DNA of 63,746 nucleotides, counting the filler, from Craspedostauros australis (lineage: Eukaryota), in assembly GCA_030167865.1 (NCBI GenBank). It is 9 parts of 9 records of this genome, joined end to end, with 100 filler letters (N's around TTAATTAATTAA, not from the genome) between each part and the next. Parts side by side here need not be neighbours in the genome. Positions count along the whole stretch, not along the records: positions 44,460 to 54,574 come from JALAGF010003403.1; 8 more parts are not named here. One strand, written 5' to 3'. The notes beneath the pieces were generated by a model. The model saw only the letters and a program-made list of their open reading frames with translations, was not told the origin of the DNA and made no database searches. Position numbers and translations under genes: made by a program. Each line of letters begins with the position of its first letter. Within the stretch, counting starts at the first letter, position 1. This document shows positions 1 through 63,746 of the stretch, piece after piece.

Positions 1-1478
1 TACTGCCGCCGCTGTCCCTTCACCCAGATGCCCAGCGACGGGTTGTTGCTGTACACCGTGGGCACGTTGGTGTGACCGGTTCTGGCCTTGAAGGCGAGCA
101 GGTCCTGGTACCGGTACTCCCAGGCAACCTCGTGCGAATCCCACACGAAACCCAGGGACTCCAGCTTGCTCTGCCGTTCGTCGGTCAGCGTGGTGTGATT
201 GCCGTCCTGCTTCAGCTTGTACTGGCAACGCTGTCGCTTGATCCAGTGGGACAGGGTGCGGTCCGTGTTGGAATCGACGAGGCAATGACCGTGCGTCTCG
301 CGGTACTGGATGAGCTCGTGGTATCGTGCCTCCCACTGGTCAGCTTGGTACTTGCGGAATTTGATTGGTGATGCTGCGTTGTGGTGGTTGTGGAATGGTG
401 CAAAGGGCGCAGCCTTGGTGGATGTCGGCGAGATTCTCGTGTCGCTGATCACTCTTCGTATCTTGGATGGAGGTGGGGATGTCGCCGATGTCATCGAAGT
501 CGACGATGGTGCAGATGTGGAGCACAGCAAGGAATGATGGGAATTGAACATGTCCATGTCGGCATGGAATCCGATCAGACTCGCGTCGCCGTCACGGCAA
601 TGGTCGTTTCCGCTGTTGCTGATGCTGCTGCTGTTGCTGCTGCTGCTGATGTTGCTGGCATTGCTGTTGACACCCGCCTCCATGTCCACCAAGAAATGAC
701 GGACATCAGTGAATGCGTCAATCGGCTCGTTGTTGCATTCGACGTGGACGCTTCGACCTTGCGGAGGGCTGGTGTTGGTTGACCCGTCGGTTGCAACGGA
801 TGCGGGACTGCGGTGGTACGCGTCTTCTCGGAACAGCGATCGCAGGAAGGTCTCGACTTCATGCATTGGGACTGCCGAACCGCACGAAGCGTCGCACGTG
901 CAGTCGTTGTCCATGGTGGCGCCGATTTCTGCGTTGGCGTTGGAGTTGCGGCATTGGCCGAACGTGTCCTCCAATCGAACCTCGTTGACGATGCGCATTC
1001 CTGTGTACTGGATGGGATCCGGGCCGACATCCTCGTCGTGATCATGATGGGATTTCCTCTTCTGGTTGCGCACCATGCCGTTCATGTTCATGGCGGTGGT
1101 CATGTTCATCGTCATGGTTGCGCTGTCGACTGGAAAGAAGACATCGTTGTCGGATGTGGTGACTATGGTGTTGCTGTGCTTGTATTGTGTGGAAGTTGGT
1201 GTGAACATCATCATGGCGGCGTTGTTGTCGTCGTTGATGTGGATTGCTGTTGGTTGATGTGGGTTGGTGCAGGTCGGGTGGATGGAATTGGCGGTTGCTC
1301 GGTTTTCGACTTTCTGCTTTCGCTTCTGGTTTTCGCTGTGCAGTTCTGATGAGCTTCTTACGTGACTGTGAGCGATAGGGGAGTGCGCTTGCGGGGTGAT
1401 TGTGTGTGATTGTGGGCTGGATTTGGATCCGGATGGATTTGAAATTGTGAGCATGAAGGTGTCAGAGGAATGAGGCAT
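1..1478 (-). CDS. HA (helicase-associated) domain protein C, redundant copy of 19550..21166, 3' end cut by window edge
   Basis: Reverse complement of 19550..21027 (coordinate sum 21028); encodes KFRKYQADQWEARYHEL...LGFVWDSHEVAW...LGIWVKGQRRQY. Confidence 0.85.
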   Translation of the reverse strand, partial: MPHSSDTFMLTISNPSGSKSSPQSHTITPQAHSPIAHSHVRSSSELHSENQKRKQKVENRATANSIHPTCTNPHQPTAIHINDDNNAAMMMFTPTSTQYKHSNTIVTTSDNDVFFPVDSATMTMNMTTAMNMNGMVRNQKRKSHHDHDEDVGPDPIQYTGMRIVNEVRLEDTFGQCRNSNANAEIGATMDNDCTCDASCGSAVPMHEVETFLRSLFREDAYHRSPASVATDGSTNTSPPQGRSVHVECNNEPIDAFTDVRHFLVDMEAGVNSNASNISSSSNSSSISNSGNDHCRDGDASLIGFHADMDMFNSHHSLLCSTSAPSSTSMTSATSPPPSKIRRVISDTRISPTSTKAAPFAPFHNHHNAASPIKFRKYQADQWEARYHELIQYRETHGHCLVDSNTDRTLSHWIKRQRCQYKLKQDGNHTTLTDERQSKLESLGFVWDSHEVAWEYRYQDLLAFKARTGHTNVPTVYSNNPSLGIWVKGQRRQ

Positions 1479-3366
1479 CTGCCCAAAGCAGGTTGTGATC
1501 GGCGTGACCAGACCAACAAAATGTGGAAGCGACCCCAGTCACGTCAATCAATCTGCGTAATTTTGCTCTTGCTTGCACTCGCACGACCGCCCATCACACA
1601 CATCACACACATCACACACATCACACAGCACACCAACGCACAACACGGATCAACGAACAAACCAACACCACAGAACCGACTCCGCAACAACGAACTCGGA
1701 TAAATGAAGCACGGGAACGACACATATGACCCATTGGACTAGTCGAAACGCAACCAAAGAACATACAAATCATCCGATGTGACAACATAGTATTTAACGC
1801 AATGACCCATCTGCTCTTCAGACGTGTTCAACATTTAGCAACCTCAACACGACAGCGAAATTACACACAACAAAGCCATCAACTGCAACCCGAACTCTAC
1901 CCGATCCCCGCCCGGCGAACATCATCTGCCTTCGATATCTCCGTTGAGAGCGTCTTCTGCACGTCTTGATCTGCTCTGAGTATGCTCTTTGTGTTCCACG
2001 CATCGAATTGCATAACGATTGCGAACATCCCCGACACCTCACAACACAATCTGACGTATCAACACAGTCCCACAACCACGCAGTCCCCACCGAACCCAAC
2101 CAGAACCCTACTTTGCGGCGTTGTTGCGTGTCTCGCCAACTCCGATCCCGTAAACCACTTTCTTTCGCCAAGGTCCATTTCCGCCTCGAAAATGACTTTC
2201 CCTCACATTTTTAGATGGGTGGGAAGACGCCCGAACAAGCACCGCAACGCGACGGGATGAGACGCAATGGGATGCAACGCAATGCCATGGATCTTACGAT
2301 GCGGCGCGAAAGCATGGGACGAATCCAACATGCGCACAAGCGACGTGCAGCCAACGATGACGGTCGACACTCTACTCGTACTGGCATCAGCGTGTCAATC
2401 CAACCGACGGCAACAGAGTGGACGCAGACAGCCGTCAGAAATGCAGCATCACAGCATCGCATTTCCTCGATGGTGGTTGTGGCATACGACGACGGGGCAG
2501 AGTAGGAATGGGAGCAAGATCCTGATGGGCGGCAGTTCAACGTCGGCATCGGCGTCGGCATCGATAGCAGCGGAATGGAATACGCAAAGAGTTACCGATG
2601 ATAGTGACACTACCGCCGATAATTTCCACCATTGATGGACCTGTGAGAACGAGTGGGTTGGTTGCGTATCGCGCCCAACTTTCGCAAGGTGCGAAGCGGC
2701 CATCCTCTACTATTCACTGACGGTGGCATAGACATACCATCGAGATCATGAGCAGAAGAATAAATCTCGACAACCGCAGCGCCCACATCCGAAGTGCAAC
2801 GCAAAAAACACCGCAGATTCGCCAGCCGTTCTGAATCTGTGCAGTGACGTGCAATGTGGTACTTGACGGTGCGATGCGATGCAATGTGATGCGATGCAAT
2901 GTGATGCGATGCGATTCGACCTGGTGCATAGTCACGCCCCGTTCCACGCGCAATGCGATATAGCGCCACACTACATCGCCGTTGTTGAGTGTGCGATACT
3001 GTGTGACCTCCCTTGATCCTATCCCATCGCCATCGTCACCATCGTATTCACGCCACCGCAATGGGTTACAGACGGGTCGCGTGGCGCGTGTATTACCTGG
3101 ACCTGTTCATCTCTCCGCCTCACCAGCATTCATGGACTACCCTAACCAGTCTCACAATCCCTGCGCAAGTATCGACGCATCCACTCTACGTACTCCGCTC
3201 AACTCCACTCAACTCAACTCTAGCACACGAATACTCTATTCCATGAATTTATGCAGTGCTATGTCGGTACTTCGTTATGTATAATATGTATTCGTGTTGC
3301 TGTGGTCATGTACATACATGCATGTATGCATGCGCTGGCCAGTTGATCAGCTCGTCGACTCCGTGC

Positions 3367-4983
3367 CTACCTTGCCTGCCCGACAGTCCCATACAAACCC
3401 ACCAGATCGCCGACAACAGCCGACCCAAATGTCTCCTTGATGGCTCCCATCGGCGTAGGACGCACCATCCACGGAAAGCCAACCGCATTCAGTCGATCCA
3501 TGCGTTTGGTGGTCATCGTGGACTTCTGCCCGTTGCAATGCAGCCGGTACTGACGGCGTTGACTCTTTGCCCAGATTCCCAACGAAGGATTGTCGCTGTA
3601 CATCGTGGGAACATTCGTGTGGCCGTGCTTTGCCTTGTACAGCATGAGATCGCTGAACCGCCTCTCCCAGGCCTCATCGTGAGAGTCCCACACAAAGCCG
3701 AGCTGCCGCAGCTTTCCTTGTCGTTCATCAGTGAGAGTGGAGTGACGCCCCTCCTGCTTCTGCTTGTACTGGCATCGTTGGCGCTTGACCCAGTGAAAGA
3801 GAGTCTTGTCGTCCTTCGCTTCGACGAGGCAGTGATTGTGCTGCCTGTGGAAGCGAACGAGCTGTTGGTACTTGACGCTCCATTGGCTGGACTGATAGTG
3901 CCGGAACTTGACGAGGTTCTTGCCGTTGCTATTGTTGCTGCCGTTGATACCGCTGCTGCCATTGCCCGGAGCGTGTTTGGTTGTTCGAGGTGTCTTGGAA
4001 ACGTTCTTGGCGGCCCTCGTTTTGGTCTTCGGCCTTGTGGCTGTCCTTGCTCTTATCTTCGCCTGCGATCTGTGCGTCATTGTTGTGGCTACCGCCGCTG
4101 GTGCTGTGATCGACGATCCTATTCGCGGTGAAGTCCAAATGCATTGAGCAGCAGCAGTCGTTGCAGCATGTGGTTCCATGTTTGGTTGACGGCACATCTC
4201 AAGCACTGCGGTGGACGTGTGTTGATGTGGCGTCATGTGCTTCGTCACGGATTGGTTGGTGTCATAAATGCTGCCGATATCGAAGTCGACATCGAAGTCG
4301 ATGATACCGATGGAGTCAGCGTCGTTGGTATCGCCGCGATTGCTGCCACATGTATGAGGGAGCAATGCATCATCGAATCCTCCATCGAAGTCTCCATTGA
4401 GTTCGTCCTCGAAGTCTCCGAAGTCGTCCAAGAGTTCTCTCACGCCAGCGAAATCGCACGCCTCATTCATGCCGACCGCTTCGTTGATAGGCTCTCTCTC
4501 CATGATGGCGCATAGGCCATCAACCTCGCTCTCGTGTTGGCCACCGTTTCTGCTTGCGATTTCCGTCGTCTCCAAATCCGCATCGATTGTTGATGCTGAA
4601 ATGGAGCACTCGAAATGCCTCTCCCAATCGCACTCATGCTGTGGTGGCTCATCGGTGTGATGCTGGGAGCAATCAAATGGGCGGAGGACCTGGTGGATAT
4701 CTTGGATATGATGGCGGTCATGATTCGCGAAAGTGTCCATGAGCCCCACGGAGTGGACCACTCGGGTGGAATTGCAGCCGATGGGCGCTGGTTCCAATGG
4801 GTTGCTGCCGACTGCACTGCTGTTGGTTGGGCCGGTGTTGGTGTCGACGTCGGCGTCGATATCGATACCAGATCGAGAACCACGGCCGAGAGCGAGGTCC
4901 ATAGTGATGTTTGGATATGTTGCGATACCGATGTTGATATCCACCACGCCGTCGCCCACTGCACCGATCATCATGCCATCCAT
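3367..4983 (-). CDS. HA-domain protein B (538 aa), redundant copy of 16045..17661
   Basis: Translation identical to the 16045..17661 ORF; two tandem HA repeats (W..KYQQL..F...H.HC.V...L.HWVKRQR...L..LGFVW; W..RF..L..YK..HGHTNVP...LG.W...QRRQY). Confidence 0.85.
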   Translation of the reverse strand: MDGMMIGAVGDGVVDINIGIATYPNITMDLALGRGSRSGIDIDADVDTNTGPTNSSAVGSNPLEPAPIGCNSTRVVHSVGLMDTFANHDRHHIQDIHQVLRPFDCSQHHTDEPPQHECDWERHFECSISASTIDADLETTEIASRNGGQHESEVDGLCAIMEREPINEAVGMNEACDFAGVRELLDDFGDFEDELNGDFDGGFDDALLPHTCGSNRGDTNDADSIGIIDFDVDFDIGSIYDTNQSVTKHMTPHQHTSTAVLEMCRQPNMEPHAATTAAAQCIWTSPRIGSSITAPAAVATTMTHRSQAKIRARTATRPKTKTRAAKNVSKTPRTTKHAPGNGSSGINGSNNSNGKNLVKFRHYQSSQWSVKYQQLVRFHRQHNHCLVEAKDDKTLFHWVKRQRCQYKQKQEGRHSTLTDERQGKLRQLGFVWDSHDEAWERRFSDLMLYKAKHGHTNVPTMYSDNPSLGIWAKSQRRQYRLHCNGQKSTMTTKRMDRLNAVGFPWMVRPTPMGAIKETFGSAVVGDLVGLYGTVGQAR

Positions 4984-6984
4984 GCTGGAGTTCGTTCACT
5001 TGTTCTGCTTGATGGTGTTGACAGCAATGCTGTATTTGGTCATGTCTTCACGGTCACGAGACAGGAAGATCAGGATACTGGTGCAATCGTGGTGTTGCCG
5101 ATTGTGAGTACGTGATTAGTTGTGCGTGGTGGTCCGATGTGGCGATCTGTTTTGGTGTGATGTGATGATGTGATGCTGTGATGTGTCTGTAAATTGTGAG
5201 AATCCTGTGGTGAGGGTCTTTTTGTGAGATCTCTTGTTGTGTTGTCCTGTGGTGGTTCTGTGATGGTTCTGTGATGGTTCTGTGATCGGTGAAACAGGGA
5301 GAAAGGCGGCAGTGGCCTTTGTGCCACACAAAAACTCCGTTGTGCTTCGTGCTCGTATCGTGTGTGTGTATTTTTTCGCGGTACGAGAATGTACGTGGTT
5401 GTGGTTGCGTGTGTGAAGGATGATGCTACCATTCGCCACGTCACATGAGGGTTCTGTTTATGCCACGTTGCCCCGATGCCGTGTTGGGTATTAAGTGTTG
5501 GGGGTCATGTGACGCATCGTCATAAGTGTAATACCAGCGAAAGGTAGAAATCAAATACAATGCGAAACAAAACGACCAACTGCAATCCACTGCAATACAA
5601 GTGCTGCACCTGCGCATGAGGAGAACATCGAAGAGTTGTAGTACGGACACAACGCCGTTCGTCATCGGAGTGACACGAACAACTATTCGACCGATAGATT
5701 CCAGACAACACAACCCGGGTTCATCGCTTTGCAGATACTGTGCGGCCTCACTGCTGTTGCTAGCGTTGTTGTCGACACGCTGTTGTGGGACGTGGAAAGC
5801 ATCAAGCCAATGATCCAACCCGAACTGCAAGAGGTGAACAGAAACAATGTGTCTGCGCGCATCTCCGCTGTTTCGGGTCTCGTCTCTTCATCGTTCTCTT
5901 CGTCCTTCTCTTCGTCCTCCTTCTCTTTCTCCACCAAAGAGATCTCTCCGATGCGCTTGGGTCTGGACACAAGTCTGAGGTTGGGTCTGGAGCTGAAGCT
6001 GCAGGTCCCCTTTCTGATGTCTGTAGAATGATGACGATGCTCACGTCTGCGGACACGGCGGTCGTCGATGATGTTCTCACATCAGCCACCCCAAGAGGCA
6101 GGTGTCTTCTCAGATGAGTGCAGATGCTGTGGATTGGTCGACGTTCTTCTCTCGGAAGTTGCAATGTGCTGCAAATCGCACTCTTACCAACTCGAATGAC
6201 CGCCACAGCAATGACAAGAACGACAGCAACGATGGTAAAGACAGCAACAGGTACTCTCACGAAGATGATACTCTGCTCAACTCCAAGTCTTCGACAAGCA
6301 AACGTGCAGCACTCGTCTACACCACTTCACTCGACTCGACTCGAGGTCAGGTTTCCTCCACTCTCGTTGAACTCCATAGTATCCCATGTTCTCTGGTCTA
6401 CAGTTATCCTTGTTGCTCCAGTGGACTCCATTGCACATACGAGTGTTCGTATACCCGCAGTCCTCGTCGCTTGCAGGTCACTCTTACTTGCGCTCTCTGT
6501 CACACATGGAGAACAGTTCGTCGTTTGTGATTAGCTTAGATTACGGTCGCTACCACTGAGTATGCGGGTATGGCACGTGGTGATGGGGACAGTGTTGTTG
6601 GTCCCCAAACTGCATCACAACTTGTCCCCAAACTCAGAAATCCGCGATCGGACATTCTCTCCTATTTGTGGTCTTGTGCGGGGCAACTTCGCATCAGTTT
6701 GCTCGCAGACACGTACGGTACAAGTATGTGCGAGTGCGTACCAGTACTTGCACAGACATGAAGCTGCAAGCCACAACACCACACAGACATGTACGAACGT
6801 GGGAGCACAAGGACGGATGCGAACAGGAACGAACGAGAAGGGAACAACAGAAACTTGAAACGTGGCCGAACTCGGTGGTTCTCATCGACAAACATGACGC
6901 AGACAGAAGACCTTCTCCGGCGAAGTGAACCTTCTGTCCCTTTTGCAGATCCTGTGGACTGTTTTCCGCCTGCTAAACAGATGG

Positions 6985-7016
<32 letters not shown>

Positions 7017-7783
7017 CAACAGAACGAACAAAGAGGACAAAGCGACAAGCGAATGGCGAATCCATGTCCCAAAAGCGAGTTTGGCTTTCCTCCTTCCACC
7101 TCCATTCTTCTCCGCAAAACGGTACGACCACGAGTGCTCGTGTGAGCTGGCACGGAGTTGTGGTCGCTGCGCTGTGGCCTCAACCCAGCGCAAACCCATC
7201 TGAGCTCTGCTGCAAGTCTGCCGTAGGATCACCCAGGGATCCGCCGCAGATTGAGGCAGAGCCAAGCGACGAGAGAACGGGCGGACCAGCTCCGATCGAA
7301 ATGAAGGGACGCGGAGCGAGGGTGTGGCAGCGCGGAGATCGAGACGAGATGGAAGGAGAGAAGAGAGAGAGAGAGAGAGGAGCTGAAGAGAAATTAGGGT
7401 ACCTACAGCATGGCGGCGTAGCTGATTCACGGCACCTCGACGTAACGATGGTGATAGCAGCACAAGTACCGGACAGGCCACGCTCTGTGACCGTCCACAG
7501 GTGGCATACGTACACCATACAGATGAGCTTGTGTGTATGAGTGTCTACACTCGCGTTTGATTGTGTGGACAAGTGAGAGGATATAATCAAAATTGATGTT
7601 CTATATAGAGTGTCGAGTAGAGTATCTGGATGTGTCTGCATACGTCTGAATCCATTTGTGTACTCGGACATGGTCACCGTTCTGCTGTGTTGTGTCGGTG
7701 TAGGTGCCGGTGCCATCGTCTCCCGCCACAGCCGCCGTCAGCGCAAGCGCCAGCGACATGGGAATGCCACTTCAGCGGTTGCT

Positions 7784-9379
7784 TTACGACGATCCCGACG
7801 ACTTGGAAGATCCAGACGAGCCAGATGATGAACGAGTCATGCGAGATGCGCGGATGGCCCAGACGAAGCCCATCGCATTCAGGCGCTCGACGCGCACGGC
7901 GGTCAGTGTCGACTTCTTGCCAATTGAATGCAACCGATATTGCCGGCGCTGTCCCTTCACCCAGATACCGAGCGGTGGGTTTGGCGCATACTGAGTGGGG
8001 ACATTCGTGTGCCCTGTCGCCTTCTGAAAGTCGATGAGCTCTCGGAAATGGAACTCCCAAGCGGCCTCATGAGTGTCCCACACGAAGCCGAGCGCCTGCA
8101 ACTTGCTCTGCCTGCCATCCGTGAGTGTGGAATGGTTGCCATCCATCTTCTGCTTGTACTGGAAGCGCTGTCGCTTGATCCAGTGCGAGAGCGTTTTGCT
8201 GTCGTTTGGATCGACGAGGCAGTGCCCGTGCTGCTTTTGGTACTGGACGAGCTCATGGTACCGCTGTTCCCATTGGTTGGCCTGGTATTTTCGGAACTTG
8301 ATGGGCGTGGATGCGGATGTGGATGCGGAAGTAGCTTCGGTTGCGGTTGCGGTTGCGGTTGCGGTTGCGGTTGCGAGTGCCTGAGTGTTGCCTCCTGAGC
8401 TGCGCGATGCCATGGCTGGATAGTCCTCCCACACGATGTCTGTGTCGATGATGGCATCGATGTTTGTACTTGTGCTTGTACTTGTACTGGTGTCGGTATT
8501 GGTGTTGGCGGTATGGCATGCTTGGCGTTGGATGCGGTTGCCATTGTCGTTGCCGTTGTCGTCGCAGCCACCCATATCAATCTCGACCTCATTGCTTTGC
8601 ATCTGCCTTTGCCTTCGCGTTTGAGCTTGAGACTGATGATCGGCTTGCCGATCATCCTGCCATTCGAAATCGGCAAAGACAGACTTGAACGATGTCATCA
8701 TCGATGGGTGGCTCAGCTTCCTTTGCTTGGTGGGTGGCGCGTCAGCCATCATTCCATTGCTTGTGGCATCAAACGCAGTGCTGTTGTTGCCGAGGAATCG
8801 ATCAGCTGTCGATTGTGAGCTTGACGTGACATCAATATCATGGTTGACATGGCTGCGGCTGTGATTGGTATTGATATCGCGCATGCCGTTGATGCCGTTG
8901 ATACTGTCGGTGCGCTGCTTCGCCATCTCCTGATGTTGCTGCTTCTTCGTTTGTTGCTGATCGATGCTGAAGATGTGATAAAGGAAGGTATTGACCTCAT
9001 CGATATGGTGCCTGTTGGCAGCGCTGAAGGTGTACTGCGGAACAACCGAATCCACCACCTGAACGTAGTTCGATCCGATTGGCCGTGGCTCGAGCGATGT
9101 CGTCGACGCGGTGCCATCACTGCTGTCCGTGTTGTCTTTGTTGGTGGTGGTATTGCTACGAGTGTCGCGGTGGGTGTGGCTTGGTGCGCTTGACTGCATC
9201 GCGCTGAATGTGCGCTTGTTTTCTTTGTTTGCGTTGTTTTCTTTGTTTTTGCTGCTGTTGTTGGTCATTTTGTGAGCAGTGCCGTTTTTGGAGAAATCGA
9301 TGTTGCTGTTGGTCTCACTGTTGATGGCAGCGTTCATCATGTCAAGGTCAGGGTTGCAGAGCTGGTAGATGGACATCAT
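7784..9379 (-). CDS. HA-domain protein A (~531 aa from MMSIYQL; ORF stays open upstream to 9709)
   Basis: Low-complexity N-terminus, then two C-terminal HA repeats (QWEQRYHELVQYQKQHGHCLV...HWIKRQR...LGFVWD; AWEFHFRELIDFQKATGHTNVP...LGIWVKGQRRQY...MGFVW). Start codon is inferred; the region upstream is CAA/CAC-rich and UTR-like. Confidence 0.85.
   Translation of the reverse strand: MMSIYQLCNPDLDMMNAAINSETNSNIDFSKNGTAHKMTNNSSKNKENNANKENKRTFSAMQSSAPSHTHRDTRSNTTTNKDNTDSSDGTASTTSLEPRPIGSNYVQVVDSVVPQYTFSAANRHHIDEVNTFLYHIFSIDQQQTKKQQHQEMAKQRTDSINGINGMRDINTNHSRSHVNHDIDVTSSSQSTADRFLGNNSTAFDATSNGMMADAPPTKQRKLSHPSMMTSFKSVFADFEWQDDRQADHQSQAQTRRQRQMQSNEVEIDMGGCDDNGNDNGNRIQRQACHTANTNTDTSTSTSTSTNIDAIIDTDIVWEDYPAMASRSSGGNTQALATATATATATATEATSASTSASTPIKFRKYQANQWEQRYHELVQYQKQHGHCLVDPNDSKTLSHWIKRQRFQYKQKMDGNHSTLTDGRQSKLQALGFVWDTHEAAWEFHFRELIDFQKATGHTNVPTQYAPNPPLGIWVKGQRRQYRLHSIGKKSTLTAVRVERLNAMGFVWAIRASRMTRSSSGSSGSSKSSGSS
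8338..8375 (+). repeat. (CGGTTG)6 coding microsatellite (Ala-Thr repeat in HA gene A)
   Basis: Read directly; contig 2 begins inside this repeat (12671 corresponds to 8357). Confidence 0.95.
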
Positions 9380-12078
9380 CGTTGTGTGTTGATGTGTTGT
9401 TGCGTTGTGGTTGTTGTGTTGTGGTTGTTGTGTTGTGGTTGCTGTGTTGTGGTTGCTGTGTTTGGAAGGTGATTGATTGATTGGTTGGTCGGTGGATGAA
9501 TTTATGAGACTGAGAGAGGATGATGTCGTTTGCCGGATTTCTTGTTGTTGTTGTTGTTGCTGTTGTTGTGTGATTTGTTGCCAGTCGCGGTTCCCGTTTT
9601 GAAAGACGTGTGTGCGTTGTTGAGGTGGAAATGGGTTCGGAGAGGCACAGGAACAGTTCCAGGCCATTCGCAAGACGCTGCTGTTTACAGAAAGTGGCCT
9701 CTGCGACATGGAAGTAATATCACAGCTCCGGAAAGTAGTCCAATACTTAGCTGAGCGGAATTGAAAGTGGTCGACGGTGACACGATATTTAACGTTGGAT
9801 GATCTGGGACGTGCACATGATGTGGCTGTCTTTGTCTTGTTGTGATCAACATGCTATATGTCTGTTCGCGCGTTTGTGTGTGTCTGGGATGATCGCTTCG
9901 CCGTTGTGCTTTTCTTTGTGACCTGTGAGCTGGTTAGTTGTTGTTGTGATTTATCACACTCTTGGTGAAGCAGGTGGAGTGGGCCAATACCGTATTCGAA
10001 TTCTCGTTGTTGGAATTTCGCTGTTGGTCTTGTTGTGTGTTGTGTGCAGGGTCGATGGCGGAATGGAGAAGACGGTATACTACCACTCACAGAGCATCGG
10101 CACCTCTGTGGACACCATCCAAGCTACTGCGAGTACGAATGCAAGTAGTCCACGTTTGTCATGGTCGCGATGAAAGAATGTCTGAAGGGGAAGGGATGGG
10201 GACTGTGAGCTGTCGTCATCCGTACGAGTAGATGGAAGACAAGCACAAACAGGCTGCGGTCTCATGCAGAGGGCAACAGATCGCTGTTCTTTCGGAAATG
10301 ATCTCGACGAAGATCGCCGACCGAGCCGAACGAAGTGAATACATACGCTACTCTTGTATTGAAGAATGAAGACTAGAAAGCATGATACTCGCAGGCACAT
10401 CGAGACCAGACCATGCCGGATCAGGCAAGCATGACCACAAGCACGAGCACAAACATGAGCCTTCTATCCTCCACTTGCCGTTGCCTCAAGAAACTGGCTG
10501 TCGGCCTGTAGCAGAATGATAGTATATGATACAGCGATGGTGCTGACCGTCCTCTGTATGTCTTCGCGGTGGCTTTGTGATGTATAATACATACTCTGGA
10601 GCAATACCATGTGCTGATGTACATGTTTTCCCGCCCCTTCGATCTACTCCTATCTTTGGCGCCGATATGTTGTGTGTTTTCCACCATGCATGTTCAAGCA
10701 GGAGTGAGAAGGGGAACTGGTCTATACCAAAGAGCGTACACAGAGGGTGATGAACTGGTTGTTCTCCACGAGTATTCATCACCTTCTCTGTCCACTACCA
10801 CAGCTACGAGCAGAATTGAGGAAGGTGTCCCAGCAGAGGCCGAGGCCGTCATACCAATCGGCAGTACGCCCGCAGACAGAGAGAGAGAGAGAGGTACCAT
10901 ACAAACACGGGGTTGTCTATGACGACGGATCCATCCTCGCTGTTCTGCGCGTCGCCTCACCAGAGTGCGGGCAGGCATAGCTCGCAGTTGCAAAACTGTC
11001 GGCAAACGACGGCAAGTGCCAGGTATGTCCCTCTCCTCTCCAGCCATGGTGGCCGTGGTGGTCTCGATGTTGCAGTTCGTCCCGTGTAGTTCAGCTCGGT
11101 AGCACAATGAATGGGACGGGCACGGAGCCAAGCCATCGCCAGCGTCACAGGCATTGCTGCTGTCTTCGTTGTTGCAGTTGCGGTTGAAGTGCGATGGCAT
11201 TTGTCGGTATTGCTGTCATTCATCTTCACTAGTTGCGGATGCGTGGAGAGTATTCATGTACTCTATGCATGTATGCATGAATCCGGATGTGCGAGTACCA
11301 CATTCGCACCATCCTTACGTGTACAGATGCATGGAAGCGTCGCCATCTGCCCAGCATCGTCGTCCAGCTCGAGAGTGTCCGAAGTCACCAGAATGGAGGC
11401 TCCTTCCGCCCCTCACAAATCCGCATGACTTCTCTTCCTGTCACGTCTTCAGACGTGGCCATTGCCAACCACAACCACAAGCACAAGCACAATCACGTCA
11501 CAAATGGAGACAGGTGCGAGCAACAGCCACAATTGGCCGATGCATCTCATCAAAATGTGGCGAATGATGTGGCGGATGATGGGGTGGATGGGATGGATGA
11601 GGTTGACAAGATTGATGCAGTCCCGAGTTTGTGCGTCCTTCTTCACTCAAGAACGAATGACCGCAACCCTTCCATCACGAAATGCGAAGAGGAGCTCTTT
11701 TGTGCCTAAATCGAACAGAAGGAGAACAGTGGTCCGTTCTCGTTCGTTTGTGTGTTCTTGAAGCAGTATTGATTGATGACGTCATGCAAATGTGTGAATC
11801 AAATGTCTGTATTGATGGATGAATGTAGGTTGAAAGAACAGATACTCATACATACAAACATACATAAACAGACAGACAGAAACACGGGATTGAAGCGACA
11901 CACAAACAGTCAAACCCGGATCAACTGTTAGACTCATGCGATCTCACACATTCATGATTTGGCGGACTCATCGAGGTGTTCACAACTGTGCCACGATGCT
12001 GATTCACAGCATCATCTGGGAGGGCGCCATTGCCATAGTTCCACGCTGCAGACACGCCTTGATGAAGCATCGAGCAAA

Positions 12079-12160
12079 TTCACTAACCAGGTCGTTTTTG
12101 AGGCCAAAGTTCACTAACCAGGTCGTTTTTGAGGCCAAAGTTCACTAACCAGGTCGTTTT
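12079..12160 (+). repeat. 31-bp tandem minisatellite, ~2.6 copies (TTCACTAACCAGGTCGTTTTTGAGGCCAAAG)
   Basis: Units start at 12079, 12110 and 12141; no spacers between them. Confidence 0.95.
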
Positions 12161-12570
12161 GGTGCCTGACCAATCACAATGGCCGGACTGTTGACAGGCG
12201 CGTCCTTGCGACAGACTCGAAAATAATAATTTAGCCACGAAGTCGACACATCAACCATTTCCCTGTTGGACAGCGTAGAGTACTCTAGTTCATGATGCTG
12301 TTGATGAATCCTGTTGAGCAGAGGGTCGGACCTGCTACATTGCATACTGACATCAGCCATTGGCATGTCCCTACCTTGAACATTCTACATCCAACTGGAA
12401 GGAGATTCAGATCACATGTAGTCAGTTCCTGTGATACCATTCGGTCGCAGTGTGTATTGTGTTGGTTCTATGTGCATGCAAAAGGTCAAGCATACTTGAT
12501 TCTACCAACCGCATCACTCCAAGCACACTCCAAAGGGTACGGCCACGAAGTTTGAGGTCTCTAATCCGTC

Positions 12571-12670
12571 NNNNNNNNNNNNNNNNNNNNNNNNNNNNNN
12601 NNNNNNNNNNNNNNTTAATTAATTAANNNNNNNNNNNNNNNNNNNNNNNNNNNNNNNNNNNNNNNNNNNN
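12571..12670. other. Artificial contig-joining linker N44-TTAATTAATTAA-N44
   Basis: Same 100-nt linker at 12571, 28783, 35128, 44360, 54575, 57734, 60491 and 62481; its core puts stop codons in all six frames. A separate 17-N gap lies at 43953..43969. Confidence 0.98.
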
Positions 12671-13244
12671 CGCAACCGCAACCGCAACCGAAGCTACTTC
12701 CGCATCCACATCCGCATCCACGCCCATCAAGTTCCGAAAATACCAGGCCAACCAATGGGAACAGCGGTACCATGAGCTCGTCCAGTACCAAAAGCAGCAC
12801 GGGCACTGCCTCGTCGATCCAAACGACAGCAAAACGCTCTCGCACTGGATCAAGCGACAGCGCTTCCAGTACAAGCAGAAGATGGATGGCAACCATTCCA
12901 CACTCACGGATGGCAGGCAGAGCAAGTTGCAGGCGCTCGGCTTCGTGTGGGACACTCATGAGGCCGCTTGGGAGTTCCATTTCCGAGAGCTCATCGACTT
13001 TCAGAAGGCGACAGGGCACACGAATGTCCCCACTCAGTATGCGCCAAACCCACCGCTCGGTATCTGGGTGAAGGGACAGCGCCGGCAATATCGGTTGCAT
13101 TCAATTGGCAAGAAGTCGACACTGACCGCCGTGCGCGTCGAGCGCCTGAATGCGATGGGCTTCGTCTGGGCCATCCGCGCATCTCGCATGACTCGTTCAT
13201 CATCTGGCTCGTCTGGATCTTCCAAGTCGTCGGGATCGTCGTAA
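12671..13244 (+). CDS. 3' part of HA-domain protein A (redundant copy, 5'-truncated at contig start)
   Basis: Mirror of 7784..8357; ends ...SSKSSGSS*. Confidence 0.85.
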
Positions 13245-14011
13245 AGCAACCGCTGAAGTGGCATTCCCATGTCGCTGGCGCTTGCGCTGACGGCGGCTGT
13301 GGCGGGAGACGATGGCACCGGCACCTACACCGACACAACACAGCAGAACGGTGACCATGTCCGAGTACACAAATGGATTCAGACGTATGCAGACACATCC
13401 AGATACTCTACTCGACACTCTATATAGAACATCAATTTTGATTATATCCTCTCACTTGTCCACACAATCAAACGCGAGTGTAGACACTCATACACACAAG
13501 CTCATCTGTATGGTGTACGTATGCCACCTGTGGACGGTCACAGAGCGTGGCCTGTCCGGTACTTGTGCTGCTATCACCATCGTTACGTCGAGGTGCCGTG
13601 AATCAGCTACGCCGCCATGCTGTAGGTACCCTAATTTCTCTTCAGCTCCTCTCTCTCTCTCTCTCTTCTCTCCTTCCATCTCGTCTCGATCTCCGCGCTG
13701 CCACACCCTCGCTCCGCGTCCCTTCATTTCGATCGGAGCTGGTCCGCCCGTTCTCTCGTCGCTTGGCTCTGCCTCAATCTGCGGCGGATCCCTGGGTGAT
13801 CCTACGGCAGACTTGCAGCAGAGCTCAGATGGGTTTGCGCTGGGTTGAGGCCACAGCGCAGCGACCACAACTCCGTGCCAGCTCACACGAGCACTCGTGG
13901 TCGTACCGTTTTGCGGAGAAGAATGGAGGTGGAAGGAGGAAAGCCAAACTCGCTTTTGGGACATGGATTCGCCATTCGCTTGTCGCTTTGTCCTCTTTGT
14001 TCGTTCTGTTG

Positions 14012-14043
<32 letters not shown>

Positions 14044-16044
14044 CCATCTGTTTAGCAGGCGGAAAACAGTCCACAGGATCTGCAAAAGGGACAGAAGGTT
14101 CACTTCGCCGGAGAAGGTCTTCTGTCTGCGTCATGTTTGTCGATGAGAACCACCGAGTTCGGCCACGTTTCAAGTTTCTGTTGTTCCCTTCTCGTTCGTT
14201 CCTGTTCGCATCCGTCCTTGTGCTCCCACGTTCGTACATGTCTGTGTGGTGTTGTGGCTTGCAGCTTCATGTCTGTGCAAGTACTGGTACGCACTCGCAC
14301 ATACTTGTACCGTACGTGTCTGCGAGCAAACTGATGCGAAGTTGCCCCGCACAAGACCACAAATAGGAGAGAATGTCCGATCGCGGATTTCTGAGTTTGG
14401 GGACAAGTTGTGATGCAGTTTGGGGACCAACAACACTGTCCCCATCACCACGTGCCATACCCGCATACTCAGTGGTAGCGACCGTAATCTAAGCTAATCA
14501 CAAACGACGAACTGTTCTCCATGTGTGACAGAGAGCGCAAGTAAGAGTGACCTGCAAGCGACGAGGACTGCGGGTATACGAACACTCGTATGTGCAATGG
14601 AGTCCACTGGAGCAACAAGGATAACTGTAGACCAGAGAACATGGGATACTATGGAGTTCAACGAGAGTGGAGGAAACCTGACCTCGAGTCGAGTCGAGTG
14701 AAGTGGTGTAGACGAGTGCTGCACGTTTGCTTGTCGAAGACTTGGAGTTGAGCAGAGTATCATCTTCGTGAGAGTACCTGTTGCTGTCTTTACCATCGTT
14801 GCTGTCGTTCTTGTCATTGCTGTGGCGGTCATTCGAGTTGGTAAGAGTGCGATTTGCAGCACATTGCAACTTCCGAGAGAAGAACGTCGACCAATCCACA
14901 GCATCTGCACTCATCTGAGAAGACACCTGCCTCTTGGGGTGGCTGATGTGAGAACATCATCGACGACCGCCGTGTCCGCAGACGTGAGCATCGTCATCAT
15001 TCTACAGACATCAGAAAGGGGACCTGCAGCTTCAGCTCCAGACCCAACCTCAGACTTGTGTCCAGACCCAAGCGCATCGGAGAGATCTCTTTGGTGGAGA
15101 AAGAGAAGGAGGACGAAGAGAAGGACGAAGAGAACGATGAAGAGACGAGACCCGAAACAGCGGAGATGCGCGCAGACACATTGTTTCTGTTCACCTCTTG
15201 CAGTTCGGGTTGGATCATTGGCTTGATGCTTTCCACGTCCCACAACAGCGTGTCGACAACAACGCTAGCAACAGCAGTGAGGCCGCACAGTATCTGCAAA
15301 GCGATGAACCCGGGTTGTGTTGTCTGGAATCTATCGGTCGAATAGTTGTTCGTGTCACTCCGATGACGAACGGCGTTGTGTCCGTACTACAACTCTTCGA
15401 TGTTCTCCTCATGCGCAGGTGCAGCACTTGTATTGCAGTGGATTGCAGTTGGTCGTTTTGTTTCGCATTGTATTTGATTTCTACCTTTCGCTGGTATTAC
15501 ACTTATGACGATGCGTCACATGACCCCCAACACTTAATACCCAACACGGCATCGGGGCAACGTGGCATAAACAGAACCCTCATGTGACGTGGCGAATGGT
15601 AGCATCATCCTTCACACACGCAACCACAACCACGTACATTCTCGTACCGCGAAAAAATACACACACACGATACGAGCACGAAGCACAACGGAGTTTTTGT
15701 GTGGCACAAAGGCCACTGCCGCCTTTCTCCCTGTTTCACCGATCACAGAACCATCACAGAACCATCACAGAACCACCACAGGACAACACAACAAGAGATC
15801 TCACAAAAAGACCCTCACCACAGGATTCTCACAATTTACAGACACATCACAGCATCACATCATCACATCACACCAAAACAGATCGCCACATCGGACCACC
15901 ACGCACAACTAATCACGTACTCACAATCGGCAACACCACGATTGCACCAGTATCCTGATCTTCCTGTCTCGTGACCGTGAAGACATGACCAAATACAGCA
16001 TTGCTGTCAACACCATCAAGCAGAACAAGTGAACGAACTCCAGC

Positions 16045-17661
16045 ATGGATGGCATGATGATCGGTGCAGTGGGCGACGGCGTGGTGGATATCAACATCGG
16101 TATCGCAACATATCCAAACATCACTATGGACCTCGCTCTCGGCCGTGGTTCTCGATCTGGTATCGATATCGACGCCGACGTCGACACCAACACCGGCCCA
16201 ACCAACAGCAGTGCAGTCGGCAGCAACCCATTGGAACCAGCGCCCATCGGCTGCAATTCCACCCGAGTGGTCCACTCCGTGGGGCTCATGGACACTTTCG
16301 CGAATCATGACCGCCATCATATCCAAGATATCCACCAGGTCCTCCGCCCATTTGATTGCTCCCAGCATCACACCGATGAGCCACCACAGCATGAGTGCGA
16401 TTGGGAGAGGCATTTCGAGTGCTCCATTTCAGCATCAACAATCGATGCGGATTTGGAGACGACGGAAATCGCAAGCAGAAACGGTGGCCAACACGAGAGC
16501 GAGGTTGATGGCCTATGCGCCATCATGGAGAGAGAGCCTATCAACGAAGCGGTCGGCATGAATGAGGCGTGCGATTTCGCTGGCGTGAGAGAACTCTTGG
16601 ACGACTTCGGAGACTTCGAGGACGAACTCAATGGAGACTTCGATGGAGGATTCGATGATGCATTGCTCCCTCATACATGTGGCAGCAATCGCGGCGATAC
16701 CAACGACGCTGACTCCATCGGTATCATCGACTTCGATGTCGACTTCGATATCGGCAGCATTTATGACACCAACCAATCCGTGACGAAGCACATGACGCCA
16801 CATCAACACACGTCCACCGCAGTGCTTGAGATGTGCCGTCAACCAAACATGGAACCACATGCTGCAACGACTGCTGCTGCTCAATGCATTTGGACTTCAC
16901 CGCGAATAGGATCGTCGATCACAGCACCAGCGGCGGTAGCCACAACAATGACGCACAGATCGCAGGCGAAGATAAGAGCAAGGACAGCCACAAGGCCGAA
17001 GACCAAAACGAGGGCCGCCAAGAACGTTTCCAAGACACCTCGAACAACCAAACACGCTCCGGGCAATGGCAGCAGCGGTATCAACGGCAGCAACAATAGC
17101 AACGGCAAGAACCTCGTCAAGTTCCGGCACTATCAGTCCAGCCAATGGAGCGTCAAGTACCAACAGCTCGTTCGCTTCCACAGGCAGCACAATCACTGCC
17201 TCGTCGAAGCGAAGGACGACAAGACTCTCTTTCACTGGGTCAAGCGCCAACGATGCCAGTACAAGCAGAAGCAGGAGGGGCGTCACTCCACTCTCACTGA
17301 TGAACGACAAGGAAAGCTGCGGCAGCTCGGCTTTGTGTGGGACTCTCACGATGAGGCCTGGGAGAGGCGGTTCAGCGATCTCATGCTGTACAAGGCAAAG
17401 CACGGCCACACGAATGTTCCCACGATGTACAGCGACAATCCTTCGTTGGGAATCTGGGCAAAGAGTCAACGCCGTCAGTACCGGCTGCATTGCAACGGGC
17501 AGAAGTCCACGATGACCACCAAACGCATGGATCGACTGAATGCGGTTGGCTTTCCGTGGATGGTGCGTCCTACGCCGATGGGAGCCATCAAGGAGACATT
17601 TGGGTCGGCTGTTGTCGGCGATCTGGTGGGTTTGTATGGGACTGTCGGGCAGGCAAGGTAG
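16045..17661 (+). CDS. HA-domain protein B (538 aa)
   Basis: Acidic low-complexity N-terminus, basic linker, two HA repeats at the C-terminus; intronless ORF. Confidence 0.87.
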   Translation: MDGMMIGAVGDGVVDINIGIATYPNITMDLALGRGSRSGIDIDADVDTNTGPTNSSAVGSNPLEPAPIGCNSTRVVHSVGLMDTFANHDRHHIQDIHQVLRPFDCSQHHTDEPPQHECDWERHFECSISASTIDADLETTEIASRNGGQHESEVDGLCAIMEREPINEAVGMNEACDFAGVRELLDDFGDFEDELNGDFDGGFDDALLPHTCGSNRGDTNDADSIGIIDFDVDFDIGSIYDTNQSVTKHMTPHQHTSTAVLEMCRQPNMEPHAATTAAAQCIWTSPRIGSSITAPAAVATTMTHRSQAKIRARTATRPKTKTRAAKNVSKTPRTTKHAPGNGSSGINGSNNSNGKNLVKFRHYQSSQWSVKYQQLVRFHRQHNHCLVEAKDDKTLFHWVKRQRCQYKQKQEGRHSTLTDERQGKLRQLGFVWDSHDEAWERRFSDLMLYKAKHGHTNVPTMYSDNPSLGIWAKSQRRQYRLHCNGQKSTMTTKRMDRLNAVGFPWMVRPTPMGAIKETFGSAVVGDLVGLYGTVGQAR

Positions 17662-19549
17662 GCACGGAGTCGACGAGCTGATCAACTGGCCAGCGCATGC
17701 ATACATGCATGTATGTACATGACCACAGCAACACGAATACATATTATACATAACGAAGTACCGACATAGCACTGCATAAATTCATGGAATAGAGTATTCG
17801 TGTGCTAGAGTTGAGTTGAGTGGAGTTGAGCGGAGTACGTAGAGTGGATGCGTCGATACTTGCGCAGGGATTGTGAGACTGGTTAGGGTAGTCCATGAAT
17901 GCTGGTGAGGCGGAGAGATGAACAGGTCCAGGTAATACACGCGCCACGCGACCCGTCTGTAACCCATTGCGGTGGCGTGAATACGATGGTGACGATGGCG
18001 ATGGGATAGGATCAAGGGAGGTCACACAGTATCGCACACTCAACAACGGCGATGTAGTGTGGCGCTATATCGCATTGCGCGTGGAACGGGGCGTGACTAT
18101 GCACCAGGTCGAATCGCATCGCATCACATTGCATCGCATCACATTGCATCGCATCGCACCGTCAAGTACCACATTGCACGTCACTGCACAGATTCAGAAC
18201 GGCTGGCGAATCTGCGGTGTTTTTTGCGTTGCACTTCGGATGTGGGCGCTGCGGTTGTCGAGATTTATTCTTCTGCTCATGATCTCGATGGTATGTCTAT
18301 GCCACCGTCAGTGAATAGTAGAGGATGGCCGCTTCGCACCTTGCGAAAGTTGGGCGCGATACGCAACCAACCCACTCGTTCTCACAGGTCCATCAATGGT
18401 GGAAATTATCGGCGGTAGTGTCACTATCATCGGTAACTCTTTGCGTATTCCATTCCGCTGCTATCGATGCCGACGCCGATGCCGACGTTGAACTGCCGCC
18501 CATCAGGATCTTGCTCCCATTCCTACTCTGCCCCGTCGTCGTATGCCACAACCACCATCGAGGAAATGCGATGCTGTGATGCTGCATTTCTGACGGCTGT
18601 CTGCGTCCACTCTGTTGCCGTCGGTTGGATTGACACGCTGATGCCAGTACGAGTAGAGTGTCGACCGTCATCGTTGGCTGCACGTCGCTTGTGCGCATGT
18701 TGGATTCGTCCCATGCTTTCGCGCCGCATCGTAAGATCCATGGCATTGCGTTGCATCCCATTGCGTCTCATCCCGTCGCGTTGCGGTGCTTGTTCGGGCG
18801 TCTTCCCACCCATCTAAAAATGTGAGGGAAAGTCATTTTCGAGGCGGAAATGGACCTTGGCGAAAGAAAGTGGTTTACGGGATCGGAGTTGGCGAGACAC
18901 GCAACAACGCCGCAAAGTAGGGTTCTGGTTGGGTTCGGTGGGGACTGCGTGGTTGTGGGACTGTGTTGATACGTCAGATTGTGTTGTGAGGTGTCGGGGA
19001 TGTTCGCAATCGTTATGCAATTCGATGCGTGGAACACAAAGAGCATACTCAGAGCAGATCAAGACGTGCAGAAGACGCTCTCAACGGAGATATCGAAGGC
19101 AGATGATGTTCGCCGGGCGGGGATCGGGTAGAGTTCGGGTTGCAGTTGATGGCTTTGTTGTGTGTAATTTCGCTGTCGTGTTGAGGTTGCTAAATGTTGA
19201 ACACGTCTGAAGAGCAGATGGGTCATTGCGTTAAATACTATGTTGTCACATCGGATGATTTGTATGTTCTTTGGTTGCGTTTCGACTAGTCCAATGGGTC
19301 ATATGTGTCGTTCCCGTGCTTCATTTATCCGAGTTCGTTGTTGCGGAGTCGGTTCTGTGGTGTTGGTTTGTTCGTTGATCCGTGTTGTGCGTTGGTGTGC
19401 TGTGTGATGTGTGTGATGTGTGTGATGTGTGTGATGGGCGGTCGTGCGAGTGCAAGCAAGAGCAAAATTACGCAGATTGATTGACGTGACTGGGGTCGCT
19501 TCCACATTTTGTTGGTCTGGTCACGCCGATCACAACCTGCTTTGGGCAG

Positions 19550-21166
19550 ATGCCTCATTCCTCTGACACCTTCATGCTCACAATTTCAAATCCATCCGGA
19601 TCCAAATCCAGCCCACAATCACACACAATCACCCCGCAAGCGCACTCCCCTATCGCTCACAGTCACGTAAGAAGCTCATCAGAACTGCACAGCGAAAACC
19701 AGAAGCGAAAGCAGAAAGTCGAAAACCGAGCAACCGCCAATTCCATCCACCCGACCTGCACCAACCCACATCAACCAACAGCAATCCACATCAACGACGA
19801 CAACAACGCCGCCATGATGATGTTCACACCAACTTCCACACAATACAAGCACAGCAACACCATAGTCACCACATCCGACAACGATGTCTTCTTTCCAGTC
19901 GACAGCGCAACCATGACGATGAACATGACCACCGCCATGAACATGAACGGCATGGTGCGCAACCAGAAGAGGAAATCCCATCATGATCACGACGAGGATG
20001 TCGGCCCGGATCCCATCCAGTACACAGGAATGCGCATCGTCAACGAGGTTCGATTGGAGGACACGTTCGGCCAATGCCGCAACTCCAACGCCAACGCAGA
20101 AATCGGCGCCACCATGGACAACGACTGCACGTGCGACGCTTCGTGCGGTTCGGCAGTCCCAATGCATGAAGTCGAGACCTTCCTGCGATCGCTGTTCCGA
20201 GAAGACGCGTACCACCGCAGTCCCGCATCCGTTGCAACCGACGGGTCAACCAACACCAGCCCTCCGCAAGGTCGAAGCGTCCACGTCGAATGCAACAACG
20301 AGCCGATTGACGCATTCACTGATGTCCGTCATTTCTTGGTGGACATGGAGGCGGGTGTCAACAGCAATGCCAGCAACATCAGCAGCAGCAGCAACAGCAG
20401 CAGCATCAGCAACAGCGGAAACGACCATTGCCGTGACGGCGACGCGAGTCTGATCGGATTCCATGCCGACATGGACATGTTCAATTCCCATCATTCCTTG
20501 CTGTGCTCCACATCTGCACCATCGTCGACTTCGATGACATCGGCGACATCCCCACCTCCATCCAAGATACGAAGAGTGATCAGCGACACGAGAATCTCGC
20601 CGACATCCACCAAGGCTGCGCCCTTTGCACCATTCCACAACCACCACAACGCAGCATCACCAATCAAATTCCGCAAGTACCAAGCTGACCAGTGGGAGGC
20701 ACGATACCACGAGCTCATCCAGTACCGCGAGACGCACGGTCATTGCCTCGTCGATTCCAACACGGACCGCACCCTGTCCCACTGGATCAAGCGACAGCGT
20801 TGCCAGTACAAGCTGAAGCAGGACGGCAATCACACCACGCTGACCGACGAACGGCAGAGCAAGCTGGAGTCCCTGGGTTTCGTGTGGGATTCGCACGAGG
20901 TTGCCTGGGAGTACCGGTACCAGGACCTGCTCGCCTTCAAGGCCAGAACCGGTCACACCAACGTGCCCACGGTGTACAGCAACAACCCGTCGCTGGGCAT
21001 CTGGGTGAAGGGACAGCGGCGGCAGTACCGCCTGCACAGCAGCGGGCAACGATCCACGCTGACGGCGAAGAGGATCAACCGGCTGCGCGACGTCGACTTC
21101 CAGTGGGTGTCACCATCCATGGTGAACCGCGCGCCGTTCCCCACACGAGTCGGCCTCGCAGCGTGA
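19550..21166 (+). CDS. HA-domain protein C (up to 538 aa; alternative start 19814 in GCCGCCATG context)
   Basis: Two HA repeats: QWEARYHELIQYRETHGHCLV...HWIKRQR...LGFVWDS and AWEYRYQDLLAFKARTGHTNVP...LGIWVKGQRRQY...VDFQW. Confidence 0.87.
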   Translation: MPHSSDTFMLTISNPSGSKSSPQSHTITPQAHSPIAHSHVRSSSELHSENQKRKQKVENRATANSIHPTCTNPHQPTAIHINDDNNAAMMMFTPTSTQYKHSNTIVTTSDNDVFFPVDSATMTMNMTTAMNMNGMVRNQKRKSHHDHDEDVGPDPIQYTGMRIVNEVRLEDTFGQCRNSNANAEIGATMDNDCTCDASCGSAVPMHEVETFLRSLFREDAYHRSPASVATDGSTNTSPPQGRSVHVECNNEPIDAFTDVRHFLVDMEAGVNSNASNISSSSNSSSISNSGNDHCRDGDASLIGFHADMDMFNSHHSLLCSTSAPSSTSMTSATSPPPSKIRRVISDTRISPTSTKAAPFAPFHNHHNAASPIKFRKYQADQWEARYHELIQYRETHGHCLVDSNTDRTLSHWIKRQRCQYKLKQDGNHTTLTDERQSKLESLGFVWDSHEVAWEYRYQDLLAFKARTGHTNVPTVYSNNPSLGIWVKGQRRQYRLHSSGQRSTLTAKRINRLRDVDFQWVSPSMVNRAPFPTRVGLAA

Positions 21167-22182
21167 AGTCATCGTCCGCTTACACAGTTTTGACATTGTA
21201 CAGATAGGTAGGATAATCATGATAGCCTCAAAGAGATAATGGTTTGCATACAGCAGCTCAAGCATCATGGAATGGAACGCCATCTTTCAGCACTATGCTA
21301 CGTCCGCGCCTGCACCGAACCTCGCTGCTCGTCCATCCATCCATCTGTCTATCCGTCTTGCGCATGATACAAAGCGAAACCGACGGCGACGCGACGACGT
21401 TTCTGCATCGGACAGGATGGAAGACTGAGGCCGGTCCTTGTGCGCATTCGTCCACCTTGACCCGCAAGATCCGTAGCGCGGGCTTGCTTCACGCAGGGGA
21501 TGCTACCCGACTTGGCCACCCTTCTATTACACCACAGATCAAGCTGGGCAGAAGTACCTGCTCGCACGAGCACGAATGATCTGCCGATCTCTTTGGCCAA
21601 AATAGGCATGATGAATAGTCAATTCGAATACTTTTCTGTTGGTACCTGCGGAGTTTTCTCAAAGAAACGGGATCAAACGGGAATGGAATATTGAAAGCTG
21701 CGGCATTATACAATTACTGTTAAACTTCACAACGAAAGAGAAGCAATGTGTGTTTGACATAATAATAACGCCATATTAACGTATATGGCCGTTGATAGAT
21801 GAGACATGGATGTGACCAAAAATAACCCGGATGTTGAGCACGTGCATGAGGACAGACTGTATTGGGGACAAAATAAAATGGCGCGTTTTTGTGTTGTTGG
21901 CGTTGCTCTTTTCTCTTCGTTTGTCTCCGTGTTGTGTTGTGGCGACAGACATTGCTGGATTGAGTTCTGTCTTCCGTTTGGTCTTGTTGTTGTTGATGTT
22001 GTTCTCGTCTGTCAGAAGCCATCGACCAGACGGACATGGACCTTTGATCGAAAGCTCTGGACCAAGGCGGGGGAAAGGCAACCAGCCGCAAGGACCGGAA
22101 CACGATTGATGGGAAGCAGCAGCGCAGAGCACGATCAGAAACGCGATTGGCGACGCTGGTGAGAACAAGAAGTCGCAGCAGC

Positions 22183-25100
22183 ATGCCGCTTTCCGTTTCG
22201 GCAGAAGAATGGGATGATAGCAATGATAACAATGTCAGCACTGGCATGAGTATCAGCATCAGCAACAAGAGCAAGAGCAGCAGCCGCTACAGCCGCAACG
22301 ACGCGACGGACAGCGATTCGGGTGGTCGGGACCATCAGGATCATAATTTCCCACTTCGGACCCGCGCGACAGCTGCAGTTGGAGTGGACGAAGCAGGAAG
22401 CAGCAGCTACGAGAACACGGGAGACAGCGCCAGCAACCACAGCACTAGCAGCACCCACAGCAGGGACGACCAGAACTTCTACAAGAGCATTCTGCAATCC
22501 GCCATGGGCCCTCAATCCATCAAGGCGTACGAATATCTCTTCATTGATGAGTTTGGCGGTCGCAAAGACAGCGACGACGACAACAAAGACAACAACGATG
22601 ATGCGGATACCAACGAGGACGACGACAACTTCACCAACTTGGTGTCTTCCGTGTCCAGCCGGGCGGGAGCGCTCAGCAGCAAGTGCAGCGCGGCGCCGTC
22701 GTCGATCACCATGCCGACAGTTCTGCAGCAGATTGGCAGTCCCAGGCGCAACATGTCGGCGCTGCCCAGCGTCGTCGTGCAACCCTCGACAGGAAAGAAG
22801 AACAAGGGCGTCTCCAAACCCAATGTGATGGAGGGGGTGGAGATGCTGATCAAGAGCCAGCTGTCCGATGACGCGTCCATCGTCTCGCCCTTGGTTTCCA
22901 TCGATCATGCCGTGGAAGAGGAGCTCCAGAAGGTGCTTCTGACGACCAGTACGGAGAAGTTTATCGAATCGGAGCCTCCGACGGATCTCATAGATACGGA
23001 CAATCCCACGCCCAAGCAATCCAACATGAACACGACGAGGGAGTCTGCGGCATTATCGTTCCGAGAGAGTGAGCGCGTCGATTCCACCACGCCTGGTGCT
23101 CCTATTGCTACTGCTACCGCTACTGCCACCAAGGATCCAAATGTCACTCCCACCAACGAACTCAACAAGGAATCATCGCCATCGTTGCAACGGATACTCT
23201 TTGGAAATCGTCAGATGCTGGAGCTTGACAATAACGACTCGCCTGGACAGTCCACAGACTCCACGCCGTTGTCCTTGTCGGTGCATGGCGATGCCGCGGG
23301 ACAAAGAGCAACGGCACCGGCACATGAAGATGCCCATCCCATTGATGGTGAGCATGAGCCACCAAATCACGTGGACGAATCGCCGGATCGCAGCAGGTCG
23401 GCGGGATCGCTGTCATTCTCTTTCTCCCGAGTTTCGTCAGATGCGGAGCTGGAACGGTTTCTCGATGAGCAGCTGGAACAGCGAGAGTATTCTGGTGCGC
23501 AGATACCGGATGTGACGGAGAGCGACTCGACCGCCAAATCATGGAAGAGCAGGCTCAGGGAGGTCTCGGCTCGCAACTCGAAGCTTGGGGCAGATCTCAG
23601 CGACTTGCTTGGCGCCGGGCGTGAGCACCGAATGGCGGATAAGGAGCAGCTGCAGAAAGAGCAGGATGGCCACCATGGGGGCGATTACGTGACCATCTCT
23701 GGTGGGGATGCCAGGTATCGGGATGAAATCGACAAGCAAAGTCAGAGAATCCAGCAACTGGAGGCAGAAAACAGCGACTTCCAAAGAGCCATCGAGCAAT
23801 TGAACAAGCAGCTTGAAGAGAAGGAGCAACAACTGGAGAGAAAGGACAAGGGCATGGTTCTACAGCTGCGGGAGCTGGAGGATCTGCGCAAGCAACGGGA
23901 AGACGATGTGCGCCGATGGAGATGGCAAAGCGACATCATGGGGAATCAAGAATTCAAGTCCGCCATGGACGATCCACCACCCACCACGCCGGCTTCTGAT
24001 GGCGCAATGATAGTTTCCGGCGAAGCCAATCCTCCGTTCTCAACCTTCGCGCTCGCGATGGCCAAATCCGGCCAGGAAGGCGACAAGCTGGAACTCGAGC
24101 TGGAGCAGGAGCGCCGGATGGCACTGCAGGTCCGAGTCGTGGAGCTGGAGCGAGAGTTGGCGAATGCAAGGCAAGTGACTGCGCCCATCAATGTCACCAC
24201 GAGCAGCGCCAACGCTCGCGTGCAGTGGGAAGACTCCACCGATGGCGAGTCCTTGATGCGATCCAAGAGTCTGGACTACTCCCAACGGTCCACCTCCAGG
24301 CTGAACGATTCGACAGTGTTCGTGGAGCTGGAGATTTCTCAGGCCCAGGTCAAAGAAACCACCGAGCTACTAAAAGGCACGCAACGAGATCTCGTCCAAG
24401 CGAACAAAAGCATGCAAAAATGGAAGGACAAGTACACCGAGGCTTCCATCACAATCGACGATTTGGAAAGAAGGATGGCGAGGAAGACTGCGAGCCATGC
24501 GGCCGAATTGCGACAGAAGGATGGCGAGCTCGAGCTCCTCAACCAGCAAGTTGCCGCCTTGCGACGTCAGCAAACCAAATTGGCGACCAGTCCTCAGCAC
24601 ATCCTGCACGATGGAAGCTTGATGCTTTCGCGGTCGGCGTCAAACGATTCGCCCGTCCTTCCTTTTGATGAAGTCGAGCAGGATATCTCCAATCACCCAC
24701 AGATGGATCAACCCTCACCGGCATCCTTCTCTCGGAATCAACTCGATATCTTCACTCCACGCAAGCAGCCGGTCGGCTTCGGGAACTTGGGGGATATTTC
24801 TCCCATCCACCCGGAATCGAACACTCCGATCGACATGTCCCAAATGAATCCGAGCTTCGATGTCAATTCAGAAGACTTTGACGAATACGGGGATCGCATC
24901 AGCGGAGTCAACCGCCAAGAGGAAAGGAGGGAGAACGAGTCGCTCAATATGGACATCGACGAGCTCATGCACGACATCCGACAAATGACGATGGAACGAA
25001 GCCAACTGTTGGAGGATATCAACGCCGACGAAGCAGATAGCCGTCCCGCAGCGTTGGAGGCGAATCCAGGGATATCTGTCGCCCTCGTGGTCAATTCGGA

Positions 25101-25857
25101 GCATGCCCTGTCCGAATCACATGGCATCGTCGAGTCATATCAGCATGATGGGGTAATTTGTGACCGAACCCAGCTTCTCGAAAGAGAGGAGGCCACCATT
25201 CTGCAATCGAGGAATGATCACAACGACGAATCCAAGCTTTTGGATCAAACCATCTCTCTCATGGAAAACATGATCGGCCTTGTGCATTGTGAGAAGGGCG
25301 ATGACTCCATCAACTCGAGAGAGGCTTCCGTCCTCGACCAACTCGAAGTGCTCTCCGACTTGCTCAACGAGACGGACCAACAAACGAGCCTCGACCGGAT
25401 ATCCAACATCCTCAAGGGCCCATCCATACTGGAGAGGCAGCAACGACAGAAGGAGGAAGAGCGACGCATCGTTGTTTCTACGACCACGTCTTCGGTGAAG
25501 ACGGGAGGTCAGTTGGCACCCGCGCCCGAACTTGACGAATCACAGGCAACGTCAACAGACCATGCCAACTCCACAGCCGGGAGCATCCACGTTTGGGAGG
25601 AACTGGTGAACGAACTGCGCGGCAAGATTGCGTTCTTGGAGTACGACAGGGCGGAAGTTGTCAGAGTCACGAAGGATATCATGGAGCAGGAACTGGAAAC
25701 GCATCGTCTTAAGATTTGCGTCGTCACGGCGACGGCGCAAAGAGAAGCGAAAGAAGAGCTTTTGGCATTCCAGCGTCAGACCCAGCAAGTGCTGCAGAAC
25801 CTGTACGGATCCGTCTGCAGGAACTGCCAGGAGAAGCTGCGTTCCGGCGTTGTCTGA
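22183..25857 (+). CDS. Large coiled-coil protein of unknown function (~1224 aa)
   Basis: 3.7-kb uninterrupted ORF with several E/Q/K/L-rich heptad stretches (IQQLEAENSDFQRAIEQLNKQLEEKEQQLE; LRQKDGELELLNQQVAALRRQ); first ATG at 22183. Confidence 0.8.
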   Translation: MPLSVSAEEWDDSNDNNVSTGMSISISNKSKSSSRYSRNDATDSDSGGRDHQDHNFPLRTRATAAVGVDEAGSSSYENTGDSASNHSTSSTHSRDDQNFYKSILQSAMGPQSIKAYEYLFIDEFGGRKDSDDDNKDNNDDADTNEDDDNFTNLVSSVSSRAGALSSKCSAAPSSITMPTVLQQIGSPRRNMSALPSVVVQPSTGKKNKGVSKPNVMEGVEMLIKSQLSDDASIVSPLVSIDHAVEEELQKVLLTTSTEKFIESEPPTDLIDTDNPTPKQSNMNTTRESAALSFRESERVDSTTPGAPIATATATATKDPNVTPTNELNKESSPSLQRILFGNRQMLELDNNDSPGQSTDSTPLSLSVHGDAAGQRATAPAHEDAHPIDGEHEPPNHVDESPDRSRSAGSLSFSFSRVSSDAELERFLDEQLEQREYSGAQIPDVTESDSTAKSWKSRLREVSARNSKLGADLSDLLGAGREHRMADKEQLQKEQDGHHGGDYVTISGGDARYRDEIDKQSQRIQQLEAENSDFQRAIEQLNKQLEEKEQQLERKDKGMVLQLRELEDLRKQREDDVRRWRWQSDIMGNQEFKSAMDDPPPTTPASDGAMIVSGEANPPFSTFALAMAKSGQEGDKLELELEQERRMALQVRVVELERELANARQVTAPINVTTSSANARVQWEDSTDGESLMRSKSLDYSQRSTSRLNDSTVFVELEISQAQVKETTELLKGTQRDLVQANKSMQKWKDKYTEASITIDDLERRMARKTASHAAELRQKDGELELLNQQVAALRRQQTKLATSPQHILHDGSLMLSRSASNDSPVLPFDEVEQDISNHPQMDQPSPASFSRNQLDIFTPRKQPVGFGNLGDISPIHPESNTPIDMSQMNPSFDVNSEDFDEYGDRISGVNRQEERRENESLNMDIDELMHDIRQMTMERSQLLEDINADEADSRPAALEANPGISVALVVNSEHALSESHGIVESYQHDGVICDRTQLLEREEATILQSRNDHNDESKLLDQTISLMENMIGLVHCEKGDDSINSREASVLDQLEVLSDLLNETDQQTSLDRISNILKGPSILERQQRQKEEERRIVVSTTTSSVKTGGQLAPAPELDESQATSTDHANSTAGSIHVWEELVNELRGKIAFLEYDRAEVVRVTKDIMEQELETHRLKICVVTATAQREAKEELLAFQRQTQQVLQNLYGSVCRNCQEKLRSGVV

Positions 25858-26407
25858 GGCTGCAACTGCGAAGAGTTGCACACGTCCCGCGCTCCCGCCG
25901 AGAATCATGTGCCGTGGTCTCTCCAGATCTTCGGGATTCATGGTGACTCCGTCTCAATCTCCGCGCACGCTGAAGAGCATCTGATTTTGCATGATCCCGT
26001 GGATTTCAACGACGATTTCGCACAGAAACGAAATCGAGATGGAAGCAAAATAGACACTCGCTCAAGAATCGAGGCATGGACATGCAGAGCACGACAGCAA
26101 TCTGGCTTGCTGTCACTCATATGATTTGTTTGGTACCACAAATTAAAAACATCGCCGTCTTCACCCACCCAAACAAACATCAGACGAATCATCGACAGCA
26201 TTGATATCCCTCACGGCAGCCTCGGGGCGTACCATCCAAACTCTCGCGGAACCAACCGGAGTAAGCAAAGCGAAGAGGAGCCTTGTGTCCTATTATATTA
26301 GTATGTACCATTAAAGTAAGTGCAGCAAAAGGATAACTACGAGAATCAACAGGCAGCGACAGCAATCAATCCCATTCCCTTCGGTTGCTTTGCTTTGGTT
26401 CGGGACG

Positions 26408-27787
26408 ATGAGCGTTCAGAGCTGTTTGGAAAACAGACCCACCATCGTGTATCCACGCCACGAGAATGCCCTGAGCGTGGAAAACACGGAAACAGAATCA
26501 GACTGGGAGACTCTGGTATCTAGCTTCTCCCACCATACTATCTTCGCTCTCGATGGCGTCCGCCTCATCCTTGCGAAGGTCCCGCGCTCATCATGGACAT
26601 GCGTTGATGACTGGCAAAAGGCAGAAGAGGAGATGTGGAAGGCCGGCACAAACAACAGTCTAGAATTCTGTAGCTTGGAACGATGGGTTGCATTCGATAC
26701 AAACAGCTACCTTCCGGACAACTTTGCCTTCTTGGTGTGGACGAACGAGATGTCCAAGCAATGGAGCACGTCCAAGCCCAAGGTCGGGAGAAGCACAAGG
26801 GTACTGTCGAGACTTTTGACCATGCTCTGGTCGGTGACGGCGGTCACTTCGGTCCGCTTCTTCCAGGACGAGTCGAACACTGCAGTTCCGAATGATGCTC
26901 TGCTGAAGGTGCTGAGAGCATTGCACGGGGTAAAACGGAAGGCAGGGACGATGCAGGTCGAGTTGCAAGGTTTCAACTTTCGCACTTTCACCGAATTGAC
27001 CTTCCTCAAAGCACTTCGCCGTGTGGCCCTGTACGACTGCAAGCTCGCCCGTGGCGATGGGAGCGATCGTGCCAGTACGAATATGCTTCCATCCTCAAGG
27101 CCGGCTGGAGAGGGGCCGGGCAACCAGGATGAACAAGATGAGCCTCCTCGCAGCGCGCAATCATCTCCGCCGCCAGCTACCGCCAGTACGGGACTCAGCG
27201 AACGAATCACCATCCATTATGAGGATAGCCCTTCGCTGGGAGGTTGGGGCTTGAGCACGATCCTGGTTGCCAATCAGCCCGCGCTGACACACTTGGAAGT
27301 TCGAAGTTTTGTGGGCAACCCGAGCTCTTGGCGACAGCTGATTGAGACTGTTCGATCTTGCCGCACGCTTCAGTACTTCCTGGTCAGCATCCAAGGACGT
27401 GGCATTGGCAGAGGTCTTCAGTTGGATGCATTGCAGGTTCTGTTGACCGGTCGCACGTGGCAAGATGATCCAACAGATGTTCTCTGCGACCATCGAAGCA
27501 CAGCCATCGGGGGTGAACTGACCGGTTCCAAGCATCTGGCCTCGTTGCGATCGCTCGAAATGATTGATCTACAAACAGCTGGTGGCCATGCCGAAAGCAA
27601 GGACGGTGGGTATGGCAGTGGCACGGGCAGCGCAAGCCGTATTGCGATGAAACGCAACTCGACCACCATCGTAGCGGGCCTCATTGGCGCCCATGCAGAA
27701 CTTTGCCGTCTCAATCTGCACACCTCATGGCTAGACAGAGCTCTGTACGTGAAACTCATCGCTCCAATCCTCGACAGCCGCAAATGA
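26408..27787 (+). CDS. Hypothetical protein (~459 aa), possibly degenerate LRR/RNI-like
   Basis: Long ORF with LxxLxL-like segments (LTHLEVRS, LQYFLVS, LRSLEMIDL, LCRLNLH); family not recognised. Confidence 0.55.
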   Translation: MSVQSCLENRPTIVYPRHENALSVENTETESDWETLVSSFSHHTIFALDGVRLILAKVPRSSWTCVDDWQKAEEEMWKAGTNNSLEFCSLERWVAFDTNSYLPDNFAFLVWTNEMSKQWSTSKPKVGRSTRVLSRLLTMLWSVTAVTSVRFFQDESNTAVPNDALLKVLRALHGVKRKAGTMQVELQGFNFRTFTELTFLKALRRVALYDCKLARGDGSDRASTNMLPSSRPAGEGPGNQDEQDEPPRSAQSSPPPATASTGLSERITIHYEDSPSLGGWGLSTILVANQPALTHLEVRSFVGNPSSWRQLIETVRSCRTLQYFLVSIQGRGIGRGLQLDALQVLLTGRTWQDDPTDVLCDHRSTAIGGELTGSKHLASLRSLEMIDLQTAGGHAESKDGGYGSGTGSASRIAMKRNSTTIVAGLIGAHAELCRLNLHTSWLDRALYVKLIAPILDSRK

Positions 27788-28245
27788 AGCTCCGCCGCAC
27801 CCAAAGAGAGGCGGCGCCAAATCTGCGAACCTGCTTTGAAGGATGATGAACTAGTAAAGTATTGCGCTACTCTATTCTCCATTCTGTTTAGATGTGCTTT
27901 GCATGGAGCACATATTACATGACGGACAGCGCATGTAATGGAGCCGGAGCTGCACAGTCTTTGAAGAGTGCATCAAAATTTGTTTTCATGTTACTGAGTG
28001 CTGTTATGTACTATAGGAACTTCGGCATGCGTCTGCTATCACGATTGGACGTGCGTTGGTTGGCATCCCTCTCCGTTTCTCCCTTGCTCTCTCTCCCTCT
28101 CGTCAGAAGGATGTGGGGAAACCGGACATTGTACATGAACAGACGTTTTGATTCACGCGCAGGGAAAATGATCTGTCGTGAATTGGGTGGTGGGTGGATG
28201 TGTCTCGTCTCATTTTGCTTGGTGAGCATCGACAACGGCACTTCT

Positions 28246-28782
28246 CTAGAGAGCCAAGGCTGGAGCCTCCGGGCTGTGCGACGATCTCACCTCCCGAGGC
28301 GTCCACACGAAACCCATCTGCGACAGCTTCGAGATGCGCTCATCGTTCAGGTTCGACTTCTTGCCGGCGCGATGCAGCTTGTACTGACGGCGCTGGCACT
28401 TCACCCAGATCGCCAGCGACTGATTCTCACCGTACTTCGATGGGACGTTGCAGTGGCCGTACTGGCACTTGAAGCCGTTCAGCTGTCGGAACCTCTCCTC
28501 CCATGCGGCGCGGTGGGAGTCCCAGCAGAAGGTGAGATCCTCCAACATCTGCTGGCGTTCCGCAGTGAGGGTGGAATGGGTGCCCGCCACCTTGGCCTTG
28601 TACTGGCACCGTTGGCGTTTCACCCAGTGGGCGAGGGATGGGTTGGCCTTGTAATCGAGCGGGACGAGGCTGTGTCCGTGCTGCTGCACGAAGTGGAGGA
28701 GCTCCTTGTACTTGCCCATCCACTTCTGTGTGTTGGAGGCACCGAAGCGCTGTTCTTGTTGTGCGCTGCCATGGTTCTGGCT
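28246..28782 (-). CDS. HA-domain protein D, 5'-truncated at contig end
   Basis: Frame is open from the contig end: ...RFGASNTQKWMGKYKELLHFVQQHGHSLVP...LAHWVKRQR...FCWDSHRAAWEERFRQL..FKCQYGHCNVP...LAIWVKCQRRQY...MGFVW. Confidence 0.87.
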   Translation of the reverse strand, partial: SQNHGSAQQEQRFGASNTQKWMGKYKELLHFVQQHGHSLVPLDYKANPSLAHWVKRQRCQYKAKVAGTHSTLTAERQQMLEDLTFCWDSHRAAWEERFRQLNGFKCQYGHCNVPSKYGENQSLAIWVKCQRRQYKLHRAGKKSNLNDERISKLSQMGFVWTPREVRSSHSPEAPALAL

Positions 28783-29030
28783 NNNNNNNNNNNNNNNNNN
28801 NNNNNNNNNNNNNNNNNNNNNNNNNNTTAATTAATTAANNNNNNNNNNNNNNNNNNNNNNNNNNNNNNNNNNNNNNNNNNNNCTTCTTTCTAGCAGATCA
28901 ATCGCAACACTCCTTCTTGGCTTCACAGGTGCTGCCCTGTGTGACTCATAAATCCATCAACTCTTCAGGCTACAGACACACGAGCATCATCAGCCCACAA
29001 CGACAGCAGCATCAGCACCAACCATCTCCG

Positions 29031-29672
29031 ATGATCGCAGCAAACAATCCACCGACCGTCCCATTCGGCATCGTGTCGGCAATGGCCAACAATCGCGTCA
29101 TCGGCATCGATGGTGGCCTGCCCTGGAGCATCCCGCACGAGTATGCGATCTACACGAGACTGACCGCGAATAGCATCATGATCATGGGCCGCCGGACCTT
29201 CCTGGAATCCGAAAGCCAGGAACACATCGGACATGCCTCGCATTGCATCATTGTTTCCAGAACAATGAAGAAAGCTCCCGTATCCAAATTCCCCACCAAG
29301 CTGGAGGTTGCGGGATCATTGGAGGCTGCGTTGGAGCGTGCCAAAGAACTGGCAACACAGAAATTGAACGATAATACTGATGCGACCAGTATCGACGTTC
29401 CTCCCAAGTGCTGGGTCATTGGCGGGGAAGGACTCTACACGCAAGCAGTGCAAAATGAGGCAGTGACACATGTCTACCTCAGCATTGTGGACACGGAGGT
29501 TGATTTGACGTCGCCGTCACCAAAGACAGGCAAGCTTCCAGAAGCAGTCGCCAGGTTCCCTGACAAATCTGTTTGGGAGAAGTCCTTCAAAGAGATGTCC
29601 AACACGGTGTACCCTCCTGAGGATGGAGCGCCGGGATTCACGCATCACGTTTACACGCGCAGTTCCCCATGA
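29031..29672 (+). CDS. Stand-alone dihydrofolate reductase-like protein
   Basis: IVSAMANNRVIGIDGGLPW, IMGRRTF, WVIGGEGLY, VYLSIV and RFP motifs match the DHFR fold; stop follows with no thymidylate synthase domain. Confidence 0.85.
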   Translation: MIAANNPPTVPFGIVSAMANNRVIGIDGGLPWSIPHEYAIYTRLTANSIMIMGRRTFLESESQEHIGHASHCIIVSRTMKKAPVSKFPTKLEVAGSLEAALERAKELATQKLNDNTDATSIDVPPKCWVIGGEGLYTQAVQNEAVTHVYLSIVDTEVDLTSPSPKTGKLPEAVARFPDKSVWEKSFKEMSNTVYPPEDGAPGFTHHVYTRSSP

Positions 29673-30100
29673 TTTGGCAACATTGCTTACCTACGAGTGA
29701 CTTGCTTTGGCATCACAAGGAAGCCTCGGCATGGCTACGAAGAGAGAAGAAGGTATAGTAGCAAAGAGGCAGTAAGATAAGGTTCTCAGTTAGAGTAGAC
29801 TACGAGTAGTCGTACGAGTAGTCGTACGAGTATCGTGAAGAATGCCTCCAAATCTCCGTCTGTCTGTCCATCGCTTGTCTTTCATTCGTCTTTCGTTGTG
29901 TTTTGCAAACAGCGAAGTTTGCAGAACGAAGAGGACGCGACTGGGTTTCTCCCTCCGACACACAAACAACAACCACAACCCAGGAATCACTTCGCACAAC
30001 CGTGTCAGAGTCAACACATTCCAGACACAAACACGCTGCACAAACACGCTGCACAACAAAGAGCTGAGAGGCCAGTCAATACAGCACTTCAGATGAAACC

Positions 30101-32416
30101 ATGAGCTGGAATGGGTCCATGCAGAACTTGAGGCTTGGCACAGAAGACAGTCAGGACAGTGACACCGCTATTGCTGCTATTGCTTCTGCTGCTTCTGCTT
30201 CTGATGGTGACGGAGATGACAGCCAAGTTGGCGCGAACTCCCAAGCGGCTCTCAGTTCCATAGCCTCCAACGAAGGTCGCCTTTCGTTGTCACAAGATGG
30301 GCAGCAACCAATCAATGCAGCTGTTGCAACAACAGCAACATCACCTGATGATGATGATGATTCTCGATGGCACAGACATGAAGGCAAGCGCAAACCAGCA
30401 GAAGATTCAAGCAACATCACCACACCTGAATCGGACGATATTGATGATGACGATGACGATGATCAGGAAGACATGGAAGAGTACCTGCTGGGGACGCTCA
30501 TCGTGCGCGTGGTCGCTGCACGTGGTCTGGAGGTGAGAGGCATACCGTAATCTTGTTTGCAGCAAACAGAGAGGACTCCAGAGCTTCGCTTGTTACCTCC
30601 CAATGGATGCGTTTGCACAATGGCATTCCGCTGGCCCCGTTCTCACAACTGCTCGCTTCGATCACGATGTATTATACTTGCAATCCCGTTGTCTTCATCA
30701 CCATGGCATACATTCACACGCACGCAGAATCCGAAGAACAATGAAGCACCAAGGGGGTTGTTCGGTGTTGCCAGTCGATTCGGGGGCAATTCCAACCAAA
30801 ATGCAATCAACCCGTACGCCAGCGTGAAGTTTGGCAATTCAACACAAAGGACTTCCATGGTCTTCAACTCCACAGACCCCACGTGGCCAAGGCATGAGTC
30901 TATGTTCTTGGATGTATCGCTCCCGGCCAACCACCTCATGCACAATCCGCCGAAGGACATCACAACAGAAATGACGACGACAACGACAACAGTAACGACA
31001 ACAATGGCGACATCGGACAGCATGGCAACCCTTGACAGCAGCAGGAGCGGATCGCAGTACGAGTACAAGAAACCGAACTCCGTGTTGACGGTGGCGATCT
31101 TCACTGGCTCGGTCGACGGCGAAACGAAAACGAACAAGGAGGATAAGATGGGCTGGTCCAAACAGTCGGCGTCCGGCGATTCCGACGACACCTTCCTGGG
31201 AATGGCATCGATCGACGTCGTGCATTTGCTCACCGGCGTCAGCGCCACCATCGACAGCTGGGTATCGTTGACTGGGGTGGCATCGAATCGCGCCCGTGTG
31301 CGGATCACCTGTGAATACGAAAGCAATGAAGCGAATCTGCGGCGAGGGGATCTGTGCCGTTTCACGCAGTTCTGCCGTCCCGACGACTTGTTCCCCCTCG
31401 TGCCCCACCAGCAGTACCAGGTATCCGAAGTCATGGCCGACCACGTCCAGCTCTCCTACAAAACGCCGGAGGGATGGATCTGCTCGTTCCAGACACACAG
31501 GCACATGCTGGTGTGTGAAGTGCAGGCCTCAAGCGCTGCCGAGATCTGCCAAGAAGAGCTCTCATCCATCCAGGAACGGCTCTCAAACTCCATCGTCGCG
31601 AGCAGTCTCACGGAGACGATCGATCGTGTTCCCGTCGATGGTTTACTGTCCATCAGCAGCGAAGTGGTCCAAGGCAGTCTGTCCATCTTCGAACGCTGGT
31701 TCAATGGAGGAATTGACACGGCGGTGAGCGACATTGTGCACGCCACGAATTGGGACGGAAGGAACAATCCATCGGCATCATTCTCGTTGGACATACCGAC
31801 GCACGACTCTCCCCACAGCAATTCTGGCAGCAGCAACAACACCACCACCAACAACAACAACAGCAGCAGCAGCAGCACTGGTCAGCAGCACTCTCAGGCC
31901 ATCCAGGAAGTCCAGGAAGAAGTCAGCACGTTGCTCGATCTGCAATCCACCATGGCATTGGATTTGGATGGGAATGATCGCACGGAGGCGCTGCCTGGCA
32001 TGCCACCATGCCCAATCACTGGAGAACCGATGGTAGAACCAGTCGTTGCACCGGATGGTGAGTCTTGTGCAGATTGCGGTTGTGCGAACTTGTACTGAGA
32101 CCTTGTACTGCAACCTTGCACTGCGGATGACAGCAATACTCACCAACCCCTTCATTCTGCCATTCTCCATGTCTTCAATCTCTTCCATTCCATTCTGCAC
32201 CCAAACCAAACCACGCGTATAACTGCAGGTCATACGTACGAGGAAGTGGCAATCCGCCGATGGCTTGCCACAAGCGACAAGAGCCCGCTGACTGGATCCG
32301 TGCTCGCACATAAAAACTTGGTGCCGAACTATGGTCTCATTTCCAGCGTCGAATCATCAATACGCCAGCAGGCAGATACTATTGATGGGGACGGTAGCAG
32401 GAACGACGTGCAATAG
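30101..32416 (+). CDS. C2-domain / U-box protein (putative E3 ubiquitin ligase), 3 exons: 30101-30532, 30728-32057, 32229-32416
   Basis: C2 motifs GTLIVRVVAARGLE, NPYASVKFG, DPTW, DTFLGMASI. Splicing the GT..AG introns restores the U-box [29 protein letters not shown]...SPLTG...LVPNYGL in frame. Confidence 0.88.
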
Positions 32417-32663
32417 CCCTCATGCCTACTGTCATCCTATGTACTATGCACTCTTACGACACGACCTGTTGGAGATTGCAATGAATTAGAATAAGACCAT
32501 TGATGGATGTGTTATTACGCATGATGGTTGTAATACGTAGAGTACACTCCCTTGCTTCTGCAGCCTGTGTCATGCCACTGTGCGACTGATCAGCATCACT
32601 CCACCATCTTACGGATGCTACCCACACGCGAAATGTGATGTTCACGGTGTGTGTCATTGTCCT

Positions 32664-34380
32664 TCATTTGTCGCCAACCCGTGGAACCTTCAATGCGGAA
32701 TACGGTAGCTTGGCATCCTTCGATATCGTTTCGGGATAAATCCTGGACTGCAACACGAACATGAACATATCGAATGTCGTAGATGTCTCCCAATCAAACA
32801 ATTCCTTGTTGGCAATCACCTTCTCGAGCTTGACGGCGTACCCAACACTGTTGGTGATGACCTTGTCAATATCTCGCAAGAATCGTTGCTCAGTGGAGAT
32901 GTCGGCAAAGTACGAGACCTCATCCCAATCAATGAAATCGGCCTGCGCTTGATACTGTTTTGGCCGTGTGAATATGGGCACAGTGTCACTGAGCACGATG
33001 TCTATCAGTCGTTGCGATCCCGCAGTATCACCCAAGACCTGGAAGGAGTATCGGGCTTCCGCCAACGCCGGGCATTGCTTGCCTCTGCCGCAAATGCTCA
33101 TGTCATAAGCCGACGATGAGGATGCGGCAAGGTTGCCGCTGCTGGTATCTTCGCCCGATGGCTGCCCCATCCACTTGCACAGATTGCGCCGATCGAGGAA
33201 TCTTCGTTTCTCCGGATGCAGACTTGCGATCATTGCAAAATCATGCAACTTCTCTTCAGTCGGTTGACATCGGCTACCGAACTTGTGATCAGGGAAATTC
33301 TCCCGATTGCGGTGATTGTCCTTGCGTCCGTCGAAACCGATCATATTCACCCTAGAAAACAGATTCTTCCATGGCATGGCAAATCGGTACATCCAAGGCA
33401 GACGCTTCCAGTAGTAATTGTAGGAATTGACCATGATGTGATCCTTGCCGCCTGATTTTTGGAAGTACGGCGATTCGGAGAGCTGGTTCATGGTGTACTG
33501 CATGAGGCGGCCGCCACAGTGACCCTTGACGCAAAGTTCTTCCGGCTGGATGCCCCAGCGGGAATAGAAGTTGACCAGTGTGGGGACGACGAAGATCTTG
33601 GCCTCGTTGGGATCCTTGGTGCGTTGAGGATGGTTGTAAGCAGCCAAGAGGAACCAGAAATCTGTGCAGAGCTTGAACTGCATGATGGTGCCAAGATCCT
33701 TGAGGGATGTGGGGTCATTGATCAGACTCAGCATGGATTTGCCCTGGTAACTTCCATGTTGCAGCCAGTCCCAATCTTCGTAAATGTAGAAAGGGACGGA
33801 GAGCATCGCTTTGGCAGGATCGAGGGGTTTGGGTACCGGCTTTAGATCCATCCGGATGTTCGTGCTCTACAAGCATTGAGCAGTCGAGAACAAGTGTATG
33901 CGTGAAGTATAATATAATAGATGAGCATAGCAACGGTGAGGGGAAGTGTTGAGGATATCTGGGTCGGTGTCAGTGTTGGAGCATGTATGGCAGAGTAGGA
34001 TAGAGTCGAGGTCTCAACTTCACTCTCCTCTGCAAGCATCACGCTATCTCACTCACCGCTGGTGTGAAATTGGGCGTCCCCAAGACGCTGTCGGTGCAGA
34101 TGGAGTACACATCTGTGAATTCTGCCACGATCAGCATCATCATGCAAATGAAGAGCAAGCAGTAGCCACAGACGCGTTTTCGGTTGCGTTGTAGGAACGC
34201 AAGGAGGCGTGCCAGCACAACAAAGATGGCACTCTTCATTGATGTCGTTGTCGGTGATGGAGTGCTGCCATCATCGTCTCCCGACAGCTGAAGGAAAGGC
34301 TTGGTTTCAGCCGCATTGCGTTGTCGAATGCTCATGTCGACCGATGGGGATGGATTCGATGAGGTGGAACGGAACTGCAT
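32664..34380 (-). CDS. Exostosin-like glycosyltransferase (GT47), 2 exons: 34380-34057 and 33866-32664
   Basis: N-terminal TM segment (CLLFICMMMLIVAEF); phase-0 GTGAGT..TAG intron; RTKDPNEAKIFVVP, SPYFQKSGGKDHIMV and GDTAGSQRLIDIVLSDTVPI motifs typical of GT47. Confidence 0.8.
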
Positions 34381-37300
34381 GAAGCGCGATGGTGATGACT
34401 TGCTCTTGTGATGGCTGGATTCCTATGCAAGTATCATTGTGTGGTGGAGAGTCGTTCTTCGGAGGTGTTGCTATGGATGGTTGATGGATGATTCATGTGC
34501 GCATGCAGGCATTCATGCCGACACCATTCATTTGGAGGAGGCGGAACAGTGCATGTGTGGGCATTGGAAGGGCACTTGCGCCGTCTTGTCACCTCAGCGA
34601 GCGACCTACCAGCGTGAGGTACCCTATGGCCCACTTGCTTCAAGTTCGCAGTAACCGTTCCATACCTTCTGTTTTGTCGCTTCCAATGAACATCATAGTA
34701 GTATGTAGAAACAATAACCGTCGCAGGTGCCATGATTTCGCTGTTGTTCCGAGAGCCGTTTCGTTCTTGTGCGGGTCGTGTTGCACGTCAATGTGTCCTT
34801 CGTTGGTGACACACGCGAGATACATCACTGGCGTGGTGCATCACATTGGCGAACCGCAGTGTCAGGTCCTCGTGACACCTGACGCGAACGGACAGACCAT
34901 TGCGCGAAATGTCGCGGAATCCAGTTTCGTCCAACCAAAGACCCCCAGGGTTGATGCTCATCCACACAGCACCAACGATCATCTTCTGTTCCGTCTGCAC
35001 CAGTGAACGATACCAAACATAACCACCAATAGGTCGTGCTGCAGGGACACCCGGCAAGTCCATTGAAATGTTCGTCGTTTGACTCACTTGACCATGGAGA
35101 TGAATCGAGGCTGTTTAATCGAATTAGNNNNNNNNNNNNNNNNNNNNNNNNNNNNNNNNNNNNNNNNNNNNTTAATTAATTAANNNNNNNNNNNNNNNNN
35201 NNNNNNNNNNNNNNNNNNNNNNNNNNNGTGATGGGACAGAAGCAGAATGGAATGGAATCGCAGACGAGCCCAAAGTGGATCGAGAACAATGGACTATTCC
35301 GAACGAAGAACAACAGCAGCAATCAAGGCTTGTTGGGACTGTTTAATTGGAAACACCGGCGCGTCCTCAATCGCTCTATTCGCTTGTAATTGGTGCTTCA
35401 AACATGAAGCTGGTTCGATGATACGAAACCATCACGCTCTTGGGAAGCAAGTGTTTGCAATCATTATGGACTTGGGATGGATCGATCGTGAGCGGACATG
35501 ATCCAAGGGAGAGGTCCATCAGAGTTGAATACGTTGACCAAAGCCGCCGATCACAAAGTGCGGATTGGGTGCTGTTCCGTGAGAAACTGCCGCGACAGTG
35601 GTCAGTCAGTCACACTGCGATTTGCGCACGGCAGGATGTATGGTTCACCCTCGATTGTCCATGGTGCAAGGGTCTGCTTCACCAAAAGAGACTTCGTTCT
35701 GAGTTCCGTAGGAGCTGACTGGGCCTGCGTCAAAGGCATCCAGCATCGCATGTGTGAGCTCTCCGCAAGGCCAAACATGACTCTTGCCTGGCTCAGTTCG
35801 CGGCGTGACACACACACTCTCTCTCTCCCTCCCTCTCTCTTTCTTTGGACACCAACGTCATCAAGAAAACCTTTGGTTCATCTGACACAGTCTCGCGATC
35901 GGCGTTGTGATAGTGGGGTGGCACCACTTAGTTAGCTCTTTCCCTTCGTCATCGTCTTCGTCTTCTTCTCTGTCTCTGTCTCCGTCTCTGTGTTCCACTC
36001 CGACCTCTCCGATCAAGCTGAAGGAGCACTTTCACCGCCTTGGATACCCTCTCTTCCCTGTCTTGTCCCCCTCGTATCGGAGAACCTGGGTGCACATGGA
36101 GCATTCTGTTCCCTCGGTATTTGTGAAGGCATTCGATGCGCAAGTGCGACACCTTGGCTGCGAATGGGCTTCAGGACAGGGCTTACCCTTGTGAGCAAAG
36201 TCGAGGTGGTAGATACAACTCTGAGTTGGTCCCTACGCCAAATCATCTGGAACGGAAGACGAAGATGGTCGGAACTCGGATCAGATCTTTGTGGGGAAAA
36301 AGAGTTTCTGATACGCTCTACCTGCTGCTGCCTCGTTCGCAAGCCATCAATTATTGTGGAGGTATCACATTTCACTTCGAACCATACAACGCCAGAGCAC
36401 AGCCTGCCGAGTAGAAGCAAAGGAGATGATGGTGTCTGTGTAGATGGTGGCGGATGAGACTGACGCACTAAACAATAGAGGTGAAAATCCCCCAATGGGC
36501 GGCGGAGAAACACATCACAGGAGGGCACCACCGTTGGGCAAAATGGGTGATGTGAACCGAGATAAAGACGCGCTGAGGAAGGCCACCGCTACAACCGCGG
36601 TCGACGCTTGGGCTGCCATTGGTACCAGTCTGAACTAAATGTGTCATACAAGTCCGACTACGAGCAAGAATACAACTTCAAGTTCATCAACGACGGAAAT
36701 TGGAACTCATCAGCACGCACAAATCGAGAACTGGGCATCGGTAACGAACGTGCGCATACAGGGACATCACACATTGCTGGCCTCCAAGCACCTTGGATGG
36801 TGCAGCCGCTGGAGGCAGGCCGTTTGCTCCATGCGAACATGGTATGCTAGCAATTCCAGAGAGTCACTCGATTTGAAAGAGACTGTGGTTTGAGCAAGGC
36901 ACCGTGTTCGCTTTACTTCAGGCATCCATCCTTCTGTAGATGTTTGCAGGAACAGGATGGCCCCACTTGTTGCTCCTCTCCGCCCCACCATCGTGCTGTG
37001 AATCGAGACCATCCCCAGCGAATGAGTTCATTGGTGGCGGACTACCATCAGGTACAGCTGGTCTTGTCAACATTGGATGCAAGTCTCATGTCGTCTCCGG
37101 CCATCGAAATTGAAGGCGCTGTACCTTGGCTGCCAATAAATTCCACGGCTGTCTACTCCCCGGATTGGGAACTGGATGAGTATTGACAGCGCCCACCGAG
37201 TGGAGAACCAACGAGGAGGGAGAGCCATGCGGTCACGTTCGCCGAGAGTGGTCAAGCGCCCCCCTTCACACGTGCCGACAGAACGGATCGGTTGCTCGGA

Positions 37301-39222
37301 TGTCATTATCGGCGTGGTTGTTGTTGAGCATTGCCGTTCATCCCTCATTACGGCGCATGAATTGTGATGGTCGCCAACTGACTCAGGCGATGAAGGCAGG
37401 GTCACCTTGCAACTGGAGTCCGTGAGCCGATCGCCAGACAAGAAAGCTGATTTCTTCGTTCTTTTTCGCAGCCGACGAAGACCGGATGGTCACAGCTCTG
37501 TTGCTCTTCCGCCCGAGGATGGATCAGACTCCGCCTGACCACTCTCGCCTGAGGTCTTGGTGCTGTACACCAATTCCTTAGTTCGCGATCTACGCGTTGG
37601 GATGGATTGAAGTGTATCTCTCTATCGTTGTACAGTTGTCACTCCCTCAAGCAATCATGAAGGGCAACAGATGTGGCACCACATCTGTCCCCCAGGCATC
37701 GCCTGCGCCGGTTCCATTTTACACGTGACAGTGCGCAGTCTCGGCAGCAACCTGGCACAGAGTCTCACCACAAGGCCACTTTGCTGTACCACGCCATCTT
37801 CGTCCCCAAGGCCTTAGAATCCCGTTCCACGCGAACAAGATCGCTGCGTCTCCCCATCACCCACGGCCTGTTCGACAGTTTGCGATGACCTCATCTTGCT
37901 CACTTTATTGATCAGCTTTCTGATTTCTCTGTCTTGTTGCTCCGTCAACAAGCCACTTTTTGCTCCTTGCATCTTTTTCACCTGGCGTACCCGCAAGGAC
38001 GCATGCGTGTACTGCATGGTACGAAGCGCATAAAGTATGAACGTCGTCTCCATTCAACCATCGAACTGCAGGCGTGTATCGTAAGGCGCACCGACACTCT
38101 TTCGTTGATACCAGTTGTAAAGCTCCATGCATCCTTGCAAATGAAGGCTGAGGATCCTGTCTTTCATGTTCTTCCCTTCTCCGCCACACATCAACGTATG
38201 TAGATACCGGTGCGGCTCTGTCCACGTGGGGGCAGATGGAGACTTGTATGAAGATGGAATGCTTCACGGCCGGTTGGGGCATGTACCCTTCTTTCGATGG
38301 AAGGTTCACGGACATGTTGTCTGCCATTGCAACTGCGCAGTCTTCGAGTTCCATTCCTTGCCCTTCGGACATGTGAATCCACAAGGCTCTCCTTCTCTGG
38401 TGCCGTGTCGAAGTGCTCTCGTGTTCTCACATTCTTCTATTCCATTGCCGTGATGCTCCATTCACTCCAATTGAGCACTCCACGATCACGATCGTTTCTC
38501 GTTGGGCCCGATCTGTGCGCCCTTCGTGCATTGGTTTCTGCGCCAAGACAGCAAGATTGCCATCGCAGGGCGCCCTTGGCGAGTTCTGCCACCTCCTCTT
38601 GTGAAGCGGAGAGGAAGCCTTGCCGTCTTTTCCTGCCGGGCCAGGCGGCGCAACTCATCCCCTACTCCGCAACAGATGCGATGCTGTTGACGATTGAGGC
38701 GCATCGCCGTTTCCTGGGCCGAACATCGTGCATCGAGCGCTGTAGCTGCCATCATGCCGCGTCCACACCATCCCGCTGCTGTTGCGTTGTCCTTACTTTG
38801 ACTTTGACTTCCACTTTGACTTCCATTTCCATCTCCATTTCATCCGACTCTCTTCTCATAATATTTGATTCTTCAAGCCCAGCCGGTGAGTCGCTGATCA
38901 TCTCCACATGATTGGAATGAGTGACAATCATTTATGATGCGAGCATTGCCGTATCCAATCATGCGATACCGTGAGGTTATGCCAGCGATGAAACGATCTT
39001 CGCCGACTTGCTTTTGACCCATTGCGCCATCGGTAAAGTCGCGGAGAAGATACAAGAGTGCGAAATCCATGCATCGACTCACCCATCAATTATTCCCTTT
39101 GATCGTGTCACGATCGTCCCGACATCTCCGATATGTCGTCATTCTCGTATATCCCGTCTATCTCATCTCTCCACTCGTACGTATCTGCACCATCGATAGC
39201 CCCAACACAGAATCTGTTAAAA

Positions 39223-40914
39223 ATGCCTTTCAAACCATCGTCATCCACCGCCATCGTCGGTTGGATCTTCGCCTGTGCAATTTCTCTCACTTCGCTCGTC
39301 CCTATCAACGCCGACGACCCTATCAAAGAGTACGACTACATCGTCGTCGGGGCCGGCAGCGCCGGAAGCATCGTGGCTTCGGAGCTTGCCGGTCGAAACA
39401 ACGACGTGCTAGTCATCGAGGCCGGAGGCGATGAGTACGATCCGGCCATCGAGAATGTGAAGATGTACTTCGACGTGGCCTTCAATACTCCTGACTTCGG
39501 CTACCTCACCTGGCCGTATCAAAGCACTGAACAACGGCCATTCAATTCCACGAACAACTTCACCTTTGCTTTGCCCAGAGGCAGGGCTCTCGGTGGATCC
39601 CATTCCATCAACGCGGCTGCCTTCACCACCGGGCACATGGACGATTTTGACATGCTCGCCGATACCCTCCACGACAACGATTGGAAGTGGAGATCGATCG
39701 TCAGATTCGTGAGGCGGATCCAGCGCACGTTGGACTTCGTGCGTTTGGACAAGAACAATCAGGCCGGCGGTGATGAGTACGTGGAGTCGGCCGAGCGAGT
39801 CCTCGGCTTTGAATACAACCGGAACAAGTGCGAACGCGGAGAGCAGAATGGCATCTGCCCCGCTCTGTGGACCGGATCCATCGATGAAAATGGTCTGGCC
39901 ACCCGCAGCACCTCGTACGACGCCTTCCTGGAGGAGCTCATCGGTCGAAACAAGGTCGATCTCGTGACCTTCCATCAGGTGGAGAAGCTGCTGTTCGACG
40001 ATGTGCACCCCACCAAGGTCGTTGGCGTGCGGGTCCTGAACACCCGATCGATGAGACACACCGAATACCACGCCCGCAAGGAGGTGATCCTGTCCAGCGG
40101 GACGTACAACACCCCGCAGATCCTCATGCTGAGCGGCATCGGTCCTGCTCAGGCCTTGCAGCAGCTCAACATTCCAGTCGTCGTGGAGTCGCCGGGAGTG
40201 GGGCAGAACCTCCGCGATCACTACTGCACCTTCACCACGTGGAATCGTGTCACCCTGCCGGAGGAGTCGCCATTCCTCTTCCAAAGCCCCGTCTTCAACT
40301 TCTTCGGTCCCGAGACGGAGACGCAGACAACCTACCAGTTCCAGATCTCTGGCACGTTCGGCTCCGTCCTTCACTTCCGCTCAAAGAGCGTCGGCGAAGT
40401 CAGGGTGCTATCCACCGATCCGATGGTGCCGGTGGAGATCGACCCCAACGCCGTTTCAACTGAGGCCGATCTCCAGGCGCTCGTGGATGGGTTGAAGGAC
40501 TTCATCTTGCCCTTCTTCGGTGACCTGGTGGACAAGGGAATAGTGTCCGTTGATTCGCTGGACCCAGCCGCAAGCGAGCAGGAGATCCGCGAATACATAC
40601 TGGATGGCAACATCCTGAGCAGCCATCATGCTGTTGGCACGTGCAAGGTGGGACCGGACAGCGATCCGATGGCGGTCGTGGACTCCGACTTCAGGGTGCG
40701 AGGCACCACGAACCTGCGTGTTGTGGATGCGTCCGTGTTCCCCGTGGTCCCTTCCTCCAACACCAACTCACCGACGATGTCGATCGCTTTGTTGGCATCA
40801 CGCAAGCTGCTGGCCACACCAAACATCTTCGATGCGGCCGAGAGCGATGACGAAAGTGAAAGCGACGACCGCCGCCGGCTGCTGCGTTCGCGCGGAGGAG
40901 CAATGGAAGAGTGA
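39223..40914 (+). CDS. Secreted GMC (glucose-methanol-choline) oxidoreductase
   Basis: Signal-peptide-like N-terminus, YDYIVVGAGSAG (FAD binding), PRGRALGGSHSIN, TPQILMLSGIGP, GVGQNLRDH, catalytic His/Asn pair (HHAVGTC; SSNTNSP), NLRVVDAS. Confidence 0.93.
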   Translation: MPFKPSSSTAIVGWIFACAISLTSLVPINADDPIKEYDYIVVGAGSAGSIVASELAGRNNDVLVIEAGGDEYDPAIENVKMYFDVAFNTPDFGYLTWPYQSTEQRPFNSTNNFTFALPRGRALGGSHSINAAAFTTGHMDDFDMLADTLHDNDWKWRSIVRFVRRIQRTLDFVRLDKNNQAGGDEYVESAERVLGFEYNRNKCERGEQNGICPALWTGSIDENGLATRSTSYDAFLEELIGRNKVDLVTFHQVEKLLFDDVHPTKVVGVRVLNTRSMRHTEYHARKEVILSSGTYNTPQILMLSGIGPAQALQQLNIPVVVESPGVGQNLRDHYCTFTTWNRVTLPEESPFLFQSPVFNFFGPETETQTTYQFQISGTFGSVLHFRSKSVGEVRVLSTDPMVPVEIDPNAVSTEADLQALVDGLKDFILPFFGDLVDKGIVSVDSLDPAASEQEIREYILDGNILSSHHAVGTCKVGPDSDPMAVVDSDFRVRGTTNLRVVDASVFPVVPSSNTNSPTMSIALLASRKLLATPNIFDAAESDDESESDDRRRLLRSRGGAMEE

Positions 40915-41840
40915 TAGAGAGCCAGCAATCCTCCAGCAGTCTCTTTTGTGTCACCTCCACCCACGGACGGAGCCATCAAACAGGTATTATGAGCTGAGCC
41001 AACAAACCCGAACAGAGAAACCAAAGAAGGTTCGCACCAAGCAAACGTGCGCGTGCCACACCCTGAACATCGGTAGCAGAAGCAGAAGCAACACATCACA
41101 AACAACGAACACAGAGAAAGAGAAAATGAGAACACATCAAGAACAAGCGACAGAATCCTTTCCAAACAGATTTAAGTACATACATAGCGTCATTATTACA
41201 TGTTAGTCGAGCATGTCGTCAGATCGACTTGTGGCGAAGTTCGAGTTTGGTCCTTCGCCTTTCTGTTGGACGGCACAATCAGGAATGTCTGACAAAACAC
41301 AGCGAAGCCGGTCATCATAGTTGCTATATAGTAAGCGACTCCATCCGCTGTGTTGCGTCACCACTTTGGCCCGTAGAACCCATGAACTGCGTGTCTCGTG
41401 AGATACAATTATGGTCCGTGGGCTTTGTCGGACTTGTTTGGACATTCGTGTGGACTACGCTAAATAGGCCCTCCAAACCAAACAAGCACCATCGGCACCG
41501 GTCATTGGGGTTGGTGTCTCTTTGTGTTTTCATCGCCTGTCCCCTTTGTTTGGTAGACTTGTCGCCATGTTTTCGCTGTTCTTCCCCAATGCTTCGCGAT
41601 GGACTAGGCGCCGCACAGCCAAGCACCTTTCTGATTGAAGGCAGTTGCATCACAAAACACGATGGCACATGCGCACATTCAGCAAGCGAGAAGACATTGT
41701 TGGAATTGAGCAAGCACCAACAGTCACAACCGCAACAGCAACAAGGGCAACGCACATACTACTATTCTATAATACCCCATCCGCAAACCAAGCACGTCCA
41801 CTACCCTGACCAGTTGATCCAGCGACCGACATTCGTCGCG

Positions 41841-43205
41841 ATGAGCACCGTTTACCACGATACCGTGCATCCGGAATTTGCGGAATGGCAGCAAATCGTG
41901 ATCGTCGTGTCGGGCGCCATCACCGGCTTTCTGTCGCTGATGAGCTCCGCGACGATCCTGTGCCTCATCATTGCTGATTTGGACCGCAAATTCGCCAAGG
42001 TCAAATACAGATTCCTGTTGGGCCTCAGTGTCGCCGATGCCATCGGATCGATAACCTTCATGGTGTGGAGCCTGCCCGTGCCGCAGAACTCTCCAAATGT
42101 CTGGGGAGCCTTGGGCAACGACACAACATGCGCCGCGCAAGGCTTCGTCCTGCAGTTGTCAACCATGGGAGCATTCTACAATGCGGCGCTGTCCCATTTC
42201 TTCTACAGGTCGATCTGCCATGGAACTTCCGACGACGAATACTACTTCAGCGGATGGGAGCTTGGCTGGCACATCGTGGGAATCTTCATTCCCTGCATCA
42301 CGGCGCTGCTCGGAGTGGCCATGGGCGTGGCCAACTTCACGAGCGTCGGCTGCTGGTACGGTCCCCACCCGCCTGGCTGTCTGCACGACGACGCAGTCGA
42401 GTGCATACGAGGCGAGAACGGCTTCGTCGTCGGCTGGTTGTTCGTCGGCGTTCCAACATGCGCGCTGCTGGTGGTCGTCGGCTGGTGCATGTGGAAGATC
42501 CAGCATGAGGTGGCGACTGTCGTGGAAAGGGTGAAATCCAATTCCGGCGACTCGACGTGGCGCAGCTCCAAAGCCAAAGGCAGCGGCAACGATAGAAATA
42601 CAGCGCAAGAGGGCACCGAGTGTCGGGATAAACTCCGGAAAGGTGCCCATGACAGCAGCCAGACTGAGGATGGCAACCTGGATGGTGACAATGGTCACAA
42701 TACCGATGCGGCTGATCATTCCACCCTCGGTCTGGAACAACGAGTCAAGGAAGTGGCGCAACAGGCCTATTGGTATTTCGCCATCTACTTCATCACGCAT
42801 GTGTTCGGCTTTCCAATGTTCTTCATGGAATCGGTTGGGTTGCCACAGCAATTCTGGCTTTCGTGGCTGCTGATGGTCACATACCCGTCGCAAGGAATGG
42901 GCAATTTATTCATCTTCATCCGACCTCGCGTCTTGAACGTCCAGAGGAAGTACCCATCGTACACGTACGCCAATGCGCTGTATGCTTCGATCTTCCGGTA
43001 CGATCAACTGCTCTCAGTATCCGAGCAAATATCATCCGGTGCTGCCTCATCGCAGATACAGTCGGTTGTTGAAGCAATTGGTGCTGATGCGGATACTGCG
43101 ACTGTGGGTGCGGCTGTGGGTGCGACTGTGGGTGTTGGTGGGAGAATGTCAACAGGTGTCAAAAAGGAGATGGTTGGCAAGCGCGAAAACAGAAGACAGA
43201 AGTAG
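41841..43205 (+). CDS. 7-transmembrane GPCR-like protein
   Basis: Seven hydrophobic segments; YRFLLGLSVAD, GNDTTCAAQGFVLQL, a CWY loop and YPSQGMGNLFIFIRP resemble the cAMP-receptor/Git3-like 7TM class. Start at MSTVYHD is inferred. Confidence 0.8.
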   Translation: MSTVYHDTVHPEFAEWQQIVIVVSGAITGFLSLMSSATILCLIIADLDRKFAKVKYRFLLGLSVADAIGSITFMVWSLPVPQNSPNVWGALGNDTTCAAQGFVLQLSTMGAFYNAALSHFFYRSICHGTSDDEYYFSGWELGWHIVGIFIPCITALLGVAMGVANFTSVGCWYGPHPPGCLHDDAVECIRGENGFVVGWLFVGVPTCALLVVVGWCMWKIQHEVATVVERVKSNSGDSTWRSSKAKGSGNDRNTAQEGTECRDKLRKGAHDSSQTEDGNLDGDNGHNTDAADHSTLGLEQRVKEVAQQAYWYFAIYFITHVFGFPMFFMESVGLPQQFWLSWLLMVTYPSQGMGNLFIFIRPRVLNVQRKYPSYTYANALYASIFRYDQLLSVSEQISSGAASSQIQSVVEAIGADADTATVGAAVGATVGVGGRMSTGVKKEMVGKRENRRQK

Positions 43206-44275
43206 AGAGGAAGGTGACCGTGCAACAAACCAAGGAGGCATTGATAACACTCCTCGATGGGAATACACAGACACGCAGCGCAATACTTTACTTTCAGAAA
43301 ATAACATCATAGCATGATGCAATAGGTCGTGTGTGGTCCCACAAATCTTTTGCTGGCAACGAGCCGATACTAAAATGGATTGGAAGTGGAGGATGCAGAT
43401 GGCGAAAGTGATGTGAACAAGAGATGGAGTAGGGATGGTCGGATGAGAAGAATTCGTCCACAAAGCTGCGGATGTTGTTTGATTGTTCGGAGAAAGTTCC
43501 ATTCCTCCCGATGCTCGCCATCGACTCCATCATCCTTTTTGCGAATGGACAATTTCAAGTTTCGGCCAAAACCACTGACACGACTCAGATCTCCCCAAAA
43601 CTTGTCATCAACAACTGGAAATGGCAAAAATATGTTTTGTCATTCTTGGGAAAAGCCACAAGAAACTCAGTTCAGGGAGTTGGAATGAAATGAACGGTAA
43701 ATGGCGACAAAAAAGCAATATCATCACAAAAATCAGACAGAATCTGCCGAATGGTTCAAGCGCCTGCGGCGCCTCACGTTCACTTCCGTACACGATTGGT
43801 ATGAGCCCGATCAGTGAGTCGACCTGCACTTTGAAATGGACATTCTAACTTTTCATCTGAGATATCCAAACCAAGCACATATTCGTAATCCTTATAATCT
43901 CATTATACATAATTAACCGTTACATTTTTTGTTAGATCTTTATTTTAAGTTTNNNNNNNNNNNNNNNNNGTGCATAGCAGTCACGTGGGTCCAACAGCAC
44001 AAAACCCGTTGTTGTTGGCAGAAGGTTCTATGATGTTCTCATGTATTTATCGTGAGGTGATCAGTCACGGACTTGCTTCCGAAGGTGTCAGTCGTTTGGT
44101 ACGCGTTAATTACACGTTAGCATGTGGCACCTGATTCCACATTCTGCTCGTCACAAAACACATCACACAAAACACATCATCTCCATCATTTCGCAAAATC
44201 GCGCCACACTTTGGCTCCATTCACAACTTTCCTCTGCACACTCGCCCTTTCGCTCCATGCCCGTTCTTGTCACAC

Positions 44276-44359
<84 letters not shown>
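44276..44359 (+). repeat. (TAG)28 microsatellite at contig end
   Basis: Read directly; runs into the linker. Confidence 0.97.
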
Positions 44360-45958
44360 NNNNNNNNNNNNNNNNNNNNNNNNNNNNNNNNNNNNNNNNN
44401 NNNTTAATTAATTAANNNNNNNNNNNNNNNNNNNNNNNNNNNNNNNNNNNNNNNNNNNNACAAGCAAGAGGTTGGGCGCCTTGACTTTTGGCGGGTGAGA
44501 GAATGGCATCAAAGTCAAGACTGGACGAGCGACAGAGATGCATCCCTGTGCCAAAGTACCCTCGTCGATGGCGCGGCCGTTTCCTGTTTGGACTCTTTGT
44601 GACTGGATGGCCGACGTCCCTCGTGCCAGATCCACTGCCTCCCAAAGTGGCATGGGCGAAGACGCTCTTGTGAAGACAAGATCCGTGCTGCAGCTTTTTT
44701 GGATCCTGATCGTCGATGACAAAAAGGCAGGACAACGTCTGGGTGGAGCGAGGAGTGGAACGCCCGCTTCCGCGACGGCCGTTTGCCAACGAGCGACTGA
44801 ATGCTGGCACACGTTTTTGCATCTTTGTTTGGCTACTGTGAGTCCCATGTATCGAAATCACGAGCGAATCAGAACACACGATGAATCTCACATCGCAGAG
44901 TATCATCGTGATCGTACTGTTGGAGGGTCCAGTCGATTCAGTCGGCGCACTTTCGATAAGTGTGGCATATCAGTATCTACCGCTATATCCAAGACCAAAA
45001 ACACGCTTGACTTGTCGCGATCGCTGTTGTTGGTGTTGTCATTGCTTGCAAATTGGTGCCAGTTATGCAATTGCATTGCAACCTATGCAATGGTGTGTTT
45101 GGGATGCTAATACGCTAAACTAGCATTTAGGTTAGGAGAGGATTTCCTGACACTCATGACTCACTCTCACTCGGATTGGTCCGGACCACACCTTGGATAT
45201 CGCCACGTTTGGAGCAAGCATGAGTCATTGAAGAAGATCTTTGGACCCTTGGATCCAAGAAAAAGGATTCCAATGACCAGGTCATTGGAACTCTTTCCAT
45301 AGGAATCTCAATGTCCGGCCAAGCCAGCCGGATCCAGGGAACAGCAAGACATGGAACCTGTATTGCAGACCTTTGCCATGCTCCCATCTCAATGAACGGA
45401 ACCACCTGTGGTACTGGTGCTACACAGCCCTACGACCCTTTTGTGAAAACTGTTAGGAATCGGGAGTACGACTTTGTCAAGATACCTACGGTTACCGCAC
45501 CTCTCCATACATCATGACGTCTCAATAGATTCAACTATTGTTGATCACACTCGGACCACCTTGTAGCATGTCCTACCTCAGATGACCATCCATGACTGGC
45601 ATCACACCCAGTCATGCCCTGCAACAGAGTCTGTCCATGGTCTGTCACAAGAATGAGTGCGAACCTGGGATCCGACCACAAGGGATGCATCTGCGCATGA
45701 GCCAAGACTATGAATGGTACAAACAATGCATCTCTAACAAGTTGACATGCCTCGATGGATAGAGACACTCCAGAATTTCCCAAAAGGGAGAAACACTGAG
45801 CAAGAGAAATGGAGGCGATCCCTCAGTCACCCAAGAGCACGAATGGTGACATGACATGTGACAAAGACAATCACAGAAAATGTGGTGGCAGCATGGGAGG
45901 AATACTGAGGTATTGACGATGATGTGGGATCGATCGACATGAGACCCATGGCAAGGTA

Positions 45959-46006
45959 CCTGCATGGCTACAAGATGTCCTGCATGGCTACAAGATGTCC
46001 TGCATG
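45959..46006 (+). repeat. 20-bp tandem repeat (CCTGCATGGCTACAAGATGT x2.4)
   Basis: Read directly. Confidence 0.85.
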
Positions 46007-47248
46007 AGTGTAGAAGAGAAACAAAGCTACTGAAATGCGCCATGAGATGGCAAGAGAGAGAGAGAGAGAGAGCAAGATGATGATACAGATGAAAGCAACC
46101 ATGGGCATGCATATGATCATGGTGTGCTACTATGGATTTTGCTTGCTATTGAATTGGGGTTGAGAGGAGACAATATGATTGATCCCACAGTTCAAAACGG
46201 TACGATCTAACAACAACTTAGATTACTAATAACTCTGGATTCCCAACAAGTATTGGTTGATTGGTGATGCCGTCCACACACATTGAGCCTAAGATGGCTA
46301 TACTCGATGTGCCTTGTCTTTTAATCAATTAATACTGCATTTGGTACCGCGGTTTAAATATTAGCTCAAACTAGTATTCCCATTAGTCGTGTTAAGATTT
46401 AGTCTAGTTAGTCAAATGCACGACTGCTCAGAATGTTTGAGCGGGATTGAAGCGTGACTCGATGTCGGTGGGATGGGGTCCCACGGAGTCTCTCCCCACG
46501 AATCGTGCTCGACTTAGGACGAAATCGCTCGTCTGACCAATTTGGGGATTGAGCGATTGTGCCATCCCACACCACTTATGGGTGTAACATAGGTTGTCCT
46601 GGATGGACAAACGTACCAGACCGTTGAATGAACATCATTCCCCAAAAGCGATCGGAAGAGAGTGAACAACAAACACTCTCCGGCCATCACGAAAATGATG
46701 TCTCCTCCCTCGAATGGCAACATCGGCACCGCGATGAATGCACGTGGGAGACTCAACGCTCCGCTATGCTACTACTAATAGAGATGATGCAGATCCAACT
46801 ACAATGGATGCTGCTCATCAACTGCTCACAATCCTTTTGAAAGTCTCATTTGGATTCGTTACAGCTTTAAAGACTAAGAAACACACTCACACACAAACTC
46901 ACCAACCTACTGCACTACCACGGATTGATCACCCTTCGGCGTACAGTAAGTTACCCTCGTTTTCTATATCGTTCTATCATTAAACAAGCCTCCCAGAGCA
47001 CTCAACTCCGCTCTGCGAGCCACAAATGTGCCTGGATCAGGGTGCGCTGGTCTCGTTTTTGTTCGACGAGATTTCAGGACCGTACGTACCGCACTTTGTG
47101 GTGTACTCTGTGCAGCTCTCCTCCATGCTACTCTACTCTACTATGCAGTCTACGCACAGTGTGAGGTCGCAATCTCAACTGGATTAACCACCTTGAACCA
47201 TATTTACCGCAACCTTTAGGCTTATTCGTTTCTCTTGACTGATGCTGT

Positions 47249-47345
47249 TGTCACAGTCTGGCCTATGTCCGTCTGTGCTCGTCTCTCTCACCACAGGAAC
47301 ATCTCATAAATTCTGTGTTTCCCCAATTCACAGTCTCCTCTCACA
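47249..47345 (+). repeat. 5' LTR (97 bp)
   Basis: TGTCACAGTC...CCTCTCACA, identical to 53551..53647. Confidence 0.97.
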
Positions 47346-47357
47346 GGTTTTCGAGCC
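47346..47357 (+). promoter_or_regulatory. Putative primer-binding site GGTTTTCGAGCC
   Basis: Abuts the 5' LTR; resembles the half-tRNAiMet-type PBS GGTTATGAGCC but differs from it. Confidence 0.5.
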
Positions 47358-47519
47358 TTCTTTCTGACCTCACGGTCCTATACGCGTTTTCACTGCCGTT
47401 CCACCCAGCCCAGCGCCGTCATTGGTCTGATCGCTGGTGTTCGGGCTGTGTTTCGCACACACACAATTCAAAAAAAAAAAAAAAACACACGCTCTTCCGT
47501 CTTTTTCGCACTCGCCACC

Positions 47520-49421
47520 ATGACGCGCAACAACAACTCTCCCAGCACTGGCGGGTCCAACGCTGATGGCCATGTTGATGGCGCACCTCCGGCTGATGGT
47601 GTACCACAGGGTGATGCCGATAACGGCTTACAGCCTCCGCCAAATGCAGTGGAGTTCACGCCTGGCGCTCTGGTTCGGCCCATCCTCCGCACGGCGTTCT
47701 TCTCTCCGCGCGGCATTGAAGTCATCGTGAAGTACTTCCAGTACTGTGAAGATGAAGATGCCGTCTGGGGGCGCCTGCACCATCTACTGTCGATCGAGGA
47801 TGATCGTCGCACGTCTACGGCGCTTCAGCGCTTTGGCGACGTTGACCCCGCTGATCTAAACGAACTCAAGACTCTACGTGGGTGGTTTCAGAAGTCCGCC
47901 CTACCTACTGCCTTCCAGTGGGGCGACTTCAGCTCGACCATGTACCGCGGCGGCATTCCCATGGGTCCGTCCGAGGGCGGTGCTGCTGCTGCTCCCCAAG
48001 ACAGCGCCCACGATGATTCCAACGTGGGTGCGACTACGCATGACGCCTCAGGTCACACCCTGGGCAATACGGGTGATGCGGCAGGTGATCCTCACAGCTT
48101 CGTGACTGATCCAGACCTCGCTGCCATGTTCAATGCGGGTGTTGACACTCCTGACACGCGCACGCCGCGTGCGCGTCCTGCGCGGTTCGCTCCAAGCCCG
48201 GTCGTACCAACGCGAACCGGAGGGTGTCCTGACTTCTACGAGGACATCCGGCGTGAAGAAGCCGCCAACCGTGCCAAGTACAAGAACACCATGCCGTATG
48301 GCGCCGACCTTGGGCCGCACCCCACTTGGAAGGTGTGGGCCAGTGCTCGAGTTCACATTGATTTGCGCGGTTTTTCCGATGCATACATCCCCAAGCTCTC
48401 CTCGCTTGAACCGCATGCCATCTGCACTTGGTACAACCATTACCAGCAGGTGGCTTCGCAGTTTGGCGTTCATGTCATTCCGCTCTCCATGTACCGTGTG
48501 GATTGCGTTGTCTTCCCGTCCTCACTTCCAAGCGCCACCATTGCGGCGATCAACAATGCGCACTTCCTCAAGCTCACCACACCCGGGACTCTTGAGATAG
48601 CTCCTGACACGCCTCTGGCTTTGCATAGCCAGGCGTTCCTCCAAGAACGTGGCCACGAGATGTTGAGTGCCTTCAACTTTCTGCACCGCGTGCTGCAATA
48701 CACCGTCACCGCACCCGCGGCTGCTGGTCTCCCAGTGCCGCCCAAATTTGTTGCTGCCAATGGCATCATTGGGTTTGCGACGGCGCTGATGGCATTCCTG
48801 AACCAGCACGGCAGTGCACATCAGTACAGTCCGCGTCGAGCGGCTGTGCACTTCCTTGATGAAGTCGGACGTGCAGGGCATAATGTCCGGCAGTTCCGTG
48901 AGATGGTCCTAGCTGTCCCAGAGCACGCGCCGCTCCCTGACGGATTACACGTTGGGGAACTGGCTGTCAAGATGGCGGATGCATCGGACTCGGGACGCAC
49001 GGCCCACGCTGTCACGCGCTCTCAACGCAAGGGCGTGCGGTTTGACGATGAGCGCTCAGAAGGTCGCAAGTCCCGCAGCCCTGAGCGTTCCCGTGGACGT
49101 CGCGACGATGACGGCGAGGGACGACGAGTTTTTCGCCAGCCGGCGCCCGGCGCAGTGTGCGATGCATGTGGTCGGCGCGGCCATCATGCGGAAAGTTGCA
49201 TCTTCCTTGCACGTCACAGGCTCCTTGCGCAGTATTGCGAGAAGCATGCGGAGCTGGCCGACAAGCTCAGCATCGCTCTGCGTCGCATCGGCAAGAACGA
49301 TGCCCGGCGCGCGATCGCAAGGCTCCTCAAGGTTGACGACGGCGATGCCGAATGGTCCAGTGAGCCGTCTGACGAGGAACTCCTTGTTGCCATGATGCAC
49401 TTGGAACAGGATTTTCCATAA
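47520..49421 (+). CDS. gag: Retrotransposon Gag (~633 aa)
   Basis: GCCACCATG start; CX2CX4HX4C knuckle CDACGRRGHHAESC near the C-terminus; TAA at 49419-49421. Confidence 0.88.
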   Translation: MTRNNNSPSTGGSNADGHVDGAPPADGVPQGDADNGLQPPPNAVEFTPGALVRPILRTAFFSPRGIEVIVKYFQYCEDEDAVWGRLHHLLSIEDDRRTSTALQRFGDVDPADLNELKTLRGWFQKSALPTAFQWGDFSSTMYRGGIPMGPSEGGAAAAPQDSAHDDSNVGATTHDASGHTLGNTGDAAGDPHSFVTDPDLAAMFNAGVDTPDTRTPRARPARFAPSPVVPTRTGGCPDFYEDIRREEAANRAKYKNTMPYGADLGPHPTWKVWASARVHIDLRGFSDAYIPKLSSLEPHAICTWYNHYQQVASQFGVHVIPLSMYRVDCVVFPSSLPSATIAAINNAHFLKLTTPGTLEIAPDTPLALHSQAFLQERGHEMLSAFNFLHRVLQYTVTAPAAAGLPVPPKFVAANGIIGFATALMAFLNQHGSAHQYSPRRAAVHFLDEVGRAGHNVRQFREMVLAVPEHAPLPDGLHVGELAVKMADASDSGRTAHAVTRSQRKGVRFDDERSEGRKSRSPERSRGRRDDDGEGRRVFRQPAPGAVCDACGRRGHHAESCIFLARHRLLAQYCEKHAELADKLSIALRRIGKNDARRAIARLLKVDDGDAEWSSEPSDEELLVAMMHLEQDFP

Positions 49422-49456
49422 GCCGGCGAGCAGGGGCACCTCCTCGTGAACGGCTT
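49409..49456 (+). promoter_or_regulatory. Putative -1 programmed ribosomal frameshift signal (G GAT TTT plus bulged hairpin)
   Basis: Heptamer is in gag phase, one codon before the stop; pol lies in the -1 frame, open from 49373; hairpin spans 49420-49456. Confidence 0.75.
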
Positions 49457-52400
49457 CAGCACATGGATAGCGCGGCAGGCGCAGGGAATGTCACTACAGG
49501 TGACTCGCTGCCGGTGCTTGGCAACAACCCTGCGCAACGCGACGCTGTGGTACAGCGTCAAGCCCGTGACTGGACCATGGTGGACGCTTCTTGCATGTCC
49601 AACGTATACCACGCACATTCGGTGTGTGCGGATGGTTGCGACACGCCGCTATTGCATCAAGTGGTCCCCGTCGGGCAGTTCAATCACATTGTGGGACAAC
49701 AGTGTGATCTGGGCGCCAACATCTCCGTGACCAATGTCAAGACTATGCTCACCGACTGCCAAGCTCTCGCACACCCGATCAACCTATCAGGTGCGGATGC
49801 AAGATCCACAGCCATGATGTGCTCACACCGGGGCACCTTTCCCTTTCGGTTGGATGATGGCGACGTCATTCCGATTCCGATGTTCTTCTGTGAGCATGTT
49901 TCCGCCACATTGCTGTCGCCGCAGCTCATATGTGAACACTCCCAAGTTTTTCACACATTCGACGTTGTGTGCCGAGATCGGGATGATCCGCATGTCCGGT
50001 TTTACACACAGGATGCTGTGGCATACAAGCGTGCTTCCATGGTACGGATGAATGATCTCTTCTTCTTCTCCACCATGTACTCTGCACGAAGACATGTTGC
50101 TCACACCGTAAACGGCGCATTGTCATATGAACTGTGGCATCAACGCCTTGGACACCCTGGTCATCGACAGATGGTGCAGTTGCCTAAACATTCAATCGGG
50201 CTACCGTCTTCTGTGGCCCAAGAACGACACCCCTTACACTCTTGTGACACGTGCCTGGACGCGCATGCACAACGTCAACCAAGAGGTGGCACATCCAATG
50301 TGGACCATCTGCTGAATGGGTCGCGATTTCACCTGGACTTCGGGTACATGCGTGCCAGTTCGGCCCAGTACCACAAGGTCAAGCACATGCCTCCTGTGGT
50401 GGCGTCCTTTGATGGGTGCACTGCGTACCTTGTCATTGTGGATGCGGTATCCCGGTACACTTGGGTGTTTCCAACCGATGGCAAGCGTGCTCCCGTTGCG
50501 CTTGTACAGGAGCATCTGCAGCGATTTGGGCTCAAGGCAGGGTACCGTGCTCTGCGCGTTGACCATGGTGGCGAACTATTCACTTCAAAAGAGTTCGCGC
50601 GAATGGTTCGGGATGCTGGGTACGTCCTAGAGCCCACTGGTTCCGGTGTGCATCACCGCAATGGAAAGGTCGAACGCCTCAATCGGGTACTTGCGGTCAT
50701 GGTGCGGTCCATGCTGTACGGAGCCGGCCTGGAACCCAAGTTCTGGTCTGCCGCAGTTGTCCACTCTGCGTATATTCGCAATCGGATGTGGCACTCTGCC
50801 ATTGGGCGTACGCCTTACGAGGCGCTCAACGGCACGAAACCAGACATTGCGCATTTGCGTGTGTTTGGGGCACTGGTCACCGTGCGCAAACCTGACAAGC
50901 CTACACGCAAGCTTGACGTCCACACGTACCGTGGCGTATTCCTGGGATTTCTCGGGGACGGCGTCAACATCCGCTACTTTGACACGACATCCAACACAGT
51001 CAAGATCGGGGGATCCGTGGTGTTCGATGAAGCGCACTTCATGAGTGACAAGCGTCCTCCTTCCGCGCAGCTTCTGTTCGAACTCGGCGCCGGCCTTTTG
51101 AACGTTGACGACGGGTCTGTCTCTGTCAAGGATGACGAAGGCAACGAGGTGTCCGCGAACGTGCCACCTGCGTGTCAACCAACGTTGGTGCGTGACAAGG
51201 CCCCTCGTACGTGTCAGGATGCTACCGTCGTACCTCTACCACTTCGGGAGGGACTGATCATGCCCACTGGTGCTTCCGCCGCTGCCGTCTCTACAGATGT
51301 CAGCGTGCGCGACGTCATGCTCCTTGATCTCTCAAGTCATCCGTTCGAAACGGCGTTCGATGTGGACATCCCACTGTTCGGGCAACATCCGCAGCTCGGG
51401 ATTATCTGGAACACTGACAACTCGCGCGGCCGTCTTCGACTCCTCGATATTCCGTCTGGACATCGAGCTCGGCGAATTCCTCAATGGCGGTCTCGGCTAC
51501 GGCACGCATACCTACTTGCCGTGAATGGAGTGGAAGTGTACAACGTCCGTGGGCTCGAACAGGCAGTCTCCATGGCTCGTGCAGATGGGAATCCGCATGC
51601 CGTCATGACTTTCGCCTTCGACGCCGTCAGAAACACACTGTCCGAAAAAGGGCTCATACAGCTCTACTTCGATCAGTGGAGGGATATCCGGGACCTGTGT
51701 CGGAGGGCGAAGCAGATGCAACAAAATGATGGAGTACATGACACACGCACCGCTTTGAAGCTCACAAGACGGACTCTTCGCAAGCAAGATGACTGGGAAC
51801 TTTGGCGACAGTCGGAGCACAAACAGTTGCAACAATACGCGGACCAAGGCATGTTTGGTACACCGGTTGCAGCGCGACCGGGTGACCAGGTGTTCCATTG
51901 GGTGTGGGTCTACGTTCTCAAGCAGAATCCCACCGAGACGCGGCGCAAGGCGCGAGCAGTCTGTGATGGTTCGCCGCGCGCTGGCAAAGCCGTGATTACC
52001 GGACACACATTTACTGCCACTCCAGATGCCACGGACTTCAGGCTATTTCTTGCCATCGCAGCCATGGAGAACAAATGTGTATATGGTGCAGACGTCTCCA
52101 ATGCATTTGCTGAAGCACCATGCGGGGCTCAGAAGTACTTCATGCATGTGGACCAACCGTATTCTGACTGGTGGGAGTCGCAGGGCAATTCACCGATACC
52201 TCAAGGTCACGTCATACCCATTCAGAAGAACCTACAAGGACATCCCGAGGCGCCACGACAATGGGCGCGTCACATTGATGCGCAGTTACAACGAATGGGG
52301 TTCGTTCCTACCACGCACGCTCCGTGCCTCTACCGTGCGCGATATCAAGGTCAGGATGTGCTATTTCTTCGACAAGTCGATGACTTTGCAATCGCGTGTG

Positions 52401-53479
52401 CGACGGAGGACACGTACGCTCGCATATGCAACGAACTGGACTCGTTCCTCTTTGTTCCCATGAAGCGATTTGGTGTGCTTCGGCACTTCAATGGCACCGA
52501 CCTCATTCAGACCAGCACGCACATCTCCATGCACAATGGTACATATCTGAGCAAGGTGTTTGAGCGCCATGCGTGGCGTGATATGCATGGGGTACGAACA
52601 CCTATGGCGGTCGACAACAGCCACATCAAGATGTTGGACGGTGAGACGCCTCTCGATGCAAAAGGCCTCAGGGATGCGCAGCAGAACTTTGGATCATACC
52701 GTGCTGCCATAGGAGAGTTGATCTGGCCCATGGTGACGTGCCGGCCGGACATCGCTTTTCCCGTGGTGAAGCTTGCACAATTCTCTGCTGCTCCAGGCCT
52801 CGCACACTTTGCTGCCGTCAAGCGTGTATTCAGATATCTCTTCGCCACCCGCGAACAAGGCATCACTTTTCATCGCACGAAGGTGGTGGCGTATCTTCCG
52901 CACGTGGCTGTCCCGCTGCGTGTTTCGGAGCCGCATGATGCACGCCACGTTCATCCAGATGAAGACCCCTCCGTGGTGTACGGGTACGCTGACAGCGACT
53001 GGGCGTCTGACTCAAGGCATCGACGCTCCGTGTCTAGCATGGCGTTCAAACTCGCCGGTGGCGCGGTGGCGTGGAAAGCAAGGGTTCAGCCGACTGTCGC
53101 AATGTCCAGCACTGAAGCAGAGCTTCTGTGTGCTTCCGATGCGGGTCGAATGGCGTTGTGCCTCCGCAGCACGCTCGATGAGCTCGGCGTGCTTCAGTCT
53201 CATGCCACGGTGCTTTATGAAGACAATCGAGGGGCTCTTATGATCGCCAACGCAGGTCAGCCCTCGCGTCGAACCCGCCACGTGGAAATTCGACATTTTG
53301 CCATTCAGCAATGGGTGGAGAATGCGATGGTGGTATTTAGAGACATCGATTCCGCGGTCAATGCTGGTGACATCGGTACCAAGCAAACTACGCCGCCGCT
53401 CTTTGTTCGGCATTGGGACAATCTATCTGGGCGCAACGTTCCTCCGTGGTCGGCAGCTCTTGCACCGGCTCATGTATGA
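49409..53479 (+). CDS. pol: Retrotransposon Pol (PR-IN-[PDZ-like]-RT-RNase H), -1 frame relative to gag; first ATG 49463
   Basis: DLGAN protease motif; LWHQRLGH...CDTC; integrase D-D-E (FHLDFG, RVDHGGE, GKVERLNR); RT ADVSNAF, LQGHPEAPRQW, RQVDD; RNase H YADSDWA, SSTEAE, YEDN, DIGTK. No internal stops. Confidence 0.95.
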   Translation, partial: GFSISRRAGAPPRERLQHMDSAAGAGNVTTGDSLPVLGNNPAQRDAVVQRQARDWTMVDASCMSNVYHAHSVCADGCDTPLLHQVVPVGQFNHIVGQQCDLGANISVTNVKTMLTDCQALAHPINLSGADARSTAMMCSHRGTFPFRLDDGDVIPIPMFFCEHVSATLLSPQLICEHSQVFHTFDVVCRDRDDPHVRFYTQDAVAYKRASMVRMNDLFFFSTMYSARRHVAHTVNGALSYELWHQRLGHPGHRQMVQLPKHSIGLPSSVAQERHPLHSCDTCLDAHAQRQPRGGTSNVDHLLNGSRFHLDFGYMRASSAQYHKVKHMPPVVASFDGCTAYLVIVDAVSRYTWVFPTDGKRAPVALVQEHLQRFGLKAGYRALRVDHGGELFTSKEFARMVRDAGYVLEPTGSGVHHRNGKVERLNRVLAVMVRSMLYGAGLEPKFWSAAVVHSAYIRNRMWHSAIGRTPYEALNGTKPDIAHLRVFGALVTVRKPDKPTRKLDVHTYRGVFLGFLGDGVNIRYFDTTSNTVKIGGSVVFDEAHFMSDKRPPSAQLLFELGAGLLNVDDGSVSVKDDEGNEVSANVPPACQPTLVRDKAPRTCQDATVVPLPLREGLIMPTGASAAAVSTDVSVRDVMLLDLSSHPFETAFDVDIPLFGQHPQLGIIWNTDNSRGRLRLLDIPSGHRARRIPQWRSRLRHAYLLAVNGVEVYNVRGLEQAVSMARADGNPHAVMTFAFDAVRNTLSEKGLIQLYFDQWRDIRDLCRRAKQMQQNDGVHDTRTALKLTRRTLRKQDDWELWRQSEHKQLQQYADQGMFGTPVAARPGDQVFHWVWVYVLKQNPTETRRKARAVCDGSPRAGKAVITGHTFTATPDATDFRLFLAIAAMENKCVYGADVSNAFAEAPCGAQKYFMHVDQPYSDWWESQGNSPIPQGHVIPIQKNLQGHPEAPRQWARHIDAQLQRMGFVPTTHAPCLYRARYQGQDVLFLRQVDDFAIACATEDTYARICNELDSFLFVPMKRFGVLRHFNGTDLIQTSTHISMHNGTYLSKVFERHAWRDMHGVRTPMAVDNSHIKMLDGETPLDAKGLRDAQQNFGSYRAAIGELIWPMVTCRPDIAFPVVKLAQFSAAPGLAHFAAVKRVFRYLFATREQGITFHRTKVVAYLPHVAVPLRVSEPHDARHVHPDEDPSVVYGYADSDWASDSRHRRSVSSMAFKLAGGAVAWKARVQPTVAMSSTEAELLCASDAGRMALCLRSTLDELGVLQSHATVLYEDNRGALMIANAGQPSRRTRHVEIRHFAIQQWVENAMVVFRDIDSAVNAGDIGTKQTTPPLFVRHWDNLSGRNVPPWSAALAPAHV

Positions 53480-53543
53480 TTTGCGTATTTAGTTTTAGTT
53501 AATTAGTGTTCCGATCGAGTGGCCCTCTGGACCTCGCGATCGT

Positions 53544-53550
53544 GGGGGGG
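53544..53550 (+). promoter_or_regulatory. Polypurine tract (G7)
   Basis: Lies directly 5' of the 3' LTR. Confidence 0.8.
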
Positions 53551-53647
53551 TGTCACAGTCTGGCCTATGTCCGTCTGTGCTCGTCTCTCTCACCACAGGA
53601 ACATCTCATAAATTCTGTGTTTCCCCAATTCACAGTCTCCTCTCACA
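53551..53647 (+). repeat. 3' LTR (97 bp)
   Basis: Identical to the 5' LTR; followed by GCTGT. Confidence 0.97.
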
Positions 53648-54674
53648 GCTGTATCCATGTCTCACATGAGTCCTCTACAACAAACGTATCTGCAGAGTTA
53701 GGATTCGGGCGTAGACAGCGCGAATCGGTGGAGGATGCCTCTTGGATCTACCGGCTTTGGGATAGCCGTGTGATGCAGTTCAAGAGAAGTGTACTGATTG
53801 AAGAGTTGTTACTGTAACGATGAGTAGAAGAGTGCTTTGTAGCTAATCCTTGTCTGTTTATTATGAGTTAGCTTGTAGTGTTAGTAGGGTGAAGAAACGA
53901 TGCCACACAGCTTGGCGAGACCCTGCACTGATGTACTTGGTTCAGTGCTTGAGGGTAGATGATCATAACAGTGCCTTGTTCTCCATACATGTAGATACAC
54001 TGCAGTGTAGATCATGACTCATGTTAGTGACAGTCATGAAGCAGTGGCTGTGACTGGAGCTGACCCTCGGATTCCATTGCTCGAGTTGAAGCAGGTTGGA
54101 TACACATGTCAAGACTACAGCAGTAGTGCAGTATTCATCAGCATGAAGGGAATCGAGGAATGTTGTAGTAAGAGGATCTGAGGAGCATATAGTTCCCAAG
54201 GTGGGGTGTGTGTCAGGAATCGGGTGTCATGAAACACGTGATTGCCGCACCTCCCAAGAGTGAGAAGACAAGTTCCATGAAACACTATATTACCGCACCT
54301 CCCACTGTGACATTGTGAACACCAAAATGTGAGGTACATGACAGGGCGAATGGTATCCTGAGAAGAATGGTGAATGACAAGTGTGGATCGGATGATGATG
54401 ACTGTGAAGGGTAATGCAATCATCCAATACACAGTTGCATGTCACACGGGGCTGCAATGATGCGCTCGTGACCACCATCAGGTACAAGCAAATACAGCCC
54501 TCATGTAATGACGAACAAAGAACCGAGGAGTCGGAATATCCCATTACCACGAAGTACAAAAAGGACCGTGAGAGNNNNNNNNNNNNNNNNNNNNNNNNNN
54601 NNNNNNNNNNNNNNNNNNTTAATTAATTAANNNNNNNNNNNNNNNNNNNNNNNNNNNNNNNNNNNNNNNNNNNN

Positions 54675-57600
54675 TACTTCGAAAAGATCGTCCCTGCTGG
54701 CGTCCGACCCATCGATCTGGTCATCAAGAGCACGTGCGATCAAACCATCAGCTACCGCATCTCTGGACCCGAAGTCATGCATACCGGGGTTGGCGATTAT
54801 CACGACAGCCGATTCGACCATCTGGAGTTGTCTGCCAAGTTCTCAATCCTGGAAGGTACCGAATATCTGCACGTATGCCACTACTCGATAAGTCTATATC
54901 CAACAGAAGACTTTGAGTCTGAGTACATCACAAGCACACCGTTGACTTACACCATCGCCGTCGTCCTGGTCTTCATGGTGACTTCGGTAGCCTTCATCCT
55001 GTATGATTATCTCGTTCAGAACCGGCAGAAGACCGTGATGCATTCAGCTGCCCGAACGAATGCCATCGTCACATCTCTCTTTCCCGCACAGTTCCGCGAT
55101 CGATTGATCAAGGATCATGATGCCGCAGTGAAGGACACAGAGAGGCACAAGGTTGAAGGCAGAGACCAGATCGCGCCATCTCCCGTCTCGAATCTGTTCA
55201 CAAGAGGCAAAGCCATTCTCCGAGGAGCATCAAGAAACTCAAGAAACACAAGCAACGCGGCATCATCAGCCCGCAACCATGCTAGTGCCCCAAGGAAGAT
55301 CACGAGACGGATGGAAAGCTTCGCTGACTACGAGGCCGAAAAGACGCGGCTGCTTCTATCGGAGCCCATCGCAGATCTGTTCCCGTCCGTCACAGTCCTA
55401 TTCGCTGACATCGCCGGCTTCACAGCGTGGGCCAGCGTGAGGGAGCCGTCCCAAGTCTTCACTCTCCTTGAGCAGATCTACAGCACGTTCGACGCCATCG
55501 CGAAGCGAAGAGGCATCTTCAAGGTCGAAACGATCGGAGATTGCTATGTTGCTGCGTGCGGACTTCCGAATCCTCGTGACGATCATGCCGTGGCCATGCT
55601 GCGGTTTGCACAAGAGTGTCTACATCAGATGAGTGGCTGTGTGCAATCGTTGGAAGTGCTTCTGGGGCCTGACACCGGCGATCTGACCATGAGGTTCGGT
55701 ATCCATTCTGGTCCTGTCACTGCTGGCGTGCTGCGCGGCGAGAAGACTCGCTTCCAGCTGTTCGGTGACACCGTCAACATGGCTGCAAGGATGGAGAGCA
55801 CTGGTCTTGAAAATCGCATCCATGTGTCCGCTGACACAGCCAAGCTGCTTGCAGCGAATGGCAAGCCACACTGGACTGTGGCAAGAGACGGCCTCGTCGA
55901 AATCAAGGGCAAGGGCAAGGTCCAGACGTACTGGGCATTCGATCGCAACCATCATAGCTTGCACGGATCCATCCAGATGATGGCCTCCGCAATGCAAGTT
56001 GTCGATGGCTCCATCCAAATCGAAAGCAACGGCATCGATCCGACTACGAGCATGCAGACGCTGGCCACTGCCAAACAAGACACTGTTCGCCCCGGCGCAT
56101 CATGCCCGATGACAACTGCAACTTCCATCTCAATGGCAGGGATCATAACCACACAACCGACCTCCGGGTTAACCACTCCCAGCGTAGTAGGTGCGGTGCC
56201 ACCACTGACAGCATCGCCGGTCTGTCACAGCAAACATACACACAGCAAGCAGGAACAACAAGAAAGGAAGATGGAGCGACTGGTGGAGTGGAATGCAGAG
56301 GTTCTTCAAGGACTACTGCAGAAGGTGGTGGCGATGCGAGATCCACGATCCTCTTCTTCTTCTTCGTCGTCGTCGTTCACAAGGAGCCGACCGAACGCAT
56401 CAGGTGATCATTCAGATCCGGTGAACTTCCTTGCAGTGACACCTGGCGATGACAAGCCTGATCATACCGTCATAGATGAAGTGAAGGAAATCATCGAGCT
56501 TCCGGACAGGGCCTCCAAGTACAAGTGCGACCCAGCGACTGTGAAGTTGGATCCCACCGTCATATCCGAGCTGCGCGAATATGTCACCGCCGTCTCGCAA
56601 ATGTACCGACACAACTCCTTCCATTGCTTCGAGCATGCCTCTCACGTCGTGCAATCGGTGACGAAGTTGCTGTCACGTGTCGTGACGCCCGACAAACGAA
56701 TCGACTGCATCAGCAGCGCCGACACCAACGGCGACAATCGCACCGTGGAGTGGGCGTACCAGCAGCAGAGCATGGACAATGCGAACAACACTGGCGCGAT
56801 GACATCGACATCGTTGTCACACAAGGCATCGACCAGCGCGGGAAGGGCCAAGAAGCTGCACGAGTACACGTACGGGATCACATCGGATCCATTGACTCAG
56901 TTCGCCTGTGCGTTCTCCGCCCTGATCCATGATGTGGATCACTGCGGCGTTCCAAACACGGTGCTCGTCAAGGAGGGCGTGGGCATCGCCACCCACTACA
57001 AGAACAAGAGCGTCGCCGAGCAAAACTCCGTCGATCTCGCATGGGGACTCCTAAGTCATGACAACTTTGCGAATCTCCGACGATGCATCTGTGCGACGCA
57101 GTCCGACCTCGAACGGTTCCGACAGCTCGTCGTAAACTCCGTCATGGCGACAGATATCGCTGACAAGGATCTCGGGGCCTTGCGCAAGGCACGGTGGGAA
57201 CGGGCCTTCGCGGAACAGGACGACGAGGAGAGCGGCCACAACCGCACAGACAGCACAACTGACCATTCCGACACTGGTAGGACCGGCGACGGGGGACAGG
57301 ACAAGACCTCGCAAGGCGATCAGCAACAAGGCCGCACGAGCGCCAAGCAGCGCCGACTGAATCGCCTGATGGCACAGAACCGCAAGGCCACCATCGTCAT
57401 CGAGCATCTCATCCAGGCGTCGGATGTGTCGCACACGATGCAGCACTGGCACGTGTACNTGAAGTGGAACGAACGACTGTTCCATGAGATGTACGCAGCC
57501 TACCTGGCAGGCAGATTTGGAGAAGATGGTGCCAATCCGGCAGAGGGGTGGTATGCCGGCGAGCTGTCATTCTTCGACTTCTACCTCATCCCACTGGCCA

Positions 57601-57733
57601 AGAAGCTGTCCACCTGTGGAGTCTTCGGAGTTGCTTCGGACGAGTACCTGAACTACGCCACGGCCAATCGTCAGGAATGGGAGCGCAAGGGGAAGGACGT
57701 GGTGCAGATGTACATGTCGAAGTATCAGACGCA
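54675..57733 (+). CDS. Receptor-type class III nucleotidyl cyclase fused to a class I PDE domain (3' part; spans the whole contig)
   Basis: TM segment YTIAVVLVFMVTSVAFILYD; cyclase LFADIAGFTAW, FKVETIGDCY, RFQLFGDTVNMAARMES; PDE FHCFEHASHV, HDVDH, VMATD, QASDVSH. One ambiguous base at 57459; stop codon not reached. Confidence 0.92.
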
Positions 57734-57833
57734 NNNNNNNNNNNNNNNNNNNNNNNNNNNNNNNNNNNNNNNNNNNNTTAATTAATTAANNNNNNNNNNN
57801 NNNNNNNNNNNNNNNNNNNNNNNNNNNNNNNNN

Positions 57834-59643
57834 GTTTCTTGATGCTCCTCGGAGAATGGCTTTGCCTCTTGTGAACAGATTCGAGACGGGAGATGGCGCG
57901 ATCTGGTCTCTGCCTTCAACCTTGTGCCTCTCTGTGTCCTTCACTGCGGCATCATGATCCTTGATCAATCGATCGCGGAACTGTGCGGGAAAGAGAGATG
58001 TGACGATGGCATTCGTTCGGGCAGCTGAATGCATCACGGTCTTCTGCCGGTTCTGAACGAGATAATCATACAGGATGAAGGCTACCGAAGTCACCATGAA
58101 GACCAGGACGACGGCGATGGTGTAAGTCAACGGTGTGCTTGTGATGTACTCAGACTCAAAGTCTTCTGTTGGATATAGACTTATCGAGTAGTGGCATACG
58201 TGCAGATATTCGGTACCTTCCAGGATTGAGAACTTGGCAGACAACTCCAGATGGTCGAATCGGCTGTCGTGATAATCGCCAACCCCGGTATGCATGACTT
58301 CGGGTCCAGAGATGCGGTAGCTGATGGTTTGATCGCACGTGCTCTTGATGACCAGATCGATGGGTCGGACGCCAGCAGGGACGATCTTTTCGAAGTAATT
58401 GTGCCAAGGAATGATAGAGACGAAGATGGCCACCATCGATGCGTTCTTCTCAAAGGATGAATAGATCGGTTGCACGATGTAGCTGGCTGGCCAGCTCGAT
58501 GGGGATGTACTTGTTGAGTTGGCATAGACGATAACTTCGGAAAGTACCGGAGCGTTTGATTTGCACACCTGATCGTAGACAGTGAGGAAGCCATCGCTGA
58601 GGCTCAAAAAGTTGAGGTTGATCATGGGTTTGGTTGGCGGGGTGGTCTGCCATGAAACGACGTAATCATCAAACTCCCGTTCTTCTCTGACTGGGGGCAA
58701 TCTCAACGAGTCGGAGAATGAGACACCTTCGGGCACACGATGGATGAAAGGAGGGATGCCACCCCCACCTCGACTTGGCCCCGTGGGCCTACCTCCTTGT
58801 TGTGCTGCATTTACGGTCTGGCTGCCAGTTTGTGCGCCGGTCGACGGAGGTCCAAGTGATGGGTTGAACAGACTGTCGGGAACGGGATCGTTGATCCAAC
58901 CCTGATTGGCGACGGAATACTCTTCCCACTTCTCTCGATCCTCACTAGAGACGACTGGACAGAAGCCGAGGTATCGTGAACCCGACAGCTCGAGCAGATG
59001 GAAACCGCGGTAGCTGTAGTGTGGGATCGTGACGAATGGCCAAGTCGCGTTTGTGGAAAGAGCGTACGATGTGATGACAAAGCTCATGGACTCGACCGTG
59101 GCGAAGATGGTCTGCGCAGATATCACTGATGCTTCAACTATCTCCGTGGCGTAGTTTGTGAACTGTTACATGATGATGCATGGTATGGTATGATATGGTA
59201 TATGCGCAATGCGCAGGGGCAGAAGTAGAGGGCAGGGGAATGGTGATGGTGAGGACTGAAGTGTAAGTGCATATGAGCAGAGAGGCGATGCGATTCAAAG
59301 AGAGAGAGAGAGAGAGAGACAGAGATCAACAGAGCTTTCATTATATTCCTAAACTCACCTCTGTTTCCAAAGAGTCTTGCTCTTCTTGAGACATCACCTT
59401 GTAGGTGAAGTATGCCATGATCCCAGTGGCGACGGTCAGGACGAAGACCACCAAGAACTTGGAAAGTCGAACTCGGTTGGTTTCCTTCGCGCCAATCGTT
59501 GTGTAGTGATCCTCCTCGTCGTTCAACTCATCACGCGACATCTGCTGAGCGTTTTGCTTGATAGGGTCTGCGCTCGTTTTGGATCCAATCATCGAGTTGC
59601 CATCGTGAGCCGAGGTCGACAATGAATTGGTTTCGTCCGACAT
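57834..59643 (-). CDS. 5' part of the same cyclase-PDE gene: exon 1 59643-59359, intron 59358-59163, exon 2 59162-57834
   Basis: MSDETNS... first TM (FLVVFVLTVATGIMAYF); phase-0 GTGAGT..CAG intron joins SLETE to FTNYATEIV; CHASE-like extracellular region (WPFVTIP, W-QTTPP); 57834-58397 is the reverse complement of 54675-55238. Confidence 0.88.
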
Positions 59644-60592
59644 GGTCTTGTTGAGGCTATGGTGGCTGTGGCGGCTGCGTTGGTGGTGATTCGCCAACGT
59701 CGTCGATGCTGCCCTTGTCTAAGTTAGGCTTTTGCCGCTGAATGTGGTCTGAAGATGGCGTTGCGCAGATGGATATTGTGCGCAGCCGAGCCCCCTTTGT
59801 GTTTGTGCTGTCTCTGGAAGTGTGTGCGGAAGGAGTGCTGGGATTGTGTTCGGAGAGACCTCCTGCGTATTCGTCCTGCAGTGGCTCGGGTGGCATGGCA
59901 GATCGTGCCATAGTCCCAGGGCTCTGCACTGACCTTCCAACAAACTGCAGATAGATCGTGCATACAAATAGTGCGTGTTCTGCCCGTGCTTCCTCGTTCG
60001 TCTGGTGGATCGTACCCACGAAGAGAGCGTCTTCATGAGGAGGTGGTAAAGGCCCCACCGGTGTTCCCTCCGTCGCACAGGTTCCTGTTCGCAAGTAAAG
60101 AGAGCGTGGGTGGCGTCGTCTTGGATGTCGCCCTCGCCTTTGGATGAGTGTTTCGTGTCCACGAGATACTGCAGTCCCGTTCAACACCAAAGAGAACTCT
60201 GACAGAAACCGACTCTCTGCCTTGGGTAGCGCGAGAAGCGGGTCACTTCTAGATATAATTGACTGGTTGATACAGCCGACCCATACGACTCCAGGGCATC
60301 ATCCGCAGGAAGAAGACGGGACACACAGCGGGAATGCAAACCATGTGCATCACCCCGCAATGGAGACTCAAACTTAACGTTTATAACGGCCACACATGGG
60401 CCATATCCCTAAGTAAGGACAATTCGAACCATGTGCGACAACGGCCATTTGATGGCAATGCGGAGCTCACAAAATGATCACCCGCAGCGANNNNNNNNNN
60501 NNNNNNNNNNNNNNNNNNNNNNNNNNNNNNNNNNTTAATTAATTAANNNNNNNNNNNNNNNNNNNNNNNNNNNNNNNNNNNNNNNNNNNNAG

Positions 60593-61198
60593 GATGGCAA
60601 CACCGTGCTCCATCTCGCAAGTGGCGATGGCCATCTCGATGTTGTGAAGCAGCTGGTTGAATCCGGTAAGGCCAATATCAACGCTGTGAACGACACATAC
60701 GAGACTCCACTCTACAAGGCATATCACAACAATCATTTCGACATTTTCAAGTATCTGGTCGCAGCACCAAATGCTGATTTGAACGTAAAAGACGAGAAAG
60801 GCAAAACCATCCTCCATCGCGCAAGCGCTAATGGTCATCTCGACGTTGTGAAGTCGTTGGTTGAACAAGGCAAGGTAGATGTCAACATCAAAACCAGCAA
60901 TCATGGCAACACAGCAATGCACTTTGCGAGCATCAATGGCAGATTGGAAGTCATGAAGTATTTGGTGGAAGTCTGCAACGCAAAAATCAACATTCGGAAC
61001 AAGTATGGCGGAACTGCACTTCGGTTGGCAAGTTGCAATGGTGAATTGGAAGTCGTCAAATACTTGGTAGAATCGTGCAACGCAGACATCAGCATCAAGG
61101 ATAATGATGGCGACACTGCACTGGATATTGCGAAAGAAAATGGCCACACTGATGTTGTCAACTACTTGACCACTCTTGCTTCAAGAGAGAAAGCATGA
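60593..61198 (+). CDS. Ankyrin-repeat protein, 5'-truncated
   Basis: About six repeats of G.T.LH.A...GHL.VVK.LVE...A.IN..D. Confidence 0.93.
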   Translation, partial: DGNTVLHLASGDGHLDVVKQLVESGKANINAVNDTYETPLYKAYHNNHFDIFKYLVAAPNADLNVKDEKGKTILHRASANGHLDVVKSLVEQGKVDVNIKTSNHGNTAMHFASINGRLEVMKYLVEVCNAKINIRNKYGGTALRLASCNGELEVVKYLVESCNADISIKDNDGDTALDIAKENGHTDVVNYLTTLASREKA

Positions 61199-61642
61199 AC
61201 ACAAATTGGACAAGAACCAACCAACCAGCCACTCGTCAAAGTAGTCTCGCTTAGCAGCTGTCAAGTGCTTAACATTCATCGTTGACGTAAATCAGTCGGT
61301 GGGTTCTATTGTTCAGTGGACTGCACTTATTGCACTACGGGATCATGGTTTGCTGCAATCTGCTTATCGTCGCTTCGTGTTGCAAGGTCATGGTACCTCT
61401 GTCCAGCCCATGCGTTGTTATGTGTTGCGATGTGTTGTGTTGTAGCAGGTATACGTATGGCATGCGATTGCGTTTTGCCTTTCTTGGAGGAAAGCGGCGC
61501 CATGGTCTGAGATTCACGATGTATCTCAGAGATACCATTGGCGCCGTGATGCGGGTGATGTGTTCATCTGCATGTTGATGTGTGTTGGTGTATTCTTGTG
61601 GCGCATTGTGGTTGCACCTCAACCCACCAGGTGGCAACGTGC

Positions 61643-62480
61643 TTACTTCTGCACACCCATCTCCTCGTCGCTCTCGCCAACGCTGTCGTTCTCCTCGTCC
61701 TGGTTCAGCTTGTTCATGGCGGCAGTCTCCATGCGAAGAGCAGACTCGAAGATGCGAGCCTCATCGTCGTTGTTGCACGAATTGATCTCCTCGCGGAGTC
61801 CCTTGATGTTAGACAGGATGCGCTCGCGACGGACGGAGTAAGACTCGGTCTGTGCGGCCAAAGCCTTCTGGAGCTCGAGGTACTCGCGTGGGACGGCGGT
61901 GGAACCGGCCTCACCGACAAGCACGTTGGTTCCCAAGTGCATGTTGCGGTTGCTCTGGTGGTCTGGCTTCATACCGGCGGCGCGCTCCTCCGGGGTGCCG
62001 ATGTACACCTCATCGAGCTGGAAGCCAGAGACGGCCTTGTGAATGGAAGCGAGAACCCAGGCACCGGAGCAGATACCAGTGGCCTCCAACAACAGGCAGA
62101 ACTGGAGGAAGATGTATACGATCGGGTTGGAAAGGAAGGCGATTGGGAAGACGGATGCAACCAGCTGCCATGTGATGGAGGCGATGATGGTGGTGATGAG
62201 GGCTCCGAGAAGTCCGGTGTTGAAGAATTCCTGGGTGCTGTCGGAGACTCCGAAGATGTTCTCGCCAGTTCCGACCTCGACATCAAGAGTGGTGACACGG
62301 GCGATGATGAAGAAGCACATGGTGACGCAGATCTGACGTCCGATCATGAATCCTGGAAGGTTGCGTCCGTCACCGCGGAAGAGGAGCTCGCAGGTTTTGC
62401 GGGCCATTGGGTGGTCTCCACGATCCTCCTTTGGAAGCTTGGCGACGGCGAAGAAGGCGATCTGCATACCCTCGAGCATA
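61643..62480 (-). CDS. SIT: Silicon transporter (diatom SIT), C-terminal half, 5'-truncated
   Basis: MLEGMQIAFFAVAKLP and FMIGRQICV (the GXQ motifs), TGLLGALITTIIASITWQLVAS, FQLDEVYIGTPEER, then a coiled-coil-like C-terminal tail. Confidence 0.95.
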
Positions 62481-62580
62481 NNNNNNNNNNNNNNNNNNNN
62501 NNNNNNNNNNNNNNNNNNNNNNNNTTAATTAATTAANNNNNNNNNNNNNNNNNNNNNNNNNNNNNNNNNNNNNNNNNNNN

Positions 62581-63746
62581 CGCAGGAGCACGTGCATGCA
62601 TCCTCCCAGGATGTAGTGCAACGCCATGTCGGGAATTGGATCGTTGTTGTATTCCCCCAACAATCGGTTGATGACCGGTCCATTGGCGAGAATCTCTTTG
62701 ATGGACCAGAAGTTGTCGCACAGCGTGGTTGCTGCCGTGCACACCCACAGGTGTCGCTCTCCTGCGTCGTCATCATCTGAGTACAAGCGCATGCCTGCCG
62801 TCATTACAGCGTTGTGGATGAGTTGTCGTTGCATGATCTCCACAGTTGCCGTTAGTCGTGGAATCGCATCGTTTCTGAAGTTGATGCCATGTCTGGTGAA
62901 TTCCATGATCGGCGCGAATGCGATGTCATATGGATAGACGACCTCTTCATTTGGATTGAATTGATCGTCTTCTACCAATCCGTTGCTGCGATCTTCGTTG
63001 AAGATACCCGTTCTGTTGTTCCCCGCTGCTGGAGGGGGCGGCGCCGCGCCGTTCGTCTCGTCTCCAGAGACGCCGTGGTTGTCTTGATCTGCGCCGTTCT
63101 CGTTGGTATTGGCATCCTCTGCGCTCATGGCCTCTTCGATGTTGATGTCAATGGCCTCGTTGCCCATCTCGGCTCCGTCGCCGTATGGACCGATCAGGTC
63201 GTGCGCGTTGAAGCAGCATTCGTAGCTCACTTCGCGTCTTGGATCCACCTCGTGGATGATGGGCTCCTCGCTGAGCCACTCCGGGACGATCTCATCGTCC
63301 TGTACTTCGTCGTCACTTTTGATGCACTCGAAGTTTTTGAAGAAGGAGTCGTCAATGTAGTTGTCAGACACCAACATGCAGAGCGGCATGTCCTTTGCTG
63401 AGAGTACCATCTTGTGTCCGCTCTTGTCATGTCCTTGTGTTGCTGTGTTGGCCTGCTCGTCAGCCTTCTTCTTCTCGTTGAACTTCTTCTTTCGGCGCTC
63501 TGCCTCGCAGTGTCCAAAGATGCCACAGTAGTTGCACTTCCTGTTGAAGCCGTTTCCCTTGTTGCGGTTGTTGTTGCGCTTTCCGTTCATTTTGTTGTTG
63601 TTGTTTTTCTTGTTGTTCGATTTCTTACGCTCGGGGCAATCCGCAGATCTGTGACCATACACACCACAGTTGTGGCAGGTCCCCTTGAAGTTACTGGTGC
63701 TCGTGAAGCCGGTGTCATTGCTCTTCATGTTGCTGTCTTGGAAGTC
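62581..63746 (-). mobile_element. Fragment of a second retroelement: Gag-like ORF with two zinc knuckles
   Basis: Frame is open across the whole contig; FKGTCHNCGVYGHRSADC and degenerate FNRKCNYCGIFGHCEAER; both ends truncated. Confidence 0.7.

What the first reader, a model, noticed from the sequence alone, without database searches (positions are those of the whole stretch)
49370..49465. Virus-like -1 ribosomal frameshift cassette linking gag and pol in a Copia element
Seen: gag ends CAG GAT TTT CCA TAA, which places G_GAT_TTT (49409-49415) in phase. Pol is in the -1 frame, and that frame is open only from 49373 (TGA at 49370), so the overlap is short and contains the heptamer. A bulged hairpin starts 4-5 nt downstream: AAGCCG 49420-25 pairs with CGGCTT 49451-56; GAA bulge; GCGAG pairs with CTCGT; C-C mismatch; AGG pairs with CCT; GGCA loop. 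Known: G_GAU_UUU followed by a bulged stem-loop is the -1 site of Red clover necrotic mosaic virus, whereas Copia elements typically use one ORF, splicing, +1 shifting (Ty1) or readthrough. Inference: this lineage makes Gag-Pol by -1 frameshifting. I cannot check whether this is already described for CoDi elements.
Basis: partly seen in the sequence, partly recalled or inferred. Interest (0 to 1): 0.8.

Follow-up and report, generated by a model that had tools for sequence, protein, structure and literature searches.

The report
Frameshift signal in diatom Copia retrotransposon
A recently inserted jumping gene in a diatom-like genome appears to make its Gag-Pol protein by a programmed one-base backward slip of the ribosome, using a slip site and RNA hairpin that distant relatives keep and that resemble those of some plant RNA viruses.

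Summary
G_GAT_TTT (49409-15) is in gag phase, and a bulged hairpin (49420-56) is the minimum-energy fold. The element (47249-53647) is an intact Ty1/copia retrotransposon with identical 97-bp LTRs and a 5-bp target duplication.

The decisive evidence is comparative. All five closest metagenome relatives that hold upstream DNA also have pol in -1. Their Gag is only 23-27% identical to the window's. Each has an in-phase heptamer at the same place: GGATTTT in four and AAATTTT in one. Each also has a hairpin of the same architecture but a different inner-stem sequence: 89.5% of cells are paired, 8 of 15 pairs show double changes, and 0 of 500 shuffles reach this.

A covariance model built from four sequences found the other two, and nothing else significant in 405 kb. 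Among 44 Gag representatives whose match reaches the profile end, 21 end in D/N-F plus 0-1 residue. A sister clade instead has a single in-frame TGA.

Programmed -1 frameshifting is well supported computationally (about 0.85) but untested experimentally. The signal mirrors umbravirus sites. I found no published description for diatom Copia elements. It is a new member of a known kind.

The parts
47244..47248 (+). 5' target-site duplication GCTGT
   Evidence: The same 5 bases flank the 3' LTR at 53648-53652 (alignment; repeat).
47249..47345 (+). 5' LTR, 97 bp, TG...CA
   Evidence: 100% identical to 53551-53647.
47520..49421 (+). gag ORF (633 aa from the first ATG; frame 0)
   Evidence: No Pfam hit. 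Homologous to the upstream ORFs of L001-L003 at 23-27% identity. 331 relatives at E<=0.001 in the profile search.
49158..49199 (+). CCHC zinc knuckle of Gag (CX2CX4HX4C)
   Evidence: Regex on the translation. One knuckle lies at the same relative place in the Gags of L001, L002 and L003.
49373..49421 (+). gag/pol overlap (pol in -1)
   Evidence: Stop-to-stop ORFs 47310-49421 and 49373-53479.
49409..49415 (+). slippery heptamer G_GAT_TTT in gag phase
   Evidence: Conserved in L001, L002, L003 and L004 (GGATTTT) and L006 (AAATTTT). Mean pairwise identity is 0.90, against 0.32 for the 60 nt upstream.
49419..49421 (+). gag stop TAA, 3 nt after the heptamer, at the base of the hairpin
   Evidence: A stop sits at the same place in L001, L002 and L006.
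49420..49456 (+). stimulatory hairpin: outer stem 49420-25/49451-56, 3' bulge GAA 49448-50, inner stem 49426-34/49439-47 with one C-C mismatch, loop 49435-38
   Evidence: MFE and centroid fold. Covariation. Covariance-model hits in relatives.
49373..53479 (+). pol ORF (PR-IN-RT-RH); as Gag-Pol it would be entered at 49415
   Evidence: Pfam: gag_pre-integrs 50105-50257, rve 50423-50620, SH3_retrovirus 50831-51040, RVT_2 51902-52606. Alignment with 12 relatives.
53544..53550 (+). polypurine tract (G7) abutting the 3' LTR
   Evidence: Read from the alignment. The function is inferred.
53551..53647 (+). 3' LTR
53648..53652 (+). 3' target-site duplication GCTGT

Best explanation
The element is an intact, recently inserted Ty1/copia LTR retrotransposon in a diatom-like genome.

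Most ribosomes translating its genomic RNA end Gag at TAA 49419-21. A fraction pause with GAU in the P site and UUU in the A site, because the hairpin starting 4-6 nt downstream resists unwinding. Both tRNAs then slip back one base, from GAU to GGA and from UUU to UUU. Translation continues in the -1 frame as ...LEQDF-SISRRAGAPP..., giving a Gag-Pol fusion. This sets a low Pol:Gag ratio and brings Pol into the particle.

The stop codon 3 nt after the site, at the base of the stem, may add to the effect, as it does in Pea enation mosaic virus RNA2.

Shown here: the ORF layout, the heptamer phase, the fold, and their conservation with covariation in relatives. Inferred: that ribosomes actually shift, the efficiency, and any role of the stop codon and the GAA bulge.
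For: (1) Anatomy. pol is -1 with a 49-nt overlap. A single in-phase heptamer is followed by a hairpin that is the MFE fold.

(2) The copy is young and whole. It has 100% identical LTRs, a 5-bp target duplication and full PR-IN-RT-RH. A disabling frameshift is therefore unlikely.

(3) Relatives. One search kept 80 metagenome loci, and 45 of them matched the PR-IN probe. The 5 that are closest in pol (40-47% identity) and also hold upstream DNA are L001, L002, L003, L004 and L006. All 5 have pol in -1 behind a homologous Gag: 23-27% identical to the window's for L001-L003, while the short upstream pieces of L004 and L006 match relatives' Gags, not the window's. All 5 carry an in-phase heptamer at the same spot: GGATTTT in 4 and canonical AAATTTT in 1.

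(4) Selection is at the nucleotide level. The codon before GAT always ends in G although it encodes Q, S, P, P or A. It ends in A before AAT.

(5) Hairpin covariation. The architecture is constant while the inner stems differ. 89.5% of 86 cells are paired, 8 of 15 pairs have changes on both sides, 0 of 500 shuffles reach any measure, and slid controls give 15-51% paired. RNAalifold predicts the same fold, with 7 of 14 pairs compensatory.

(6) Specificity. Covariance model R1 was built from 4 sequences. It found the 2 left out, L004 (E 5e-8) and L006 (E 1e-3), at their junctions. It found nothing else below E 2 in 405,709 bases.

(7) No conserved pol start codon. The first Met in the pol frame after the heptamer is at residue 19, 113, 112, 33 or 23, and there is none within 130 residues in L006. 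In L006, and apparently in L001, it lies at or beyond the protease motif.

(8) Phylogeny. All six -1 elements fall in one 18-row clade (SH-aLRT 99). They are spread over three of its four subclades.

(9) Gag tails. 21 of 44 Gag representatives whose match reaches the profile end finish in [DN]F plus 0-1 residue. Five more finish in DFxx(A/P)G..., which is the 5' strand of the stem read in the gag frame.

(10) The heptamer is functional elsewhere. GGAUUUU is an experimentally proven -1 site in PEMV2, and related umbraviruses show the same GGAUUUU/AAAUUUU alternation.
Against: There is no RNA, ribosome-profiling or protein evidence.

The hairpin is small and its stability is only modestly better than shuffles. 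z is -2.6 in the window, -1.6 to -4.6 in four relatives, and +0.3 in L004.

Only six independent sequences were available. The pair counts were made on an alignment fitted to the model, and four of its rows defined the structure.

Coding could explain part of the conservation. GAT TTT encodes a D-F motif that is also present in the Gag tail of the readthrough clade. The outer stem and bulge read as S-R ... E-R-L in the pol frame.

L003 and L004 lack the stop 3 nt after the site.

The spacer to the first possible pair is 4 nt in the window.
Confidence: 0.85

Rival explanations
1. The frame change is a mutation or assembly error of this one copy. The family normally has a single gag-pol ORF.
For: Only one copy lies in the window. 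The genome and reads could not be examined.
Against: 5 of 5 close relatives from independent metagenome contigs have the same -1 layout, with the heptamer at the same place. The LTRs are identical. The listed Pol hits that fall in the window's clade are 1196-1432 aa, that is pol-only, not about 2000 aa.
Confidence: 0.02
2. Pol is translated on its own. This could be internal initiation at ATG 49463 just after the hairpin, or termination-reinitiation after the gag stop. The hairpin would then serve that process or RNA packaging.
For: An ATG in the pol frame lies 7 nt after the hairpin in the window. The gag stop and the hairpin are adjacent.
Against: The ATG is not conserved. The first pol-frame Met is at residue 19, 113, 112, 33 or 23, or is absent within 130 residues. 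It lies beyond the protease motif in L006, and apparently in L001. This model does not explain an in-phase slippery heptamer kept at the nucleotide level.
Confidence: 0.05
3. The heptamer and stem are conserved because of protein coding (Gag D-F tail; S-R...E-R-L at the start of the pol frame). The frames are joined at the RNA level by splicing or polymerase slippage on the T run.
For: A D-F motif also occurs in the Gag tails of the readthrough clade. The outer stem is the best-conserved part.
Against: Synonymous positions are fixed: GAT rather than GAC, TTT rather than TTC, and a preceding wobble G whatever the residue. The readthrough clade uses GAC TTC or GAT TTC. Inner-stem peptides are not conserved, yet pairing is kept by double changes. 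In L002 the outer-stem change turns S to T and L to D but keeps the pair. T4 is short for transcriptional slippage; this last point rests on general knowledge, not a call. No conserved splice-site-like GT..AG was apparent in the junction sequences printed.
Confidence: 0.05

Closest known systems
Umbravirus -1 frameshift element (Pea enation mosaic virus RNA2; Gao & Simon 2016, PMC4737148, passages read; Atkins et al. 2016 review, PMC5009743, passages read)
   Same: The heptamer G_GAU_UUU is the same, and some relatives use AAAUUUU instead. The 0-frame stop lies 3 nt after the site at the base of the stem. The stem starts with G:C pairs and can include the last base(s) of the stop codon. The hairpin is bulged. 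The spacer is about 5 nt.
   Different: The viral element is 88-95 nt with two large bulges, and its lower bulge pairs with the 3' terminal hairpin. Here the hairpin is 37-40 nt with a 3-nt bulge, and no distant partner could be tested. The virus is a plant RNA virus making its RdRp. This is a retrotransposon making Gag-Pol. The similarity is convergent, not homologous.
Dianthovirus (RCNMV) and luteovirus (BYDV) -1 frameshift elements
   Same: Both use -1 frameshifting with a bulged stem-loop, and the 0-frame stop is adjacent to the slip site.
   Different: In these viruses the stop is immediately after the site. Long-distance pairing of the bulge with the 3' end is required. I did not verify RCNMV's heptamer in the passages I read.
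gag-pol -1 frameshifting of retroviruses and animal Ty3/gypsy-type elements
   Same: The logic is the same: pol in -1, a heptamer in the overlap, and a 3' structure that sets the Gag:Gag-Pol ratio. The 2003 survey summarised in the review found pol in -1 in 28 of 51 animal retroelements.
   Different: The superfamily differs: this element has the Ty1/copia domain order PR-IN-RT-RH. The heptamer is not a strict X_XXY_YYZ.
Known Ty1/copia expression strategies: Ty1 +1 frameshift, Tca2 stop-codon strategy, copia and BARE1/EVD splicing
   Same: The superfamily is the same, and so is the need for excess Gag (introduction of Oberlin et al. 2017, PMC5580714, passages read).
   Different: None of these is a -1 slip on a heptamer with a hairpin.
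CoDi elements of diatoms (Maumus et al. 2009, PMC2806351; passages read)
   Same: These are Ty1/copia elements in diatoms. They have TG/CA LTR ends, young copies and CCHC in some Gags. [quoted passage not shown]
   Different: The passages I read describe no recoding signal. The per-family table (Additional file 1) could not be opened. LTRs of 153-844 bp are reported there, against 97 bp here. Placement of this element in CoDi1-7 was not tested.

Membership tests
Ty1/copia LTR retrotransposon (Pseudoviridae) | pol domain order PR - IN - RT - RNase H | tested here: met
   Pfam hits along P0002 run in this order: gag_pre-integrs 245-295, rve 351-416, SH3_retrovirus 487-556, RVT_2 844-1078. A protease-like QCDxGAN motif lies upstream and the RNase H region downstream in the alignment.
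Ty1/copia LTR retrotransposon (Pseudoviridae) | Direct LTRs with TG..CA ends and a short target-site duplication | tested here: met
   The 97-bp LTRs are 100% identical, and the 5-bp GCTGT lies on both sides.
Ty1/copia LTR retrotransposon (Pseudoviridae) | Gag with a nucleocapsid zinc knuckle upstream of pol | tested here: met
   One CX2CX4HX4C lies at 49158-49199. L001-L003 have one at the same relative place. No Pfam Gag family matched.
Ty1/copia LTR retrotransposon (Pseudoviridae) | Primer-binding site complementary to a host tRNA next to the 5' LTR | not tested
   The host genome and its tRNAs are not available.
CoDi groups (Copia of diatoms, Maumus 2009) | Diatom host | tested here: met
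   The window holds a Silic_transp gene piece (E 8e-108), several HA-domain genes and a cyclase/PDE fusion. One Pol relative comes from a Skeletonema record and two from MMETSP transcripts. The host species is not known.
CoDi groups (Copia of diatoms, Maumus 2009) | RT/pol groups with one of CoDi1-CoDi7 in a tree | not testable with these tools
   No named CoDi sequence appeared, and none could be fetched.
Programmed -1 ribosomal frameshift site | Downstream ORF in -1, overlapping the upstream ORF | tested here: met
   The same holds in 5 of 5 close relatives.
Programmed -1 ribosomal frameshift site | Slippery heptamer in the 0-frame phase inside the overlap, allowing A- and P-site re-pairing | tested here: met
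   G_GAT_TTT is at 49409-15. The same heptamer is functional in PEMV2.
Programmed -1 ribosomal frameshift site | Stable 3' structure a few nt downstream | tested here: met
   The hairpin at 49420-56 folds at -18.9 kcal/mol with z -2.58. The spacer is 4-6 nt. This is in silico only.
Programmed -1 ribosomal frameshift site | Signal conserved in relatives, with covariation | tested here: met
Programmed -1 ribosomal frameshift site | Transframe product made | not testable with these tools
   No sequencing run was listed. No proteomics is available.
Umbra-/diantho-/luteovirus-type frameshift element | GGAUUUU-type or AAAUUUU heptamer with the 0-frame stop 0-3 nt downstream at the base of the stem | tested here: met
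   The stop is 3 nt after the site in 4 of 6 sequences (window, L001, L002, L006). It is later in L003 and far downstream in L004.
Umbra-/diantho-/luteovirus-type frameshift element | Large (about 90 nt) hairpin with large asymmetric bulge loops | tested here: not met
   The hairpin here is 37-40 nt with a 3-nt 3' bulge. It works like these elements but is not a member.
Umbra-/diantho-/luteovirus-type frameshift element | [quoted passage not shown] | not tested
   A 3-nt bulge is too short for a meaningful search.

The most novel reading that the evidence does not exclude
A whole clade of marine diatom Copia elements has converged on the frameshift cassette of umbra- and dianthoviruses. The cassette is G_GAU_UUU or A_AAU_UUU, a stop codon at the foot of a 3'-bulged hairpin, and possibly a contribution from the conserved GAA bulge. 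The cassette would have been built on an ancestral Gag D-F tail. The sister clade, with the same Gag tail, instead expresses Pol by reading through a single UGA. That would be a recoding-mode switch (readthrough versus -1 frameshift) within one retroelement lineage, traceable step by step.
Probability: 0.35. Interest if true: 0.65.

Novelty: new member of a known kind. Interest (0 to 1): 0.5.

Why it matters
Ty1/copia elements are usually described as using one ORF, splicing, +1 shifting or a stop-codon strategy to limit Pol. A conserved -1 signal supported by covariation in a diatom clade adds a fifth strategy for this superfamily.

It also gives an annotation rule for such elements: join gag and pol at the heptamer rather than call two genes or a pseudogene.

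It offers a compact (about 50 nt), natural frameshift cassette from a diatom that can be tested in Phaeodactylum reporters.

The -1 clade and the in-frame-UGA sister clade together form a natural comparison for how recoding signals are exchanged in evolution. The likeness to umbravirus signals suggests that few solutions exist for this heptamer.

Tried and rejected
Own genome: none is held, so other copies in the host could not be compared.

Sequencing runs: none was listed and no RNA holder was listed.

Gag word-based search: no hits. The HMMER profile search later found 331.

Pattern scans for heptamer plus stem: 79 viral-contig loci and at least 119 prokaryote-contig loci matched the loose pattern. 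Judged by their record names and titles they are phage and bacterial contigs. I took them as chance matches and did not examine them further.

Protein-guided scan of viral contigs: no relative found.

Covariance-model hit in L075 (E 2.3): rejected, because one long ORF runs through it.

L067/L068 (E 4.6): these are decayed copies. They still show ...SDFL-stop with GGATTTT, but were not counted as evidence for the hairpin.

L023: its apparent -1 layout is a copy-specific frame break, because its relative L024 reads the same stretch in one frame.

MAFFT alignment of all six junctions misaligned the two with longer loops. I used the model-guided alignment instead.

Literature: no description of a -1 signal in CoDi or diatom Copia elements turned up in searches. 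Gao et al. 2003 (RNA 9:1422) is not held.

Earlier findings of this scan: nothing.


Full report
**What is in the window.**
A 703-codon open frame (47310-49421) ends CAG GAT TTT CCA TAA. A 1368-codon open frame (49373-53479) lies in the -1 frame and is closed upstream by TGA 49370-72. The overlap is 49 nt. G_GAT_TTT (49409-15) sits in it in the phase needed for tandem slippage. It is the only in-phase heptamer of the N_NNY_YYZ form found in the overlap plus the 30 nt before it, and one of three GGATTTT on both strands of the window. It survives in a 105-nt fold whose overall z is only -1.45.

**The element.**
Two 97-bp direct repeats (47249-47345 and 53551-53647) are 100% identical. They begin TG and end CA, and are flanked by the same five bases, GCTGT. 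A G7 run abuts the 3' repeat. The second ORF carries gag_pre-integrs, rve, the retroviral SH3-like domain and RVT_2 in that order, which is the Ty1/copia order. The first ORF has no Pfam match but contains one CCHC knuckle about 85 residues from its end. This is an intact and very young Copia insertion.

Other genes in the window include a silicon-transporter piece (E 8e-108), several helicase-associated-domain proteins and a guanylate cyclase/phosphodiesterase fusion. The host is therefore diatom-like. No whole genome is held for the window and no sequencing run was listed, so other copies and reads could not be examined.

**Relatives.**
A word-based search with the PR-IN part of Pol gave 139 proteins at E<=0.001, of which 120 were listed. 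The closest (45-54% identity) are 1245-1432 aa and start just before the protease motif. They are pol-only ORFs, not 2000-aa fusions. A second search with the RT-RH part gave the same picture.

A protein-guided scan of metagenome contigs returned 80 loci of 98 confirmed. A PR-IN probe matched 45 of them, and I determined the frames around each junction. Five loci are closest in pol (40-47% identity) and also hold DNA upstream: L001, L002, L003, L004 and L006. All five have pol in the -1 frame behind a long ORF that runs into a short overlap.

For L001-L003 these upstream ORFs are true Gag homologues of the window's, at 23-27% identity, and each has one CCHC knuckle at the same relative place. 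The short upstream pieces of L004 and L006 match relatives' Gags, not the window's directly.

In all five an in-phase heptamer lies at the equivalent spot: GGATTTT in L001, L002, L003 and L004, and the canonical AAATTTT in L006. A stop codon follows exactly 3 nt later in the window, L001, L002 and L006. It comes 5 codons after the heptamer in L003 and far downstream in L004.

Mean pairwise identity is 0.32 for the 60 nt before the heptamer, 0.90 for the heptamer, 0.53 for the spacer and 0.87 for the 5' strand of the outer stem.

**Nucleotide-level selection.**
GAT TTT encodes Asp-Phe, and a D-F motif also occurs in the Gag tails of more distant relatives. Coding alone could therefore keep some of these bases. 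It does not explain several facts:
- Asp is always GAT and Phe always TTT.
- The preceding codon always ends in G although it encodes Q, S, P, P or A.
- That base is A in the one element whose next codon is AAT.
- The distant relatives spell their D-F as GAC TTC or GAT TTC.

**The hairpin in relatives.**
Each of the six sequences folds into the same bipartite hairpin:
- an outer stem of 4-7 pairs, with core GCCG/CGGC (CCCG/CGGG in L002, GGCC/GGCC in L001);
- a 3-nt bulge on the 3' side (GAA in five, ACA in L001);
- an inner stem of 7-9 pairs whose sequence differs between elements.

Single-sequence z-scores are modest: -4.6, -2.3, -2.1, -1.7, -1.6 and +0.3.

I wrote the structure on an ungapped alignment of four sequences (A4) and built covariance model R1 from it. 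I then searched the window plus all 80 loci, 405,709 bases on both strands. The four training sequences scored 60-67 bits. The two sequences left out were found at their junctions: L004 at 38.3 bits (E 5e-8) and L006 at 23.1 bits (E 1e-3). Every other match had E above 2.

On the model-guided alignment of the six (A7):
- 89.5% of 86 cells form standard pairs.
- 8 of 15 pairs have a change on both sides.
- None of 500 shuffles reaches any of the five measures.
- Sliding the 3' partners by 1-3 columns gives 15-51% paired.

RNAalifold on the same alignment predicts the same fold, with 7 of 14 pairs compensatory.

Three caveats apply. There are only six sequences. The alignment is fitted to the model. 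Four of the rows defined the structure.

The pol-frame peptide across the inner stem is not conserved: RAGAPPR, SVIDLTD, TVQATTV, SFYHPQND. In L002 the outer-stem double change alters two residues non-conservatively yet keeps the pair. RNA-level selection is therefore the better explanation.

**How wide the feature is.**
In a quick maximum-likelihood tree of the PR-IN region (37 rows, SH-aLRT only; near-duplicates L008 and L017 and the distant L022 were left out), all six -1 elements fall in one 18-row clade (support 99). They are spread over three of its four subclades.

A profile of four Gags found 331 representatives at E<=0.001 in a 1.84-billion-protein library. From the best 150 I picked by hand the 44 whose match reaches profile position 600 or beyond (of 615). 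Their ends fall into four groups:
- 21 end in D/N-F plus 0 or 1 residue.
- 5 end DFxx(A/P)G..., which is the gag-frame reading of the 5' strand of the stem.
- 11 end in E.
- 7 end otherwise.

This is only a protein-level proxy. The DNA of these clusters could not be fetched.

**A sister strategy.**
Twelve more distant loci have a long upstream ORF in the same frame as pol, interrupted by one stop codon. These are L005, L007/L008, L010, L011, L015, L016/L017, L020, L021, L022 and L069. The relatives in this part of the family often carry a dUTPase domain in Pol. The stop is TGA in 11 of 12 loci and TAG in L022. It is preceded by GAA in 6. The upstream ORFs of L005, L007, L008 and L011 are detectably homologous to the Gags of the -1 clade. 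The nine included in the tree form a separate clade.

This looks like stop-codon readthrough. It means the family holds two recoding solutions at the same junction. An apparent -1 junction in L023 is a copy-specific break, because its relative L024 reads the same stretch in one frame.

**Rivals.**
- A private mutation or assembly error is excluded by the five independent relatives.
- Independent initiation of Pol is unlikely. The first pol-frame Met after the heptamer lies at residue 19, 113, 112, 33 or 23, or is absent within 130 residues. It falls beyond the protease motif in L006, and apparently in L001.
- Splicing or transcriptional slippage has no support in the sequence, but cannot be excluded without RNA data.

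**Comparison with what is known.**
The passages I read of Gao & Simon 2016 and of the Atkins et al. 2016 review describe the following:
- PEMV RNA2 shifts on G_GAU_UUU.
- Four other umbraviruses share that heptamer, while two use AAAUUUU.
- The 0-frame stop lies 0 or 3 nt after the site at the base of the stimulatory hairpin.
- Changing that stop to a sense codon lowers frameshifting by 72% in vitro.
- The base stem starts with G:C pairs that can include the last base of the stop.

Every one of these points has a counterpart here.

There are also differences. [quoted passage not shown] The element here is 37-40 nt with a 3-nt bulge. It therefore works like those elements but is not one of them.

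I did not see its heptamer.

Within retroelements, -1 frameshifting between gag and pol is common in animal elements. The usual list for Ty1/copia is +1 shifting, a stop-codon strategy and splicing.

For diatom CoDi elements, Maumus et al. [quoted passage not shown] They refer to Additional file 1, which I could not open. The 2003 survey by Gao et al. is not held. Five literature searches found no description of this signal. A prior record in those two unseen sources cannot be excluded.

**Verdict.**
The interpretation, programmed -1 ribosomal frameshifting, is well supported by comparative evidence but is not shown experimentally (confidence about 0.85). It is a new member of a known kind of recoding signal, in a superfamily and host group where I found no published description of it. 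It is interesting mainly for its conservation, its likeness to umbravirus signals and the readthrough sister clade. Interest 0.5.

Noticed in passing
L005:2088-2090, L007:5805-5807, L010:3194-3196, L011:3072-3074, L015:982-984, L016:3525-3527, L020:2949-2951, L021:5984-5986, L069:6470-6472 (also L008, L017; L022 has TAG): A sister clade of Copia elements has gag and pol in one frame, split by a single stop codon. The stop is TGA in 11 of 12 loci and is preceded by GAA in 6. This looks like a UGA-readthrough lineage. No conserved downstream structure was looked for beyond single MFE folds.
   Followed up: partly
proteins P0017, P0019-P0022 and others: Many of the more distant Pol relatives (about 1450-1730 aa) carry a dUTPase domain (PF00692). 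The window's element and its close relatives lack it.
   Followed up: no
window 47249-47345 and 53551-53647: The LTRs are only 97 bp. This is shorter than the 153-844 bp range reported for diatom CoDi families in Maumus 2009.
   Followed up: no
window about 47470-47485: A run of 16 A lies in the element's leader, between the 5' LTR and the gag ATG at 47520.
   Followed up: no
window 3367-4983 (-), 16045-17661 (+), 19550-21166 (+); also 3-1478 (-), 7784-9709 (-): There are several ORFs with helicase-associated (HA) domains. Three have the same length (538 aa), and two of those gave identical Pfam scores. This suggests recent duplications in both orientations.
   Followed up: no
window 61643-62479 (-) and 62529-63728 (-): One ORF matches the C-terminal half of the silicon transporter family (profile 274-509 of 513, E 8e-108). 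The neighbouring ORF on the same strand may be the rest of the gene, split by an intron or a frame change.
   Followed up: no
window 54777-57785 (+): A guanylate/adenylate cyclase and phosphodiesterase fusion gene begins about 1.1 kb downstream of the element's 3' LTR. The insertion therefore lies in its upstream region.
   Followed up: no
L067:77-116, L068:4375-4414: These are decayed copies with many stops, from a further lineage. They still end Gag with ...SDFL-stop on GGATTTT CTA TGA.
   Followed up: partly
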